From the IMG/VR virus record IMGVR_UViG_3300028008_001583, positions 1 through 59,764 of that record: a stretch of DNA of 59,764 nt. The stretch is one strand, 5' to 3'. Of this stretch, positions 1 through 59,764 are shown piece by piece (position 1 is the first letter of the stretch; every line of letters begins with the position of its first letter). The position numbers were made by a program, and so were the translations under genes. Below the pieces are notes generated by a model. It did no database searches. It saw only the letters and a list, made by a program, of their open reading frames with translations, and was not told where the DNA came from. This DNA comes from a virus. Taxonomy: Duplodnaviria > Caudoviricetes.

Positions 1-9
1 ATTTATATG

Positions 10-26
10 TGTTATACTAGTAAATA
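10..26 (+). promoter_or_regulatory. Extended -10 (TGtTATACT, 10-18) plus late-type TAAATA (21-26) upstream of peroxiredoxin
   Basis: Motifs read directly; SD AGGAG follows; -35 would lie outside the window. Confidence 0.45.
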
Positions 27-43
27 ATTACTAGGAGACATTT

Positions 44-580
44 ATGATCGAAGGGTTTAAAATACCGCAAGTAACATTTAAAACACGAGTTAGAGATGGA
101 AGTATAGGAGGCGATAATCCTTATCGATGGGAAGATAAAACTACGGATGATTACTTTAAAGGTAAGCGTGTAGTATTATTTTCACTTCCTGGTGCATTTA
201 CGCCAACTTGCTCTACCTACCAGCTTCCGGGCTTTGAAGAAAATTACGATAACATTCGTAACCAAGACATTGATGAAGTTTATTGTATGAGCGTTAACGA
301 TGCATTTGTTATGAATGCTTGGGCAAAGACGCAGGACATTCAAAACGTAAAAGTGATTCCGGATGGATCGGGCAATTTTACTCGCTTTATGGGTATGTTG
401 ATTGGCAAGAATCATTTAGGATTCGGGCTACGCAGTTGGCGTTACATGGCAATTATTAACGATGGTATAGTTGAGAAGTGGTGGCAGGAACCTGGTATTA
501 ATAACGATGGTTCGGACGATGATCCGTACATAGAATCAACACCAGAAAATTGCGTAAGCTATCTTGAACAAAATTTCTAA
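44..580 (+). CDS. Peroxiredoxin, Prx5/type II (Redoxin family)
   Basis: FSLPGAFTPTCS peroxidatic motif, SVNDAFVMNAW, RSWRY; SD AGGAG. Confidence 0.95.
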   Translation: MIEGFKIPQVTFKTRVRDGSIGGDNPYRWEDKTTDDYFKGKRVVLFSLPGAFTPTCSTYQLPGFEENYDNIRNQDIDEVYCMSVNDAFVMNAWAKTQDIQNVKVIPDGSGNFTRFMGMLIGKNHLGFGLRSWRYMAIINDGIVEKWWQEPGINNDGSDDDPYIESTPENCVSYLEQNF

Positions 581-1295
581 AGCACTTATTATTCGCAGGC
601 TCCAAGTTCCGTTATCAATGGAATATGCACAATTTTGTGCAGAGTCTTGCGAAAAACATAATCTAGATTACGAATTTATTGACGCTGTTGAATTTTTAGA
701 ATGTAGAGAAGCATTTAAGTCAGTGGGCGCAAAAAAAATTAATTCCTACAAAAATAGGGCAGGACTGCATAAAATGGGAAACTGTTGCTGTCACGCTTCT
801 CATATCAAATGTTGGAAACGCATTGTAGAATTAGATGAGACTTGTATAATTCTAGAACATGATGCAGTAGTAAAAGGAGATGTGCGTAACATAGAAATTC
901 CTGATATGGTTACTACTACTTTTGGACACCGTATTCAAAATATTGATGACTATACTCCTCCGCACGAAGCAACAAAATTAGTAAGAATTAAAAGAGCATT
1001 AGGATGTCATGCTTATGCACTTACTCCCAAAAGTGCTGAATGGTTATGGGAAGATGCTAGAGTTGGCGTAAAACTTGAGTTAGATTATTATCTTATGATT
1101 AATCCGCCAACTGTATTGCCTTTATATGTTTGCGAACCCCCGCAAGTTGTAGGATGGGAAAGAGCTTCAACAACAAGATTTACTAAAGACAACCAAACTC
1201 CAACGGCACAAATATTTACTGAGATTAATAATCAACATCCTGACTCTATTACTGAAGGTTGGAAAAAAGGATATAAACCTCAAAAAAGTGGTTGA
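564..1295 (+). CDS. Glycosyltransferase family 25-like (start uncertain: TTG 564 or ATG 618)
   Basis: FIDAV, GNCCCHASHIKCWKRI, IILEHDA and HAYALTP match GT25 motifs. Confidence 0.75.
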   Translation: MNKISKALIIRRLQVPLSMEYAQFCAESCEKHNLDYEFIDAVEFLECREAFKSVGAKKINSYKNRAGLHKMGNCCCHASHIKCWKRIVELDETCIILEHDAVVKGDVRNIEIPDMVTTTFGHRIQNIDDYTPPHEATKLVRIKRALGCHAYALTPKSAEWLWEDARVGVKLELDYYLMINPPTVLPLYVCEPPQVVGWERASTTRFTKDNQTPTAQIFTEINNQHPDSITEGWKKGYKPQKSG

Positions 1296-1319
1296 CATTG
1301 TTTGTAATGATGTTATATT
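1292..1319 (+). promoter_or_regulatory. Sigma70-type promoter of the ncRNA
   Basis: TTGACA (1292-1297), 16 bp spacer, TGtTATATT extended -10. Confidence 0.75.
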
Positions 1320-1325
1320 AGTTAC

Positions 1326-1533
1326 ATAAGTTAGGCGACGGTCTAAGTTAGATAGTGCAAGGAACGGTGTTGCGTAGTGACACAACTTGGCTAGTAGCTG
1401 TAGTGGCAACATATGATTGTAGAGATACAAAGATATGTTTTTGGAAGTAACTATCCGATGCTAGGCTCCTCCGAATTTGGCATGAGCTACTAGGAGGTTG
1501 TTGGTAATCATTAAGTCCAACCTATCACCTTAT
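1326..1533 (+). ncRNA. Unassigned structured ncRNA (~210 nt)
   Basis: No plausible + strand ORF; bounded by promoter and terminator; nested helices ATAAG/CTTAT, GATAG/CTATC, CTAGTAGCT/AGCTACTAG, AACATAT/ATATGTT with a GAGA-capped TTGTA/TACAA stem. Confidence 0.75.
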
Positions 1534-1537
1534 TATT

Positions 1538-1570
1538 AAAAGCTCGGCATTCTATGTCGGGCTTTTTCTC
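1538..1570 (+). terminator. Intrinsic terminator
   Basis: AAAAGCTCGGCA-ttcta-TGTCGGGCTTTT followed by T-rich tail. Confidence 0.85.
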
Positions 1571-1576
1571 TTTGTG

Positions 1577-1583
1577 ATAAATA
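1577..1583 (+). promoter_or_regulatory. T4-type late promoter (ATAAATA)
   Basis: gATAAATActatt right after a terminator; motif recurs before structural genes. Confidence 0.75.
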
Positions 1584-1588
1584 CTATT

Positions 1589-1670
1589 GTCAGATAGTGT
1601 GCCGCAAGGCGGACTTATGCTGCACCACAGCGTACTGGATAGAACCCAGATAGGACTACTAAACAGGAGA
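1589..1670 (+). promoter_or_regulatory. Structured 5' leader with three hairpins
   Basis: GCC-GCAA-GGC, TATGCTG-cacca-CAGCGTA, CTGG-atagaac-CCAG directly before SD AGGAG. Confidence 0.6.
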
Positions 1671-1676
1671 AAACAA

Positions 1677-2126
1677 ATGGGAAGACCAATTAATAAAAGG
1701 TTAATGGGAGCGCCAACAGCAGGCGGATCCGAAATCAAAGTAAACTTTCATAACGGCACAGCAGTTAAAGAAGGCTATATTGTAAAGCAAAAAGGCTCAA
1801 AGAAATTTGTATGCGAAGAAATTGAAACAGCAGGCGAATTTACTTGTGTATTAAAAACTGGGGTATTACCAGCAGCATTACAAGAAGGCGAAATGTCAAT
1901 TTCAGTACTAGGCGATGATGGCGAAACATATGGCGTAAGCAAAATTTCAGGCCGTAAAGTTACACTAGCAGCTCCGAGTGCAACAGGTTCAAACGCATTA
2001 GATGGCACATCAATTGCATGGAACTTTACAGTAGACGGCGCAGACGGTGCAGTACAAATTGAAGAAGCTGGCGATGATAACACATTAACTGGTACCGACG
2101 ACGACGACTTCACCGAAGACGCATAA
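1677..2126 (+). CDS. Probable virion structural protein (start corrected to ATG 1677)
   Basis: AGGAG SD before MGRPINK; late promoter; acidic C-terminus. Confidence 0.7.
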   Translation: MGRPINKRLMGAPTAGGSEIKVNFHNGTAVKEGYIVKQKGSKKFVCEEIETAGEFTCVLKTGVLPAALQEGEMSISVLGDDGETYGVSKISGRKVTLAAPSATGSNALDGTSIAWNFTVDGADGAVQIEEAGDDNTLTGTDDDDFTEDA

Positions 2127-2146
2127 GTTATAATCTAGGATAGACT

Positions 2147-3130
2147 ATGTCAAAGTTCATTAAAACAAGTAGTGACGATTTAACATTAAAAACAGCTTCG
2201 GGAGGAACAATTAATCTTGAAACTGGTACAGGTGTTGGATTAGTTTCAGTCTCAGGAGACTTGCGTGTTTTGGGAACTACGACGACAGTAAATTCAACAG
2301 AAGTAACTGTAGCAGATAATATCATTGAATTAAACACCGGTGAAACTAGCGGCAGCGTAACACTAGGTTCAGCGGGTTTAAAGATTGATAGATCATACGA
2401 AGGGTCTACTCCTCCAGCAGGACAAGGCGATGTGTTTTGGGCGTATCATGACGATACGCCTGATCCTATCAATGGTAGAGGTCTGTGGAGAGCAAGGCAC
2501 GACGGCGGCGAGTTTGTAGGTATTGCAACTAATCACATTAGTACTAGCGGCACGGATCTTACATTAATTAATGCTGTATCGGGCGTAGTTACAGTAGGAA
2601 CAAGTTCTGCATATGAATCAAGAGTTACAGATCCTAATCATATGCCAAATAAAAAATATGTTGATGATTCTATTGTAAACGCTTTTGCAACAGTTCTTTT
2701 ACCACAAATTGGTGACGGAATAATAGATGTTTCGGGTGTTGTAGTTTCAGACAATGAAAACAGCGGCGTTGACAGTGTTATCAATTTTTCAATTGACGGG
2801 AATGTTATTTCTTCAGTATTTGCAGATAGATGGGAATTTGACGAAATTAGAATTGCTGGAACTGTAATTGAAACACTCAGCAGTAATGAAGATTTAATTT
2901 TGCGAGCACCAGGTACTGGAAATGTTAGAATTGATGATACCGTACATATAAACAGTGTTCCGGGAGACGATGATATTATTTTAGAACCGCCTGTACCAAC
3001 AGACGGCGCAAAGATTTATGTATCAGATCAATATACGGGCAAAAGCGGAATATATTTCGTTAATCAAAATAATAATAGAGACGAATTAGTAAGTAAAAAC
3101 AGAGCACTTCTTTTTGGAATGCTTTTTTAA
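2147..3130 (+). CDS. Tail fibre/baseplate-associated structural protein
   Basis: GDLRVLGTTTTVNST..VADNIIELN fibre repeat, NKKYVD motif, hydrophobic C-terminus ALLFGMLF. Confidence 0.7.
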   Translation: MSKFIKTSSDDLTLKTASGGTINLETGTGVGLVSVSGDLRVLGTTTTVNSTEVTVADNIIELNTGETSGSVTLGSAGLKIDRSYEGSTPPAGQGDVFWAYHDDTPDPINGRGLWRARHDGGEFVGIATNHISTSGTDLTLINAVSGVVTVGTSSAYESRVTDPNHMPNKKYVDDSIVNAFATVLLPQIGDGIIDVSGVVVSDNENSGVDSVINFSIDGNVISSVFADRWEFDEIRIAGTVIETLSSNEDLILRAPGTGNVRIDDTVHINSVPGDDDIILEPPVPTDGAKIYVSDQYTGKSGIYFVNQNNNRDELVSKNRALLFGMLF

Positions 3131-3139
3131 GGAATAGAA

Positions 3140-3670
3140 ATGGCAATAGTAAATGCACAAATAAAAATTACTGACACTAACGTATTAGATCCATTTGGAG
3201 CAAATCCTGCGCCTTATGAAGGTGCAGTACCACAAAATAAGACTTATGCTATAACAAACATACTTATATGTAATCCTTCAACATCTGATACGATTGCGTT
3301 TGATATGCATTTAGTTCCGTTTAATGATCCTATCGATACAAACACAACAGCAGTAGTAAAAAGTTTAAGTTTACCACCAGGCGAAACTTTTACATTTGAT
3401 TCAGAAAGGGTAATTTTAGAACAAGGCGATAGAATAGTATTAATTGCAGATACTGAAGGAAGTTTTGGTAACATTTCTGTAAGCAACATTGTTCCAGGAA
3501 AAACTTATCAAATTGTTACACCTGGAGATACCGACTTTGTTTCAATTAATTCTCCTAATAATACAGTAGGAACATCATTTATTGCATCTGCTGCCGGAAC
3601 AGGAACTGGAACTGTTACTTTAGAAGGATATAGCGCATTAGCAGCAACAGTAAGTTATATGGAAGTGTAA
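3140..3670 (+). CDS. Small beta-rich virion protein (paralog of 10254 and 19577)
   Basis: ITNILICN...LPPGET...VILEQGDRI...VSYMEV pattern. Confidence 0.6.
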   Translation: MAIVNAQIKITDTNVLDPFGANPAPYEGAVPQNKTYAITNILICNPSTSDTIAFDMHLVPFNDPIDTNTTAVVKSLSLPPGETFTFDSERVILEQGDRIVLIADTEGSFGNISVSNIVPGKTYQIVTPGDTDFVSINSPNNTVGTSFIASAAGTGTGTVTLEGYSALAATVSYMEV

Positions 3671-3671
3671 G

Positions 3672-4232
3672 ATGAGATTACTCAAAGCGCAAAATACTAA
3701 TCTGCGAAACATATATGGTAAAGGCGTGAAGTATGACTATGACAATCAAGTTATTGTAGATAGCCAAAGAGCTATGCTTGTTCCTAAAGGACCACTTAGT
3801 GAGCAGCCAGGACAGCCTGGAGTTATAACAGGAGCAGTTAACGGTCAGATTCGTTACAACACAACCGATGAGCAGTTAGAAGCATACCAAGACGGCGCCT
3901 GGAGAGAAATACGTTTTAAAGAACCTAATAGAGATCCAGGAATAGTTTGGCAAAATTTAGGAACTGGCGACGGTACAGAAACAGTATTTGGCGAACTTCA
4001 AAGCAATGATACTGATTACCCTTATCCAATAGCAAAAGAGCATATACTTGTTCTTGTAGAAAATGTTATACAAATACCGCTTGACAATTATAGTATTAGA
4101 CAAACAGCTGAAGTTGATACTACAGGTCCTAATGCACCTTACACATCAACAGGCACTGGCTGGTGGGTAGAATTTACATCTGCTGTCCCTATAGACAAAG
4201 AAGTAACTATAATTCATAACCTAGACAAATAA
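3672..4232 (+). CDS. Virion structural protein
   Basis: LVPKG...GQIRYNTTDEQLEAY...W fibre motif; GDGTETVF. Confidence 0.6.
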   Translation: MRLLKAQNTNLRNIYGKGVKYDYDNQVIVDSQRAMLVPKGPLSEQPGQPGVITGAVNGQIRYNTTDEQLEAYQDGAWREIRFKEPNRDPGIVWQNLGTGDGTETVFGELQSNDTDYPYPIAKEHILVLVENVIQIPLDNYSIRQTAEVDTTGPNAPYTSTGTGWWVEFTSAVPIDKEVTIIHNLDK

Positions 4233-4235
4233 ATA
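4229..4235 (+). promoter_or_regulatory. T4-type late promoter overlapping upstream stop codon
   Basis: ATAAATAcagta, then SD AGGAG. Confidence 0.65.
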
Positions 4236-4254
4236 CAGTATCAGGAGATACTAG

Positions 4255-6741
4255 ATGCCAGAACCAAAGAATGGCCGTATAGGCGGCGGTGTACTTAAAG
4301 ATAATCTAGAAATTTACCAAGGGGGCACCCCCGGAGGTAGAGATTATTTAAATTTCGCAAATTTACAAACAGACATTGATTCTGGAAATCCTTTACTGCA
4401 CCTTAACGCTAAAGATGAACAAATTGGTGTTAATACCGATAGTATTTCTTTTGATTTACAAACTCCTAATAATATTGGTTCTAGTAATATAATTGCATCT
4501 ACTACAAGTATTGCAAACTTATTTGATATTACGTCAAATCGTATAGACTATCTTGTTGGTTCAGATCTGTTACTTTCTTCAGCAGTTGATATCGAAGCAA
4601 CTGCAATAAGCACGAATAATCTTTTGTTAGATTATAATACAATAAGCACATACACTTCTGATTCAAACATAGAGTTGCGACCAAATGCTGCATTTGTAAA
4701 TATTAGATCACACTGGAATAATACAGGATCCATACATGCAACAGGAAATATTGAATTCGGTGGAAACTTTACTCTAGGTGATTCAGATCAGGATAATGTA
4801 GTATTTGAAGCAGACGTTGCTAGTGACATATTACCCGATACGACAGACAACGTTTCATTAGGATCTCCGAGTAAACGGTTTGATAAAATATATAGTAGGG
4901 CATTAGACACACGCAGTTTAACGTCAGAAAAAGTTGTATTATCAGGTACACGCCTTGAATTACGTCAAGGTAATATTTTTTATGTAAGCACACTAGGAGA
5001 TGATACAAACGTTGGCGATCATCAACACGGTGCTTTTAGAACAATTAAACATGCTTTAGACGTAGTTGACGCTAGCTCTGCAGGCCCTGTAACTATTCAT
5101 GTATATCCTGGAGAATACGAAGAAGAATTTCCGTTAATTGTGCCTGAACGAGTTACAATATCAGGTGAAGATATAAGAAACTGTATTATTAAACCTACTA
5201 CTGGTACAAATACAAATAATGCATTTGAAGTTAATCAAAATGTTACAATCGAAAATATTACAATAAAAGATTTTTTTAGCCCAGGATATGCATTTACATT
5301 TGCAAATAATGCAATTATAACAGAACGCTCGCCGTACATTAGAAACATAACTGTTATAACAAAAGGAAGTGTTGTGAGTGCTACAGATCCAAGAGGATTT
5401 GATCAAGGCGATGCAGGCAAAGGTGCACTTATTGACGGGTCAATTACGGCATCTAGTTTAACTGAAGCTAGTATGCTATTTCATGCTGCAACATTTATAA
5501 CACCAGGCGTTGATGCAATTACAATGACAAATGGCGTTAGAGTAGAATGGCTCAACAGTTTTACTTATTACGCAAATAGAGGATTGTATGCAATAAACGG
5601 AACTGCTGGTAAAGCTAATAATGGGTCAACATTTGGTGCAGAAGTTAGGTCAATTGGATCAGCATGTGTATATGGTAACTTTGGTGCAGTAGCAGACGGC
5701 GCAGATACGTTAATGTATTTAATAACGCACAACTTTGCATATATCGGTACAGGTAAAGACAAGTCAAACGACAAATCATTATCAATAGAAAATAATGAAA
5801 TTGTTAAAATAAACAACGGTGTTATACATTTTACTAGTACAGACGAAACAGGAAAATTCCGTGTAGGAAATAATTTTTTTGCTGATTTCGAAACTGGTAC
5901 AACAAGTATAGATGCAAGTGCAATTGATTTTAGTGGAATAAGTCAAATCATTACACGTAGTGGCGATAGCGAAACTTTTATAAATGGATCAAGAATTGAT
6001 ACAGGAAATATAAGAATTAGTGGTAACACTATTACTACAATTGATAATGAATTAGTACTTACACCTGTAACAGGAATATTTAATACTGACAATAATCCGG
6101 GATTAATATTAAGTAATAGCGACGACACTACAAGAACTAATATTCAAGGAAGTATTAGGTATAATACTAGTACAAATTTATTTGAAGGCTATTCTACAGG
6201 CAATCTCAGTTTTGGCGGAACTTATTCTGATGATAGAGCAACAAGTTTGCGAGCACATCAAACTAATAACACAATTATATTAACAGCAAATAATGTTGTA
6301 GCAGGAACATTAGATGCAACAAAATTAAGCTTAGTAGGGTTATCAGACGGAGACGTGTTATTTGATAATAATCTTATTACAACAACAGAATCTAATTCTA
6401 ATTTAGAACTTAGAAGAAACGGAACAGGAATAATTGAAGCTTTTGATATAGATCTTAGAGATAAAAATATTATCAATACCTCTAATAATACATTAGTTTT
6501 AGGTGCTGTAGGCGAAGGCTATGTAAAATTTGATAGTACTACAGGTCTTGTTATACCGTGGGGTAATACAATATCTCGACCTCCTAGTCCCGAATTAGGA
6601 GACACACGCTGGAATACAAGCGACGATCAATTAGAAACTTGGAACGGTACTGAATGGCAACGTAGTGCAGGTACAGGTGAAGACGTTGATGCTAATACAA
6701 TTAACGAATTACTAGATCTTTACACTATAGTTTTAGGTTAA
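4255..6741 (+). CDS. Tail fibre/spike-like protein with probable beta-helix domain
   Basis: FYVSTLGDDTN...FRTIKHAL...IHVYPGEYEE..P pectin-lyase-type start; paralog of 6905. Confidence 0.75.
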   Translation: MPEPKNGRIGGGVLKDNLEIYQGGTPGGRDYLNFANLQTDIDSGNPLLHLNAKDEQIGVNTDSISFDLQTPNNIGSSNIIASTTSIANLFDITSNRIDYLVGSDLLLSSAVDIEATAISTNNLLLDYNTISTYTSDSNIELRPNAAFVNIRSHWNNTGSIHATGNIEFGGNFTLGDSDQDNVVFEADVASDILPDTTDNVSLGSPSKRFDKIYSRALDTRSLTSEKVVLSGTRLELRQGNIFYVSTLGDDTNVGDHQHGAFRTIKHALDVVDASSAGPVTIHVYPGEYEEEFPLIVPERVTISGEDIRNCIIKPTTGTNTNNAFEVNQNVTIENITIKDFFSPGYAFTFANNAIITERSPYIRNITVITKGSVVSATDPRGFDQGDAGKGALIDGSITASSLTEASMLFHAATFITPGVDAITMTNGVRVEWLNSFTYYANRGLYAINGTAGKANNGSTFGAEVRSIGSACVYGNFGAVADGADTLMYLITHNFAYIGTGKDKSNDKSLSIENNEIVKINNGVIHFTSTDETGKFRVGNNFFADFETGTTSIDASAIDFSGISQIITRSGDSETFINGSRIDTGNIRISGNTITTIDNELVLTPVTGIFNTDNNPGLILSNSDDTTRTNIQGSIRYNTSTNLFEGYSTGNLSFGGTYSDDRATSLRAHQTNNTIILTANNVVAGTLDATKLSLVGLSDGDVLFDNNLITTTESNSNLELRRNGTGIIEAFDIDLRDKNIINTSNNTLVLGAVGEGYVKFDSTTGLVIPWGNTISRPPSPELGDTRWNTSDDQLETWNGTEWQRSAGTGEDVDANTINELLDLYTIVLG

Positions 6742-6781
6742 CAAAACAATAACCTATCAGACTATAATTCACACTTTTAGC

Positions 6782-6787
6782 TAAATA
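6782..6787 (+). promoter_or_regulatory. T4-type late promoter
   Basis: cTAAATActatt, same context as 1577. Confidence 0.7.
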
Positions 6788-6792
6788 CTATT

Positions 6793-6900
6793 AATGCAGT
6801 ACAGCGACCATTGTATTGCAGGGTCAAACTGTGGTTAACCAGCAAAGAGCCGTGAGGCTGAGAATTTGGCTAGAGGGACAGGATCCCCGTATTGAGGAGA
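6793..6900 (+). promoter_or_regulatory. Structured 5' leader with possible pseudoknot
   Basis: 10-bp stem 6795-6820 with loop CGACCA complementary to GGTC/TGGT downstream; AGCC-GTGA-GGCT; GGGA..TCCC before SD GAGGAG. Confidence 0.6.
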
Positions 6901-6904
6901 AGAG

Positions 6905-9900
6905 ATGGCTATCGGTCGCATATCAGGTCCGCTCTTAAAGCAAAACTTACTTCGTGAGGGAGTAAATTTAGCTTTTGAGAACGACCTTCTATATCTAGAT
7001 GTACAACAGTCTAAGGTAGGCATCAAGAATGCTTCACCCCAATACGAATTAGATGTTACCGGCACAACTAGAACTACTACTTTAAATGTTTCTTCAACAG
7101 CTAATTTAGGCGATATTGTTATAAATGCTGCCGGTATTGGCACTACTCAAGATACGATGGTTCTTGGAACTACAACAGGCAATTCTGTAGTATATCAAAA
7201 TAAACTAAGAGTTGACAGTTTAGAACTACAAAATAATGCTATTAGAACAATTAACTCAAATGAAAATTTAGAATTAAATCCAAACGGTACAGGAACCGTA
7301 GAAATATTTGCTGATACAAATGTTTACGGAAACATTACAGCAACAGGATCAATCACAGCAGACGGTAACATTACCATTGGTGATGCTGATACTGACAATA
7401 TTACATTTAATGCAGAACTAGCTTCTAATATTATCCCAGATATAGACAACACTTATTCGTTAGGAAGCAATCCAAACGTAGCCGGCGGTAAAGAATGGTC
7501 AAATGTTTATACTGACGAATTTTACGGCACTACAGTAACAACAACCAATCTTAACGTAGACGGAATAGACTTGTCAACTAGACAAGGTAATTTATATTAC
7601 GTTTCAGAAAATGGTGACGATACAAATAGTGGCGACCATCCTAACGATCCGTATGGTTCATTAAGATATGCACTAAGTCAAGCAACTAGCGGCGACACAA
7701 TTCACATTTATCCAGGAGTTTATCAAGAAATAACTCCATTAACAGTACCTGTAGGAGTTACTGTAAAAGGACACAGTATGCGTAGTGTAATACTTGAACC
7801 TACGGGAGCTACTCATACAAATGATATATTTCTCTTAAATGGAGAAAGCACAGTTGAAGATGTAACTATTAGAAACTTTTATAGTCCGGGTTATGCATTT
7901 AAATTTGCAAATAATTTTACAGTAACTTCTAGATCACCATATATTAGAAATGTTAGTGTAATTACGCAAGGGACTCAAACGCCAGCAAATGATCCAAGAG
8001 GTTTTGATCAAGGTGATGCCGGCAGAGGCGCATACTTAGACGGTAGTTTAGCAAATGCAGCATCGAGAGAAGCAGGATGCTTATTTCATAGTGTAACTTT
8101 TATTACACCGGGAGTAGATGCATTAACCATTACAAACGGAACAAGAGTTGAATGGTTAAACTGTTTTACTTATTTTGCAAACAAGGGACTATATGCAGTA
8201 GACGGCGCCACAGGATTAAAAGGAACTGGTAAAACTGCTGTTAGAGTTGACGGTCTCACAGGCGGAAGTATCACTGCTGGTAATACGTTTAGTTATTACG
8301 ACACAGACGGAACTACAGTTCTTGCAACAGGAACAATTGCTAGTGTGGATGCAGATGATAAATTTTATGTCAACGGAAACTTATCTGCACTACAAGTTGC
8401 ATCTATACGAAATGGTAAAACTATAACTAGGTATCAAAATCCTGTAACTGACACAGGTATAAAGAAATTTGGCACAAGCAGTTTGCAGCTAGACGGCACC
8501 CAAGATTACATAGGTGTAACTTCTAATAACGACTTTGGATTCGGAACAGATGACTACACTGTAGAAGGTTGGTTTTATTTTGATAGTGTAGCTGCTACAA
8601 CAAATTTATTTGATTTTAGAGCAGGTGCAGGATCAGACATTGCACCACTAGTTTATATTAACGCTGGCGGCGAATTACGATTTTATTCATATAGTGCAGA
8701 TAGAATCACAGGTTCAACATTAACAACAGGTCAATGGTATCATATAGCAGTAAGTCGTAACGGCAACGATACTAGACTATTTTTAGACGGTACTTTAGAA
8801 GGTACTTGGACTATTTCGCCAGTTGACTATGGTGTTGCTAAGCCTCTCATAATCGGAGCACGATGGGACGGCGCAAACAAAGTCGACGGCAACATAGACG
8901 AGTTTAGAGTTACAAAAGGACTTGCTAGATATACAAGCGCATTTGGTGCAATAGCATCTCCGTTTACAAGCGATAACAACACAGTATTACTTCTACATTT
9001 TGATAATGCTGATGATAGTTCAGAAACAATAGTAGATGATACAATAAATTCTCAAGATTTAAGATTCAGTAACGGCGCATCTGCTAGCTACGTAACTCTT
9101 GCAGACCAAACAGATTTTGGCGGAGAAATAAGATCTATTTCTAGTGCATGCGTTTACGGAAATTATGGCGCATACGGCGACGGAGCCGGTGTGTTAATGT
9201 ATTTGATATCTCAAAACTTTGCTTATATAAGCAACGGCAAATTAACAACTAACGATGCTAATACAGTTGTACAACTAAATGAAGTGACTGAATTAAATAA
9301 TGCCAGGGTAAGATATAGTTCAGTTGACCACAAAGGTGATTTTAGAGTTGGCGATTTATTTTATGTAAATCAAGAACAAGGTACTGTAGACTTTACAAGT
9401 ACAGAATTTAATATTGATACAACTAGTGGTCTTACTATCACAACAGGCGGCAGCAATACTGTTATTACTGGCGAAAAAATTGATACTGGTAATTTAAGAA
9501 TAAGCGGTAATACTATACAAAGTTTATCTGGCGATATTAATTTATCTAGTGCAAGCGGCAACGTAAAAATTACTAGTACAGGTAGTTTACAACTTCCTAC
9601 AGGAGATACTGCAAGTCGTCCAACGGCTGCAACTGGTATGATTCGTTATAACACTGATACTAATTTGTTTGAAGGTTATGACGGAAATTGGATTGCGTTA
9701 AATGGTGTTTATGATCTAGATTTAGATACAAAAGTTACAGCAGAAGCAACACCTGGCGCAAATGATAATACTATAAGATTTTATATTTCTAATGCAGAAA
9801 GAATGTCAGTAACTGATAGTGCACTAGAAACACCACGCATTGAAGTAGACGATATTAGTATTGACGGCAATGTAATTACTACAGAAACAACAGATACCGA

Positions 9901-10249
9901 TCTAGTATTAAGTGCGAATGGCACAGGATCGGTAAATATAGATAACATAGCAATAAAAGACAGCACAATTACTAATACACTTGCTGATACTCCGTTATTG
10001 TTTCAACAAGCAGGTAGCGGATATTTCAAAATAGATAGTAATGCAGGTTTTGTTGTTCCAGTAGGTACAAATCTACAAAGACCGGCTCCCGCATATAGGG
10101 AAACAGGAATGACTAGATTTAATACTGAACAACAGTATTTAGAAATCTTTGATGGCAGTTCTTGGGTGTCTGTTGCAGGTACTACAGGATCAATTAGTTA
10201 TGCAGCAGCAGAAGATTTAGTATTAGAATATGTTTTAGTTTTAGGATAA
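6905..10249 (+). CDS. Tail fibre/spike-like protein with beta-helix and LamG/ConA-like lectin domain
   Basis: YTVEGWFY...GQWYHIAVSR...LFLDG...IIGA...GNIDEFRVTKGLARY. Confidence 0.8.
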   Translation: MAIGRISGPLLKQNLLREGVNLAFENDLLYLDVQQSKVGIKNASPQYELDVTGTTRTTTLNVSSTANLGDIVINAAGIGTTQDTMVLGTTTGNSVVYQNKLRVDSLELQNNAIRTINSNENLELNPNGTGTVEIFADTNVYGNITATGSITADGNITIGDADTDNITFNAELASNIIPDIDNTYSLGSNPNVAGGKEWSNVYTDEFYGTTVTTTNLNVDGIDLSTRQGNLYYVSENGDDTNSGDHPNDPYGSLRYALSQATSGDTIHIYPGVYQEITPLTVPVGVTVKGHSMRSVILEPTGATHTNDIFLLNGESTVEDVTIRNFYSPGYAFKFANNFTVTSRSPYIRNVSVITQGTQTPANDPRGFDQGDAGRGAYLDGSLANAASREAGCLFHSVTFITPGVDALTITNGTRVEWLNCFTYFANKGLYAVDGATGLKGTGKTAVRVDGLTGGSITAGNTFSYYDTDGTTVLATGTIASVDADDKFYVNGNLSALQVASIRNGKTITRYQNPVTDTGIKKFGTSSLQLDGTQDYIGVTSNNDFGFGTDDYTVEGWFYFDSVAATTNLFDFRAGAGSDIAPLVYINAGGELRFYSYSADRITGSTLTTGQWYHIAVSRNGNDTRLFLDGTLEGTWTISPVDYGVAKPLIIGARWDGANKVDGNIDEFRVTKGLARYTSAFGAIASPFTSDNNTVLLLHFDNADDSSETIVDDTINSQDLRFSNGASASYVTLADQTDFGGEIRSISSACVYGNYGAYGDGAGVLMYLISQNFAYISNGKLTTNDANTVVQLNEVTELNNARVRYSSVDHKGDFRVGDLFYVNQEQGTVDFTSTEFNIDTTSGLTITTGGSNTVITGEKIDTGNLRISGNTIQSLSGDINLSSASGNVKITSTGSLQLPTGDTASRPTAATGMIRYNTDTNLFEGYDGNWIALNGVYDLDLDTKVTAEATPGANDNTIRFYISNAERMSVTDSALETPRIEVDDISIDGNVITTETTDTDLVLSANGTGSVNIDNIAIKDSTITNTLADTPLLFQQAGSGYFKIDSNAGFVVPVGTNLQRPAPAYRETGMTRFNTEQQYLEIFDGSSWVSVAGTTGSISYAAAEDLVLEYVLVLG

Positions 10250-10253
10250 CGAT

Positions 10254-10583
10254 ATGGCAACAGAGTTTAGAAATAAAGTAGTAAAAGAAGTAGGACAACA
10301 AAAAATAGTTGCACTTGAAACTGATGCAGGTACAAAGTCAACTATTATTGGCCTTCAGTTAGCTAACTTAACAGAATTTATAGTATATGCAAGTATACTA
10401 ATTCATGACGATACTAGTGTTGAAGGGTACTTTATGAAAGATATTGTTGTACCTCCAAATACTAGTTTAAAAGCATTAGCTGCAGGCGAAAAATTAATAC
10501 TTGCGCCCTCAAATCAACTATATCTTTTAGCTGATAGAGACGAAGCATTAGACGCAGTAATTAGTTACGTAGATATTGTATAA
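10254..10583 (+). CDS. Small beta-rich virion protein
   Basis: IIGLQLAN...VPPNTSL...KLILAPSNQL...ISYVDIV. Confidence 0.6.
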   Translation: MATEFRNKVVKEVGQQKIVALETDAGTKSTIIGLQLANLTEFIVYASILIHDDTSVEGYFMKDIVVPPNTSLKALAAGEKLILAPSNQLYLLADRDEALDAVISYVDIV

Positions 10584-10594
10584 GGAATAAGATT

Positions 10595-10972
10595 ATGTCA
10601 ACATACACAGGAATGACAGCAGAAAATATGAATGGATCTATACCTAATAGATACTTTTACGGATTGCGTAGGACTGACCAAGGCGAGCTGTTTATTGGAA
10701 AAGCAGATCAAATGAAAATTGACGATTCGCATTCGATCACAATAAACAATCCAGGCGATCCTGTAAATAATTTTCCTAATTTTGAATCAGGACAAGATTT
10801 TTACGAAGGTAGAGATGTTCATCACGAGTTAGTATATACTAATCTAAATTACGAACAATTACGCTGGGATGAAAGAAATATATCATACTATGTAAATGAC
10901 GAAGGCGAACTAGTAGCAAGAATTAATCACACATTTCCATATGATGATGGTTCTTCATCAAACGGATTATAA
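10595..10972 (+). CDS. Hypothetical virion protein
   Basis: ORF with SD AAGGA inside the structural operon. Confidence 0.55.
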   Translation: MSTYTGMTAENMNGSIPNRYFYGLRRTDQGELFIGKADQMKIDDSHSITINNPGDPVNNFPNFESGQDFYEGRDVHHELVYTNLNYEQLRWDERNISYYVNDEGELVARINHTFPYDDGSSSNGL

Positions 10973-10983
10973 GAGAGTAGAAA

Positions 10984-13900
10984 ATGGCAGACTTTTTATT
11001 AGATAGAATAAGATTTAAATGGAAAGCTAGTTGGGTAACTGGCACCGCTTACACTAAAGACGATATTATATATTATAAAGGTCGTATTTATGTTTGTATG
11101 ACTGGTCATACAAGCTCTGCAGACATTGCTTCAGACTTGTCAAACTGGGAACTAATGCTTGATGGTCAAGAATGGCGCGGCGAATGGCAAACAAACACAG
11201 TGTATGGCATAGGTAATATTGTAAAATATAATGGATACATTTATAGAGCAGTATCTAATCATACTAGTGTTATACTTGCTAATTTAGGACTACCAAACGA
11301 TATTGGACATTGGACGTTGCTTGCAACTACGTATGACTGGAAAAATACATGGGCAACTACAACTATTTATGAATTAGGTGATGTTGTTAGATATAACGGC
11401 ATTGTTTATATCTGTGATACAAGACACACAAGTGCTGCAACAGCAGCAAATGGATTAGAAGCAGATCAGTCTAGCTGGACAGTTGTTGTTACTTCTGATT
11501 ACTGGTCAACAGATTGGACAGTGGAGACAAAATACAATGTAAATGATACAGTAAGATATGGTGGTCGTGTCTACAGATGTATAACAGGTCATACAAGTGC
11601 TGCTGTTGAAGCAGATGGATTAGAAGACGATCAAGCAAAATGGGAAATAATAATAAGTGGCTTAGAGTATAAGTCAAGCTGGGCATCTGGAGTAAGACAC
11701 AAGTTAAATGACATTGTAAAAGTTGATTCAGTATTATACATTTGTATCACTCCTCATATTGCTGGTGTAAGTTTTGCTGCTGGCATAGACAATTGGCAAG
11801 TATGGATGCCTGGTATCGGATACGAGGAATCTTGGTCAGCGTTAACACAATACGACAAGGGCGATATTGTACAGTACGGTGGATATACGTATGTTGCTTT
11901 AGAAACTAATATAAATTCAACTCCGCCAACAACTGGTTTTCAACCAGGCGTGGGTAACTGGGATTTATTAAATACTGAATATTCTTTGAACGGCGATTGG
12001 GAAATATCAACAAGTTATCATACCGGAGATGTAGTTAGATATGGTGGATATTTATATCTTGCAACAGATGATAATGCCGGACAATCTCCAGATGAAAGCA
12101 TATCTTGGGTAACAGTAATACCTGGCCAAGCATTTAAAGCTGAATGGAACGATGGTAGTTCTTATGGCCCGGGCGATATAGTAACCTATAAAGGTACGGC
12201 ATACGTATGTTTAAAAACTCATTCAGCATCTGCTTCCGATAGTAGACCAGATCTTGATCAAGATTATACACAAGAAAACTTTTGGGAATATGTAGCTAAA
12301 GGCTCAACAAGCAATGTTCTTGCAGAAGTTGGCGATATGAGAACATATAATACTGCTATAGTAAGATTGCCTGTTGGTTCTCCAGGACAGGTTACAAAAG
12401 TAATTAATAATCTTCCTACATTTAGCAACTTTGGTGTTACAGAAAAGGTTTATTTTGTAGGGGCACACGGAACAGATGCCGAAGGCTTTGGGTTTTCAGG
12501 AAATGCACCATTTAGATCTGTAAAATATGCATGCGATTATATAACAGAAGATGTCGCTGGTAGAGCACCTGCAACAATATATATTACTACAGGAACATAT
12601 ATTGAAAACCTTCCAATTTCGGTTCCTCAAGGCGTTGCCCTAGTAGGCGATGAACTTAGAAGCACTGTAATTCAGCCAGCACCGGGCAACGAACTTAATG
12701 ACATGTTTTATGTTAGAAATGGCAGCGGAATAAGAAACATGACTCTAAAAGGACTAACAGGGCAGCTGGGGGGACAAAATCAATATTTAACAAGACGTCC
12801 ATCGGGAGGATCATTTGTAAGTTTAGATCCGGGCACAGGTCCAGCTGATACGTCTGCTTGGATTGTAAATAAGTCTCCATATATACAAAATGTAACTACG
12901 TTTGGAACCGCTTGCACAGGATTAAAGATTGACGGCTCATTGCACAACGGAGGTAATAGGTCTATTGTTGCAAACGACTTTACTCAAGTCATAGATGACG
13001 GCATTGGAGCATGGGTATTAAACGGCGGCTTATCAGAGCTAGTTAGTGTGTTTACATATTATAATTATATTGGTTACCTTGCAGAAAACGGCGGCAAAAT
13101 GAGAGCTACTAACGGTAACAACTCTTATGGTACTTTTGGATCTGTTGCAGAAGGTGTTGCTGCAGGCGAAGATGCTATTACTGCGCAAATAGATAACGAA
13201 ACAAAAGAAGCAGAAATAGGCATAGTTCATAATAACGGCAATGAGATAATGGCAATAGCATATTCTAATGCTGGTAAAAACTATTCAAGTGCTACAATTG
13301 CTGTCGGAGGCTCAGGCGCCAATGCAAGTCTTACTATGAGCGATATAAGAAATGGCGCAGTAAGTAGAGTTAGAGTAAGTACACTGGGAGACAGCAGTGT
13401 GCCCGGCGGTATAAATTATACACAAATACAAGGAGGCGCACAACTAGGCGACACTACTTCGATTACACTTGATAACGCAGATGTACAAACTGATAACACA
13501 AAGTACGAAGGACAGTTTATTTTTATTACATCAGGCGCAGGTATTGGACAGTATGGAGTAATAGATACATATAATGTTGGCACCAAAGTTGCTACTATCG
13601 TAAAACACAGTGACGGCACAGCAGGATGGGATAGAATAGATTCAAATTATGCTATAGCATCTGCACTAGACTTAACTACAAGATATCAAATTGAACCGAG
13701 AGTTGTATTTTCTGCTCCAGATTCTGGAACAACAGCTTGGGGTCGGGTTGTTGTACAAAACAGTAGAATTAATGCAGTCAATATTTACAATCCAGGTTCT
13801 GGATATACAAGTGCACCAACAGCTACAATTACAGACAACGAGGCAACAATTGATGCTGAATTGGAAGTTTTTATTGAAGATGGAGTTTTAGGAATACCAA

Positions 13901-14793
13901 CTTTTGCTAATAGAGGTATAGGATATGTTAGGTCATCTGCAACTATTACAGGTGATGGTGTAGCAGAAAATAATCAAAACGATGTAGATATAATGATTAA
14001 AAATCTATCTAGATTGCCTGGACCAGGAGATAACCTTTCTATAAATGGAATTACAGAAGTTGTATACAAACTTACAAGAATTACGGAAGTAACAGGCACA
14101 GAACCAAACCTATCTGCTAAAGTAAGAGTATATCCTAGTATTGGAGAAGAAGAATCTCCAGATCACGAAGCAGCTATTACTATAAGGCAGAACTATAGTC
14201 AAGTACGATTAACAGGACACGATTTCTTAGATATAGGATCCGGAAATGTTAGCAGTACTAGATATCCTCAGCTTTATATAGAAGGTGTTGATAGTGATAA
14301 TCAACCACAACAACAAAATGAAGTTTTAGAAGCAGGCGGCGGACGAGTATTTTATACGTCAACAGACCAAGATGGTAACTTTAGAGTTGGTGAGCTATTT
14401 GAAGTAGAACAGTCAACTGGTGTTGTTACTATTGATGCTTCACAATTTGACCTAACTGGATTAACGCAGCTTAGTTTAGGAGGTATCAAAGTAGGAGGTA
14501 GTGCAGTTGTAATTACAGAATTTAGTAAAGACTCAACGTTTATTGCAAATAGTAATAACATTGTGCCAACACAATCTGCTATTATTTCTTATCTTACTAG
14601 TAAAATTGCAGGCGGTAGTTCAAATGCTATAACTAATAAATTAACTGCTGGACAGGTTGTTGTTGACTTGTCTAGAATACAAACTAATGGAACAGAAATA
14701 CAGATACCTGTTCCGGCCAATTTGGCAAGTGGTGGCATAGCAGGTGGCGACATGTTAGCAATGCAATTGTTTGCACATAGGTCAAAAAGATAA
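10984..14793 (+). CDS. Large tail-fibre-like protein with N-terminal CBM5/12-like repeats and beta-helix
   Basis: Roughly 9 repeats W...T.Y..GDIV.Y.G..Y.C; paralog of 14822. Confidence 0.8.
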   Translation: MADFLLDRIRFKWKASWVTGTAYTKDDIIYYKGRIYVCMTGHTSSADIASDLSNWELMLDGQEWRGEWQTNTVYGIGNIVKYNGYIYRAVSNHTSVILANLGLPNDIGHWTLLATTYDWKNTWATTTIYELGDVVRYNGIVYICDTRHTSAATAANGLEADQSSWTVVVTSDYWSTDWTVETKYNVNDTVRYGGRVYRCITGHTSAAVEADGLEDDQAKWEIIISGLEYKSSWASGVRHKLNDIVKVDSVLYICITPHIAGVSFAAGIDNWQVWMPGIGYEESWSALTQYDKGDIVQYGGYTYVALETNINSTPPTTGFQPGVGNWDLLNTEYSLNGDWEISTSYHTGDVVRYGGYLYLATDDNAGQSPDESISWVTVIPGQAFKAEWNDGSSYGPGDIVTYKGTAYVCLKTHSASASDSRPDLDQDYTQENFWEYVAKGSTSNVLAEVGDMRTYNTAIVRLPVGSPGQVTKVINNLPTFSNFGVTEKVYFVGAHGTDAEGFGFSGNAPFRSVKYACDYITEDVAGRAPATIYITTGTYIENLPISVPQGVALVGDELRSTVIQPAPGNELNDMFYVRNGSGIRNMTLKGLTGQLGGQNQYLTRRPSGGSFVSLDPGTGPADTSAWIVNKSPYIQNVTTFGTACTGLKIDGSLHNGGNRSIVANDFTQVIDDGIGAWVLNGGLSELVSVFTYYNYIGYLAENGGKMRATNGNNSYGTFGSVAEGVAAGEDAITAQIDNETKEAEIGIVHNNGNEIMAIAYSNAGKNYSSATIAVGGSGANASLTMSDIRNGAVSRVRVSTLGDSSVPGGINYTQIQGGAQLGDTTSITLDNADVQTDNTKYEGQFIFITSGAGIGQYGVIDTYNVGTKVATIVKHSDGTAGWDRIDSNYAIASALDLTTRYQIEPRVVFSAPDSGTTAWGRVVVQNSRINAVNIYNPGSGYTSAPTATITDNEATIDAELEVFIEDGVLGIPTFANRGIGYVRSSATITGDGVAENNQNDVDIMIKNLSRLPGPGDNLSINGITEVVYKLTRITEVTGTEPNLSAKVRVYPSIGEEESPDHEAAITIRQNYSQVRLTGHDFLDIGSGNVSSTRYPQLYIEGVDSDNQPQQQNEVLEAGGGRVFYTSTDQDGNFRVGELFEVEQSTGVVTIDASQFDLTGLTQLSLGGIKVGGSAVVITEFSKDSTFIANSNNIVPTQSAIISYLTSKIAGGSSNAITNKLTAGQVVVDLSRIQTNGTEIQIPVPANLASGGIAGGDMLAMQLFAHRSKR
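14200..14231 (+). repeat. 32-bp direct repeat, copy 1 (copy 2 at 18998-19029)
   Basis: caagtacgattaacaggacacgatttcttaga is identical in both paralogs. Confidence 0.9.
14338..14384 (+). repeat. 47-bp direct repeat, copy 1 (copy 2 at 19118-19164)
   Basis: ggcggacgagtattttatacgtcaacagaccaagatggtaactttag is identical in both paralogs. Confidence 0.9.
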
Positions 14794-14796
14794 ATA
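14790..14796 (+). promoter_or_regulatory. T4-type late promoter overlapping upstream stop codon
   Basis: gATAAATAtatt. Confidence 0.65.
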
Positions 14797-14821
14797 TATT
14801 AAATAACAATCGGAGTTCTCA

Positions 14822-17800
14822 ATGGCTGAATTTAAATTAGGTAGAATTAGGTTTATATGGAAAAGTACCTGGACAGGGTCAACCATATACTACAAAGACG
14901 ACATAGTAAAGCACGGAGGTAACACTTTCGTATGTACAGCAGGACACACAAGTACTAGCGACTTTGATACTGACTTTGCTACATATTGGGACAAACTTAC
15001 CGATGGTCAAGAATGGAAAGGCGATTGGACAGATGCAACTGCTTACAAAATAAATGATATCGTAAAATACGGTGGTTATTTGTATGTTGCAAACCAAGCC
15101 CACACTTCTAATACTTTACTTGAAAATGATCAGTCTAAATGGGATCTTTACGTTGAAGGTTTTGATTGGAAAAACACATGGGCAACTGCTACACATTATA
15201 AAGTTAATGATATTGCAAAATATAATGGTATTAATTATATCTGTATTACAGCTCATACAAGTGCTGCAACAGAATCTGATGGATTAGAAATTGATCAAGC
15301 CAAATGGCAAAAATTTACAGATGGTATGCAATGGCAAAGCGATTGGTCCATCAATACTAGATACCGTGTAAATGATGTCGTTAAGTATGGCGGACAACTT
15401 TATGTTGTTAATACTGGACACACTAGTGCTGCAACAACTACATTAGGACTAGAAGCAGATCAAGCTAAGTTTGATTATTTGCACAAAGGTGTTGAATATA
15501 AAGGACCGTTTACTGCTGGAACAAGATATAAAATTAATGATGTAGTGAAGGCGGGCGGCGGACTTTGGATTTGTACTACACATCATACTGCCCAAGATAG
15601 ACTACAACAGGATGTAGCAAAATGGGCTCAATTTGTAGAAGGTTTAGAATTTGAAGATAGTTGGGGTCCATATAAGAATTACGAAGTAGGTGATATTGTA
15701 ACATACGGCGGCTACTCTTATGTTGCTAAAACTAACAATGTTGGACAACGTCCAACAGACAACGCATCGGATTGGGACTTGTTTAACACAGGATTCCGTT
15801 TTGCAGGTGAATGGGGTGACGATAGTTCTGCAGAAGATTATCTAGTAGGCGATGTAATTAGGCATGGCGGATTTACTTATGTATGTATAGAAGATAATAA
15901 TAATCAAGAACCACCTAATGCAACATATTGGGAAAAGCTTAATGAAGGTGTTAAATGGAAAAACGCCTGGGCAGATGCAACTGAATATGATCTAGGTGAT
16001 GTTGTTATATATAACAATAGTTCGTACATTGCTGTTGCAAAACATACATCCGATGAAACTGTTGCACAAAACAGACCAGATCAAGATACAAACGGTTCTG
16101 AATGGAACTTAATGGTAGGCGGTCCTGAAAATAATGTGATGACCACAGACGGTGATTTAGTTTACTATAGTGGCGCAGGCCCGGCTAGATTGCCAATCGG
16201 AGCTGTAGGAACAATTCTACGTGTTAATGATTTAGGAACAGCACCAGAATGGGGATTCTACGGAGCCATCGATAATGTTGTTTATGTTGATGTTAACGGA
16301 ACAGACGGCGCAGCACCTGGCTTCGGAACAACAATTGATAGACCATTTAAAACAATTAGACATGCTGCATATAATATTGAAGAAGGATATTTGCGTGTAA
16401 ATGCACGTAAATTAATAGAACTAAACAGAGCCTTTATTGCAGATGAAACTGTTGAATGGGTAGATGCACAAGTTACAGCAAATGCAGGCTCACCATTTAC
16501 TAACTCTTTCACATATGATAAAGCTGCGTGGAGAGTATATCTTGGTCGCTTAATTACTTCATTACTTTATGACTTAAGCCACGGCGGCAACGAAATCACA
16601 AGAAAATTAACATTAGATATTTACAACGCAGGCGAAATTACAGGTAAAACAGCAGAGTTTGTTGCTGCAACAGAATATCTTGAAGCAGTAATAGATGCCA
16701 TTATAAGCAATGTTGCGCCAGCAGCTACATATGGTTCGATGACTAGACACGCTGATGCAACACTTATTGAAGAATCTGATGCACAAGGTATTATTGGTAA
16801 TCTTATAGATATACTTACTGATGCTGTTACAGCAGCCGCTACTACAAATGTACCAGCTGAAGTACAACCACAAAATACTATATTTGTAAAAACTGGACAG
16901 CTAACTGAAGTACTTCCGATTGTGATTCCTAAAAATACAGCACTAGTAGGAGACGAACTTCGTTCAACTAGAATTAGTCCAGCAGCTAGTGTTACGCCAG
17001 CAGGAGATACTGTATACAGTCTTGCAGGCATCGGACGACTACAAGCAATTATAAGCGATGCTGTAACCAATCCTGGGAACATTACAAAAACTACAGGTAA
17101 TGCACTAGATCCAGTAACTACACATTCAGTAGGTGCAGGTGCCGCAGGCACAGCAGCTACAGGAATTGTTGAAGATATAAAAGAATATATTGATTTTCAT
17201 ATTAATGCAAACGGTTCAGATCCTACATTAACAGGAACAATGACACAGCTTACTTCAACTGATTATACATATGCAGTTGAATCACTTGAAGCAAATAGAG
17301 AATTCTTAAAAGCTGAAGTAAATGCATTTATTGCTGACGCATATCCGTCGTATACATACGACACTGAAAAGTGTGCTAGAGACGTAAGTAGATATATTGA
17401 TGCTGTGCAATATGATTTAATAAACACAGGAAACTACAAAGCCATCAGAGCAGCTGAAGCTTATGTAAGTTCTGTAGAAGGATCATTAACTAATAATATG
17501 TTCTATATGAGAAATGGCTCAGGCTTTAGAAATGCAACAGTTACGGGCTTAACAGGAACATTAGGTAGTGCAAACTCATATGGTACTAAACGTCCAGGCG
17601 CAGGAGCATATGTATCACTTGATCCAGGATTTGGACCATTAGACGAACATGCTTGGATTACTAATAAATCACCGTATGTACAAAACGTAACAACATTTGG
17701 TACAGGGTGTATTGGTCTAAAAATTGATGGCGCATTGCACGACGGCGGCAATGATTCAATTGTTGCTAACGATTTTACACAGATTTTAAGTGACGGTATT

Positions 17801-19561
17801 GGTGTATGGTGTACTAACTTAGCAAGAGCAGAACTTGTATCTGTATTCTCTTACTATGGACATATTGGCTATCTATCAGAAAACGGCGGCAAGATTCGTG
17901 CTACAAACGGTAACTCATCTTATGGTGATTTTGGTACAGTAGCTGAAGGTGGCGACTCGACAGAAACACCGATTACTGCTACAGTTACTAACCGTTCAAC
18001 AGATGCTCAAATTGGCTCAGTACTTACAGACGGTGATGACATTCTTACATTTGAGTATACAAATGCTGGTGTAAATTATACAAGTGGTAACACAGCATTT
18101 ACAATTTCAGGAGAAGGTTATGGCGCTGCAACTTCTGCAGTGAATACTGTAGACGGAGCAGTGTACGAAGTTAGATTAACTGACCCTTCAAGCAATTTTG
18201 GCGGAGACGGTTATGGTATTGCACAAAATACAGCACAAACTGGAAACACAACTCAAATCACATTAAGTAATACTGATGTAGCTACTAATGCTGCATATAT
18301 TGGAATGGCAATTTGGATTATTAGTGGAACTGGTGCAGGACAATATGCTAACATTGCATCGTTTAATAGCGGAACTAAAATAGCAACAGTTACTAAAGCA
18401 TCAGATGGTTCAGCAGGTTGGGATCATGTCACAGGCGCAAGTATAGCAGCATCTTTAGATGATACAACAGAATATCGCATCGAACCTTCAGTTTCGTTTA
18501 CTGTACCAGAAGGCGGCGGCGGCTATGCAAATACTACTAAAGCTCGTGCTAGAGTAGACGATGAAAAAATTATAGAAATACGTATTTGGGATCCAGGTAC
18601 AGGATATACAAGTGCTCCAACAATGACTATAACAGATCCAAGCAACACAGTAGATGTGCCGCACTTAGTAAGAATAGGTGACGGCGTATTAACTCAGCCT
18701 ACATGGTCTGACAGAGGCACAGGTTTTGCTACTGCAAGTGTGACTGTTGCAGGTGACGGATATGCAGACTTATATCAGCCAGGATTTAATTTAGCTGTAG
18801 AAGCAATGAGTGAGATTCCACAAGCTGGAGCAAATATTGAGATAGCAGGCATAGCAAACACATACTTTAAACTAGTTACAATAAGAGATTTAACTGGCTC
18901 TGGTCCTTACACAGCAACATTGCAATTGTCACCAGAAATAAGTATTACAGATGCACCAGAACACGGTGAAGTTATAGAAATGCGTATAAGATATTCCCAA
19001 GTACGATTAACAGGACACGATTTCTTAGACATCGGCACTGGTAATTTTGGAAACACAAACTATCCTGGAGTGCCTTTAATAGATCCAGACCCTACCAAAG
19101 AAACTAACGATTTGGGTGGCGGACGAGTATTTTATACGTCAACAGACCAAGATGGTAACTTTAGGGTCGGCGAACTGTTTAGTATTGAGCAGGCAACTGG
19201 TATTGCAACTCTTGACGCTGATGCATTTAACATCAGTGGACTACAAGAACTACAACTAGGTGCAATTAGCTTAGGCGGTACAAACGCTACTATTACAGAA
19301 TTTAGTACAGATGGTACGTTTACTGCTGACAGTGATAATATTGTTCCAACACAAAAGGCAATTAAAACTTATATACAAGCACAAATAGGTGGCGGAGCAG
19401 GTGAACTTAATGTTAACCAACTTACAGCAGGTAATATTAGAATTAATAGCGATACTATTACCAACACTCTTGGAGAAACGATAAATATAAGTGCAAAGAC
19501 TAATTTCACAGGCGGCATAAAAGGTGATCCTGTTGCAATGAATTTGTTCTTATCAAACTAA
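14822..19561 (+). CDS. Large tail-fibre-like protein with CBM5/12-like repeats, helical inserts and beta-helix
   Basis: Same repeat type and same C-terminal YSQVRLTGHDFLDIG..GGGRVFYTSTDQDGNFRVGELF block as 10984. Confidence 0.8.
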   Translation: MAEFKLGRIRFIWKSTWTGSTIYYKDDIVKHGGNTFVCTAGHTSTSDFDTDFATYWDKLTDGQEWKGDWTDATAYKINDIVKYGGYLYVANQAHTSNTLLENDQSKWDLYVEGFDWKNTWATATHYKVNDIAKYNGINYICITAHTSAATESDGLEIDQAKWQKFTDGMQWQSDWSINTRYRVNDVVKYGGQLYVVNTGHTSAATTTLGLEADQAKFDYLHKGVEYKGPFTAGTRYKINDVVKAGGGLWICTTHHTAQDRLQQDVAKWAQFVEGLEFEDSWGPYKNYEVGDIVTYGGYSYVAKTNNVGQRPTDNASDWDLFNTGFRFAGEWGDDSSAEDYLVGDVIRHGGFTYVCIEDNNNQEPPNATYWEKLNEGVKWKNAWADATEYDLGDVVIYNNSSYIAVAKHTSDETVAQNRPDQDTNGSEWNLMVGGPENNVMTTDGDLVYYSGAGPARLPIGAVGTILRVNDLGTAPEWGFYGAIDNVVYVDVNGTDGAAPGFGTTIDRPFKTIRHAAYNIEEGYLRVNARKLIELNRAFIADETVEWVDAQVTANAGSPFTNSFTYDKAAWRVYLGRLITSLLYDLSHGGNEITRKLTLDIYNAGEITGKTAEFVAATEYLEAVIDAIISNVAPAATYGSMTRHADATLIEESDAQGIIGNLIDILTDAVTAAATTNVPAEVQPQNTIFVKTGQLTEVLPIVIPKNTALVGDELRSTRISPAASVTPAGDTVYSLAGIGRLQAIISDAVTNPGNITKTTGNALDPVTTHSVGAGAAGTAATGIVEDIKEYIDFHINANGSDPTLTGTMTQLTSTDYTYAVESLEANREFLKAEVNAFIADAYPSYTYDTEKCARDVSRYIDAVQYDLINTGNYKAIRAAEAYVSSVEGSLTNNMFYMRNGSGFRNATVTGLTGTLGSANSYGTKRPGAGAYVSLDPGFGPLDEHAWITNKSPYVQNVTTFGTGCIGLKIDGALHDGGNDSIVANDFTQILSDGIGVWCTNLARAELVSVFSYYGHIGYLSENGGKIRATNGNSSYGDFGTVAEGGDSTETPITATVTNRSTDAQIGSVLTDGDDILTFEYTNAGVNYTSGNTAFTISGEGYGAATSAVNTVDGAVYEVRLTDPSSNFGGDGYGIAQNTAQTGNTTQITLSNTDVATNAAYIGMAIWIISGTGAGQYANIASFNSGTKIATVTKASDGSAGWDHVTGASIAASLDDTTEYRIEPSVSFTVPEGGGGYANTTKARARVDDEKIIEIRIWDPGTGYTSAPTMTITDPSNTVDVPHLVRIGDGVLTQPTWSDRGTGFATASVTVAGDGYADLYQPGFNLAVEAMSEIPQAGANIEIAGIANTYFKLVTIRDLTGSGPYTATLQLSPEISITDAPEHGEVIEMRIRYSQVRLTGHDFLDIGTGNFGNTNYPGVPLIDPDPTKETNDLGGGRVFYTSTDQDGNFRVGELFSIEQATGIATLDADAFNISGLQELQLGAISLGGTNATITEFSTDGTFTADSDNIVPTQKAIKTYIQAQIGGGAGELNVNQLTAGNIRINSDTITNTLGETINISAKTNFTGGIKGDPVAMNLFLSN

Positions 19562-19576
19562 CGGAGAAAGTAGAAA

Positions 19577-19894
19577 ATGGCTACAGGAAAACTAGGCGCA
19601 AATGATTTAAGCGCAACAACAAATACAACAGTGTATACTTGTCCCGCAGACACGTATGCTGTTGTAGCTATAAACATATGCAACCGCGGTTCAAATGCAA
19701 CCGCTGTTAGAATAGCAGTTGCTGACGGAGACTCTCCGGGCGCAGCAGAATACATTGAATACGATTCAGAAATATTCTCTAAAAATGTATTAGAACGTAC
19801 CGGCTTAGTACTAGCAGCTACACAACGCCTTGTAGTTTATTCTACACAGGCTAGTGTTAGTGCTGTAGTAGTAGGTATTGAGACAGCAGCATAA
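19577..19894 (+). CDS. Small beta-rich virion protein
   Basis: TVYTCPA...VAINICNR...LERTGLVL...VVGIE. Confidence 0.6.
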   Translation: MATGKLGANDLSATTNTTVYTCPADTYAVVAINICNRGSNATAVRIAVADGDSPGAAEYIEYDSEIFSKNVLERTGLVLAATQRLVVYSTQASVSAVVVGIETAA

Positions 19895-19897
19895 ATA
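19891..19897 (+). promoter_or_regulatory. T4-type late promoter overlapping upstream stop codon
   Basis: gcATAAATAcaat, then SD GGAGG. Confidence 0.65.
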
Positions 19898-19919
19898 CAA
19901 TAAGCGGAGGATATTAATA

Positions 19920-20216
19920 ATGGGTAGATATGTAAGTAGAAGCGGATCAGGGACAGCGTCAGATATGACATCTGACTTTGCAGCTTCGAACAGTACAAAA
20001 AATGCAGAAGGATTTTTAACTGCATATACAGCGAATGATATTACTTATTCTAGTATCACTTATACTGATCAAAACGGCGGTGCTGCTCAATATGGCGGCG
20101 TGTATAAAGTTGTTGCTGGTTGGACTGAAACTAATAACCTCACTAATCAACAACAAACAATCACAGTAGCTTATGATGCTACAACTGGTGAAGTATCAGG
20201 TTTAAGCATAGCATAA
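19920..20216 (+). CDS. Hypothetical virion protein (start corrected to ATG 19920)
   Basis: GGAGG SD before MGRYVS. Confidence 0.6.
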   Translation: MGRYVSRSGSGTASDMTSDFAASNSTKNAEGFLTAYTANDITYSSITYTDQNGGAAQYGGVYKVVAGWTETNNLTNQQQTITVAYDATTGEVSGLSIA

Positions 20217-20228
20217 TAGGAGAATAAC

Positions 20229-21218
20229 GTGGCAGATCCAGCAGTATATAATGCAGTACTAAATGAAAGCAAATGCATTCAAGAAAAAATACAAGATGAA
20301 CAATTAGCAGCGGCTCTAGCAGCACTTGCTAGCGATCCTGCAGATTCGTCAAACTGGGGGCTTTTGCCTCTACTAGAAAGTCCTACTGGATGCTTATGTG
20401 TACTAGACAGTGACGCAAATCGTTTAAGATGCGGCGCAGGCTGCACATGGACAGTCCCGGCAGGAACGTCAAAAGTACAATTCCAATTATGGGGCCCAGG
20501 CGCACATACAAACAATGGAATGTGTTGCGCAGGTTCACCATCGGGTGCTAACGGCGCATATGCAACTGTTATTATTGATGCTACTCCTGGAGATAGTTAT
20601 ACATTATGTGCAGGATGCGCTGCATGTTGTTATGGGTATTGTTCACAAGGTCACATCGCTTGTGGTAGCAGCACATATGTAAACGGTAACGGTATTAGTG
20701 GTCTTTGCGCGGAAAGCGGCTACTCAAGAATTTCATGTGGTATGAAAGATTTGCATGGTTCAATTAGTCAATGTAGATGGCGCGGACAAGGTTCAAGCGA
20801 TCAATCAGGACCGTGTATTTGCGGAAGCGGAGGATGGTATTGTTTTGATAATTCATGTGCATCATGTGGAGAGGTTCCGTTTACTCCGTCAAATGATAAT
20901 ACATATGCTGGCACTTCGACTTCAGGAACAGTTTACGGCTTACCGGCTATTTGGGCAGGAGGCTGCTTTGATACTAACCATTACGGATATATGAAATCAC
21001 CTCCTGTGATTGGACCGTGTCATACAGTTCAATCAAACTCAGAATGTTGCTACAGCTTTAGCAGTGGCAGCTGCTGTGGTGGTTGTCGTTGTAGAGCAAG
21101 CGACGGTCACAGACGTTATCCGGGCGCAGGCGGAACATATACACATATGATGGGCGGATCAATGTACTGGTCAGGCGACTATGGGCGCGGTGGCATGGTA
21201 AGAGTAACTTGGTGTTAA
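20229..21218 (+). CDS. Cys/Gly-rich adhesin-like tail tip protein
   Basis: WTVPAG...FQLWGPGA...GAY...PGAGG...GRGGMVRVTW Gly-rich domain; 30 Cys by hand count; GTG start with AGGAG. Confidence 0.65.
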   Translation: MADPAVYNAVLNESKCIQEKIQDEQLAAALAALASDPADSSNWGLLPLLESPTGCLCVLDSDANRLRCGAGCTWTVPAGTSKVQFQLWGPGAHTNNGMCCAGSPSGANGAYATVIIDATPGDSYTLCAGCAACCYGYCSQGHIACGSSTYVNGNGISGLCAESGYSRISCGMKDLHGSISQCRWRGQGSSDQSGPCICGSGGWYCFDNSCASCGEVPFTPSNDNTYAGTSTSGTVYGLPAIWAGGCFDTNHYGYMKSPPVIGPCHTVQSNSECCYSFSSGSCCGGCRCRASDGHRRYPGAGGTYTHMMGGSMYWSGDYGRGGMVRVTWC

Positions 21219-21232
21219 AAGGAAAATAAATT

Positions 21233-21871
21233 ATGGAAAAAACATTTACAGTAAACGTTCCGGACGATCTTTGGGTAGATGCCTGGACAGAAAACAAAAC
21301 AACTGATTATACATATAACGGTCCGGCGACTTTACATGTAGTTGTTAGAACAATCGATGGTTTTGATATAGTTAGTTGGGGAGAAACTGCTCCAACTGCT
21401 ATTAATGAAGACATTGAACAAGTAGTAGAGCTTGATGCTAACACTGATACTGGTGTTGCATGGACAATGATACATGAAGGAGATGATTGGGATTATACAT
21501 ATACTACTGTAACCAATCATGATGATTCGACTCATGAAGAAACGAATAATCCTAAACTGACTGATATTTATGAAGCAGTATGGTCTCCGGGTGACGGATT
21601 TGCATTAGCTCCTATCTATAAAGAGACAGAGACGATGGCCGAAAGAACAGCCAAAGAACGTAAATCATATGTTGTAAAGTACGATGACGCTTATGACTTT
21701 GACGCAGATACGCAAGCAGTAATTGATCAATTTAAAACTGATATGGATGCTTATCTAGCAACAATGGCTACAGCTTATCCTTGGAGATACGTAACTATTG
21801 ATCATAGTGCTATTCCAAAAGTTCCTGCATCATTAGTAGCTACGTTCAATACTCTGCCTGACATAGCTTAA
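21233..21871 (+). CDS. Acidic hypothetical protein, possible fibre assembly chaperone
   Basis: Sits between the two adhesin-like genes; C-terminal helix followed by YPW...IPKVP. Confidence 0.45.
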   Translation: MEKTFTVNVPDDLWVDAWTENKTTDYTYNGPATLHVVVRTIDGFDIVSWGETAPTAINEDIEQVVELDANTDTGVAWTMIHEGDDWDYTYTTVTNHDDSTHEETNNPKLTDIYEAVWSPGDGFALAPIYKETETMAERTAKERKSYVVKYDDAYDFDADTQAVIDQFKTDMDAYLATMATAYPWRYVTIDHSAIPKVPASLVATFNTLPDIA

Positions 21872-21881
21872 GGAGAAATTA

Positions 21882-22979
21882 ATGAGTGACGTAATTTTAT
21901 ACGCAGCAATTAAAGAAAACGAACGCTTGCAAAGAGAACTTATAGAGCTTTGCGCAGGAGGCGGCGGATCGTTTGATTATACTCAACCTGCTCCTGCAGG
22001 TTATCCGTATAATTCAGGATCAACAGGTGGCGGCGGAGGCGGAAACGAATTCTCATCTACCCCTAGTATTGTAACAAGCTGGATCAATAACTTGTGTCCT
22101 AAAGTTTGTCCGGCACAAACATATGGATTTAAAGTATGTGATAACAGCGGATATTATAGATGTAATAGAAACTGTAACTGGTCAGTGCCATCGGGTGTTT
22201 CAAATGTACAAGTTCAAATGTGGGGACCAGGCGCTGGCACCAGCGGTAACTGTTGCTGCGGCGGATCTCCATTTGGTCCAAGTGGTGCATACATGGTAAT
22301 GCAGTTTTGTGTTAATCAAAGTGAAACATATTGCTTTTGTTCAGGATGTGCATACTGCTGCTGGGGAGAGCAAACAACTCCAGGCATTTGTGGCACACCT
22401 ACTTGGTTTAACTCAACATCAGGTATTCAAGCTTGTGTTGATAGTGGTATTAGTTGCTTTTGTTACTGGAACGAAGATTTAAAATCAAATACTGCAACTT
22501 GCGGACACAGAATTCCAGATCCAGATCTAGCAGGATCAGGATCTTGCTCAGCGAATAGATGCTCCGGTTGGAATTTTTGTTATGATGACTGGGAAGATGA
22601 ATCAAGAGCATGTCACGCATTTGCAAGTAGAACAACTTTTCACGTACAGAGTCAAGCAAGTGATGGCAGAGAGATTACAAAATACGGGCTTAATGGTTTA
22701 TGGCCTGCACATTGTACAGGCGGTTCAGGCAGTTGCTTACATAGTAGCACAGGCTATTCAACTCCGGTATTTGGATTTGAAAATTGTGTATGTACCGCAA
22801 CATACACAGGCAGTGACATGAACGAAGGTCAAAGAGGATGCTATTGGAACGCACCAAACGGCTATATGAGAATTCCAGGCGCAGGCGGATATCACACTTA
22901 TAGCTGTGGCGGAGGCAATGCATGTCAGGGCGACTCAGGACGCATGGGCATGATTTGTGTAAGCTGGGAGTGCAACTAA
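21882..22979 (+). CDS. Cys/Gly-rich adhesin-like tail tip protein (paralog of 20229)
   Basis: WSVPSG...VQMWGPGA...CCCGGSP...PGAGG...GRMGMICVSW; 33 Cys by hand count. Confidence 0.65.
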   Translation: MSDVILYAAIKENERLQRELIELCAGGGGSFDYTQPAPAGYPYNSGSTGGGGGGNEFSSTPSIVTSWINNLCPKVCPAQTYGFKVCDNSGYYRCNRNCNWSVPSGVSNVQVQMWGPGAGTSGNCCCGGSPFGPSGAYMVMQFCVNQSETYCFCSGCAYCCWGEQTTPGICGTPTWFNSTSGIQACVDSGISCFCYWNEDLKSNTATCGHRIPDPDLAGSGSCSANRCSGWNFCYDDWEDESRACHAFASRTTFHVQSQASDGREITKYGLNGLWPAHCTGGSGSCLHSSTGYSTPVFGFENCVCTATYTGSDMNEGQRGCYWNAPNGYMRIPGAGGYHTYSCGGGNACQGDSGRMGMICVSWECN

Positions 22980-22986
22980 TTAAAGC

Positions 22987-23015
22987 TTGACAACTTAATC
23001 ATCTAGTGTTATACT
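22987..23015 (+). promoter_or_regulatory. Sigma70-type promoter of the modification cluster
   Basis: TTGACA, 17 bp spacer, TATACT with TG extension. Confidence 0.85.
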
Positions 23016-23043
23016 TTAGTAATAAAGGACACTAGATGATTAA
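22995..23043. repeat. Perfect 15-bp inverted repeat enclosing the -10 box, RBS and start codon
   Basis: TTAATCATCTAGTGT (22995-23009) / ACACTAGATGATTAA (23029-23043). Confidence 0.9.
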
Positions 23044-23617
23044 AAATTTATTTCCAACTCCAGTAAAATTTTCTAATTTAACACTATCGACAGCTCTTTT
23101 ACAACAAGAAGTAAAAGAGCTGTTTTCTCTTGGCTACGGTAGTGATTTAAAAAGCGGAGTAAACGGAACGCGACTAGATATAACAAATGAGTTGTTAGAA
23201 GAAAAAAAGCCGCAAACTATTATTAAACTACTAACACACATACAAGAAGAAGTTTATAACTATTGCAAAGAAGTCAATATCAAACCACAGTATATAACAC
23301 AATCGTGGATAAATGTAAACCCAAAAAATTCTATTAATGTAAGACATAGTCATCCAGGAAGTGTGCTAAGTGGAGCATACTATATGAAATATCCTACAGA
23401 TGCAAACAGTCCTTTAAGCTTTTATCGCAGCAGAGAATTTTCAGATTATGGGTGGAGCTCAATGTCTTTAGATCAAAATATTGAGCTGCAATCAATTTTT
23501 AAGTATTTTCCTGTTGACAATGATCTAGTTATTTTTCCTAGTTTTGTAGAACATGATGTATTGCCTAATCAGAGTAACGAAGACAGGATTAGTTTATCCT
23601 TTAACACTTCACCGTAG
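23036..23617 (+). CDS. Putative 2OG-Fe(II) oxygenase (TIGR02466-like)
   Basis: SWINVN...HSHPGSVLSGAYY...LVIFPSFVEHDV..N....RISLSFN. Confidence 0.85.
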   Translation: MIKNLFPTPVKFSNLTLSTALLQQEVKELFSLGYGSDLKSGVNGTRLDITNELLEEKKPQTIIKLLTHIQEEVYNYCKEVNIKPQYITQSWINVNPKNSINVRHSHPGSVLSGAYYMKYPTDANSPLSFYRSREFSDYGWSSMSLDQNIELQSIFKYFPVDNDLVIFPSFVEHDVLPNQSNEDRISLSFNTSP

Positions 23618-23675
23618 CCAGAATTAAAATTTTTTACATAAAATAAAAATATATACTATGCATAGAGGAGTATTT

Positions 23676-24650
23676 ATGAAGAAAGCGTTTTTTATTAACG
23701 GCGGAGCAGGCCGTGTATTATGCAGTATACCTGCATTAGAATATTACAAAGAAAATATTGATTCTGATGTAGTAATAGTATCCGAAGCATGGCACGAACT
23801 GTTTTTATCTTCGTCGCTTAGAAGTAATGTTTGGCCAGCTGGCAGTAAAGATTTATTTCAAACAGTTTTGAAAGATAGAGAAATTATAAGTCCAGAACCT
23901 TACAGACTAAATGCTTATTTTAATCAACGTGTTAATCTAATACAAGCGTTTGACATGTTAATTAATGATGTAGATGAAAATGTTGCTATAAAAGAAATAA
24001 ATTTAGATTTAGGAAAAGCAGATCAAATCTACGGTTATAATTTAATTAATCAAGTTAAAATGCAGATGAAAAAAGATAAAGCAATTGTATTTCAACCTTT
24101 TGGCAGCGGAGTAAAAATAGATGGTAATTTTGTATTTGATGAAAGCGGCAGAAGTTTTGAATTATCAGATGTATTTAGAATTGTTGATGAATTAGCAAAA
24201 GACTACGCAGTTATTTTAATGACTAATTTAAAAATACCAACTGATAGACAGATGGGTGCAGCAATTCCAGAAGACGCAGGATTATTACAATGGATGGGTA
24301 TTGTAAATGCAGCAGACTATTTCCTTGGCTGTGATAGTATGGGTCAACATTATGCACATGCATTAGGTAAGCCGGCTACTGTAGTAATAGGCTCTACATT
24401 TCCAGAGAATATAAGTTATCCTGGAAATAAAGACTTTACAATCATTGATAGTGGCAAAGAAAACAGAGTTTATGTACCATATAGAGTTACTTCTGATCCG
24501 GCATCAGAAAGACATAATGAAGATAATATGATATTAAGCGATGAAAATTATAAGAAAATAATGAAAAGTATAAAAGATAAATTAGGAAAACCTATTTCTA
24601 AAAATAGTTTTCCATTAGCTAATAAACCAAAAGTAATCGGAGAAAAATAA
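23676..24650 (+). CDS. GT-B glycosyltransferase, GT9/heptosyltransferase-like (start corrected to ATG 23676)
   Basis: GGAGRVLCSIPAL N-terminus; IVFQPFG; ADYFLGCDSMGQHYAHALGKPATVVIG; SD GAGGAG. Confidence 0.75.
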   Translation: MKKAFFINGGAGRVLCSIPALEYYKENIDSDVVIVSEAWHELFLSSSLRSNVWPAGSKDLFQTVLKDREIISPEPYRLNAYFNQRVNLIQAFDMLINDVDENVAIKEINLDLGKADQIYGYNLINQVKMQMKKDKAIVFQPFGSGVKIDGNFVFDESGRSFELSDVFRIVDELAKDYAVILMTNLKIPTDRQMGAAIPEDAGLLQWMGIVNAADYFLGCDSMGQHYAHALGKPATVVIGSTFPENISYPGNKDFTIIDSGKENRVYVPYRVTSDPASERHNEDNMILSDENYKKIMKSIKDKLGKPISKNSFPLANKPKVIGEK

Positions 24651-24652
24651 CT

Positions 24653-26455
24653 ATGTCATCAGGATACATTTTAGGAATTTCAAGAGGCCATAATGCAGGC
24701 GTATGTCTACTTAAAGATGGCCAAATTGTTTTTGCTAGTGAAGAAGAAAGATTTACTCGTCACAAATACGACGGCGGCCCGTTGGCAACGATGATGAAAG
24801 TAAAAGAATACACTGATAAAATTGACGCTATTGTTGTGTGTCATACTACAGATTTAAAAGATGGACCTAAGATAGAATATACTGGTGATAATCTTTATTC
24901 TGGATTAGCTAGAAAAATGGGGTTGATTGATCGAAAAGCTGATATACATAGACACCCGCAGTGTATAGACGTCTCTAATCTTCACCATAAAGTACATGCT
25001 GCTTGTGCGTTTTATCGTTCTGGGTTTGACGAAGCTGTTGCTGTCGTTATCGACGGCGCAGGGTCAGCAATGACTGGAGAGACGCAAGACGGTCCTGTAA
25101 CATTATGGGAAGTAGAAAGTATATACGATTGCTCTTATCCAGACAATATTAAAACATTATATAAACATTATGGTTGTAGAGATCCTATTGTTACTGCTAT
25201 TAATCCTAAAACTAATGGAGAACAATTTGGCGATGCACCGGGCCATACATTTACATCGGTTGTTTCAGGACATGCAGGTATTACAAAAGTCTATGAAGCA
25301 GTAACTCAGTATTGCGGATTTCAAGCAATTGAAGCAGGAAAAACAATGGGATTGTTTCCGTACGGAGCCGAAAATGAAAATATTCCTAAATTGTTTACAA
25401 CAGATACAAAAATTCCATTATCTAATCGTACTATGATAGTTCCAACATATCCAAATGGTGCTATTGTAAATCATTATAATTATGATGAATTATCGCCTAG
25501 TCCAACGGGTGACGAGACTGATTGGACCGAATACCAAAATAGAAGAGATTTAGCGTATGCTTGTCAAACACAAACACAAGAACAATCACTTGATATAATA
25601 CTTTCCGCAGTTAAAATGTCTGGTAAGAAGAAAGTAGTGTTAAGTGGAGGATACGGATTAAATTGCGTAGCAAACTACTGGTATTTGAATAGATTAAATG
25701 AAGAAGGTATCGAATTGTTTGTTGAGCCTATTTCAAACGACGGTGGAACGGCTATTGGAGCAGCTCTATTATACTATCATTCTGTAGAGCAGTCAGAGTT
25801 AAGACGACCTAGAGAGATATATTTAGGACCTCAATACAATTATACTGACGATGAAATTAATAAACTTGCCGAAGAATACAATGCAATTGTTGAAGATGCA
25901 ACAGACGAAAAAGTTATTGAGTTAATGACAAATAAAAATATTGTAGCAATGTTTCAAGGCAGAGCAGAAAATGGTCCTAGAGCATTAGGCAATAGAAGCT
26001 TAATGTTTGATCCAACATTTGAAGACGGCAAAGACTTTGTTAACGAAATTAAACGTAGAGAATATTTCCGCCCGTTTGCTGGGTCTATTCTTGCTGAAGA
26101 TGCACACGAATGGTTTGACCTACGCGGTATGGAAGATAGTCCGCATATGATGTATGCTGTTAACTGTCAGCCAGGGATTGCTGAAAAAATTCCTAGCATT
26201 ATTCATGTTGACGGAACTTGTAGGATACAAACAGTTAATGAAGAAGAAAATCCTCTTTATTATCGTGTGATCAAAGCATTTAAAGAAAAGACAGGAGTAC
26301 CAATCATCTTTAATACTAGTTTTAACCTTGGCGGCGAGCCACTAGTTGAAACACTCGAAGATGCACTTTGGACCTTAAGCGAAAGTAAGATTGAATATCT
26401 ATATTTGCCTGAATACGGAAAACTTCTTACAGTCGGAAATTGGACAATTGCTTGA
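24653..26455 (+). CDS. O-carbamoyltransferase (NodU/CmcH/TobZ family)
   Basis: EEERFTRHK, HHKVHA, VIDGAG, GKTMGL, SGGYGLNCVAN, GPRALGNRS, KRREYFRPFA, HVDGTCRIQTV, NTSFNLGGEPLVET. Confidence 0.95.
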   Translation: MSSGYILGISRGHNAGVCLLKDGQIVFASEEERFTRHKYDGGPLATMMKVKEYTDKIDAIVVCHTTDLKDGPKIEYTGDNLYSGLARKMGLIDRKADIHRHPQCIDVSNLHHKVHAACAFYRSGFDEAVAVVIDGAGSAMTGETQDGPVTLWEVESIYDCSYPDNIKTLYKHYGCRDPIVTAINPKTNGEQFGDAPGHTFTSVVSGHAGITKVYEAVTQYCGFQAIEAGKTMGLFPYGAENENIPKLFTTDTKIPLSNRTMIVPTYPNGAIVNHYNYDELSPSPTGDETDWTEYQNRRDLAYACQTQTQEQSLDIILSAVKMSGKKKVVLSGGYGLNCVANYWYLNRLNEEGIELFVEPISNDGGTAIGAALLYYHSVEQSELRRPREIYLGPQYNYTDDEINKLAEEYNAIVEDATDEKVIELMTNKNIVAMFQGRAENGPRALGNRSLMFDPTFEDGKDFVNEIKRREYFRPFAGSILAEDAHEWFDLRGMEDSPHMMYAVNCQPGIAEKIPSIIHVDGTCRIQTVNEEENPLYYRVIKAFKEKTGVPIIFNTSFNLGGEPLVETLEDALWTLSESKIEYLYLPEYGKLLTVGNWTIA

Positions 26456-27089
26456 TAAAGATATTGTCGAAGTAAGATTAGATAAATTTTTAATCTACTC
26501 AGCAAATAAACTAGACGGATACGGTTATCAGACAGCAGCTGATGCCGTATCTTGCTTTAAACACTTTTCAAAAGGCAAAAAATATAACCATTGTTTAGAG
26601 TGGTGTTCTGGCCCAGGATATTTAGGTTTTGGAACACTTAGTCAAGGCCTTACAAAAAAACTTACTTTGTTAGATATACACGAACCGAATAAATTTATAG
26701 TAGAAAAAAGTATTGAAAAAAATGATCTTAATAATTGTGCAGACTTTATTTTATCAAACAATTTTCAACAACATTTACCTAGCAGAAAATATGATTTAAT
26801 TATAGGTAATCCTCCTCATTTTTCTTTTGCTCCTACATATGGTAATATCGATCCAAACGAACATAGAAAATATCAAGACAAGGACTGGAAGATTCATAAA
26901 GATTTTTTTGACACAGTTAATGATTTTATTACCGACGATGTTGATATCATCTTAATGGAAAACACAAAGGGCAGTAATCCAGATACATTTAAAGAAATGA
27001 TCAATAGTAATAATTTAAAGATTGAAAATTATTGTCTAAGTGTAACTTATCCTAACGACATTTGGTATTTGCATGTTAAAAAAGATTAG
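26391..27089 (+). CDS. SAM-dependent methyltransferase, HemK/amino-MTase-like (true start probably near 26448)
   Basis: LEWCSGPGYLG motif I; DLIIGNPPHF motif IV. Confidence 0.8.
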   Translation: MNIYICLNTENFLQSEIGQLLDKDIVEVRLDKFLIYSANKLDGYGYQTAADAVSCFKHFSKGKKYNHCLEWCSGPGYLGFGTLSQGLTKKLTLLDIHEPNKFIVEKSIEKNDLNNCADFILSNNFQQHLPSRKYDLIIGNPPHFSFAPTYGNIDPNEHRKYQDKDWKIHKDFFDTVNDFITDDVDIILMENTKGSNPDTFKEMINSNNLKIENYCLSVTYPNDIWYLHVKKD

Positions 27090-27790
27090 ATAAATTCTTC
27101 TTCAAACCCGGCAGTTAAATCTAAAACTGCTTTATTCCTTATTGTATTAAAAAGTTTTTCTGCTAAAATTGGGTGATTGCGTTCTGATAAATGTCCTTCT
27201 CTTGGATCTCTTCCTTTTATCTTTTTCATCCAATCTAACCATGTATCCATACTTTTACCCTTTACTTCATTAATACAAGGATATAATAAACTACCTTTAA
27301 TTTGTATATTATTATTGACAAAATACGGTTCATTTTCAAAACCTGGTAAAATTAATAAATTTAAATTTTCTTTTTCTTTTAAAAAGTTTATAGCATAAAG
27401 AAGCCATTGAAATCTTATTGCATTTTGTGGATTATCTGTTAAGTGTTTGTTGTATAGATCTATAGCTTTAGATTGATCTTTAGTAACGTATTCGTCAACA
27501 CCCATTAGAATGTTTCCAACACCTTCATTTTCAGGAAAAAACCACTGTCGATTAATCTGGGTTGTTATAAAAATAATTGTATCATTTTCTTTATCAATTA
27601 ACGGTGAGTTATCTATAAATTGAAAGTATATCCATTCGTTAGCAACACCGTCTTCGCAAATATTATAAAAATTCTCATGACCAAGTTTTTTAGTAAGACT
27701 CCACATCCAATGCCAGTCTTTTAACTTGTCACCATCTCGATGAAATGTACCATAGCTATCACCGAATATCCAAAGTTTTCCTGCATTCAT
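27086..27790 (-). CDS. SGNH/GDSL hydrolase-like protein (start corrected to ATG 27790)
   Basis: WIFGDSY block I, G..NEWI, DPREGHLS..NH. Confidence 0.65.
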   Translation of the reverse strand: MNAGKLWIFGDSYGTFHRDGDKLKDWHWMWSLTKKLGHENFYNICEDGVANEWIYFQFIDNSPLIDKENDTIIFITTQINRQWFFPENEGVGNILMGVDEYVTKDQSKAIDLYNKHLTDNPQNAIRFQWLLYAINFLKEKENLNLLILPGFENEPYFVNNNIQIKGSLLYPCINEVKGKSMDTWLDWMKKIKGRDPREGHLSERNHPILAEKLFNTIRNKAVLDLTAGFEEEFI

Positions 27791-27815
27791 AATAATACTT
27801 ATATACAGTATGAGC

Positions 27816-27822
27816 ATAAATA
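27816..27822 (+). promoter_or_regulatory. T4-type late promoter, back-to-back with TAAGTA variant on minus strand (27796-27801)
   Basis: gcATAAATActata. Confidence 0.7.
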
Positions 27823-27843
27823 CTATAAATTGGAACCATATAA

Positions 27844-28248
27844 ATGTTTGATATTACAAGATACTTTACTAAAGGGCTAAAGACTAGCATTCAAATGAAA
27901 GACAACGGATCTTTCTCGCATAACGGACCTTGGAAACAAGTGTACACAGATACACAAATTGCAAGATGGCACAGCGGAGAATTTTCCAGCGCAGAGTTTA
28001 CGATAAGTGTCGACTTTAGTACTACACAAAAAGAAATTATAAAATGTATAGTATGTAATAGTACAGACTATGCTAGCTTAGTTGTTATTGGAAGAAGTAA
28101 CTTAGGTACCAATCTTGTTGAATTAAGTGCAAGTGTAAATTCGTCTTATGTGGATTTAAGTATAAGTCCTGCAGATGCATTATACGAAGGTGCCAAGTTT
28201 ATATACACTGCACAGTATTTTAGAAATCAAAATCCGGTAACTCCGTAA
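27844..28248 (+). CDS. Small virion protein
   Basis: Late promoter; FSSAEFTISV beta-rich pattern. Confidence 0.55.
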   Translation: MFDITRYFTKGLKTSIQMKDNGSFSHNGPWKQVYTDTQIARWHSGEFSSAEFTISVDFSTTQKEIIKCIVCNSTDYASLVVIGRSNLGTNLVELSASVNSSYVDLSISPADALYEGAKFIYTAQYFRNQNPVTP

Positions 28249-28260
28249 TTTATTTGATTG

Positions 28261-28267
28261 ATAAATA
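28261..28267 (+). promoter_or_regulatory. T4-type late promoter
   Basis: gATAAATActata, then SD GGAG. Confidence 0.7.
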
Positions 28268-28285
28268 CTATAGATGGAGTAATAG

Positions 28286-29176
28286 ATGTCAACAATAGTT
28301 AATACACCGTTTAGATCTAAATATGGATTTGAAAGCACAGGCTTCTTAGTAGACACTGAAGGCAATATTTCTGCCAAGTCTATAAGTTTAGTTGATGAAG
28401 CGCCTGCGCCTGACGATACTGATCTACCTGCTGATAGATCTTTTACTGAACAAGGCGGCAGTTTTAGAATTAGCGGCATAGGCAGTAATAATCCAGGCTT
28501 TACTGTTTTTCGAACAAAGACAACAACTATTGATTTAGATCTAAGTACTTTAACATTTAATATATATTCTGATTCTAGCTTTACAACCTTGTATAATAAT
28601 GGAATTATACATAGTGATGGTGATAGTGGAGTAGATGCCCAAGGCAAACAAGATGGAAGAATTTCTTGGACCATACCGCTTACTGCTCCTAATACATTAT
28701 ATTATGCAAATACTAGCGGCACTGTATCAGGAATTATTACAGTACAAAATGCTCCAAGTGCGTTTAGTGAAGTTTCTATCACCGGAACTACTCCTAGCAC
28801 AAGTACAACAACAGGAGCACTTACAGTATTAGGCGGAATTGGTGCTTCAGGAGATTTAAATCTTGGTGGTAATCTAAATATTCAAGGAGTAGGAATTCCT
28901 GCACTTAAATCGGGCACAAATTTAGATTTAGAAGCAGGAAATTCAATTGTTATTAGAGTTGATGACGTCCTCATAGGAAAAATTGAATCTTCAGGTTCTA
29001 CAGTGCCAGTGACCAGCACAACAATAAATAACACTACGATAGGTGCTACAGTACCGTCAACAGCAGCGTTTACTTCAGCAACAGTTAGCACTGAACCAGC
29101 AGTAGCAAATGCTGTAGCAAACAAACAATATGTAGATCGTACAGCAACAGCATTATCAATAGCATTTGGATTATAA
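28286..29176 (+). CDS. Tail fibre-like protein
   Basis: STSTTTGALTVLGGIG, INNTTIGAT, ANKQYVD, C-terminal ALSIAFGL. Confidence 0.7.
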   Translation: MSTIVNTPFRSKYGFESTGFLVDTEGNISAKSISLVDEAPAPDDTDLPADRSFTEQGGSFRISGIGSNNPGFTVFRTKTTTIDLDLSTLTFNIYSDSSFTTLYNNGIIHSDGDSGVDAQGKQDGRISWTIPLTAPNTLYYANTSGTVSGIITVQNAPSAFSEVSITGTTPSTSTTTGALTVLGGIGASGDLNLGGNLNIQGVGIPALKSGTNLDLEAGNSIVIRVDDVLIGKIESSGSTVPVTSTTINNTTIGATVPSTAAFTSATVSTEPAVANAVANKQYVDRTATALSIAFGL

Positions 29177-29179
29177 AAC

Positions 29180-32100
29180 ATGGCAAAAACACAACTAAAA
29201 AATTATGTATTTAAACCGGGTATCGGAGCAATAGATTATGTATATCCTAACGCTTATAGTTTGCTAAGTGCAAACAAAAGTTTTATACAAAAAGAAGCAA
29301 CAGCTTGGATACAAGATCAAGTAGATGCAAGTGCAACTGGATTTGTAGGATATACATATAATCAAGCAAAATGTGAAAGAGATGTAGGATACGTTGTTGA
29401 TGCATACTTAAAAGACCTGCGATACGGCGGTAATGAAAATGTAATTAAAACTATTCGGTACTATTGGGATCAAGATGTTGCACAAGTTGACGGCGACAGA
29501 CAACCTGAGATACAAACACACACTTTTATTAGTACACTAATAAGAGATTATATTTTTGCAAACAGTTTATATTCTGCTTCAAATAGCGAAGTAACACAAA
29601 CAGTAGATACAAATACTACTGTAGAAACTACAGTACAGTTTACACCTACAGATGCTAGTTACACACCAACTACGGGAGTAATGACATTAACAATCGGCAC
29701 TCATTCTCTAGCAGTAGGAGATGAAATACACATTGCTCCGGGTGCTATAACTTTTACTTGCTTGCTTGACGGCGGAGCAACAACGCACCCTTATCCTAGA
29801 GCAACAGGTGTTCCTAATGCAAAAGGAAGAGATCCGTATTATTATGCACCTTTAACAATCACATCTGTAACTGGTACTACTATTACTATGAATGTAGGAA
29901 TATCTTCAGATACTTCTGTACACTCGTTTGATAGTGCAACAACAAATGGCGTTACTTCTGGACCTAGTGCAAAGATTAATACACTAGCATTTAATACAGT
30001 TGATACAATTACAAATGGTCTTAATGGACTACCAACACTAGTTCCTACAGGAGTAGGTACTGTTAAAGTGCAAGGTAGATGGGATTTAGAGCAGATTTTA
30101 TTAGTTACAAATACAACTTCTAATGAAATTATATATAATTTTAGTTCACCTACAGCAGGCGGCTCAATAACACAAAAAACTGACGGCGTAAATAAAGATC
30201 CGGATTTTCTAAAATATCTAGAAACTACTGATGCCATTACAACACTAACGTTAAATTATAATACCCGTACACATAGCTCCACAGATGCTTTGCAAATTTT
30301 TGCAGAAGAAATAGAAAATGGTAAAAGCGTTGTAACAACAAGACCGTATGATTTTGGATCAGATGCTATTGAACGTATGCGTGTTGCACAGCCATTATCA
30401 ATGCTTGACGCTGACTTTGAGTACGGACTACAGCCTACCAAGTGGGCAGCAATTGGAACATTGCGAGGATATCCTTCAGTATACGAAGTTCCAGGTACTG
30501 ATACTCCAGTACTATCTGTTGTAACAGATGCTTCGGCAGGAACAGAAGGCATAGGCCAATCACAAATAACTGTAACAACAGTCGGGCCACACGGTTTTGA
30601 ACCAGGTACACCGATAACTATTAAAGCACTAGAAGACAGTGTTAGCGGAGCAGCTAGAGCAGAAGGTAGTTTTGTAATAGTTGAAGTCCCTACAAATAAC
30701 TCGTTTACATTTTTTGCAAAGTCAAAAGTTGGCACTGTTAATCCTACTACACTATCTACAACATATACTCAATTAAGAAAAGCAGGATTTTACACAGGTG
30801 CAAGTATTGGACAACCTGAGGTAACTGTTGTAAGTAATGGTAGTGCAGGAACACTAGTAGCAGAATTAGACATTGCTAGCGGAAGTACAGTCATACCATT
30901 TGACGGTCCGTCGCCAGAAGTTGGTGCGCCACTAGTAAATGCAAATATTCCGGAAGGTTCTCAGGTAACATCGATAATCGATACAAGTGCTGGCGGAGGC
31001 GACTATATTACTCCAGTAACAATTGCAAATATTAATCCAGGAGATCTTAGTTTTACTGTACAGGACTCAACTGGCATTGTAGATAATCTTGCTTTAGATA
31101 GAGGCGACGGTACAGCTATCTATGTAACCAGTGTTGCTGGTTCTACAGTAAATATGTCTGGGGCATTTACTGGTGCATACGTAGCTAATACTGCAAACTA
31201 TGCAATTGCACCGACCGCAATTGTATCTAGTGGTACAGGCGCCCTAGTTAATATTTCATCAGCAGGAGGAACATATACACTTGATGGATTGGCAAACCAA
31301 GGCGACAACTATCAAGTAGGAGATATATTACTCATACAAGGCAATTTATTAGGCGGTACATCTCCTACTAACGACCTTACATTAAGAGTGTTAACATTAG
31401 ATAGTGATACAGGAATAGGAACTTTAGAACTTACTGGAAATGCATTTGACGGTACTACTACTATAACTAATCTAACAGGCGTAGTCGTTGGCAACAACGG
31501 CACAGACGGCAAATTTGATATTGTTATGTTAAACAATGCATATACAGCTGATGTAGCATCACCTGATACTTCACTAGGCTATATTGTTAATGATGTTATA
31601 AAAATACCAGGAAACTTGATTGACCCTACAGCAGGAACAACTCCTGCTAATGATGCATATGTAACAGTCACTGGCATAGGCGCCGGCGGATCGATTACAA
31701 GTGTATCTGTTGACGGTACTGCACCTGATGCACAACTACAATTTTTTAACCCAACTAATTCAACTAACGGCTCAGGCAGCGGCATTATATTTACAGTATA
31801 TACTAATGGTACGACATATAGTGTCACAGTTGATCCGCTTAATCAAGGTATAAATTACTTACCTGGCAATACTATTACAGTTACTGGAGATTTATTAGGC
31901 GGCGCAACCCCTGCTAATGACTTAACAATTACTGTCGATAACGTAGGCGGTGGCGGAGAAGTTACTGCTCAATCAATTGCAGGAACTGCATATAATGGCA
32001 GATCTTCTGTAAATCTTCCAGGCAGTAATGTAGTTGGCACAGGCGCAACTTTTGACGTAGGATTAGCAGGCGGCACATATACTGTTACACTAACTGACGG

Positions 32101-35100
32101 CGGTGATAGTTATGGCGCAGGACAAGAAATACTAATTCCAGCAGGCACAACTATTCCGGGTACTAGTCCTGCAAACGATTTAACAATTGCAATTGATACA
32201 GTTGATGCAGTTGCCACTGGCACGATAGGTACAATTACCGAATCTGGCACAGCTTATGGCGGAACCGGAACATTTAATGGAGTGCCAACTACACTACAGC
32301 CGGTCTCTGGCAATAGCTTTAGTGTGAATATTAGTAGGGCCAACGGGACTTATGGAATAGCATTAGACAACGGTGGCACAGGCTATGCTATAGGAAATAC
32401 ATTTAGAATAAATGGTCCACAGCTTGACGGACTACAGCCATTAAATGACATTACACTAGTTGTTTCGAGTATCGATGTAAGTACAGGTGAAATTACAGCA
32501 TTTACAAATACATACGAAAGTGCTGCTCCTGGAGATGTATTAACACTTATTAGTACTGTTATTGTAACTGATGCTACTACAGCACCTATAACTAGATCAT
32601 CTCAAATTACTTATGGTGCATTGGCAACACTAGAAATAACACTATCTAATGCACATGGACTGGTTCCTGGTAACACATTTATTGTTACTGCTAGTTCAGA
32701 TGACGGCGTAAATAATCATGATTTAGCAGCAGGTTCGTTCTTTGTTACAGATATACCAGCTGTAAATAAACTTCGATATCAAGCAAGAACAACTGGTACT
32801 ATTGACGTAACTAGTGGAGAAATTTTAGGAATATTATATCCAAGACCTGACAGCTTCTTTGTTCACAGACCATATGACGGCGGTGTACAGTTAGGTACAG
32901 GCGGTCCACAGCATGGCGCACAAGCAATACGTCAAAGTAAAAAATATATTCGTTACCAGTCAGGTAAAGGTATTATGTATACAACTGGTGCGCTATTTGC
33001 ACCAAGTTATGATTTACGTAGCCTTACAGCCGATGATGTAGAAGTGGGAAGTTTAATCACAGTTACAACAGATGACAACGATCATGGTGTACAAGCAGGC
33101 GGCATAGTTAGAATACTAGGCGTAGAAACTCCAGGATATAACAGTGGACCACAAACTGCTGTTCCTCCTACATTTGATTATACTGTTGAAAGTGTAATAG
33201 ATGAACGCACATTTACAATACGAGCACAGCGTAGATTAGGAGCAACCACTGCTATACTAGGCTTTGGCTCACAGATGAGTGTTGTTGCTTGGCACGGTGC
33301 TACAGTACGTTCAGGTATCTTTGACGATCAAAACGGCATTTTCTGGGAGTTTGACGGCACACAAATCAGTGTAGTACAACGTACAGGCACTAGACAGTTA
33401 GCAGGTACAATTGCATTAGATATAGATGAAAATTTGGTAACTGGAACAAACACAAGATTCACAGACCAATTGAAGGCTGGAGATAGAATTATTATCAAAG
33501 GTATGACGCATGTTGTGTCACACGTAAACAGTCAAACCGAATGTACAATAACACCAGATTTCCGCGGCGTTGTAAATATCACAGGCGCAAAAGCAAACTT
33601 AATTGTAGACAAGAAAACAAAACAAAGCGATTTTAATCTAGACAGATTAGACGGCACTGGTCCAAGTGGTTACGATATCGACATTGCTAAGATGCAGATG
33701 ATTGGTATTCAATACAGTTGGTATGGTGCTGGTTTTATTGACTTTATGCTACGTGGTTCAGATGGTAATTTTGTTTTTGCACATAGAATGCGTAACTCAA
33801 ACGTAAACACAGAAGCGTTTATGCGTTCAGGTAACTTGCCTGTACGTTATGAAGTTACTAACGAAGGTCCTCCGGGCAAACTAGCAGCAGCAATGGATGC
33901 AAGTCAAGATACTGCGGTATTAACTGATACTAGTTTCTTCCCAGACTACGGCACAATATATGTCGATAACGAAATTATGAACTTTACTGGCAATAATAAA
34001 GTAGATAACATCCTAACTGGCTTAACAAGAGGAGCAACATTTTCAAACTTCCAAGCAGGTGCGACAAGATCATATACTGCAAGTGCAGCAACAACGCACA
34101 ATGACAGGACTGGTGTTGTATTGATATCGCAAACAATTACACCATTGATTAGTCACTGGGGTAGTGCGTTTATTACAGACGGCATGTTTGACGATGATCG
34201 AGGATATATTTTCTCATACGCTGAGACAGGCGTTGAAGTTAGTACTACAAAACAAAGTGCTTTCTTAATTAGACTATCTCCTAGCGTTTCAAATGCACTA
34301 GTAGGAGACCTAGGCGAAAGAGAATTGCTAAACAGAGCACAGTTACTACTACAAGGCATTGAAGTTACGTCAGACGGTGTAGATACTGGAAATAGTAATG
34401 CTCCGGTCGTGGGTGGTATTGTTATTGAAGGTGTTCTTAATCCGCAAAACTATCCACTTAATCCAGCAGATATTGGTTGGACAACATTGAGTGGTGTTGC
34501 TCAAGGTGGTCAGCCTAGTTTTGCACAAATTGCTTCAGGCGGTAGTGTTAACTGGTCAACAGGTGAAGCTGCAACAACTGCTACAGTTAGTTCTCAAGCA
34601 GCAATATCCATAAATATGGATAGTGGGCGATATAGATCTGATAGAAACCGTAATCTTATTTGGATAAATGCTAATGATTATAGAAATACATTTGGTACAA
34701 CAAGTCTGGCGCCTGTGCAAGGTAAGACAATTATAAATGCTGGCTCTTATTCAAACATACAATCAGGAACTACAATCACTGGCGGATATATGAATAACAG
34801 CGGCGATTATGGTTATTTTATATTAAGCAGAAATACTACTAATAATAACAACGATAGAATCAACGCAGCCACTGCTAATGCATATACAATACAGTCAGCA
34901 GATATACCGTTGGTTGATAGAAACTTTGCATATTTTGACAAGACAAGTTTTGATTCATCAGGCGCAAAAATAGGTACAGAATTATCCAACGGCGGCTCAG
35001 TAAGCTTTCCATCTAACACATTGATCAACAGTATAGATCTAGTAGATTTCGGCGGAACTGAATATTACGAAGTACAGTTTAACCAGTCATTTAGTGGTAC

Positions 35101-35368
35101 ACTAGCAGTGGGCACAGGCACAGTAGAATTTACGTTTGTGCAACCACCATATGCACAGCCAGGTGAAACTGTATTCTCTTTTATTGCTACACCGGGAGAA
35201 CGCTCAACGCTTGATTTATCAGAATTGAAAGAACTTACAAACACACCACTAGGTGGACGAGGAACATATCCAAATGGTCCTGATGTGCTTGCACTTAATG
35301 TTTATAAAGTTGGTGGTGTTACAGCTAATGCAAATATTATTCTAAGATGGGGCGAAGCACAAGCCTAA
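29180..35368 (+). CDS. Very large (2062 aa) virion structural protein
   Basis: G/T-rich beta repeats (G.NY..G....I.G..LGG.TPANDLTI.V); DADFEYGLQPTKW; RQSKKYIRYQSGKG lectin-like region. Confidence 0.75.
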   Translation: MAKTQLKNYVFKPGIGAIDYVYPNAYSLLSANKSFIQKEATAWIQDQVDASATGFVGYTYNQAKCERDVGYVVDAYLKDLRYGGNENVIKTIRYYWDQDVAQVDGDRQPEIQTHTFISTLIRDYIFANSLYSASNSEVTQTVDTNTTVETTVQFTPTDASYTPTTGVMTLTIGTHSLAVGDEIHIAPGAITFTCLLDGGATTHPYPRATGVPNAKGRDPYYYAPLTITSVTGTTITMNVGISSDTSVHSFDSATTNGVTSGPSAKINTLAFNTVDTITNGLNGLPTLVPTGVGTVKVQGRWDLEQILLVTNTTSNEIIYNFSSPTAGGSITQKTDGVNKDPDFLKYLETTDAITTLTLNYNTRTHSSTDALQIFAEEIENGKSVVTTRPYDFGSDAIERMRVAQPLSMLDADFEYGLQPTKWAAIGTLRGYPSVYEVPGTDTPVLSVVTDASAGTEGIGQSQITVTTVGPHGFEPGTPITIKALEDSVSGAARAEGSFVIVEVPTNNSFTFFAKSKVGTVNPTTLSTTYTQLRKAGFYTGASIGQPEVTVVSNGSAGTLVAELDIASGSTVIPFDGPSPEVGAPLVNANIPEGSQVTSIIDTSAGGGDYITPVTIANINPGDLSFTVQDSTGIVDNLALDRGDGTAIYVTSVAGSTVNMSGAFTGAYVANTANYAIAPTAIVSSGTGALVNISSAGGTYTLDGLANQGDNYQVGDILLIQGNLLGGTSPTNDLTLRVLTLDSDTGIGTLELTGNAFDGTTTITNLTGVVVGNNGTDGKFDIVMLNNAYTADVASPDTSLGYIVNDVIKIPGNLIDPTAGTTPANDAYVTVTGIGAGGSITSVSVDGTAPDAQLQFFNPTNSTNGSGSGIIFTVYTNGTTYSVTVDPLNQGINYLPGNTITVTGDLLGGATPANDLTITVDNVGGGGEVTAQSIAGTAYNGRSSVNLPGSNVVGTGATFDVGLAGGTYTVTLTDGGDSYGAGQEILIPAGTTIPGTSPANDLTIAIDTVDAVATGTIGTITESGTAYGGTGTFNGVPTTLQPVSGNSFSVNISRANGTYGIALDNGGTGYAIGNTFRINGPQLDGLQPLNDITLVVSSIDVSTGEITAFTNTYESAAPGDVLTLISTVIVTDATTAPITRSSQITYGALATLEITLSNAHGLVPGNTFIVTASSDDGVNNHDLAAGSFFVTDIPAVNKLRYQARTTGTIDVTSGEILGILYPRPDSFFVHRPYDGGVQLGTGGPQHGAQAIRQSKKYIRYQSGKGIMYTTGALFAPSYDLRSLTADDVEVGSLITVTTDDNDHGVQAGGIVRILGVETPGYNSGPQTAVPPTFDYTVESVIDERTFTIRAQRRLGATTAILGFGSQMSVVAWHGATVRSGIFDDQNGIFWEFDGTQISVVQRTGTRQLAGTIALDIDENLVTGTNTRFTDQLKAGDRIIIKGMTHVVSHVNSQTECTITPDFRGVVNITGAKANLIVDKKTKQSDFNLDRLDGTGPSGYDIDIAKMQMIGIQYSWYGAGFIDFMLRGSDGNFVFAHRMRNSNVNTEAFMRSGNLPVRYEVTNEGPPGKLAAAMDASQDTAVLTDTSFFPDYGTIYVDNEIMNFTGNNKVDNILTGLTRGATFSNFQAGATRSYTASAATTHNDRTGVVLISQTITPLISHWGSAFITDGMFDDDRGYIFSYAETGVEVSTTKQSAFLIRLSPSVSNALVGDLGERELLNRAQLLLQGIEVTSDGVDTGNSNAPVVGGIVIEGVLNPQNYPLNPADIGWTTLSGVAQGGQPSFAQIASGGSVNWSTGEAATTATVSSQAAISINMDSGRYRSDRNRNLIWINANDYRNTFGTTSLAPVQGKTIINAGSYSNIQSGTTITGGYMNNSGDYGYFILSRNTTNNNNDRINAATANAYTIQSADIPLVDRNFAYFDKTSFDSSGAKIGTELSNGGSVSFPSNTLINSIDLVDFGGTEYYEVQFNQSFSGTLAVGTGTVEFTFVQPPYAQPGETVFSFIATPGERSTLDLSELKELTNTPLGGRGTYPNGPDVLALNVYKVGGVTANANIILRWGEAQA

Positions 35369-35994
35369 AGGGCTTGTGCAAACTCCCACAAGTTATCAAA
35401 GATTAATGTTTGTTTTTTGATTTGTTTGTAGACATGTTTGTTTAATTGTTTTTCAGTTTCCAAACCATATCCAGTTCGCACTAGTATTGGCTTTGCTCCT
35501 ATTTTATGAGCTGCTTTTAGATCACTCATTTTGTCACCTACAAAAAATCCCTTAGAAAATTTTATGTACGGATGTTCTTTTTCGCATCGCTTGAACATGC
35601 CAATATTTGGTTTAGCATATACATCATTTTTTCTACTACTTGCACTGTAGTATATTGCATCAATACTAGGACATCCTGCTTGGCCTAATAAATCTAACAT
35701 CTTATTGTGTACTTGATCTACATCTCCGGGAGTCATTAACCCCTTTTCAATACCGCCTTGGTTAGTAATAACTGCTATTCTATGACCTTTTGATCTTAGC
35801 AATGCTACTGCTTCTAAACTTCCAGGAATAGGTTGAAACATCATAGGATTAGTGACGTATGTTCCTAGGTCAACATTTAATACCCCGTCTCGATCTATAC
35901 CAATCACTGGCTGATTATAATCTTCATTGACTATGTTAGACTGTGTAGTATTATTTGATTCAACAAACGAACTGTCTAGTACACTTCTAGCCAT
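35365..35994 (-). CDS. gmhB: D-glycero-D-manno-heptose 1,7-bisphosphate phosphatase (HAD); start corrected to ATG 35994
   Basis: DRDGVLN, VITNQGGI, KPNIGM, FVGDKMSDLKAA, LVRTGYG; operon context. Confidence 0.85.
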   Translation of the reverse strand: MARSVLDSSFVESNNTTQSNIVNEDYNQPVIGIDRDGVLNVDLGTYVTNPMMFQPIPGSLEAVALLRSKGHRIAVITNQGGIEKGLMTPGDVDQVHNKMLDLLGQAGCPSIDAIYYSASSRKNDVYAKPNIGMFKRCEKEHPYIKFSKGFFVGDKMSDLKAAHKIGAKPILVRTGYGLETEKQLNKHVYKQIKKQTLIFDNLWEFAQAL

Positions 35995-36382
35995 TTTCTG
36001 CCTTTTGTTTTTGACTATCACCGGGAGCAACTCTATAGTTGTCCTCTACGCTGTCTGCTGTACTAACTTCAGTAATGCTAGAACTACCTTGTAAGCAAAT
36101 AAGTCTATGAGGTTGTAATGGAGGATTGTGCCATACATCTCCTTCATTTAATTCTTTTTCATACATTCCAGCAGTAGTAGTATCAATCCATTGTACTTTA
36201 AATTTGCCAGTATTTACAAACCAAGTTTCGTCTTTTTCTTTGTGAAAGTGCATTGAAAACATTGCCCCTTCTTTTTCAAAGAACATAATTTTACCGCAGT
36301 ACTTGTCAGTAGATGCCCAAATTAATTCGTAACCCCATCCTTTTGGAACTACGCCCTGTAATCTAGTTGGTTCATTTTCCAT
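35987..36382 (-). CDS. Cupin, phosphomannose/lyxose isomerase-like
   Basis: KGWGYE, SMHFHKEKDETW, PHRL, EVST cupin metal motifs. Confidence 0.8.
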   Translation of the reverse strand: MENEPTRLQGVVPKGWGYELIWASTDKYCGKIMFFEKEGAMFSMHFHKEKDETWFVNTGKFKVQWIDTTTAGMYEKELNEGDVWHNPPLQPHRLICLQGSSSITEVSTADSVEDNYRVAPGDSQKQKAENG

Positions 36383-37190
36383 TAATATAATCCTCTATGC
36401 TTGTCCATTGCATATCTACTACACTATTTAAATTAGTTAAATTTGCACATGTGTATTCTTGATATTGACCTTTTAAATTTGCTGGCATCGGTATATAATT
36501 TATGCCAGCATTGTATTTGTTAGCAATAGTTTGTGCTACGGTTTCAAAACTTACAGGGTTGCCAGTACCAACATTGAATATACCTGATTGCCTTACATCA
36601 AACATTTTTTCGTGTAATTTGCAGATATCATCTACGCAAATAAAGTCTCGTTTATATTTGTCACTGTCTTCGAACAGTGTAATTACACTATCTTCTTTAG
36701 CTTGCTTTGTAAATTTAGTATAAGGACTCGCTTGATCGCCTTTGTGATTCTCGCCTTCGCCATACACATTGAAATATCTAAATCCTTGAATAATTATTTC
36801 AAACTCGTCTTGAAACTGTCCTAAGAATCTATCAAACAAATACTTTGACCATGCGTAAGGTGACTGCGGCAACAATGGCCCGTCTTCAGTAAAATGCTCT
36901 GTGGGTCCGTACACACTTGCACTAGATGCATATTGTAAATTAGTACCAAAGTTTTCACATACTTGTGCAAGCCTTACAGTAAACTCAAAGTTTTGTTCTA
37001 GTATTTGATTAACGTCAGTGTATGTAGTTGAACTAATTGCACCAGTATGTATGCACCAGTCGTAATCTTCTGTACTAGGGATGATACCAGGAGCCCACTC
37101 CCAGCCTTCTACTTCGTGTCCCTGTGCTTGCAAATATAATGCAATATTTGAACCAATGAATCCTTTGTGTCCTGTAACTAATATTTTCAT
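36372..37190 (-). CDS. hldD: ADP-L-glycero-D-manno-heptose 6-epimerase
   Basis: VTGHKGFIGS, GAISST, YASSASVYG, YAWSK, FRYFNVYG..E.HKG.QAS, RDFICVDD. Confidence 0.88.
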   Translation of the reverse strand: MKILVTGHKGFIGSNIALYLQAQGHEVEGWEWAPGIIPSTEDYDWCIHTGAISSTTYTDVNQILEQNFEFTVRLAQVCENFGTNLQYASSASVYGPTEHFTEDGPLLPQSPYAWSKYLFDRFLGQFQDEFEIIIQGFRYFNVYGEGENHKGDQASPYTKFTKQAKEDSVITLFEDSDKYKRDFICVDDICKLHEKMFDVRQSGIFNVGTGNPVSFETVAQTIANKYNAGINYIPMPANLKGQYQEYTCANLTNLNSVVDMQWTSIEDYINGK

Positions 37191-37816
37191 TTATTTTCCT
37201 CGAGTAGTTTTTTATATTTTTCACCCCATTGTTTTTTAAATATGGGACTTATTATATTATTATTACGTTCGTGTTCACTTTGTGGAGGCCCGCCAAATAT
37301 GTATCCTAATGTTACACGAGGCTCAACGTCATTTGTTGGCACACCTCTGTGCCACAAGTTACTAGGAAATATAACACAGCGATTATCTTTATAATCTATA
37401 TCACATATTTTTTCGCCGCCATGATCAGGAAAATCAGTCCAAAAATCCATTCCTGTGTCTCCAGAAATAAAATGTACCATAGTCCATGCTGGAGGCCCCA
37501 TATCTGCATGTACACCACCTACTAAAGTTTTTGTAGTTAGATTAAGTTGACATTGAACAAAGTGTAATGGTAGTACTTCGTCATCGTTGCTTAGTTTATC
37601 TCTAGAATCATTGAGTGCAGCAAAAGTTGCTTTGTACTCCCATGGTATTTCATGTAGACCAAATAGCGGCCATATTTTACTAAAAAAAGCGTTACCTACG
37701 TCAGGACCAACACCGTGGTGTTGACACGTTACTGGTATTGATAAAATATTTGTTTTAATAGATCTATATAACCATTCTGGTACAATATCATCGAAAACAA
37801 AAATATCACTAGACAT
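37187..37816 (-). CDS. 2OG-Fe(II) oxygenase
   Basis: HAD...W...G.G..F...NRCVIFPSNLWHRG...RVTL (HxD..H..R). Confidence 0.75.
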   Translation of the reverse strand: MSSDIFVFDDIVPEWLYRSIKTNILSIPVTCQHHGVGPDVGNAFFSKIWPLFGLHEIPWEYKATFAALNDSRDKLSNDDEVLPLHFVQCQLNLTTKTLVGGVHADMGPPAWTMVHFISGDTGMDFWTDFPDHGGEKICDIDYKDNRCVIFPSNLWHRGVPTNDVEPRVTLGYIFGGPPQSEHERNNNIISPIFKKQWGEKYKKLLEENK

Positions 37817-37830
37817 TTAAGAAATTCCTT

Positions 37831-38970
37831 TCATTTACTATTCTTTATAATCTGCGTTGTTGAATATCCGCCTACTGTAGGTATAATATGCACATCAGTT
37901 AAATCATGTCCTACAACAGTTTCAACAGTATAATCTCCGCCTTTTACAATCAAGTTAGGCTGTATATGTTTAATTAACTCATAAGGAGTATCTTGTTCAA
38001 AAACGTGAACTTCATCTACCCAAGGTAGTATAGATATCTGTTCAACACGTTTTTCTATATTGTTTATTGGACGGGCGTTGCCTTTTAGGCGCTTTACGCT
38101 TGCATCTGAATTAAGCCCAACTACAAGTTTGTCGCCTAAACTACGTGCTTCTTTTAATAAATTAAAATGTCCTGTGTGCATAATATCAAACACACCGTTT
38201 GTAAAGATTACACGTTCTTCAATATCACTGCGTGTAAGTATATGTGTACCTACGTGCTGTACTGCACGTCTAGATCCTTTAATAGCAAGTTCTAAACATT
38301 GCGTATAACCATAATTCTTAGTTAAACCGTATACAAATGCAGCTAAGAAACAATCACCTGCACCAGTAACATCTGATACTTCTACTTGTGCAACAGGCAG
38401 ATTATACTCAACACCATCTATACTAGCAAGTACATTATCACCGGCATTAGTAGTAATAATATTACCTTGCCACTGACAAAACCCAAACTTAGTAAATTCA
38501 CTGTTATTAGGTTTTACTAACCATGCGTCTTTATATTGAGTTGCATGTTCTTTAGGATCTACAATAATCTTACAATCAAACTTATTAATATGTTCAATAA
38601 TTCTTAGAGATTCGTCTAGTACACCTTTGTTATAATCACTTAATATTACATAATCGTATTGTGAAAAGTCACTACGTAATACATTTCTTAGCACAGCAGA
38701 ACCGTCTGCATCTTTGTCATCGTCTATACGTGTAATATAATGTCCGTCACATATTATTCGTGTCTTAATACTACGTGGTTGATTTGTTTCAAATAATGTA
38801 ACATCAACTCCTAGACTTTTAAGATTTTCATATACAAGTCCAGCACCACCTAATGTTTTAACTTCGTGTTGATATTTGACCACAGGTACTGGAGCCTCAG
38901 GGCTTATACGTTCTGAAGTGCCATAAATATATTTGTCAACGATTACATCGCCAAAAACTAATACTTTCAT
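37831..38970 (-). CDS. hldE: Bifunctional heptose-7-P kinase / heptose-1-P adenylyltransferase
   Basis: RISPEAPVPV, LSDYNKG, VDPK, DVTGAGD (PfkB); FTNGVFDIMHTGH, GLNSDASVKRLKG..RP, KGGDY, YSTT. Confidence 0.95.
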   Translation of the reverse strand: MKVLVFGDVIVDKYIYGTSERISPEAPVPVVKYQHEVKTLGGAGLVYENLKSLGVDVTLFETNQPRSIKTRIICDGHYITRIDDDKDADGSAVLRNVLRSDFSQYDYVILSDYNKGVLDESLRIIEHINKFDCKIIVDPKEHATQYKDAWLVKPNNSEFTKFGFCQWQGNIITTNAGDNVLASIDGVEYNLPVAQVEVSDVTGAGDCFLAAFVYGLTKNYGYTQCLELAIKGSRRAVQHVGTHILTRSDIEERVIFTNGVFDIMHTGHFNLLKEARSLGDKLVVGLNSDASVKRLKGNARPINNIEKRVEQISILPWVDEVHVFEQDTPYELIKHIQPNLIVKGGDYTVETVVGHDLTDVHIIPTVGGYSTTQIIKNSK

Positions 38971-38976
38971 AATTAT

Positions 38977-39005
38977 ATTATACGTTCTTTTGTATTATCT
39001 GTCAA
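38977..39005 (-). promoter_or_regulatory. Perfect consensus sigma70 promoter of the heptose operon
   Basis: Minus strand TTGACA, 17 bp, TATAAT; ATG follows 6 nt later. Confidence 0.9.
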
Positions 39006-39435
39006 GAAGGTTTATAGTTTGAAACACAGTTTCTAACTTTTTTAAGTTTATTTTACTTTGTAAAGTATTACGCAATCCGTGGTGTAACGGCTTTGGCCAC
39101 TTAGTAAAACTGCACCAAGCATAACCATTATGTTCGTCATTAAGAATAGGCATAAATTCAGACTGTACTACGCAAAGATATGTATGAAAATGAAAATGTG
39201 AATCAATAGAAATAAAACTTTCTAATGGGAGAGTTTTTTTAATTTCTGGTAAAAATCCTATTTCTTCTTTTACTTCTCTTTGCAAGCCTTCCCAGGGTGT
39301 TTCGGCAGCTTCGTTAGTGCCTCCTACAAGTCCCCACATATTATTACGTTTGCCGTTTGCTCTATGTAAAAAAAGAAATCTATTAGTATCTAGTGTGTAG
39401 AATAGTGCTCCACTACATGTTATTGTATTGACCAT
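38995..39435 (-). CDS. Nudix hydrolase (start probably ATG 39435)
   Basis: Nudix box G-TNEAA-E-TPWEGLQ-REVKEEIG. Confidence 0.85.
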   Translation of the reverse strand: MVNTITCSGALFYTLDTNRFLFLHRANGKRNNMWGLVGGTNEAAETPWEGLQREVKEEIGFLPEIKKTLPLESFISIDSHFHFHTYLCVVQSEFMPILNDEHNGYAWCSFTKWPKPLHHGLRNTLQSKINLKKLETVFQTINLLDR

Positions 39436-39443
39436 AACAGTAG

Positions 39444-40856
39444 TTAGCCATTCAAATCTATTCTCCATGTTCCGACTGGATATTCACCGTCTATACTTAA
39501 TAACCATTCATTGTCTTTGTACCTGTACTGAATTCCGGTATTAAGATTTGTAACAAATGTTGTATTATTAGCTTCGCTAGCATCAAAAACAATAACCCAT
39601 TTAGTACCATTCCATGCAACTATGTCGTTTGCATTAGCTACTAAATTGCTGTTGTCTGCATTTTTCCATGCAGCACTGCCTTCTCCAGTAGGTGCATCGC
39701 CTATATTGTCTAGAAGTAATAGTCTAAGCCCTGTAACTTTAATATCAGTAGGATCAAAATTCAAAGGATTTATTATATAATCAACAGTAGTTTTGCCGTC
39801 AATTACAGTATCTGTTGGAAAAGTATCTACATCAAAGTTTATTTCAATCTTGCCCTCGTCAAAAGGATTCAAAACAAATGTTCCAGTAACTGTAACATTA
39901 CTATCTAAATTATTAAAATAGATTCTACTTACATCGGCGTTGTACACTCCTGGATGTGCTTCAAATATTTCACGCCACGATTTGGCACCTACCATACCAT
40001 TGTGTATTAATTGTGCGCAACTGCTTTCTAGATACACGCCATATTGTTTATAATTTACATTAGCCATCTGATCAGCAGACAGTGTTTTAGCAACACGGTC
40101 TGCATCATTTTCTGATGTTATGCCACTGACAAAATCTGTGTATTGATTATTTTGCGGTCTACTAACTCCATCTTCAATAGTGCCTCTAGTTTCGTCAAAC
40201 ATACTTGTAATAATATTTGTAATAACGCCCATCTTCTTAACTTTAGTTGGAGGACTAATGTATATTGGAATGCTAAAAGTAAGCGTAGCAATATCAATTT
40301 CACTGTCTACACCTACCGGAATACTTCTGTTAGACCATTGTACATTTTCTAAATTTACAACTGTAATACTTGTCCAGTCAATAAAATTATCTGTAGTCTG
40401 CATTTCTAAACTTGGATTGAATAATACTAATATTTGTTCTAGTATCTGTAATTTTTGATCTGTGTTTGAAGCCCATATATCTGCGTTTACTCGCATCATA
40501 TACGGTGTAGGTATCAGTCTTTCAACTGTGTAATTTTTTCCTTGATAGTTAAGATACTCGTTATTTTCTTCATCGTATGCTCGTTCTCTAATGTTAACAG
40601 AACGTGTATATGTTGCATCAGTGAGCCTATCTCTGTCTAATTCAAGACCAGTGAGATATACAGCAATGCGAGGAGCACTAGGTAATTTATTTTCACTATT
40701 TTCTCTAATAATATTTGCTACTTGGCGTGTTAGATCTCCGTAGGTAACCGGTACATCTTTGGTAGCACCTTTTCCGTCTTTTACAGGAAAGTTACTCAGT
40801 ATACGCATCATTTGCGTAGTGTATCTTCTTATTTGGCCATCGTAAAAATGCAGCAT
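39444..40856 (-). CDS. gp15: Tail completion/sheath stabiliser, T4 gp15-like, with C-terminal extension
   Basis: HFYDGQIRRY, VPVTYG, PRI, PTPY, LQILEQILVLFNP. Confidence 0.75.
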   Translation of the reverse strand: MLHFYDGQIRRYTTQMMRILSNFPVKDGKGATKDVPVTYGDLTRQVANIIRENSENKLPSAPRIAVYLTGLELDRDRLTDATYTRSVNIRERAYDEENNEYLNYQGKNYTVERLIPTPYMMRVNADIWASNTDQKLQILEQILVLFNPSLEMQTTDNFIDWTSITVVNLENVQWSNRSIPVGVDSEIDIATLTFSIPIYISPPTKVKKMGVITNIITSMFDETRGTIEDGVSRPQNNQYTDFVSGITSENDADRVAKTLSADQMANVNYKQYGVYLESSCAQLIHNGMVGAKSWREIFEAHPGVYNADVSRIYFNNLDSNVTVTGTFVLNPFDEGKIEINFDVDTFPTDTVIDGKTTVDYIINPLNFDPTDIKVTGLRLLLLDNIGDAPTGEGSAAWKNADNSNLVANANDIVAWNGTKWVIVFDASEANNTTFVTNLNTGIQYRYKDNEWLLSIDGEYPVGTWRIDLNG

Positions 40857-42019
40857 TAGTCGTTATCCGCCCTTGGTTTTAGAGCCTTACTTAAACTCTG
40901 TCTTTCTTGTACTTCTTCACCGTCAATTGTATTAGTTGCAGTATTATTAATAAAATCTGTTTTATATGTTCTGCGTTCTAGGGTATTACTCAATTCCATT
41001 CTAATATCATCACTTACTTTAACCCAACGAATTCCGTCATACTTAAACATTCTATTCGGTAAAAAGTCAGTACGTAAAAAGTAATCACCATTTTGATTAT
41101 CTAACGGAAATCCTATACCAAATCCAAATGGCGCTCCGTTTGGTGTATCCCCGCCTGAACCAACAAGATAACCTGTATAACCAGATCTGTCAGGTCTGTC
41201 GGCTATCTCATCAGTAGTAGTATTGATCCCACTAGCATCTAATTCAGTTTGATCTGCTGTCTGTAAAGCTATGCTACCATCGTCATTAGTAGCAACAGTA
41301 TAATAATGGCTTATGTCAAACCCACTCTTAGGTGAATCTGCTTCTGCCTGTGCAACTACAGCATTATTAATCTGCATTTCTTTTTCATACGTAGACAGTA
41401 CATCTCTTAATGTGTTATCGCTACCTTCTTCAGCAGGCAGATCAAGAATTTCTGCATATTCTTGACCATCGTAAATCTGTTTTAGCTTTAATCTATATAA
41501 GTGCGGATACCAAGTTTGTGAAAATCCTTCACTTGAACGATTAACATCTTCAACTACGTAAAAGCGTTTGAGTGCAACACTGTAATCATTAAGAGCATAT
41601 TCGTCTTTCAAATGTGGCAATTCAATCACATCACCTGACATAATTTTTCTACCAAGCGTCTTTACACTGCTGTTAATATGTATAGTCATAAACAGTGTAT
41701 CATTGCTTAAAAATAAACCAAACTGACTAAGATCAAAATCTATATCTTGTACGTTATATATTGCTCGCATATTATAAACATCAGGATCGTACTTTCTGTC
41801 TCTGTTTTCTAAAAATAAAAGATCTTGAATGTTTGTTTCTTTTACAGCATCGTATTCGGGCTGTGTAGCACTTCGATCTTCATCTAAAGGATTCTGAGGA
41901 CCAATATATTTGTGTATATTGATATCTGTTCCGCCAACAGTAAACATTTCTTGGATTTGTTTGTCCAAAAAATGATAGTCATTGCCGCGTTCTGGTTTAT
42001 ATAATGATAGTCTTGGCAT
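40856..42019 (-). CDS. gp14: Neck/head completion protein, T4 gp14-like (start corrected to ATG 42019)
   Basis: DLLFLE, LSQFGLF..D..F, GDVIELP, YVVEDV, LYRLK; adjacent to gp13 and gp15. Confidence 0.65.
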   Translation of the reverse strand: MPRLSLYKPERGNDYHFLDKQIQEMFTVGGTDINIHKYIGPQNPLDEDRSATQPEYDAVKETNIQDLLFLENRDRKYDPDVYNMRAIYNVQDIDFDLSQFGLFLSNDTLFMTIHINSSVKTLGRKIMSGDVIELPHLKDEYALNDYSVALKRFYVVEDVNRSSEGFSQTWYPHLYRLKLKQIYDGQEYAEILDLPAEEGSDNTLRDVLSTYEKEMQINNAVVAQAEADSPKSGFDISHYYTVATNDDGSIALQTADQTELDASGINTTTDEIADRPDRSGYTGYLVGSGGDTPNGAPFGFGIGFPLDNQNGDYFLRTDFLPNRMFKYDGIRWVKVSDDIRMELSNTLERRTYKTDFINNTATNTIDGEEVQERQSLSKALKPRADND

Positions 42020-42024
42020 ATACA

Positions 42025-42046
42025 TATTTATCGCCAACGATAAATA
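42025..42046. promoter_or_regulatory. Palindromic divergent late promoter pair
   Basis: TATTTATCG-ccaa-CGATAAATA between gp14 and gp13. Confidence 0.8.
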
Positions 42047-42063
42047 CTATACGGAGAAACCAT

Positions 42064-42822
42064 ATGGCAGATTTAGCAACACAAAAACAAGAAATATTTG
42101 ATTACGTTAATACGTTCCTTGGTGGAGGAATGGTCGACGTTGAACTTGATCCGATACATTATCAAACTGCACTAACCAAAGCACTAACCCGTTTTAGACA
42201 ACGTAGTGATGCAAGTGTTGAAGAATCATATATGTTTCTTACTACAGTTGTTGACCAAAACGATTATATTTTGCCAAATGAAGTTATGGAAGTGCGTAAA
42301 TTATTTCGTAGAAGCATAGGTTCTAGAACCGGCGGCGGCGATGGCGGCAGTTTATTTGAACCATTTAATTTAGCATACACAAATACCTATTTGCTATCTA
42401 GTAGTAAAATGGGAGGATTGGCTACATATGATTTGTTCTCCCAACACCAAGAACTTGTAGGTAGAATGTTTGGTTCGTTTATAGAATTTAAATGGAGCAA
42501 TACGAGCAAAAAACTTACTCTTTTACAGCGTCCTAGAGCAGAAGAAGAACTATTACTTTATTGCTATAATTATCGTCCTGACTCAGAACTGTTAAATGAT
42601 TATCTAGCTGTGCAATGGATCAAAGACTATACCCTCGCTAGCTGTAAATATATGCTAGGCGAAGCAAGAAGTAAGTTTGCTACTATCGCAGGACCACAAG
42701 GCGGCTCCACACTAAACGGTGATACATTAAAAGCAGAAGCTCAACAAGAAATGGACAAGTTAGAATTAGAAGTAGCTATGGCAGTACCAGGCGGCACAGG
42801 CTACGGCTTCTTAATTGGTTAA
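42064..42822 (+). CDS. gp13: Neck protein, T4 gp13-like (start corrected to ATG 42064)
   Basis: LGGGMVDVELD, WIKDYTLA..K..LGE.RSKF..I.GP.GG.TLNG, GFLIG. Confidence 0.85.
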   Translation: MADLATQKQEIFDYVNTFLGGGMVDVELDPIHYQTALTKALTRFRQRSDASVEESYMFLTTVVDQNDYILPNEVMEVRKLFRRSIGSRTGGGDGGSLFEPFNLAYTNTYLLSSSKMGGLATYDLFSQHQELVGRMFGSFIEFKWSNTSKKLTLLQRPRAEEELLLYCYNYRPDSELLNDYLAVQWIKDYTLASCKYMLGEARSKFATIAGPQGGSTLNGDTLKAEAQQEMDKLELEVAMAVPGGTGYGFLIG

Positions 42823-42829
42823 AAACTTC

Positions 42830-42858
42830 TTGACATTTAGTATTAATTAAGTTATACT
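42830..42858 (+). promoter_or_regulatory. Sigma70-type promoter
   Basis: TTGACA, 17 bp spacer, TATACT. Confidence 0.8.
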
Positions 42859-42883
42859 GTACGTATACTTTAAGGAGATGCTT

Positions 42884-43444
42884 GTGTTACCTAAATTATT
42901 AGTTGTTGGTCACGGCCGTCATGGCAAAGATACTGTGTGTGAAGTACTAGAAGATTACGGATATACCTTTCAGTCTAGTTCTAAATTTTGTTCAGAACTT
43001 TTTATCTTTAATGATTTAAAAGACAAGTACAAATATAAAGACGAAGAAGACTGTTTTGAAGATCGGCACAATCATCGTACTGAATGGTACGATATGATTC
43101 ATAACTATTGCAAAGATGATCTAGCACGCCTTGGTCGCAATTTGTTTGCAGAACATGATATCTACTGTGGTCTACGTAACAAGCGTGAATTCTTTGCAAT
43201 GCAAAATGAACAAATCTTTGACTACGCTATTTGGGTAGACCGCACAGATCATTTGCCTTTAGAAAGCAAAACTAGTATGAGCATAGAACAATGGATGTGC
43301 GATTATACTATTGATAATAATGGCGACTTAGCAAGACTAAAACTAAATGTTGATATTCTTATGCGTACTATCTTTAGAAGTCTGGGCGTAAGTCTCCCTG
43401 TTTCCACCGCACTCCGGTTTTCTGAAGGATACGCTGGCAGTTAG
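42884..43444 (+). CDS. Deoxynucleoside monophosphate kinase-like (T4 gp1 type); start GTG 42884 or ATG 42878
   Basis: N-terminal P-loop VGHGRHGKDT; DYTIDNNG. Confidence 0.7.
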   Translation: MLPKLLVVGHGRHGKDTVCEVLEDYGYTFQSSSKFCSELFIFNDLKDKYKYKDEEDCFEDRHNHRTEWYDMIHNYCKDDLARLGRNLFAEHDIYCGLRNKREFFAMQNEQIFDYAIWVDRTDHLPLESKTSMSIEQWMCDYTIDNNGDLARLKLNVDILMRTIFRSLGVSLPVSTALRFSEGYAGS

Positions 43445-43709
43445 CACATACTGTTTTTAAGTTGCTAGGTCGACAATTACTCAAGTCTCCGTCAATATGA
43501 AATACATTAAATTGCTCTTCGTGATTTGATTTAAACCCGCACTTCTCGCACTCATCTTTTTTTACGTAACCTCGTTGCCTCCACAAAGGATTATCATAAT
43601 TTAATCCGTGCTTCAAACATCTTTCACAAAGCTTTCTATAATAAGTTTTGCCATCTTTTTTATAATTTATAGCCGCTGGACGTTGCTTACATTGACATAA
43701 AGGTCTCAT
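43374..43709 (-). CDS. Zn-finger/HNH-like protein
   Basis: CQC...CERC; CEKCG...HIDGD..N...NL..VCANC. Confidence 0.75.
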   Translation of the reverse strand: MRPLCQCKQRPAAINYKKDGKTYYRKLCERCLKHGLNYDNPLWRQRGYVKKDECEKCGFKSNHEEQFNVFHIDGDLSNCRPSNLKTVCANCQRILQKTGVRWKQGDLRPDF

Positions 43710-43778
43710 ATTGTATTTACCTCACCTTTTCTATCCCTTTTTTTAGCTTATTATCGGGTAGATTTCTGCTCATCTTAA

Positions 43779-43784
43779 TAAATA
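43779..43784 (+). promoter_or_regulatory. T4-type late promoter for sheath gene
   Basis: aaTAAATActata, then SD AGGAG. Confidence 0.75.
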
Positions 43785-43819
43785 CTATAGCGAAAACACT
43801 ATCCAACAGGAGATTAAAA

Positions 43820-46800
43820 ATGGCATTAGTATCACCAGGCGTAGAAGTCAATGTAATTGATGAATCATTCTACACACCAGGAGCGGCAGCAACTGTTCCA
43901 ATGATCTTTGTTGCTACAGCATCTAATAAAACAAGAGCATCAGGAAACGGCCTTGCACAGGGCACAACAGCAGCAAACGCAGGCAAAGCTTATTTAATAA
44001 CAAGTCAAAGAGAACTTGGAGATTTATTTGGCGATGCACTATTTGAATCAGACAATAATGGTAACATGATTCACGGCGGAGAGTTAAACGAATATGGACT
44101 CAACACAGCTTACTCATTACTTGGAGTGACAAACCGTGCTTATGTTGTAAGAGCAGATGTTGATCTTGCAGAACTTTCACCAACATCAGTAGCACCAGGC
44201 GGCGAGCCTTTAGACGGCGCACATTGGTTTGATACTACTAATACATCACTAGGCATTTTAGAATGGAATGCAGCACCAATTACTACAACAGGCGGACAAT
44301 CATTTAGTACTGCTGTTGTAAGAGTTCTTACAGAAGGCACAGAAGTAACTGGCAGCGGACCGAGAGGCTCGATAGGTTCAATTGGTGAATATGCTTTAGA
44401 TGCTACTGTTAATACTAATGATTTATACTACAAAAGTAATGGTAGATCACTTAATACTACTTCAGGTGAATGGGTTAAAGTTGGTAGTGCAAAATGGAAA
44501 GCAAGTTGGCCTACAGTGTCAGCTGCAACTAAAAATCCTTCAATGACAAACAGTGACACACTTACACTTAATGGTGAAACTATAACAGTGGGCGGCACAG
44601 GACTTGTAGCCGACTTAGTAGCTGCTATTAATGGTACTAGTGCATTAACAAACGCAGGCGTTAGTGCTTACAATAACAACGGCATACTAGAAATTTATTC
44701 AACAGGTGCAAATATAGTACTAGCAGACGGCACCGGTACTCCGTTAGCTGCGGCAGGAATTGCAGACGGTACTAGTGTTGCACCACAAGTGGCTATTGCA
44801 CCACATACAAGCGTACCTGAATATAAGTCAAGTGATACAACTCCTGCACCAACAGGTAGTTTGTGGATTAAGACTACAGTACCAAACGGTGGCGCAAACT
44901 GGAGAGTAAAGCAGTACAGCACAGATACACAGCTTTGGAGCAACGTTTCTGCTCCGATTTATACAAGCAACGAATCTGCACTATTTGCACTAGACAAAAC
45001 AGGCGGCGGCACAAATTTATTAGTTGGCGACATTTATATAAATGCAAACAAAGAAGAAATTTCACCAGCTGTTATTGATTTTCAAATTCAGCAAAAGTTT
45101 AGAGCAGGCGCAACGCAAGTAGTATCTGATACAATTAGTACAATTTCTGCAGGTGATTATAGCTTTGATTTAGGCGAAACTATTGTTAATAGTGCTACAC
45201 TTACAAATAAAACTGTAGGTCCGATTACTTTACTTGGCGACGAAGATGACGCAGAATTAATAGCTACTGCGATTAATAGTACAGCATTTACAAATGTAAT
45301 TGCATATGTTAACGCAACAAATAAAGTAGTTATAGAACACAAACTAGGTGGCGACATACGCATAGATGATACAGATGGGTTGTTTGCAGCTATGGGAATG
45401 GCAGGTTTGAACGCAGCTGGATCAAATTCAGCTACAGCAACACCTGGACTTTTTGTTGCACCAACTGGCGATTCAAAGTATGGATTAGTAGCTTCAAACT
45501 GGAAGCCATTAACTTATACAGCATCTGAAAATGAGCCATTAGCACTTACACAAGACGGCCAACGCTGGTACAATTCAACAATCGATGAAGTTGATATCAT
45601 GATACACAATGGCACTACATGGGTTGGTTATCAAAATTACAATGGAGATTATGCTAATACAAACCCAGCAGGTCCAATTGTAAGCGCATCAGCACCAAAA
45701 GCCGCAGACGGACAGTCAGACGCATCTCCATTAGTTGATGGAGATCTTTGGATTAGTACAGCAGATTTAGAAAACTTTCCACTAGTATATCGTTGGAATG
45801 GCACTTCTGAAGAATGGGTATTGATTGATAAAACAGATCAAACTACAGAAAACGGTATAGTATTTGGCGATGCACGTTGGTCACTCACTGGCGGCGCAAC
45901 TGATGGACCGTTTGTTGGCGCAGATATTGACGAGTTACTAACTAATGATTTCTTAGATCCAGATGCTCCAGATCCTGCACTATATCCAAAAGGTATGTTG
46001 CTTTGGAACACACGTAGAAGTGGATTTAATGTTAAGCGTTTTGTACGTAACTACGTCGATGTAGCAGGTGCCAACGGACGTTTCTTAGTAGACGATCCGC
46101 AAAGTGTAGATCCAGCAGACGTAATTGACGAGCCAATGGCTAGTTACTATCCACACAGATGGGTAACAGATTCAGGTAATAACGAAGATGGATCAGGTAC
46201 ATTTGGACGTTTTGCACAGCGCAAGAGTGTTGTACAAGCATTACAATCTTTAGTTAATAGCAATCAAGATATACGTGACGAAGAGTCACGTCAGTATAAC
46301 TTAATTGCAGCTCCGGGTTATCCAGAATTAATTGGTGAAATGATTACATTGAACGTAGATCGTAGATTGACTGCGTTTGTTGTAGGCGACACACCAATGC
46401 GCTTAACACCAGATGCTACTTCATTGAATGAATGGGCAAATAATGTTAGAGGTGCACTTGAAGATAATGATAATGGTGCAGTGTCTAAAGACGAGTATCT
46501 AGGCATGTATTACCCAAGTGGCTTTACAAGTGATAACTTTGGAAATAACATTGTAGTTCCAGCTTCACACATGGCACTACGTACACTTGTACTAAACGAC
46601 CAAGTTGCGTTCCCCTGGTTTGCTCCAGCAGGTACAAGACGCGGTGGCGTAAGCAACGCAACAAGTTCAGGTTATATTAGTAGCGAAGGCGAATTTGTTG
46701 GCGTTTCACTTAACACTGGTCAACGTGATACACTATACAGCAATCAAATAAATCCAATTACGTTTATTAATGGTGCTGGCTTAGTTGTATTTGGTCAGAA

Positions 46801-47149
46801 GACTCGTGCAAGAAATGCAAGTGCATTAGACAGAGTAAACGTAGCACGTTTAACTGTGTACTTACGTGGACAGCTTGAGTTACTTGCAAGACCTTACTTG
46901 TTTGAACCTAATGACAAAGTAACAAGAGATCAAATTAAATCAGCTGCTGATCAACTACTATTAGAACTTGTAGGATTAAGAGCTGTATATGACTTCTTGG
47001 TAGTGTGTGATGAAACAAACAATACACCAGCAAGAGTTGATAGAAACGAACTTTACTTAGACGTAGCTATTGAACCGGTTAAGGCGATTGAATTTATTTA
47101 CATTCCGCTAAGACTTAAGAACACTGGAGAAATTTCGGCACTAGGTTAA
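43820..47149 (+). CDS. gp18: Tail sheath protein
   Basis: MALVSPGVEV, FPWFAPAGTRRG, RDTLY...INPI, GQKT, ALDRVNVARL, LFEPND..TR, CDETNNTP, IEFIYI. Confidence 0.95.
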   Translation: MALVSPGVEVNVIDESFYTPGAAATVPMIFVATASNKTRASGNGLAQGTTAANAGKAYLITSQRELGDLFGDALFESDNNGNMIHGGELNEYGLNTAYSLLGVTNRAYVVRADVDLAELSPTSVAPGGEPLDGAHWFDTTNTSLGILEWNAAPITTTGGQSFSTAVVRVLTEGTEVTGSGPRGSIGSIGEYALDATVNTNDLYYKSNGRSLNTTSGEWVKVGSAKWKASWPTVSAATKNPSMTNSDTLTLNGETITVGGTGLVADLVAAINGTSALTNAGVSAYNNNGILEIYSTGANIVLADGTGTPLAAAGIADGTSVAPQVAIAPHTSVPEYKSSDTTPAPTGSLWIKTTVPNGGANWRVKQYSTDTQLWSNVSAPIYTSNESALFALDKTGGGTNLLVGDIYINANKEEISPAVIDFQIQQKFRAGATQVVSDTISTISAGDYSFDLGETIVNSATLTNKTVGPITLLGDEDDAELIATAINSTAFTNVIAYVNATNKVVIEHKLGGDIRIDDTDGLFAAMGMAGLNAAGSNSATATPGLFVAPTGDSKYGLVASNWKPLTYTASENEPLALTQDGQRWYNSTIDEVDIMIHNGTTWVGYQNYNGDYANTNPAGPIVSASAPKAADGQSDASPLVDGDLWISTADLENFPLVYRWNGTSEEWVLIDKTDQTTENGIVFGDARWSLTGGATDGPFVGADIDELLTNDFLDPDAPDPALYPKGMLLWNTRRSGFNVKRFVRNYVDVAGANGRFLVDDPQSVDPADVIDEPMASYYPHRWVTDSGNNEDGSGTFGRFAQRKSVVQALQSLVNSNQDIRDEESRQYNLIAAPGYPELIGEMITLNVDRRLTAFVVGDTPMRLTPDATSLNEWANNVRGALEDNDNGAVSKDEYLGMYYPSGFTSDNFGNNIVVPASHMALRTLVLNDQVAFPWFAPAGTRRGGVSNATSSGYISSEGEFVGVSLNTGQRDTLYSNQINPITFINGAGLVVFGQKTRARNASALDRVNVARLTVYLRGQLELLARPYLFEPNDKVTRDQIKSAADQLLLELVGLRAVYDFLVVCDETNNTPARVDRNELYLDVAIEPVKAIEFIYIPLRLKNTGEISALG

Positions 47150-47163
47150 TATGCGTACTTAAT

Positions 47164-47190
47164 GGATGGGGAAAATTCCCCATCCTATTA
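47164..47190 (+). terminator. Stem-loop (terminator or processing site)
   Basis: GGATGGGGA-aaat-TCCCCATCC; weak U tail. Confidence 0.6.
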
Positions 47191-47194
47191 TGCA

Positions 47195-47200
47195 TAAATA
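47195..47200 (+). promoter_or_regulatory. T4-type late promoter for tube gene
   Basis: gcaTAAATActatt. Confidence 0.75.
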
Positions 47201-47221
47201 CTATTGTAACAGGAGACAAGA

Positions 47222-47869
47222 ATGCCAATTACAACATTAACAAATATTTCAATCCCAACAGAAGATGGGGGCGGCAGCAATAGTTCATTGCTAATGCCAA
47301 AACTTCAATATCGTTTTAGAGTGATGTTTGAAAACTTTGGAACAACAGGCGGACCAGATGGTATCCGTGAAATCACAAGACAAGTAGTAGACGTAACTCG
47401 TCCTAATTTGACTTTTGAACAAATGACCCTAGATGCTTATAACTCAAGAACATATCTTGCAGGTAAGCATAATTGGGAGCCAATTACATTGACACTACGT
47501 GAAGATGCAAACAACAACGTACAAAAAATTGTTGGTCAGCAACTTCAAAGACAGTTTGACTTTTTTGAACAGTCTAGTGCAGTATCAGGTGGTTCTTATA
47601 AGTTTATTACTAAAATAGAAATACTAGACGGCGGCAACGGCGCAAATGGTTCTAACATTATTGATAGATTCCAACTAGTAGGTTGTTACTTAGAATCAGC
47701 AAACTACAACACACTAGCATATGCAACAAGTGACGCAGTTACAGTTTCTTTAAGTATACGCTATGATAATGCTATCCAATTTGGTAGTGAAGAACAGTTT
47801 AGCGGAGTTGGCGAAGCTATTACACGAGCTGCTCAAGACTCTGTCAGCGGCACACAAGCTACTGGCTAA
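47222..47869 (+). CDS. gp19: Tail tube protein
   Basis: PKLQYRFRV, LAGKHNWEPITLTLR, LSIRYDNA; follows sheath. Confidence 0.85.
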   Translation: MPITTLTNISIPTEDGGGSNSSLLMPKLQYRFRVMFENFGTTGGPDGIREITRQVVDVTRPNLTFEQMTLDAYNSRTYLAGKHNWEPITLTLREDANNNVQKIVGQQLQRQFDFFEQSSAVSGGSYKFITKIEILDGGNGANGSNIIDRFQLVGCYLESANYNTLAYATSDAVTVSLSIRYDNAIQFGSEEQFSGVGEAITRAAQDSVSGTQATG

Positions 47870-47901
47870 TAGTACTAAACAGGTATTCTTGTTTAATTAA
47901 G

Positions 47902-47934
47902 AAAGTAGGGATCTTTACAGGTTCCTACTTTTTT
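47902..47934 (+). terminator. Intrinsic terminator
   Basis: AAAGTAGGGATCT-ttac-AGGTTCCTACTTT followed by TTT. Confidence 0.85.
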
Positions 47935-47971
47935 ATTATGTACGCACAAATTTTTTAAGATAAATATACTT

Positions 47972-49207
47972 ATGAGTTGGTGGAATAGTTTTATAATACC
48001 TAGAGATGTTAACACGCATTTGCGTGACGCTCGGCATGCACATAATCTTTTTACACAATATGGTCATATATTTTCACCAAAGGTAAAATTTTTATATCAT
48101 GTTGTTTTTGAACCTGCGTTAGATAATCAAAAACCCAATACTAGACAATTTAATAAGCAAATAGGTGTGCTTGTAAAAAGTGCCGACTTGCCTGGATTTA
48201 GAGCAAGTATTGAGAATAAACAACAATATAATCGAAAAAAGAATCTGCAAACAAGAATAGATTATGAAGATTTAAGAATTGTTCTGCATGATGATAATCT
48301 AGGTGCTACAAGATCGATGCTTGAAGAATACTACAGATTTTATTTTCAAGACGGTAATCATAAATTAAACAATTCACGAGGAACTCCAGACGGGAGTTTC
48401 GGAGCACGAGACAAGTACAATAGCTCAACGCCGAACTACGGTATGAATAGCTATCGTAACGGACCATTTTTTGCTAATATTAGAATATATCAATTGAGTT
48501 TACAAAATTGGTTTAGTTATACACTTATTAACCCTTTATTAAGCGGATGGGACCATGGCGGCGTTGACAGTAGCGATGGCGCTACGCCTAATGAAAATTC
48601 AATTACAGTAGCACATGAAGGTGTGTTATACGATAATGGAATTATTGGAGAAGACGGAGAACCTAAACACTTCACCGATCCTGAAACTGGATATGATAAT
48701 ACACTAAGTCCATTATCTAGTGAAGTAAATGACAAATCAAAAGATTATGTGTTACCATCGTTATTTGATCTTGTAGAAGATATTTTTGATATTAGTTTGC
48801 CATTTGGATCTAATAATCCAGGATCTACTCTCGCTGGAAATATAGCAACATCAGTATTTAGATCAGCAGCAAGAGTTCCAGCAACTTCTAATTCAATTCT
48901 GGGATACTCTATTCCTGTTAATGATATTAATATAAATAGAAAAGCCGACATTGTACTCAAAAGTCCTAAGTATAGCGGTGATCCTGAAACTATATATAAT
49001 CAATTGTTAGATGATCCGATAGCATATAATACTTTTTTAGCAAGAGCAATCAATAACAAATATATAGAAGGCGTAACGTGGAATGATTATTTGCTATTAA
49101 GTCCTGAAGCAAAATCTAGGATCCTTACTGATATAAGGAATCGTGTATTAGCAGGAGATTATAAGCTATTTACTTTCATGGTACAGTCATTGGAAGGAAG
49201 ATTATGA
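47972..49207 (+). CDS. Tube-fold baseplate/tail tube initiator-like protein (gp54/gp48 type)
   Basis: VKSADLP...Y..LRIVLHDD...Y.LINP tube-like pattern; follows tube gene. Confidence 0.55.
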   Translation: MSWWNSFIIPRDVNTHLRDARHAHNLFTQYGHIFSPKVKFLYHVVFEPALDNQKPNTRQFNKQIGVLVKSADLPGFRASIENKQQYNRKKNLQTRIDYEDLRIVLHDDNLGATRSMLEEYYRFYFQDGNHKLNNSRGTPDGSFGARDKYNSSTPNYGMNSYRNGPFFANIRIYQLSLQNWFSYTLINPLLSGWDHGGVDSSDGATPNENSITVAHEGVLYDNGIIGEDGEPKHFTDPETGYDNTLSPLSSEVNDKSKDYVLPSLFDLVEDIFDISLPFGSNNPGSTLAGNIATSVFRSAARVPATSNSILGYSIPVNDININRKADIVLKSPKYSGDPETIYNQLLDDPIAYNTFLARAINNKYIEGVTWNDYLLLSPEAKSRILTDIRNRVLAGDYKLFTFMVQSLEGRL

Positions 49208-49563
49208 AATCAGATTATCAAGAAAAATTAACAATTGACGATACACAAAAAATATTCAATAACTATTTTAAAAATGATATTGGCTATAATGCAAGTGAAG
49301 TAAATGCTGTAATAGGTTATTTTCTAAAAAGAGGGTTTGATACAATAGCAGCAACAAACACAGCAGCAATTTTTTTACAACAAGCGCGAATAGATAAAAT
49401 ACCTGTATTTAAATTAATAGATACATTAAAAGGTTTAAACGATATAGAAATAGATAATGTTATATCACAAATATTAAATCTATACAGATCAAAAACTTCT
49501 TCTATAGGATTTAAAAAAAATACAATTTTGTCACTAGTTGAACAAAGAAATATTATTATATAA
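49204..49563 (+). CDS. Hypothetical protein
   Basis: ORF with 4-bp overlap with the upstream gene. Confidence 0.6.
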   Translation: MKSDYQEKLTIDDTQKIFNNYFKNDIGYNASEVNAVIGYFLKRGFDTIAATNTAAIFLQQARIDKIPVFKLIDTLKGLNDIEIDNVISQILNLYRSKTSSIGFKKNTILSLVEQRNIII

Positions 49564-49573
49564 AGGCAATATC

Positions 49574-50011
49574 ATGTCTAGATTTGCTCAAGGTAAATTC
49601 AATCTAAAAAATGTAGAGAAATATATAGGTAACAAAACACCTACTTACCGCTCTGGTTGGGAATTTACTTTTATGAAATTCTGTGACGAACATCCTAGTG
49701 TTGCAAAATGGGCAAGTGAAGCAATAAAAATACCATACCGCAATCCGTTAAGTGGTAAACAAACAATCTATGTGCCTGATTTCTTTATAGTTTATAGCGA
49801 CCGTAAAGGCAAGCAAAGAGTTGAACTTATAGAAGTAAAGCCAAAAAATCAAACGGTAAAAGAAAAAGTAGGACGTAGTAAACACAATCAAGCCCATTGG
49901 ATAGTTAATCAAGCCAAATGGGAAGCAGCTAGAGCCTACTGTAAACAAAATGGAATATATTTCCGTATTGTTACTGAAGATGATATTTTTCATACTGGAA
50001 AAAGAAGATAA
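49574..50011 (+). CDS. gp4: Head completion nuclease, T4 gp4-like (start corrected to ATG 49574)
   Basis: YRSGWE..FM.FCD..P....W.SE...IPY...Y.PDF...IEVKP...NQAKWEAA...F.I.TE. Confidence 0.9.
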   Translation: MSRFAQGKFNLKNVEKYIGNKTPTYRSGWEFTFMKFCDEHPSVAKWASEAIKIPYRNPLSGKQTIYVPDFFIVYSDRKGKQRVELIEVKPKNQTVKEKVGRSKHNQAHWIVNQAKWEAARAYCKQNGIYFRIVTEDDIFHTGKRR

Positions 50012-50014
50012 ATA
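50009..50014 (+). promoter_or_regulatory. T4-type late promoter overlapping upstream stop codon
   Basis: gaTAAATAatag. Confidence 0.6.
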
Positions 50015-50040
50015 ATAGTAGCATATAATGGAATGGACCC

Positions 50041-50541
50041 ATGACTAAAAAATTAGAAGACCTATTAAACTTACCTGATTCTAAAGAAATTATAGAACAA
50101 GCAGAAGCACAGGAAGTTGAACAGTCTAAACACGATATAGAACGTGAAGAAACATTTCGTGATATTGCTGAATTTGACAAGATTACTGCTGCGTTACCTA
50201 GTGTTAAAGGGCTAGGCGATGCAGCTGATAAAGAGCTTAACGAAGTAGCTAACAAAGCAATGCAGGCATACGAAGATCTAATGGATCTAGGTATGAATGT
50301 TGAAAGTCGTTATAGTGGAAGAGTGTTTGAAGTTGCTGGCGGAATGTTAAAAACGTCTTTAGATGCAAAAACAGCAAAGTTAGACAAAAAATTAAAAATG
50401 ATTGAGCTACAGCTAAAGAAAGAAAAAATGGACAAAGATGGAAATGCCTCTGTTGGTGATATAGTAAACGGCGAAGGATACGTTGTAACAGATAGAAACA
50501 GTCTATTAGAAAAGCTCAAAGGCATGGATAAAGATAAATAA
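50041..50541 (+). CDS. gp16: Terminase small subunit, gp16-like
   Basis: R.FEVAG.ML.......K.......LQ.K coiled coil; C-terminal DRNSLL..L. Confidence 0.65.
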   Translation: MTKKLEDLLNLPDSKEIIEQAEAQEVEQSKHDIEREETFRDIAEFDKITAALPSVKGLGDAADKELNEVANKAMQAYEDLMDLGMNVESRYSGRVFEVAGGMLKTSLDAKTAKLDKKLKMIELQLKKEKMDKDGNASVGDIVNGEGYVVTDRNSLLEKLKGMDKDK

Positions 50542-50566
50542 TATATAAACTAAGGATCATTGCGCA

Positions 50567-51124
50567 ATGAGATCATTTACAGAAATACTTACAGAGTCTA
50601 AAAAGACTTATGAATTTAAAATAGGCATAGCTGGAGAATGTCCAGAAGACTGCGTAGAAAAAATGGAAACTGCTCTAAAAAAATATGCAGTAGCTAATAT
50701 TACAACCGGTAAGAAGACGCCTATACAAGAACGTCCATTAGACTTTCCACAATTACAAAATATGGAAGTTACTTACTTTGAAGCAGAAGTAACCTATCCA
50801 ACTACTCCGCAAGTGCTGCAAGAATATTTAGGACAATGCTGCGGCATTGATCAAGCATATATTATTGTGCGTAATATGGGTGATCCGAGAGAAGAGTATC
50901 AAGAAACTAAAGATGATGCTCCATACGAATCAATGCTAGACAAAGAAGACATGGGCGGCGAAAGTGCTCAAGATTCAGTAGCAGGTAGTCGTGTAATGGA
51001 CTTATTAAAAGAATTAGAAACTGCTCGTAAAGAACGCGACCACGATGCAGCAGAAGGAGCACCAGTAGGCGAATCAGCTGACATTGGCGATACTGAAAAT
51101 ACTAAAGCGGTCGTGGGAGGTTAA
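50567..51124 (+). CDS. Probable internal head protein
   Basis: N-terminus MRSFTEILTE resembles the T4 capsid-targeting sequence MKTYQEFIAE; TAAATA at 50535. Confidence 0.5.
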   Translation: MRSFTEILTESKKTYEFKIGIAGECPEDCVEKMETALKKYAVANITTGKKTPIQERPLDFPQLQNMEVTYFEAEVTYPTTPQVLQEYLGQCCGIDQAYIIVRNMGDPREEYQETKDDAPYESMLDKEDMGGESAQDSVAGSRVMDLLKELETARKERDHDAAEGAPVGESADIGDTENTKAVVGG

Positions 51125-51128
51125 CACT

Positions 51129-51995
51129 ATGAATATGAAAAATTTAATTCAGCAAATGACTGATATTGAGAATTCAAAAAAAGAACAAATTAACGAAGCA
51201 GCATCAATTACTATTAGTGCAGAAACAGGCGCAGAAATATCAGATATGATTGCTTCTATGCAGGGTAATGCTGGCATGCAGTCTAAGCCAGCTTTGTTGC
51301 CACCAAGTTTAGGCATGCGCAGCGATATGGAAAAGTTTCGTACTGCAATGGACGATGATCCAAAAATTCCTGGTAAAGATGACGTCGATGGCGACAAAGA
51401 TTTACAAGCAGGACTAATTGGTGCACTAGCAGGCGGAGCATTAGGCTCAGCAGCAGGCGCCGCAACAGGCGCAACAGGAGCTATAGCAGCAAAAGGTGCA
51501 GCCGCAGGGGCCAAAGTAGGGTCAGGTATTGCTGGAGCAATGGGCAAAGGTATGTTAGGAAAAGCAGCTGGTGGAGCAATGGGTTCTAAAGTAGGCTCAG
51601 CTGTAGGTAGTGCATTACCAGGAGCAGCAGGCGCAGCTATTGGTGACAAAATGACTGGCGACACAGACGAAAGTTATGCTAACGAGCCTGATGCACAGTA
51701 CGGTGACACGAGCGATGCTATTCCAGATGGCAATGATTTAAATCGCAAGAAGAAAGCATACGCTGCTACACAAGATGGCGATAACCCAATGGCTGTTGAA
51801 AACATCAAAGCAACACTAATGGCAGCACTTGCTGAAAAGAAGATGCCTATGGGCGCAGGACCAGATGGTAAAAAAGGCACTGATGACGATAAGCCTGCTT
51901 TCTTAAATCAAAAGACTGGTGACAAGAAAAGCAAAGGCGGAAGCAAGCCTAAAAAAGGTGTAGTACCTCCACAGTTTAAGAAAAAAGGCAGTTAA
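51129..51995 (+). CDS. Probable internal head protein with glycine-zipper segment (start corrected to ATG 51129)
   Basis: GGAGG SD; long G/A zipper; Lys-rich C-terminus. Confidence 0.5.
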   Translation: MNMKNLIQQMTDIENSKKEQINEAASITISAETGAEISDMIASMQGNAGMQSKPALLPPSLGMRSDMEKFRTAMDDDPKIPGKDDVDGDKDLQAGLIGALAGGALGSAAGAATGATGAIAAKGAAAGAKVGSGIAGAMGKGMLGKAAGGAMGSKVGSAVGSALPGAAGAAIGDKMTGDTDESYANEPDAQYGDTSDAIPDGNDLNRKKKAYAATQDGDNPMAVENIKATLMAALAEKKMPMGAGPDGKKGTDDDKPAFLNQKTGDKKSKGGSKPKKGVVPPQFKKKGS

Positions 51996-52008
51996 TAAGG
52001 AAAGATAA

Positions 52009-52365
52009 ATGGTAGCAGTAACAAGAGTAAACGGATTATTATGTACAGCTGGCACTATACACTCTGAAAGTGTTAAAGCATATTTAATTACAGTACAAGT
52101 TGCTGGTAATACAGATGTTGATTTAAGAGCAGAAGATGATGCAGTTGATGAAGCAGTAGAGCTAATTGTAAAAGAAGTTAATCCTCTGATGTTTTCTGTT
52201 AAAGATGATGCCTCAGGTGAAATTCATATTATTATGGACGTGAACAGTTCAGCGGCAGACATACAACAACGTATTAGGAATCTAGGTACAACAGTAGGAC
52301 CTAATAATGTTGATGTAACAGGCACAGATGTTGTAGAAGCAACTGGCTTAACCATTACTGGTTAA
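52009..52365 (+). CDS. Hypothetical, possibly capsid-associated
   Basis: SD AAGGA; last gene before terminator. Confidence 0.55.
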   Translation: MVAVTRVNGLLCTAGTIHSESVKAYLITVQVAGNTDVDLRAEDDAVDEAVELIVKEVNPLMFSVKDDASGEIHIIMDVNSSAADIQQRIRNLGTTVGPNNVDVTGTDVVEATGLTITG

Positions 52366-52387
52366 TTAAGAATCCCCCAGCAAACTC

Positions 52388-52414
52388 AATAGGCTCTTAG
52401 GAGCCTATTTTTTT
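52388..52414 (+). terminator. Intrinsic terminator
   Basis: AATAGGCTC-ttag-GAGCCTATT followed by T run. Confidence 0.9.
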
Positions 52415-52428
52415 CAATAAATATCAAT

Positions 52429-53604
52429 ATGTCAAACTACTTTTTTAGCGAAAGCGATCTTACTCCGTTATATAATGCAGTTCCATCATTTATAGAAGAG
52501 ACTGTCTCGTTGTGCCATGTATGCTACAATCATTTGCCTGCATTAAAATATGAAAAAGATGGAAAATTATATCTTGTAAAATACTGCAAAGATCACGGTA
52601 TACATCATTATGTTATTGAAAATGATATAGACTTCTATCAAAGTTTAAATTGTGAATACAACAAGCCTTGGGACTTTAACGGCGGTGTTATGATCGAAGG
52701 AAGTGATAGATGCAATTTAGATTGTCCGCATTGCTATCATATTCCAAATAATAAAATACAAGATCCTGCACAAGAACTTTTAATGTCTCAAGTTGCAGAT
52801 ATTGAATCTAAAATGAGATGGCCGGGAGATCCCTTTTGGGTTGTGCTTTTAGCAGGTGCAGAACCTACTCTAAGAAAAGACTTTCCGTACCTATTAGAGA
52901 GAATAAAAACAGACTATAATAATACTATACAATGCTATGTAATGTCAAACGGAATAAAATTTGAAGATGTAAATTTTGTAAAATCGTCAAAATCTGCAGG
53001 ATTAGATAGTGTGTGCTTTGGTTTAAATCATCCTACATATAATAACAATATGATAATTAGAAACAAACAAGAACGTGCAGTTTATAATATTTTAGAAGAA
53101 GACTTAGGACTAAATTATCTTAGTTATACTATGAATAATTTTAACGAATTAAATGATATTATGCAAGAAATTTTATATAAAGGATGGACACCAACACATT
53201 TTAGAATTCGTTACGGAAGTGATATTGGAAGAAATACTGGACAAGAACGATTGTTTTTAAGTGATGTCTTTAAAAGTGTACAAAGATGGTGTCAAGATAA
53301 TAATAAAAGTTTTGAAATTATTGAACCGGCTGATAACAACATATATCACATAATGGTTAAAGTAGAAGACAAATATATAAGATTAATACAGTGGTGTGAC
53401 GAATACGATATTGATATGGAAAGTTTGAAATCAGGACCTTGGAGTGATTTTACGCCAGGCTCTATAACTAATTTTTTAAATCAAATTATTAGAAGAAATG
53501 CGTGGAAAAACAAAGGATTAACTCTTTTAGATAGCCCCCCAGAAAGATATCACATGAGACAAATACCAATAACTGATAAACTAGATTTAAAAAAGCTAAT
53601 ATAA
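52429..53604 (+). CDS. Radical SAM protein with N-terminal Cys/His metal-binding domain
   Basis: CNLDCPHCY (CxxxCxxC), GAEPT, SNG; N-terminal T.SLCHVC...K.C.DHG. Confidence 0.85.
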   Translation: MSNYFFSESDLTPLYNAVPSFIEETVSLCHVCYNHLPALKYEKDGKLYLVKYCKDHGIHHYVIENDIDFYQSLNCEYNKPWDFNGGVMIEGSDRCNLDCPHCYHIPNNKIQDPAQELLMSQVADIESKMRWPGDPFWVVLLAGAEPTLRKDFPYLLERIKTDYNNTIQCYVMSNGIKFEDVNFVKSSKSAGLDSVCFGLNHPTYNNNMIIRNKQERAVYNILEEDLGLNYLSYTMNNFNELNDIMQEILYKGWTPTHFRIRYGSDIGRNTGQERLFLSDVFKSVQRWCQDNNKSFEIIEPADNNIYHIMVKVEDKYIRLIQWCDEYDIDMESLKSGPWSDFTPGSITNFLNQIIRRNAWKNKGLTLLDSPPERYHMRQIPITDKLDLKKLI

Positions 53605-53616
53605 TTTAACTTATTC

Positions 53617-53644
53617 AAATAGAGTCTACAGACTCTATTTCTTT
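53617..53644 (+). terminator. Intrinsic terminator
   Basis: AAATAGAGTC-taca-GACTCTATTT followed by CTTT. Confidence 0.8.
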
Positions 53645-53658
53645 GAATAAATATTACT

Positions 53659-55239
53659 ATGGCAGCATCACTAGACGGCGTCTTAATTAAGAAAGCCAAT
53701 AAACAAGAAACTTATACAAACGAGCAAGTTGAAGAACTGCTGAAGTGCATGGATCCTGACGAAGGGTACTTACACTTTGCAAGAGCATTTGCATTTATTC
53801 AGCATCCCGTAAAAGGTAAGTTGTTGTTTGATCCTTATGAGTACCAATTACGTTTGATGCACAGCTACCATAGCTATCGTTTTAATATTAATATGATGCC
53901 TAGACAAACAGGTAAAACTACGTGTGCTAGTATATACCTTGCTTGGTATGCTATGTTTAATCCAGACCAAACTATTCTTGTTGCTGCACACAAATACACA
54001 GGTGCGCAGGAGATTATGTCACGCATACGTTTTGTGTACGAAACTTGCCCTGATCATATTAGAGCAGGTGTTACAAGTTACAACAAACAATCAATTGAAT
54101 TTGAGAACGGCTCACGCATTGTAGCGCAAACTACAACAGGTAACACAGGACGTGGTATGAGTATCTCGTTACTATATTGTGACGAGTTTGCATTTGTGCA
54201 GCCTAACATTGCGGAAGAGTTTTGGACTTCAATATCACCTACACTAGCAACTGGTGGCCGTGCTATTATTACAAGCACACCAAACTCAGATGAAGATACA
54301 TTTGCTACTATTTGGAAACAAGCAGAACAAAAGTTTGATTCCCACGGCAATGAGCAAGAACTAGGTATAAATGGATTTCATAGTTTTGTTGCTGAATGGC
54401 ACGAACATCCTGATAGAGATGACAAATGGAAAGAAGAAGAAATTGGTCGTATTGGCGAAGAGAAGTTTAGACGTGAATACGGTTGTGAATTCTTAGTATT
54501 TGACGAAACACTGATTAATTCAATTAAACTTGCTGTAATGGAGGGTGCAAACCCTATTTTAAATATGGGTCAAACTCGTTGGTATAAAAAGCCAACTAGT
54601 CAATATACATATGCTATTGCACTAGATCCTAGTATGGGTACAGGCGGAGACTATGCCGCGATTCAAGTTTTTGAATTACCTAGCTACGAACAAGTTGCTG
54701 AATGGCAACATAACCAAACTGCTATTCCAGGACAAATAAGAGTACTTGCAGACATATGTAAATACGTTGAGCAAGAAACAGGAAACACAAATGGCATATA
54801 TTGGAGTGTTGAAAACAACGGCATTGGAGAAGCTGCACTAATTGTAATTAATGACTTTGGAGAAGAAAACATTCCGGGACTGTTTGTAAGCGAACCTATG
54901 CGTAAAGGACATGTAAGAAAGTTCCGCAAAGGATTTAATACTACACACGGTACTAAAATTACAGCATGTAGTAGATTAAAAACAATGGTTGAAAATGACA
55001 AAATGACAATACATAGTAAGCCATTGATATCAGAACTCAAAGGATTTGTTGCCACAGGATCAAGTTTTCAAGCAAAGTCTGGAATGACTGATGATTTAGT
55101 TAGTGCTTCATTACTTGCATTACGAATGATGTCAGTACTCAAAGACTGGGATCCAAGAGTGTATAATACATTTACACAGGCAGAAGACTTAGAAGATTAT
55201 GAAGCACCTATGCCAATTTTTATAAGTACAAACTATTAA
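53659..55239 (+). CDS. gp17: Terminase large subunit
   Basis: PRQTGKT Walker A, LLYCDEFAF Walker B, TSTPN, ALDPSMGTGGDY, VENNG, DDLV. Confidence 0.97.
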   Translation: MAASLDGVLIKKANKQETYTNEQVEELLKCMDPDEGYLHFARAFAFIQHPVKGKLLFDPYEYQLRLMHSYHSYRFNINMMPRQTGKTTCASIYLAWYAMFNPDQTILVAAHKYTGAQEIMSRIRFVYETCPDHIRAGVTSYNKQSIEFENGSRIVAQTTTGNTGRGMSISLLYCDEFAFVQPNIAEEFWTSISPTLATGGRAIITSTPNSDEDTFATIWKQAEQKFDSHGNEQELGINGFHSFVAEWHEHPDRDDKWKEEEIGRIGEEKFRREYGCEFLVFDETLINSIKLAVMEGANPILNMGQTRWYKKPTSQYTYAIALDPSMGTGGDYAAIQVFELPSYEQVAEWQHNQTAIPGQIRVLADICKYVEQETGNTNGIYWSVENNGIGEAALIVINDFGEENIPGLFVSEPMRKGHVRKFRKGFNTTHGTKITACSRLKTMVENDKMTIHSKPLISELKGFVATGSSFQAKSGMTDDLVSASLLALRMMSVLKDWDPRVYNTFTQAEDLEDYEAPMPIFISTNY

Positions 55240-55257
55240 TACGTTGATAAATACAAT

Positions 55258-57891
55258 ATGCAGAAATTTGATAAAATAAGCGAAGATCTTTTCAACAAAT
55301 TACGTGGTAAATTCCAAACCATTACTATCGGCGACAAAGACGGAAATGTAACTAACGACCCAAGTGTTGCAAGATTTTTTGACTTTTCTTATAATACCGG
55401 CAGCAATGACATCGGCAAAGTTAGTGTGAGTATATCCGAAGAAGAAGGACTAACGGTAATTTATTCAAAAGATATAGTTCAATTTGAAGATGATATCTCT
55501 AAAAGAGATTGGTTTGATTTTTTAAAGGAACTTAGAGTTTTTAGTAAAAAAAGATTATTAGATTTTAGTATTAGAGATATTAATAAATCAAATTTAAACA
55601 AAAAAGATTATAAATTTTTAGCAAATCGATCTGGGGACGATACAATGACAGAATCAAAACTTTATGGCACAAGCCGTATTAGCTATCAAAAAGTAGGCGA
55701 AGCACGTATTGTGATTAAACATACAGAAAGTATTAATCAAGAAAGTGCAACAGGACGCACACAAAAGCTTGGCAAAATCTACATAGAAAGTGCAGACGGA
55801 GAAAGATTCCGTTATCCATTCAAACATCTTAGTGGTGCTAGAGCAATGGCTCGTCACGTTAGCGAAGGCGGCAACGCATATGATGATTTTGGTAAGCACA
55901 TTGTAGGCCTATCAGAAGAGATGTCAAAACTACGCAAGTTTAAAAACTACATGGGACGTAGTGCTGTAATGGCAGAAAGCCTAGCAGGATATACAGACAT
56001 TGTTAAAGAGCGTATTGCTACAGTTAAGAAAACAATCGAATCACTGCAAAAACCAGCATACTATGCAGAAACATTTGAAGCATTTGAAACCCCAGTAATG
56101 GAAGATGTTCCTAGTGATGTTGCTGAAAATTGGATTGACCAATTGACTATCAAACAGTTTAACGAAGAACTATCAGATGTATTTCCGTACATTTATAACT
56201 TAGTAAGTGAAGCTACTAAAGCAACAGATTTAGGTCCAGAAGAATTGGTTGACGAAGCAAGCAAAGGCATTGAAGCAATGAAAAAAGCAGGCAATGCAAA
56301 AGCAGATGCAGAGGCAAAGGAACGGGCAAAAAAAGACAAGTCGGTAGAAGAGTCAGGTTTACAATATCACACTGGTGTTAAGAAGCACGGTAAAGAGTAT
56401 ATGAAAAAGGCTGCACAAGCAGGTCGCAATGGCGCAAGTCAAGAAGAACTAGGCGCATTAAAAGACAAATATAGCAAAGCAGAAAAAAATAAAAAAACAA
56501 AAGAAGAAATTGAACTAGAGCAAGGCTTTGAAGAAATGATGGGCCAGTTTGGTGAAGAACGTACAGACGAATTTCTTCCAGCATTAGCTATTCCTGCATT
56601 AATAACTGCGGCAAGAATAGCAGCACCAAAACTTATACAGATAGGCGCAAAGATACTTACTAAAGGAGCGCGAGGCGCAGGTGCAGTTGCTAAAGGCGCA
56701 GGCAAAGTAGCAATTAAAAATCCAGGAACTACAGCAGCAGTAGGCGGTGGCGCATATGTTGGCAAAAAAGCAGGCGATGCTATTGACGCAGTAGGCGACA
56801 TGGCAGGCGACCTTGCAACTTCAGCAGAAGAAATCCTTGCAAAAGCTGAAGGCGGAATTGAAGCTATTCAAGGCGAGATTTCAGCATTTTTAGGCGGCGA
56901 TGCAGTTAAGCAAGTTGCAGCAATGGCAGCAAAATACGCATTACCTGCACTAGCAGTAGTTGCATTATTATATGGTGGCAAAAAAGTAATTGATATGCTC
57001 AGAAGTAAAGACGATGACGAAATGCAAACTGCCTCTATAGAAGAAGTAGCAGGACCAGATAAGTGCTGGCCTGGACATAGAAAAGTCGGTACACAAGCAG
57101 GCACTGGTAAAAACAAAGGCAAACGTGTAAACAAATGTAAGAAGATTGAGTCAGAAGAAGAAGTACAAGAAGCATATATTGACACAAGTAAAGATGCTAT
57201 AGAAGTATTAGGCGCACTACGTGGCAAAGGAAAAGCAATTGAACGTGGACAAGATGACGATCAAGGCAACTTAGCAAATCAGTACGTAAGTGATGTATGG
57301 GATGTGTATTCATTTATTGAAGCAAGAACAAATGGATTTAGCGGACTAGACAAAGGTGCCAAAGCTGCAATTGACGCAATGATGAAACTACGTGGTGAAG
57401 CAAAGAAACTAGAAACTCAGCCAGGATCAGGTAAAAATGCTCGCTTTGGTAATCAAATTGTAACTGCATTGTATCCTGTAATGGAATATCTATATACAAC
57501 AGACTTTGACAGAAACAAAAAAGAAGACGACACTGAAGAAGGCAACGAGTTTGCAAAAAAAGTAAGAGACCTAAAATCTAAAGGTGGCAAAAAAGGCGAT
57601 AAATTTAAAACATCAGATGGTGAAGAACACGTATTAGAAGACGAAAAGACACCACTAGGCGAGTTCATTCTATCATACTACGATAGAGAAACAGGCGCAT
57701 TTCCAAAAGGCGAAACCGCAGTACTTACTATGGTAGAAAAGGACTACGGTGAGCAGTTCATAGAACCTGCTAAGGCGTTTATTGGGCAAGTTCAAGCTTT
57801 ATTCGACGAATACCAAATGCAAACACAACCACAACAGATGGAAGTCGACACACAGTTTGATCGCATGAAAGAACTTGCCGGTCTCCGTTAA
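55258..57891 (+). CDS. Large modular protein, probably internal head/core
   Basis: Late promoter; string of short modules separated by hydrophobic-x-E motifs; C-terminal RMKELAGL. Confidence 0.55.
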   Translation: MQKFDKISEDLFNKLRGKFQTITIGDKDGNVTNDPSVARFFDFSYNTGSNDIGKVSVSISEEEGLTVIYSKDIVQFEDDISKRDWFDFLKELRVFSKKRLLDFSIRDINKSNLNKKDYKFLANRSGDDTMTESKLYGTSRISYQKVGEARIVIKHTESINQESATGRTQKLGKIYIESADGERFRYPFKHLSGARAMARHVSEGGNAYDDFGKHIVGLSEEMSKLRKFKNYMGRSAVMAESLAGYTDIVKERIATVKKTIESLQKPAYYAETFEAFETPVMEDVPSDVAENWIDQLTIKQFNEELSDVFPYIYNLVSEATKATDLGPEELVDEASKGIEAMKKAGNAKADAEAKERAKKDKSVEESGLQYHTGVKKHGKEYMKKAAQAGRNGASQEELGALKDKYSKAEKNKKTKEEIELEQGFEEMMGQFGEERTDEFLPALAIPALITAARIAAPKLIQIGAKILTKGARGAGAVAKGAGKVAIKNPGTTAAVGGGAYVGKKAGDAIDAVGDMAGDLATSAEEILAKAEGGIEAIQGEISAFLGGDAVKQVAAMAAKYALPALAVVALLYGGKKVIDMLRSKDDDEMQTASIEEVAGPDKCWPGHRKVGTQAGTGKNKGKRVNKCKKIESEEEVQEAYIDTSKDAIEVLGALRGKGKAIERGQDDDQGNLANQYVSDVWDVYSFIEARTNGFSGLDKGAKAAIDAMMKLRGEAKKLETQPGSGKNARFGNQIVTALYPVMEYLYTTDFDRNKKEDDTEEGNEFAKKVRDLKSKGGKKGDKFKTSDGEEHVLEDEKTPLGEFILSYYDRETGAFPKGETAVLTMVEKDYGEQFIEPAKAFIGQVQALFDEYQMQTQPQQMEVDTQFDRMKELAGLR

Positions 57892-57909
57892 TTTTTAAGG
57901 ATACAAAAT

Positions 57910-58134
57910 ATGGCTATCACAAATAAAGAAGAATATAAAAATAGATTAAATGAATTTATAAATTTAGGACATTCTCCGTTTGATGAAACTGTAGTACGTC
58001 AACTGTATGCTGAGACTCAAGAAGGTAATTTAAGTGACGGAGAAATACTTGAAGTGTTGAAAGAAATGTTTGATAGTCCGTTCATTACAGAAAGGTTGTT
58101 AGACGAACTAAGACAAAAATATAATTTAAGTTAA
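57910..58134 (+). CDS. Small acidic hypothetical protein
   Basis: SD AAGGA; similar to the next ORF. Confidence 0.6.
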   Translation: MAITNKEEYKNRLNEFINLGHSPFDETVVRQLYAETQEGNLSDGEILEVLKEMFDSPFITERLLDELRQKYNLS

Positions 58135-58156
58135 GAAGTTGTAAGGATCTTTATAT

Positions 58157-58405
58157 ATGAGCATCAAGACACCACTAGATTTTGCAATAAGAGTTACAGA
58201 AGTAATTCCGCATAATGGCATAAATCGAGAACCTACCAAACAAGAGTTAGAAATAATCTTTAATGAGCTTGCAGAAGGCGGCAACGTGTTTACTATAGCT
58301 GAACTAGCAAAAATGACTAGACAAACTTATGAAAATGTATTTTATACAGAAAGATGGTTAAAAGACACACTAGAAAGAAACAACATTACTTACGAAAAAA
58401 ATTAA
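58157..58405 (+). CDS. Small hypothetical protein
   Basis: SD AAGGA; shares E..EG..N...F.TER.L with previous ORF. Confidence 0.6.
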   Translation: MSIKTPLDFAIRVTEVIPHNGINREPTKQELEIIFNELAEGGNVFTIAELAKMTRQTYENVFYTERWLKDTLERNNITYEKN

Positions 58406-58413
58406 AAAAAAAC

Positions 58414-58442
58414 TTGACAAGATAAATATTAGAGTGTAGTAT
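58414..58442 (+). promoter_or_regulatory. Sigma70-type promoter with nested late TAAATA, upstream of gp32
   Basis: TTGACA, 17 bp spacer containing GATAAATA, TAGTAT. Confidence 0.75.
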
Positions 58443-58526
58443 ATATTATGTGCTACACAATTTAGGCACTAAGAGCAGTAATAACACTGTTCTAACATAG
58501 GCATACATTATAGGAGAAAAGGCACT

Positions 58527-59516
58527 ATGGCATCATTAGCAGAAATCCGAGCAAAGCTCAAAGAACAAGAGAACCGCACTTCAGGTGGTTCAAATGGCCC
58601 AAGCGGTCCAAACCCAATTTACCCATTTTGGAATATGAAAGAAGGCGAGAGTTCAACTCTACGTTTCCTTCCTGACGGTAACGCAGACAACACATTCTTC
58701 TGGGCAGAACGTTTGATGATCAAACTTCCGTTCGCAGGAGTCAAAGGCGAAACCGATTCACGTCCAGTACAGGTACAAATTCCATGTATGGAAATGTACG
58801 GCGAGACATGTAATATTCTTAACGAAGTCCGTGGCTGGTTTAAAGACGCAAGTTTAGAAGACATGGGTCGTAAGTATTGGAAGAAGCGTTCATACGTATT
58901 CCAAGGCTTTGTTACAGATAATCCACTTGCTGACGATCAAGCACCAGACAATCCAGTTAGACGTTTTATTATTGGTCCACAGATCTTCCAGATCATTAAG
59001 CAGGCACTTATGGATCCTGACATGGAAGAGTTGCCAACAGATTATACTGCTGGTGTAGACTTCCGTCTTAATAAAAGTTCAAAAGGAGGTTACGCAGACT
59101 ATTCAACATCAAACTGGGCACGTAGAGATCGTCCACTTAGTGATGAAGAAATGAATGCAGTAAACACACACGGATTGTTTAATCTAACAGACTTCCTTCC
59201 AAAGAAGCCAGACGAGACTGCACAGAAAGTAATGCATGAAATGTTTGAAGCGTCAGTAGACGGTGAAGCATATGATGCAGATCGTTGGAGTCAATATTTC
59301 CGTCCTGCAGGAATGCAAGCACGTACAGGAGATCCACAAGTAGCGGCATCTCCACAAGCAACTGCTGTAAGCCAGAGTGCTCCAGTAGCAGAAACACCTA
59401 CTCCAGTAGCAGAAACACCTACACCTACACCTGCTCCAGAAGCGGCTCCAGAGGCTGCAAGCGGCGGCGATGCAAACGACATTCTAGCAATGATCAGAGC
59501 ACGTCAAGGACAGTAA
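58527..59516 (+). CDS. gp32: Single-stranded DNA-binding protein, T4 gp32-like
   Basis: LRFLPD, C.E.YG..C, GVDFRL, YADY..S.W; precedes uvsX. Confidence 0.85.
   Translation: MASLAEIRAKLKEQENRTSGGSNGPSGPNPIYPFWNMKEGESSTLRFLPDGNADNTFFWAERLMIKLPFAGVKGETDSRPVQVQIPCMEMYGETCNILNEVRGWFKDASLEDMGRKYWKKRSYVFQGFVTDNPLADDQAPDNPVRRFIIGPQIFQIIKQALMDPDMEELPTDYTAGVDFRLNKSSKGGYADYSTSNWARRDRPLSDEEMNAVNTHGLFNLTDFLPKKPDETAQKVMHEMFEASVDGEAYDADRWSQYFRPAGMQARTGDPQVAASPQATAVSQSAPVAETPTPVAETPTPTPAPEAAPEAASGGDANDILAMIRARQGQ
59380..59421 (+). repeat. 21-bp tandem duplication (PVAETPT x2) in the gp32 linker
   Basis: ctccagtagcagaaacaccta occurs twice in tandem. Confidence 0.9.
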
Positions 59517-59523
59517 TAACTAT

Positions 59524-59539
59524 GGGGGAGAAATCCCCC
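59524..59539 (+). terminator. GNRA-capped stem-loop after gp32
   Basis: GGGGGA-gaaa-TCCCCC; weak U tail. Confidence 0.55.
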
Positions 59540-59562
59540 GTACATTTAATTTAGGAGATATT

Positions 59563-59764
59563 ATGGCTAATAAAGCTTTTGATCCGACTAAGTTTCGGAC
59601 GGCACTAACAAAATCTATTTCAGGAATGAGTGCAGGATTTAATGATCCTACTGACTGGATTAGTACAGGCAACTTTGCACTCAACTATCTTATCAGCGGT
59701 GACTTCCATAGAGGTGTTCCAATGGGTAAGGTTACAGTTTTTGCAGGAGAGTCTGGTGCAGGTA
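59563..59764 (+). CDS. uvsX: RecA-like recombinase, 5' part (runs off the window)
   Basis: Own translation: WISTGNFALNYLISGDF..GVPMGKVTVFAGESGAG (Walker A start); SD AGGAG. Confidence 0.9.
   Translation, partial: MANKAFDPTKFRTALTKSISGMSAGFNDPTDWISTGNFALNYLISGDFHRGVPMGKVTVFAGESGAG

Follow-up and report, generated by a model that had tools for sequence, protein, structure and literature searches.

A divergent manA-class RNA behind its own predicted promoter in a putative marine jumbo phage: a free-standing small RNA rather than a leader switch?

Between a gene for a family 25 glycosyltransferase (564-1295) and the gene for an 'MGRP...' protein (1677-2126) lies a gap of about 380 non-coding bases, and the question raised by this locus is whether the gap holds an RNA in its own right, to which class such an RNA would belong, and whether it serves the gene behind it. 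The window, i.e., the whole stretch of 59,764 nucleotides that was analysed, corresponds to an entire IMG/VR virus record (IMGVR_UViG_3300028008_001583), which is rated 18% complete. A sequence-only reading of this DNA had proposed a structured, independently transcribed non-coding RNA for the gap and had found no known RNA to match it. Our analysis suggests that positions ~1326 to 1571 specify a manA-class RNA of about 245 nt which, with a probability of roughly 0.55, is a free-standing early small RNA that acts in trans and is not a switch for the gene behind it. Since its description in 2010 (PMC2864571), manA has had the status of an orphan riboswitch candidate. The features of the locus are collected in Table 1.

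Table 1. Predicted features of the locus, in window coordinates
Feature	Position	Strand	Basis and details
Glycosyltransferase gene, family 25	564-1295		Pfam
Sigma-70-type promoter	1292-1319	+	TTGACA-16-TATATT; -35 at 1292-1297, -10 at 1314-1319, TG extension
manA-class RNA core	1331-1531	+	RF01745 alignment; clade model R1
5' hairpin	1331-1346 (1331-1336/1341-1346)	+	Double changes in 6/6 pairs; 81-94% of cells paired
Closing helix	1351-1355/1522-1526	+	99.1% paired, almost invariant
Branch hairpin	1359-1388 (1359-60/1387-88 and 1368-1373/1377-1382)	+	Inner stem with double changes in 5/6 pairs
Four-way junction	1391-1464	+	Stem 1391-96/1459-64 around three hairpins
Junction hairpin 1	1397-99/1405-07	+	Double changes in 3/3 pairs
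Junction hairpin 2	1409-14/1433-38 and 1417-21/1426-30	+	GAGA loop 1422-25; double changes in 11/11 pairs
Junction hairpin 3	1441-45/1454-58	+	Double changes in 5/5 pairs
Hairpin holding the pseudoknot 5' word (1482-1485) in its interior	1468-72/1493-97	+	98.6% paired; double changes in 4/4 pairs
3' hairpin holding the pseudoknot 3' word (1508-1511) in its loop	1500-04/1517-21	+	100% paired
Intrinsic terminator	1538-1575	+	Hairpin 1538-1566 (13 pairs, 5 of them G-C) and T-rich tail
Late-promoter-like 9-mer, outside the RNA	1576-1584	+	Marks the 3' boundary of the RNA, ahead of the MGRP gene
Freshwater-2 RNA (RF02980)	1598-1679	+	67.4 bits (gathering score 49.9); includes ribosome-binding site and start codon of the MGRP gene
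'MGRP...' protein gene, 149 aa	1677-2126	+	Listed ORF

The Rfam model of the manA family (RF01745) aligns with the core from end to end (model positions 1-192) at 46.5 bits, with E-values of 8.5e-11 in a scan of 601 bases (1150-1750) run at an E-value threshold and of 2e-12 when the whole record is searched with that family alone. The same model has no match in 14 control genomes, and the other Rfam families give only weak matches in 1150-1750 (E >=0.12), all of them over the terminator. The score lies below the gathering score of 55.2 bits, which is an operational cut-off and not a structural feature, and standard Rfam annotation would therefore miss this copy; at gathering thresholds the whole window has one Rfam match, freshwater-2 (RF02980), wcaG (RF01761) has none, and a scan of the window for tRNAs and tmRNA returned none. 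The earlier statement that the RNA has no known counterpart has thus to be given up, as RF01745 aligns over its full length and homologues at the same site exceed the gathering score. The Rfam search that had been proposed as a check gave a full-length match, albeit one below the curated cut-off, and it takes away most of the novelty.

Homologues were collected both by protein and by RNA. Relatives of the MGRP protein number 226 in viral contigs, and blastn detects the RNA in 19 of the 80 loci that were retained; an invariant word of 16 bases within the RNA led to at least 120 further stretches. Ninety distinct cores and the window were aligned with MAFFT (alignment A2, 91 rows), six chance word matches (L096, L102, L124, L144, L181, and L193) and the shortened copy L135 still being included and dropped only later. 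R1, the clade covariance model built from this alignment, covers 1323-1546, scores 233.7 bits in the window, where it finds a single copy, and detects the RNA in 49 of the 80 MGRP loci, always on the + strand and upstream of the gene.

RF01745 itself has matches in 16 of 30 related viral records, five of them above the cut-off (56.3-59.8 bits). At the site equivalent to that of the window, upstream of the MGRP gene, they occur in G003, G005, G020 (above cut-off), and G021 (54.7 bits), and in G006 and G007 the match lies about 10 kb away from the equivalent site. Homologues at the same site reach 58.6 bits and those elsewhere in the related records 59.8 bits; nine of 11 further homologue loci that were scanned score between 29.7 and 55.4 bits, the latter in L117, so that the range is 29.7-59.8 bits overall. 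Bridging sequences, i.e., L019/L013 (70.2 bits with R1, 58.6 bits with RF01745) and L068 (72.5 and 56.3 bits, respectively), tie the branch of the window to the canonical manA family. R1 detects none of 12 manA loci of cultured cyanophages at E <=1e-3, which counts against the family link, and it also misses L202 and L203; the connection to manA rests therefore on the Rfam model and on the bridging sequences. Judged from these alignments, the RNA belongs to a divergent branch of the already known manA class and is not a new kind of RNA.

The likeness to canonical manA extends to the order of elements (5' hairpin, closing helix, branch hairpin, four-way junction, and two 3' hairpins) and to the setting, which is marine and phage-borne with a strong sigma-70-type promoter directly ahead, as in the cyanophages P-SSM2 and S-SSM7. 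Bases of the manA consensus that are kept in the window comprise the GUG after the closing helix, the UAAC loop, GGUA...UCC, and the 3' tail, whereas several other conserved words differ in its branch. Further differences are the scores, which with RF01745 amount to 181.6 bits for P-SSM2 and 123.6 bits for S-SSM7 as compared with those of the window and its homologues, and the middle junction hairpin, which in the window is extended through an internal loop into an additional stem capped by GAGA. RF01745 finds no match in Syn9, S-RSM4, or S-SM2. A blastn search with the P-SSM2 copy yields 42 phage records, all of them cyanophages or marine viruses, and one with positions 1200-1700 of the window yields no match in 50,697 phage records (cultured phages).

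The carrier also differs from the T4-like cyanophages. In the large terminase it shares 54% identity with Pseudomonas PA5oct-like jumbo phages (285-288 kb), the Agrobacterium phage Atu_ph07 and Vibrio jumbo phages being more remote, and among the PHROG matches are a tail sheath, a tail tube, and virion proteins. Because related contigs reach 169 kb and are rated 47% complete, the genome of the carrier is probably larger than 300 kb, and contigs from RNA libraries that contain the stretch originate from seawater metatranscriptomes. From terminase kinship, virion proteins, contig sizes, and seawater libraries it therefore appears that the carrier is an uncultured marine jumbo phage and not a T4-like cyanophage. 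This would widen the range of manA to marine jumbo phages that have not been cultured, and most copies of their branch escape the Rfam cut-off.

The sigma-70-type promoter that had been claimed ahead of the RNA agrees with the consensus at 11 of 12 positions (perfect in the -35 element, 5/6 in the -10 element) and is the sole match to the extended promoter pattern in the window. It is well conserved, since TTGAC-N16-19-TAnnnT is present upstream of the RNA in 92 of 95 homologues, with the TG extension in 76, and in 86 of the 95 the -10 element ends exactly 3 nt before the start of the model; the RNA probably starts near 1324-1326. As the promoter is close to the sigma-70 consensus, transcription of the RNA would probably be carried out early by the host RNA polymerase, beginning a few bases past this promoter.

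The claimed terminator is equally borne out. Of the 87 distinct homologues whose downstream sequence is long enough, 64 have a hairpin followed by a T-run (dG <=-6), and in 61 homologues it begins 9-14 nt past the closing helix without overlapping it. Terminator stems differ freely in sequence between homologues, as expected if only the hairpin matters. The manA copies in related records that score above the cut-off have the same promoter and hairpin/T-run terminators. A recognisable terminator is absent from 23 of the 87 homologues, which weighs against a stand-alone RNA; these run into other conserved non-coding sequence or straight into a late-type promoter.

Contigs from seawater metatranscriptomes cover the RNA in three of four runs (1348-1521, 1348-1476, and 1282-1528), DNA carry-over being possible, and the fourth run (X2) has no contig over it. 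Such contigs attest presence in RNA libraries and show neither transcript ends nor levels: their ends (1348, 1476, 1521, and 1528) are variable, one of them carrying adapter letters, and the k-mer depth of 89-204 over the RNA, as compared with ~2-6 on the flanks, cannot rank expression; conserved cores, moreover, pool relatives. Presence in RNA libraries favours the stand-alone reading, and the contigs without ends or levels and the empty run are to be listed among the points against it.

The 9-mer between terminator and MGRP gene is a word which we take to resemble a T4-type late promoter. It occurs four times in the window, where 0.93 occurrences are expected, always on the + strand and just before an ORF; its 7-mer core has 21 sites on the + strand and 6 on the - strand, and 11 of the + sites stand 11-42 nt ahead of an ORF of at least 150 aa. 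Because this late-type word, with its ORF-proximal + strand bias, lies between the terminator and the gene, the MGRP gene is likely to have its own late-type promoter and freshwater-2 leader, separate from the manA-class RNA. The MGRP protein itself has been assigned no Pfam or PHROG family, and in the protein atlas it has matches only below 0.9, all to hypothetical viral proteins.

Freshwater-2 is like the manA-class RNA in being known only by comparative analysis, and the two are neighbours in the window as well as at 7 of the 11 homologue loci scanned. It differs in being a leader of 84 positions with three small hairpins, in belonging to a separate family, and in its predicted place on a separate late-type transcript. 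Pairing between the two RNAs does not exceed chance (mean z 0.01, 68 pairs) in a test that is crude, given the diffuse duplexes at such lengths. The main text of the 2017 paper PMC5737381 does not discuss freshwater-2.

These data point to the following course of events. After early transcription the RNA would form a hairpin at its 5' end and, behind it, a closed and multiply branched core with a four-way junction, two hairpins on the 3' side, and a pseudoknot between loops, and it would end at its own intrinsic terminator. The structural-type MGRP gene downstream would be read from its late-type promoter via the freshwater-2 leader. As the RNA has its own terminator and the next gene its own late-type promoter and leader, the manA-class RNA is most likely free-standing, and the earlier proposal of an independent unit, set off from the next gene, fares well on this count. 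The highly conserved junctions may bind a small molecule or a protein, and the RNA might then act in trans, away from its own transcript.

The main competitor of a free-standing RNA is a cis-acting riboswitch, in which the core would be the aptamer, hairpin 1538-1566 the expression platform, and a ligand would decide whether early transcription halts at that hairpin or proceeds through the freshwater-2 leader to the MGRP gene. Riboswitches commonly have a terminator behind the aptamer, which speaks in favour of this reading. In riboswitches generally, the expression platform competes with the aptamer. Here, however, no anti-terminator is apparent, as the arms of the terminator vary freely while the 3' part of the aptamer is conserved, and the arms pair with the aptamer like shuffled arms (mean z -0.02 and -0.29; 59 distinct cases); the distance between terminator and closing helix likewise leaves the two without overlap. 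The late-type promoter of the MGRP gene is a further objection. Rfam types manA as cis-regulatory, and the account of manA in Weinberg et al. (2010; PMC2864571), which places it in marine samples, T4-like cyanophages and two γ-proteobacteria, rates it a probable riboswitch located in potential 5' UTRs. Both classifications, like the sub-cut-off score of the window copy, speak against a stand-alone RNA. In the window, the position of the RNA is not that of a 5' UTR, because the terminator (1538-1575) and the late-type promoter (1576-1584) intervene.

The MGRP gene is indeed a frequent neighbour, which favours a riboswitch and counts against a stand-alone RNA. Among 72 rows collected with the RNA word, an MGRP start follows within 450 nt in 43 and is lacking in 23, six being too short, i.e., the gene is close in 43 of 66 evaluable RNA loci and missing from 23 of 66. 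Conversely, 31 of the 80 MGRP loci collected by protein have no match to the RNA with R1. RNA and MGRP gene thus occur apart in both directions, and their linkage is frequent but not obligatory.

Cultured cyanophages offer the best case for a leader function, and the corresponding difficulty for a free-standing RNA. The distance from the manA RNA to the start of the following protein gene is 16-46 nt in P-SSM2, P-RSM6, and P-HM2, with no terminator between them, purL of P-SSM2 beginning 16 nt after the RNA, and a gene is also close behind the RNA in P-SSM7. In S-SSM7, on the other hand, a tRNA-Gly gene begins at the 3' end of the manA RNA and no protein gene is directly next to it. On balance we regard a switch for the MGRP gene as unlikely. 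A layout with a strong promoter at a constant distance, a terminator that is constitutive, and another promoter for the gene behind is more easily reconciled with a free-standing small RNA than with a leader switch, and it argues against the label 'leader riboswitch' for at least the jumbo-phage branch of the manA family.

Alternatively, the RNA might be a general-purpose module at the 5' end of early phage transcripts, which might shield them, take part in their processing, or divert a host nuclease or defence protein, and whatever follows it would be secondary. The near-constant position right behind a strong promoter among the homologues of the window (92/95) is in line with such a module. 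The same holds for the cyanophages, as manA starts ~6-9 nt past a promoter with 12/12 consensus matches in P-SSM2 and S-SSM7, and the strict promoter pattern is found at 9 of 12 cultured cyanophage loci; a terminator is found at three of them (P-SSM7, S-SSM5, and P-HM1). What comes downstream of manA copies is diverse and includes terminators, tRNA, metabolic genes, and gp32. For mere stabilisation, however, some 200 nt with unvarying bases at the junctions and a pseudoknot that is conserved would be superfluous, and we deem this explanation quite improbable.

Since the promoter matches in jumbo-phage and cyanophage copies alike, the promoter-anchored start seems to be general in the manA family and the downstream part variable. 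It is conceivable, although less likely than not, that all manA-class RNAs are autonomous promoter-anchored early phage RNAs acting in trans (for example, as a metabolite-sensing or protein-sequestering RNA employed in host takeover or counter-defence) and not leader riboswitches, the terminated form of the jumbo phages being the ancestral or true one and the gene-leading copies of cyanophages, as compared with the usually terminated branch of the window, being the same module without terminator. The gene layout reframes which experiments suit the manA family and reveals no new kind of RNA.

SreA/SreB of Listeria, and likewise EutX/Rli55, are riboswitch-containing small RNAs that act in trans, with known ligands (SAM and AdoCbl) and targets. 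The RNA of the window resembles them as an aptamer-like fold on a short terminated transcript that possibly acts away from its own locus; the difference is that for the window trans action is suggested by gene layout, as opposed to identified ligands and targets. A search of the literature on the manA RNA or motif retrieved no functional study and no ligand, and the S-CREM1 paper, where it turns to manA, says that the regulatory role 'remains to be further verified' (PMC9964418). In S-CREM1, according to the same paper, manA lies 370 nt from wcaG, the second orphan candidate riboswitch that marine cyanophages carry and that PMC2864571 describes alongside manA. The manA-II motif of Leptotrichia, as outlined in PMC11109978, is a 3-stem junction with two hairpins and shares only its name with manA.

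The fold of the core was tested with the pairs of the Rfam alignment moved to window coordinates, together with a loop-loop pairing, 1482-85/1508-11, added by eye. Because the single-sequence fold of the + strand (-74.9 kcal/mol, z -2.84) is only mildly better than chance, and that of the minus strand nearly equal (z -2.28), the case rests on comparative data. On the structure-blind MAFFT alignment, with its junk rows included, 87.8% of the cells are paired as compared with 73.7% after shuffling, double changes occur in 45 of 58 pairs, and none of 500 shuffles reaches any of the measures; with slid partners 38-42% are paired. The model-guided alignment of 95 rows, which is biased towards its model, gives 91.2% paired (73.0% shuffled), double changes in 49 of 58 pairs, and a covariation of 0.529 (0.197 shuffled), and none of 500 shuffles attains these values. 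That the fold arose by chance, or that the stretch functions as DNA or codes for a short protein, for which the modest single-sequence fold and short ORFs in the region (one of 31 aa on the + strand, 1355-1450, and two of 87 and 75 aa on the minus strand) might be adduced, is extremely unlikely, as it is contradicted by the compensatory changes on both alignments, by G-U pairs that are frequent on the + strand only, by hairpin lengths that vary through insertions and deletions, and by the significant full-length match to a curated RNA family. As had been claimed, no long ORF touches the region.

Frequent G-U pairs had also been taken to indicate an RNA on the + strand, and this is so: in 94 rows, UG is found in 65, 43, and 77 at three pairs and GU in 31 and 37 at two others. 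On the other strand these would be A-C mismatches, and the RNA is therefore assigned to the + strand. In the four-way junction, the helices are paired in 91-99.6%, with double changes in 24 of 25 pairs. The closing helix provides little evidence from covariation, because it hardly varies and the 16-mer with which most homologues were collected contains its 5' strand, and the inner stem of the branch hairpin is paired in only 68.7% because the length of this hairpin varies. These patterns show a genuine structured RNA of manA type with a loop-loop pseudoknot on the + strand.

Several elements of the sequence-only reading reappear in the fold that covaries, namely hairpins 1331-1346, ~1368-1382, 1409-1438 (with GAGA at 1422-1425), and 1441-1458. 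About half of its long-range pairing lacks such support. From its long-range scheme, helix 1351-1355/1522-1526 is retained, and the three others (1326-1330/1529-1533, 1383-1388/1495-1500, and 1391-1399/1485-1493) show no covariation: even when counted together with the retained helix on the 91 rows, 70.2% are paired as compared with 70.0% after shuffling, and the covariation of 0.078 (0.075 shuffled) is reached by 104 of 500 shuffles. The hairpin that it had placed at 1459-1482 is incompatible with the junction stem 1391-96/1459-64, which is paired in 97.9% and has double changes in 5 of 6 pairs.

The loop-loop pairing 1482-85/1508-11 is absent from the model behind the model-guided alignment, on which 4 of its 4 pairs show double changes and 78-86% of the cells are paired; covariation on the MAFFT alignment extends to 3 of the 4 pairs, with 89.8% paired. 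The homologues show at least six distinct combinations of complementary words. In the manA figure of PMC2864571 the legend carries the entry 'pseudoknot?', and our pairing is probably the same, to judge from complementary loop words at the equivalent positions of the Rfam consensus. The window and roughly 90 relatives, among the matches listed, thus provide clear covariation for the pseudoknot to which that legend gives a question mark.

The manA-class RNA (Rfam RF01745) of this marine jumbo phage is adjoined by a second structured element, a freshwater-2 RNA (RF02980), both in the window and in seven of the 11 homologue loci scanned. This second RNA serves as leader for the next gene downstream, the MGRP gene, whose ribosome-binding site and start codon fall inside it. 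By eye, one 8-base word, which may recur by chance, is seen at both 1350-1357, in the 5' strand of the closing helix of the manA-class RNA, and 1592-1599, at the predicted late-transcript start immediately 5' of freshwater-2. The latter copy is conserved, again as judged by eye, in eight of 13 aligned relatives.

Features located in the window and in homologous loci
Feature	Position	Strand	Remark
Redoxin/peroxiredoxin	44-580		auxiliary-metabolism-type gene
Family-25 glycosyltransferase	564-1295		auxiliary-metabolism-type gene
Nol-like carbamoyltransferase	24653-26455		auxiliary-metabolism-type gene
Heptose kinase/adenylyltransferase-like protein	37831-38970		auxiliary-metabolism-type gene
Radical-SAM-like protein	52429-53604		auxiliary-metabolism-type gene
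Freshwater-2 RNA (RF02980)	1598-1679		leader of MGRP gene; 67.4 bits
Late-promoter-like word	1576-1584, 28260-28268, 42039-42047, 55246-55254, plus 17 more sites	+	
Shortened copy of manA-class RNA	L135:4192-4417		
manA RNA, cyanophage S-SSM7	NC_015287 151441-151634 (locus L215)		123.6 bits

The 7-base core of the late-promoter-like word, a 9-mer that in its first copy lies between the terminator and the MGRP gene, occurs in the window at 21 sites on the + strand versus six on the - strand. Since many long ORFs on the + strand begin 11-42 nt downstream of the word, T4-type late transcription is suggested for this phage.

Other arrangements are found among the homologues. In several devoid of a terminator (L087, L110, L121, L140, L146, L155, L169, L191, L197, and L199), a second conserved non-coding stretch of 200-300 nt, containing hairpin-like words, separates the manA-class RNA from the next ORF and may constitute an additional RNA element; an Rfam scan of this stretch from L121 matched no family. 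At locus L135, the RNA ends after the GNRA-capped hairpin and is fused directly to a late-promoter-like word and a freshwater-2-like leader; this copy looks like a deletion variant that arose naturally.

The MGRP proteins (window 1677-2126 and loci L002-L201) constitute a large and diverse viral family; they are about 115-155 amino acids long, and their basic N-terminus is conserved. The family is represented in neither Pfam nor PHROG, the neighbors of the window's protein in the protein atlas are hypothetical viral proteins, and weak leads point toward tail or head-fiber families.

In cyanophage S-SSM7, an annotated CDS of 43 amino acids, SSSM7_180, sits within the manA RNA and is probably spurious, and the 3' end of the RNA is immediately the start of a tRNA-Gly. 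In cyanophage P-SSM7, a gene for a Nol-like carbamoyltransferase is situated directly downstream of a canonical manA RNA.

Follow-up and report, generated by a model that had tools for sequence, protein, structure and literature searches.

The SIS-fold isomerase GmhA is, to our knowledge, treated as the universal entry to heptose synthesis. The enzyme is a drug target and acts upstream of the innate-immune agonist ADP-heptose. The conversion of a ketose into a manno-configured aldose, which is the chemistry needed on sedoheptulose 7-phosphate, is also performed by the type II phosphomannose isomerases (PMI) and by D-lyxose/mannose isomerases. A full-text literature search, covering few subscription journals and no supplements, returned no paper linking a cupin to sedoheptulose-7-phosphate isomerisation, and excerpts of a pelagimyophage paper list rfaE among phage LPS genes with no mention of a cupin (PMC7029224).

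The DNA analysed in this study (the window, 59,764 bases) is an entire linear viral record, from a large phage of marine origin, and is estimated by CheckV to be 18% complete. Among its genes are those for a T4-like baseplate, fibre, sheath, tube and terminase. Its large terminase is nearest to that of the Pseudomonas jumbo phage PA5oct group (54% identity), and genomes of its lineage are about 330-350 kb in size; public assemblies include contigs of 349-360 kb with close homologues. On the minus strand, the gene for a gp15-like sheath stabiliser is followed downstream by a block of heptose genes, which is made up of these features:

38995..39468, minus strand: NUDIX hydrolase, directly upstream of hldE.
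38977..39005, minus strand: candidate sigma-70-type promoter (TTGACA-17-TATAAT, 12/12 consensus match), just upstream of the hldE start.
37831..38970, minus strand: HldE-like fused kinase (PfkB)/adenylyltransferase, 379 aa.
37187..37816, minus strand: 209-aa protein between hldE and hldD, with a weak PHROG match to 2OG-Fe(II) oxygenases.
36372..37190, minus strand: HldD-like ADP-glyceromanno-heptose 6-epimerase (SDR), 272 aa.
35987..36382, minus strand: single-domain cupin of 131 aa, ATG start, metal site H45, H47, E52, H92; candidate sedoheptulose-7-phosphate isomerase.
35365..35994, minus strand: GmhB-like HAD-IIIA heptose-1,7-bisphosphate phosphatase, with its likely ATG at 35994 and an open frame reaching a TTG at 36030.

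The best NCBIfam model is a heptose enzyme for each of the HldE-, HldD- and GmhB-like proteins, all scoring under the curated equivalog cut-offs. The HldE-like fusion of a PfkB kinase and a cytidylyltransferase-like domain matches NF008454 with E 4e-81 and 272.9 bits (cut-off 521), the HldD-like SDR matches TIGR02197 with 226.8 bits (cut-off 274.6), and the GmhB-like HAD-IIIA phosphatase matches NF006506 with 127.9 bits (cut-off 178). The kinase, adenylyltransferase, 7-phosphatase and 6-epimerase of an ADP-L-glycero-beta-D-manno-heptose cassette are encoded together in the window. A hexose has no stereocentre at C6, so the HldD-like 6-epimerase makes sense only for a heptose. A SIS_2 search of the whole window gave no match. 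The statement of a first-pass annotation of this DNA, that every ADP-heptose step except gmhA is present, therefore holds for the window, and since the record is 18% complete this absence covers about one-fifth of the genome. The same annotation had the cupin gene overlapping both hldD and gmhB, which is confirmed. The cupin ATG lies within the final hldD codons (ATGGAAAATGA), an overlap of 11 nt, and the gmhB ATG at 35994 overlaps the cupin stop (ATGGCTAG) by 8 nt, or by 44 nt if gmhB translation begins further upstream, at the TTG at 36030. No Pfam family matched the 209-aa protein, a 2OG-oxygenase-like and optional member of the cassette found in 9 of the 80 related viral loci described below.

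The cupin itself passes the Pfam cut-offs of Cupin_2 (PF07883, 29.7 bits against 27.2) and Cupin_1 (PF00190, 26.5 bits against 22). It is matched by neither of the SIS models of GmhA, PF13580 and TIGR00441, being a cupin barrel instead, and the Pfam search at E<=0.01 gave no match to PF01050, the type II PMI family, whose gathering score is not reached. What we take to be cupin motif 1 reads G39-x5-H45-x-H47-x4-E52-x6-G59, and motif 2 reads G81-x5-P87-x4-H92. The metal site, His45, His47, Glu52 and His92, is complete, and the protein is presumably metal-dependent. An AlphaFold (AF2) model built on 76 sequences has a pLDDT of 93 and is predicted to be an all-beta barrel. The family comprises 2416 cluster representatives at E<=1e-3 in a library clustered at 50% identity.

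When the family profile was run over picocyanobacterial genomes, many matches were found in open frames of 457-517 aa, with E values of about 1e-6 to 1e-8. This is the length of the bifunctional ManC, and one such frame was confirmed as ManC, with a PMI cupin joined to a nucleotidyltransferase. In a two-sequence hmmsearch, the family profile aligned to the PMI domain of this picocyanobacterial ManC (residues 368-464) with 30 bits and E 3.5e-11. The positions common to both are W16, G17, K31, H47, E52, W54, G59, H92 and E105, which are nearly all of the near-invariant residues of the cupin family. The family profile thus shares with a genuine ManC PMI both its metal ligands and its conserved active-site residues, with a Gln in ManC where the window cupin has H45; some members of the cupin family are without H45, E52 or H92. 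Several relatives also pass the PF01050 cut-off of 23.6 bits: P0133 with 31.0, P0208 with 26.3, P0163 with 24.8 and the cupin of locus L192 with 43.1 bits. A further relative, P0176, passes PF07385 with 22.5 bits, and an Atlas look-up of the family returned these same two families as minority labels. With ligands shared with the ManC domain and several members over the PF01050 cut-off, the earlier label "PMI-like" is well founded.

Longer forms of the cupin are fused to enzymes of the same kind as its neighbours. Relatives with 58-71% identity are joined to a PF01467 heptose adenylyltransferase in 9 of 14 longer forms, and in 8 of 13 in a second search; the distant members P0213 and P0250 are PF01467 adenylyltransferase fusions as well. 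In P0133 and P0211 the cupin is fused to HAD phosphatases. No kinase fusion was found among the longer forms in a word-limited search.

At least 598 cupin loci were confirmed in IMG/VR, and in the 80 closest of them the neighbours of the cupin were identified by tblastn. HldD was found beside the cupin in all 80 loci, HldE in 78, the NUDIX hydrolase in 74 and GmhB in 62, and the gene order of the cassette is kept in 62-80 of the 80. The two loci without HldE (L050 and L084) are among the shorter or end-cut ones. Since 2416 representatives match and an HldD-like neighbour is present in 80/80 related viral loci, the cupin is not a chance open reading frame. More distant cupins, 34-42% identical to that of the window, occur in 35 phage records, all of them T4-like cyanophages or marine single-cell viral contigs. 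A homologous cassette of adenylyltransferase, PfkB kinase, a 107-116-aa protein and cupin is carried by the cyanophages P-SSM2, S-CAM1, Sf-CH8, S-SSM7, S-SM2, P-TIM68 and S-T4, the P-SSM2 cupin being PSSM2_312. A nucleotide-sugar epimerase is part of it in five of the seven, with none annotated in the stretch examined of Sf-CH8 or S-T4. The cassette travels with further tailoring genes, namely a carbamoyltransferase, a methyltransferase and 2OG oxygenases.

The 107-116-aa cyanophage protein (T4-GC 306) bears the public label "phosphoheptose isomerase", which is repeated in a passage of a genome announcement (PMC7378029). It was considered as the missing isomerase and rejected. The protein gave no SIS or other Pfam match, but matches the HAD phosphatase family TIGR01689 (E 1e-8 to 1.5e-6) and a "capsule biosynthesis protein" in the PDB (9iqw, E 1e-10). 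It is therefore the small HAD phosphatase of the cassette and not its isomerase.

The first-pass annotation had named two findings that would speak against a GmhA-replacing role: a gmhA elsewhere in the genome, and routine co-occurrence of gmhA with the cupin. SIS_2 searches of whole records gave no match in 5 cultured cyanophage genomes, in 50 records made up of 49 fragments related to the window and P-TIM68, or in 5 further related fragments that are 16-46% complete. A SIS gene is thus absent from 6 cultured cyanophage genomes with a homologous cassette and from 54 fragments of the window's lineage, the largest of which is 46% complete. In a tblastn search with E. coli GmhA, 13 of 50,697 phage records matched, none of them among the 35 cupin-bearing records. 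For the converse search, IMG/VR was seeded with an alignment of true GmhA, which yielded 138 confirmed stretches, of which 80 were kept, and both sets of loci were searched with local HMMs. Each set contains one of the two genes by design, so the informative figures are those for cross-occurrence alone. GmhA was found in none of the 80 cupin-seeded viral loci and the family cupin in 2 of the 80 GmhA-seeded loci, so that the two genes occur together in 2/160 overall and not routinely. When both sets are restricted to loci with a kinase or adenylyltransferase hit, 78 have the cupin only, 26 have GmhA only and 1 has both; that is, the cupin is present in 1 of the 27 GmhA-seeded loci with a heptose kinase or adenylyltransferase.

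Both exceptions, L210 and L263, come from a single lineage, in which a SIS GmhA lies near a GHMP kinase, with a strong family cupin about 5 kb away. A small PF01467 transferase is located directly before the cupin in L263 and about 3.4 kb upstream of it in L210, and no PfkB kinase was found in four records of this lineage, all of them fragments. Since L210 and L263 carry both genes, the cupin can coexist with GmhA. The mutual exclusivity that the earlier annotation had proposed to check is hence strong but not absolute, complete in the cupin-seeded loci and broken twice in the GmhA-seeded ones.

Whether the step could come from the host depends on the phage group. In a census of 201 Cyanobiaceae genomes, a GmhA-like match at E<=1e-3 was missing from 166. 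The other 35 have true homologues of GmhA; six of these were aligned and share 41-49% identity with E. coli GmhA. No GmhA-like match was obtained in four of five named Prochlorococcus and Synechococcus genomes, and the lipopolysaccharide of Synechococcus is described as being without heptose in a section of a review (PMC4377996). Of the 28 picocyanobacteria that have an HldE-type adenylyltransferase, 24 also have a SIS GmhA, and the remaining 4 showed no strong cupin. The host version of the pathway thus uses GmhA and the phage version would use the cupin. The hosts of the cyanophage versions are for the most part unable to supply the isomerase step. For the window's lineage the situation may differ. 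No psbA was found in 20 records related to the window, and the nearest terminase, that of the Pseudomonas jumbo phage PA5oct, points to a possible proteobacterial host equipped with a GmhA of its own. The case for this lineage is one of parsimony: four of five activities are encoded in one translationally coupled block, so the fifth was likely brought too.

On balance, we infer that the phage encodes a self-contained ADP-heptose pathway in which the cupin serves as the sedoheptulose-7-phosphate isomerase. The cupin would be a metal-dependent aldose-ketose isomerase of the type II PMI kind, converting sedoheptulose 7-phosphate to D-glycero-D-manno-heptose 7-phosphate, a step usually performed by the unrelated SIS-fold GmhA. 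The first-pass annotation had called it a new sedoheptulose-7-phosphate isomerase class. The lack of a SIS gene with the cassette in the records examined and the kinship with PMI tip the scales slightly in favour of that proposal, which is, however, better put as a new specificity among PMI-type cupin isomerases, non-homologous to GmhA. We see about an even chance for the wider reading, namely that the cupin is a second, non-homologous class of this isomerase with which marine phages, P-SSM2 and S-SM2 included, make ADP-heptose from the host pentose-phosphate/Calvin-cycle pool, even in hosts without a heptose pathway. The heptose would then probably be further tailored, by carbamoylation or methylation, for a phage-specific glycan.

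A fold search with the model of the cupin gave as its top match the cupin domain of CapF (2zkl; Z 15.2, 119 residues, rmsd 3.8), which we take to belong to a nucleotide-sugar epimerase/reductase. The cupin could accordingly be a keto-sugar epimerase similar to CapF, RmlC or WbuC, a nucleotide-sugar modifying enzyme that acts at a later step, together with the HldD-like SDR, on ADP-heptose, while the isomerase step is left to host GmhA or to an unrecognised enzyme. The constant presence of an SDR next to the cupin (80/80 loci), the joint occurrence with GmhA in L210 and L263, and the carbamoyltransferase, methyltransferase and 2OG oxygenases that accompany the cassette fit such a role, as does a weak, sub-threshold resemblance of the window cupin to WbuC (19.8 bits, cut-off 42). 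Still, we consider it unlikely. Further matches include quercetinase (Z 13.8), KdgF (13.6), T. kodakarensis PMI (13.2), D-lyxose isomerases (12.9 and 12.7), a Bacillus putative CDO (4qm8, 12.5, level with dozens of other cupins) and the archaeal cupin phosphoglucose isomerase (12.4). Many unrelated cupin functions are thus tied at Z 12-15, with oxalate decarboxylase, quercetinase and KdgF standing level with the PMI and the D-lyxose isomerases. Fold alone does not separate isomerases from epimerases or dioxygenases, and sequence is the more telling guide to the kinship of this cupin. The family profile scores 15.5 bits against CapF (E 0.1), whereas it reaches the 30 bits given above for the PMI domain of ManC. 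The fusions of the family are to adenylyltransferases and HAD phosphatases, not to SDRs. A later-acting cupin would moreover leave the six cyanophage genomes with no first step, in a host group mostly without GmhA.

The kinship with type II PMI domains, together with the relatives exceeding the PF01050 cut-off, raises a second alternative, in which the cupin is an ordinary PMI that makes mannose 6-phosphate from fructose 6-phosphate, or an isomerase acting broadly on sugar phosphates, and feeds a mannose-derived product. Close relatives are indeed named "mannose-6-phosphate isomerase(-like)" by JGI. Strong relatives (E<=1e-14) are present in 5 picocyanobacterial genomes, 4 of which have an annotated context. 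In three of these the cupin lies beside NeuB, a HAD phosphatase and a CMP-sugar synthetase; in the fourth, a HAD phosphatase, an aldolase-like protein and a kinase/nucleotidyltransferase are found alongside. The NeuB-type clusters are presumably KDN-type, with a pathway that, as we understand it, starts from mannose 6-phosphate, the product such clusters would be expected to need. For the same reason this context fits a sugar-phosphate isomerase role for the family. However, the operon in the window has neither a phosphomannomutase nor a PF00483 mannose-1-phosphate guanylyltransferase. The neighbours translationally coupled to the cupin are heptose-type enzymes, its linkage to HldE and HldD is kept in 78-80 of 80 loci, and an HldD-type 6-epimerase has no role on a hexose. 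A plain PMI is therefore unlikely, and we place it slightly behind the later-acting epimerase. Under a third alternative, which we consider highly improbable, the cupin is no sugar enzyme at all, but a dioxygenase or a small-molecule-binding protein that is no more than a neighbour in the operon. In favour of this are the PHROG and RefSeq label "cysteine dioxygenase" and the top sequence matches in the PDB, oxalate decarboxylase and quercetinase, obtained through the generic cupin motifs that dominate the PDB sequence and profile searches. Against it, neither Pfam nor NCBIfam gave a cysteine-dioxygenase family at E<=0.01, and the translational coupling and heptose-enzyme fusions kept across distant phage lineages would be hard to explain.

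If the sedoheptulose-7-phosphate isomerase assignment is correct, a non-homologous cupin in place of GmhA would be a clean case of analogous enzymes, and pathway predictions that read "no gmhA" as "no heptose" would need revision. Two misannotations that have been passed on in model cyanophages would also be corrected. The cyanophage cupin is publicly labelled "cysteine dioxygenase" (as is phrog_7851) or "putative nucleotidyltransferase", and the small HAD phosphatase is the one labelled "phosphoheptose isomerase". Abundant ocean phages would then synthesise a sugar not produced by most of their picocyanobacterial hosts, leaving one to ask what these phages decorate with heptose.

Among the known systems, GmhA (SIS fold; PF13580, TIGR00441; EC 5.3.1.28) is identical to the cupin in proposed reaction and in place in the pathway, and viral cassettes with the same kinase, adenylyltransferase and phosphatase have one or the other, in the proportions given above. 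The two are unrelated in ancestry, GmhA having the SIS alpha/beta fold and the cupin a beta-barrel with a His-His-Glu-His site and presumably metal dependence. The type II PMI, the C-terminal cupin of ManC, AlgA and XanB (PF01050), has profile-level homology to the cupin and shares with it the WG motif, K31, the metal ligands, W54 and E105. It performs the ketose to manno-aldose chemistry proposed for the cupin and, like members of the cupin family, is fused to a nucleotidyltransferase of its own pathway. In contrast, the window cupin is a free-standing protein of 131 aa, scores under the PF01050 cut-off and has a His where ManC has a Gln as first ligand, and its partners are heptose enzymes and a PF01467 transferase rather than a PF00483 one. 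The D-lyxose/D-mannose isomerases (PF07385; 2y0o, 7nzo, 3kmh) are cupin aldose-ketose isomerases of manno/lyxo-configured sugars, as proposed here. They match the cupin with Z 12.7-12.9, with 125 residues aligned at 22% identity to 3kmh and a profile E of 5.8e-6 to 2y0o, but they are larger proteins that act on unphosphorylated substrates, and the window cupin reaches 17.1 bits against the PF07385 cut-off of 20.8. The Thermococcus kodakarensis protein (7zvy, 7zvm) is, like the window cupin, a small single-domain cupin, of about 110 residues and deposited as a phosphomannose isomerase; it aligns over 106 residues, although its sequence similarity to the family profile is marginal (E 0.36). The C-terminal cupin of CapF (2zkl), the best structural match, is likewise tied to an SDR in sugar-nucleotide synthesis. 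Its sequence similarity to the cupin family is negligible, however, and CapF is fused to its SDR, whereas the cupin family is fused to adenylyltransferases and HAD phosphatases.

Among the viral loci examined, two candidate isomerases, an SIS-type GmhA and a relative of the window's cupin, were found together only in one lineage, represented by the GmhA-seeded loci L210 and L263.

L210:9983-10570, SIS GmhA; 15362-15748, family cupin
L263:9881-10468, SIS GmhA; 15558-15926, family cupin

In this lineage GmhA is accompanied by a GHMP kinase, and the cupin is located approximately 5 kb away from it. In L263 a small PF01467 transferase comes immediately before the cupin, and in L210 a PF01467 gene precedes the cupin by about 3.4 kb.

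A cyanophage gene, T4-GC 306, is annotated as phosphoheptose isomerase, a label that also appears in a genome announcement.

L001:5655-5999, PSSM2_311 of P-SSM2, and its homologues in the cyanophage cassette loci L002-L007; 107-116 aa

This assignment was ruled out, since the protein has no SIS match and instead matches TIGR01689 (E 1e-8) and PDB 9iqw (E 1e-10). On sequence grounds, the product is a small HAD-type phosphatase.

In cyanobacteria, one Cyanobiaceae genome, G065, encodes a true HldE scoring above the TIGR02199 cut-off. No GmhA-like match was obtained in this genome, and its sole cupin match is weak and distant. Three further Cyanobiaceae genomes (G094, G120, and G193) contain an adenylyltransferase-like match without GmhA. 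Stronger cupin relatives were found in four picocyanobacterial contexts.

G065:C1:2779918-2780343, locus in G065
L192:9888-10208, cupin relative
L193:9325-10248, cupin relative
L194:9766-10221, cupin relative
L196:929-1360, cupin relative

Three of the four reside in clusters of NeuB, HAD phosphatase, and CMP-sugar synthetase genes. One relative adjoins a GatZ-like aldolase and a kinase/nucleotidyltransferase, and one carries a fused, unassigned N-terminal part of 170 aa.

The heptose operon of the window is bordered by the following features.

29180-35368 (+), Thr/Gly-rich structural protein, 2062 aa
38977-39005 (-), sigma-70 consensus match TTGACA-17-TATAAT, 12/12
38995-39468 (-), NUDIX hydrolase

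The NUDIX hydrolase gene, directly upstream of hldE, is kept in 74 of 80 related loci, and its product could act on an ADP-sugar or another nucleotide. The sigma-70 site, a putative promoter by consensus match alone, falls within the end of this gene just before hldE. The gene of the Thr/Gly-rich protein is convergent with the operon and adjoins it in 62/80 related loci; speculatively, this protein is a candidate glycosylation target.

Two further genes lie elsewhere in the window.

43374-43706 (-), small ORF with an HNH_3 match of 23.0 bits, below the cut-off of 24.8
52429-53601 (+), radical SAM protein with HMPTM-type zinc ribbon, just upstream of the large terminase

The small ORF may encode a homing endonuclease; it runs on the opposite strand and is flanked by the head-tail adaptor region and the tail sheath gene.

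The window also contains sugar-tailoring genes.

564-1292 (+), family 25 glycosyltransferase
23036-23614 (+), 2OG-Fe(II) oxygenase
24653-26452 (+), Nol-like carbamoyltransferase
26391-27086 (+), small-domain methyltransferase

Because the carbamoyltransferase, oxygenase, and methyltransferase are found with the cyanophage cassettes as well, they hint that the heptose carries a modification.
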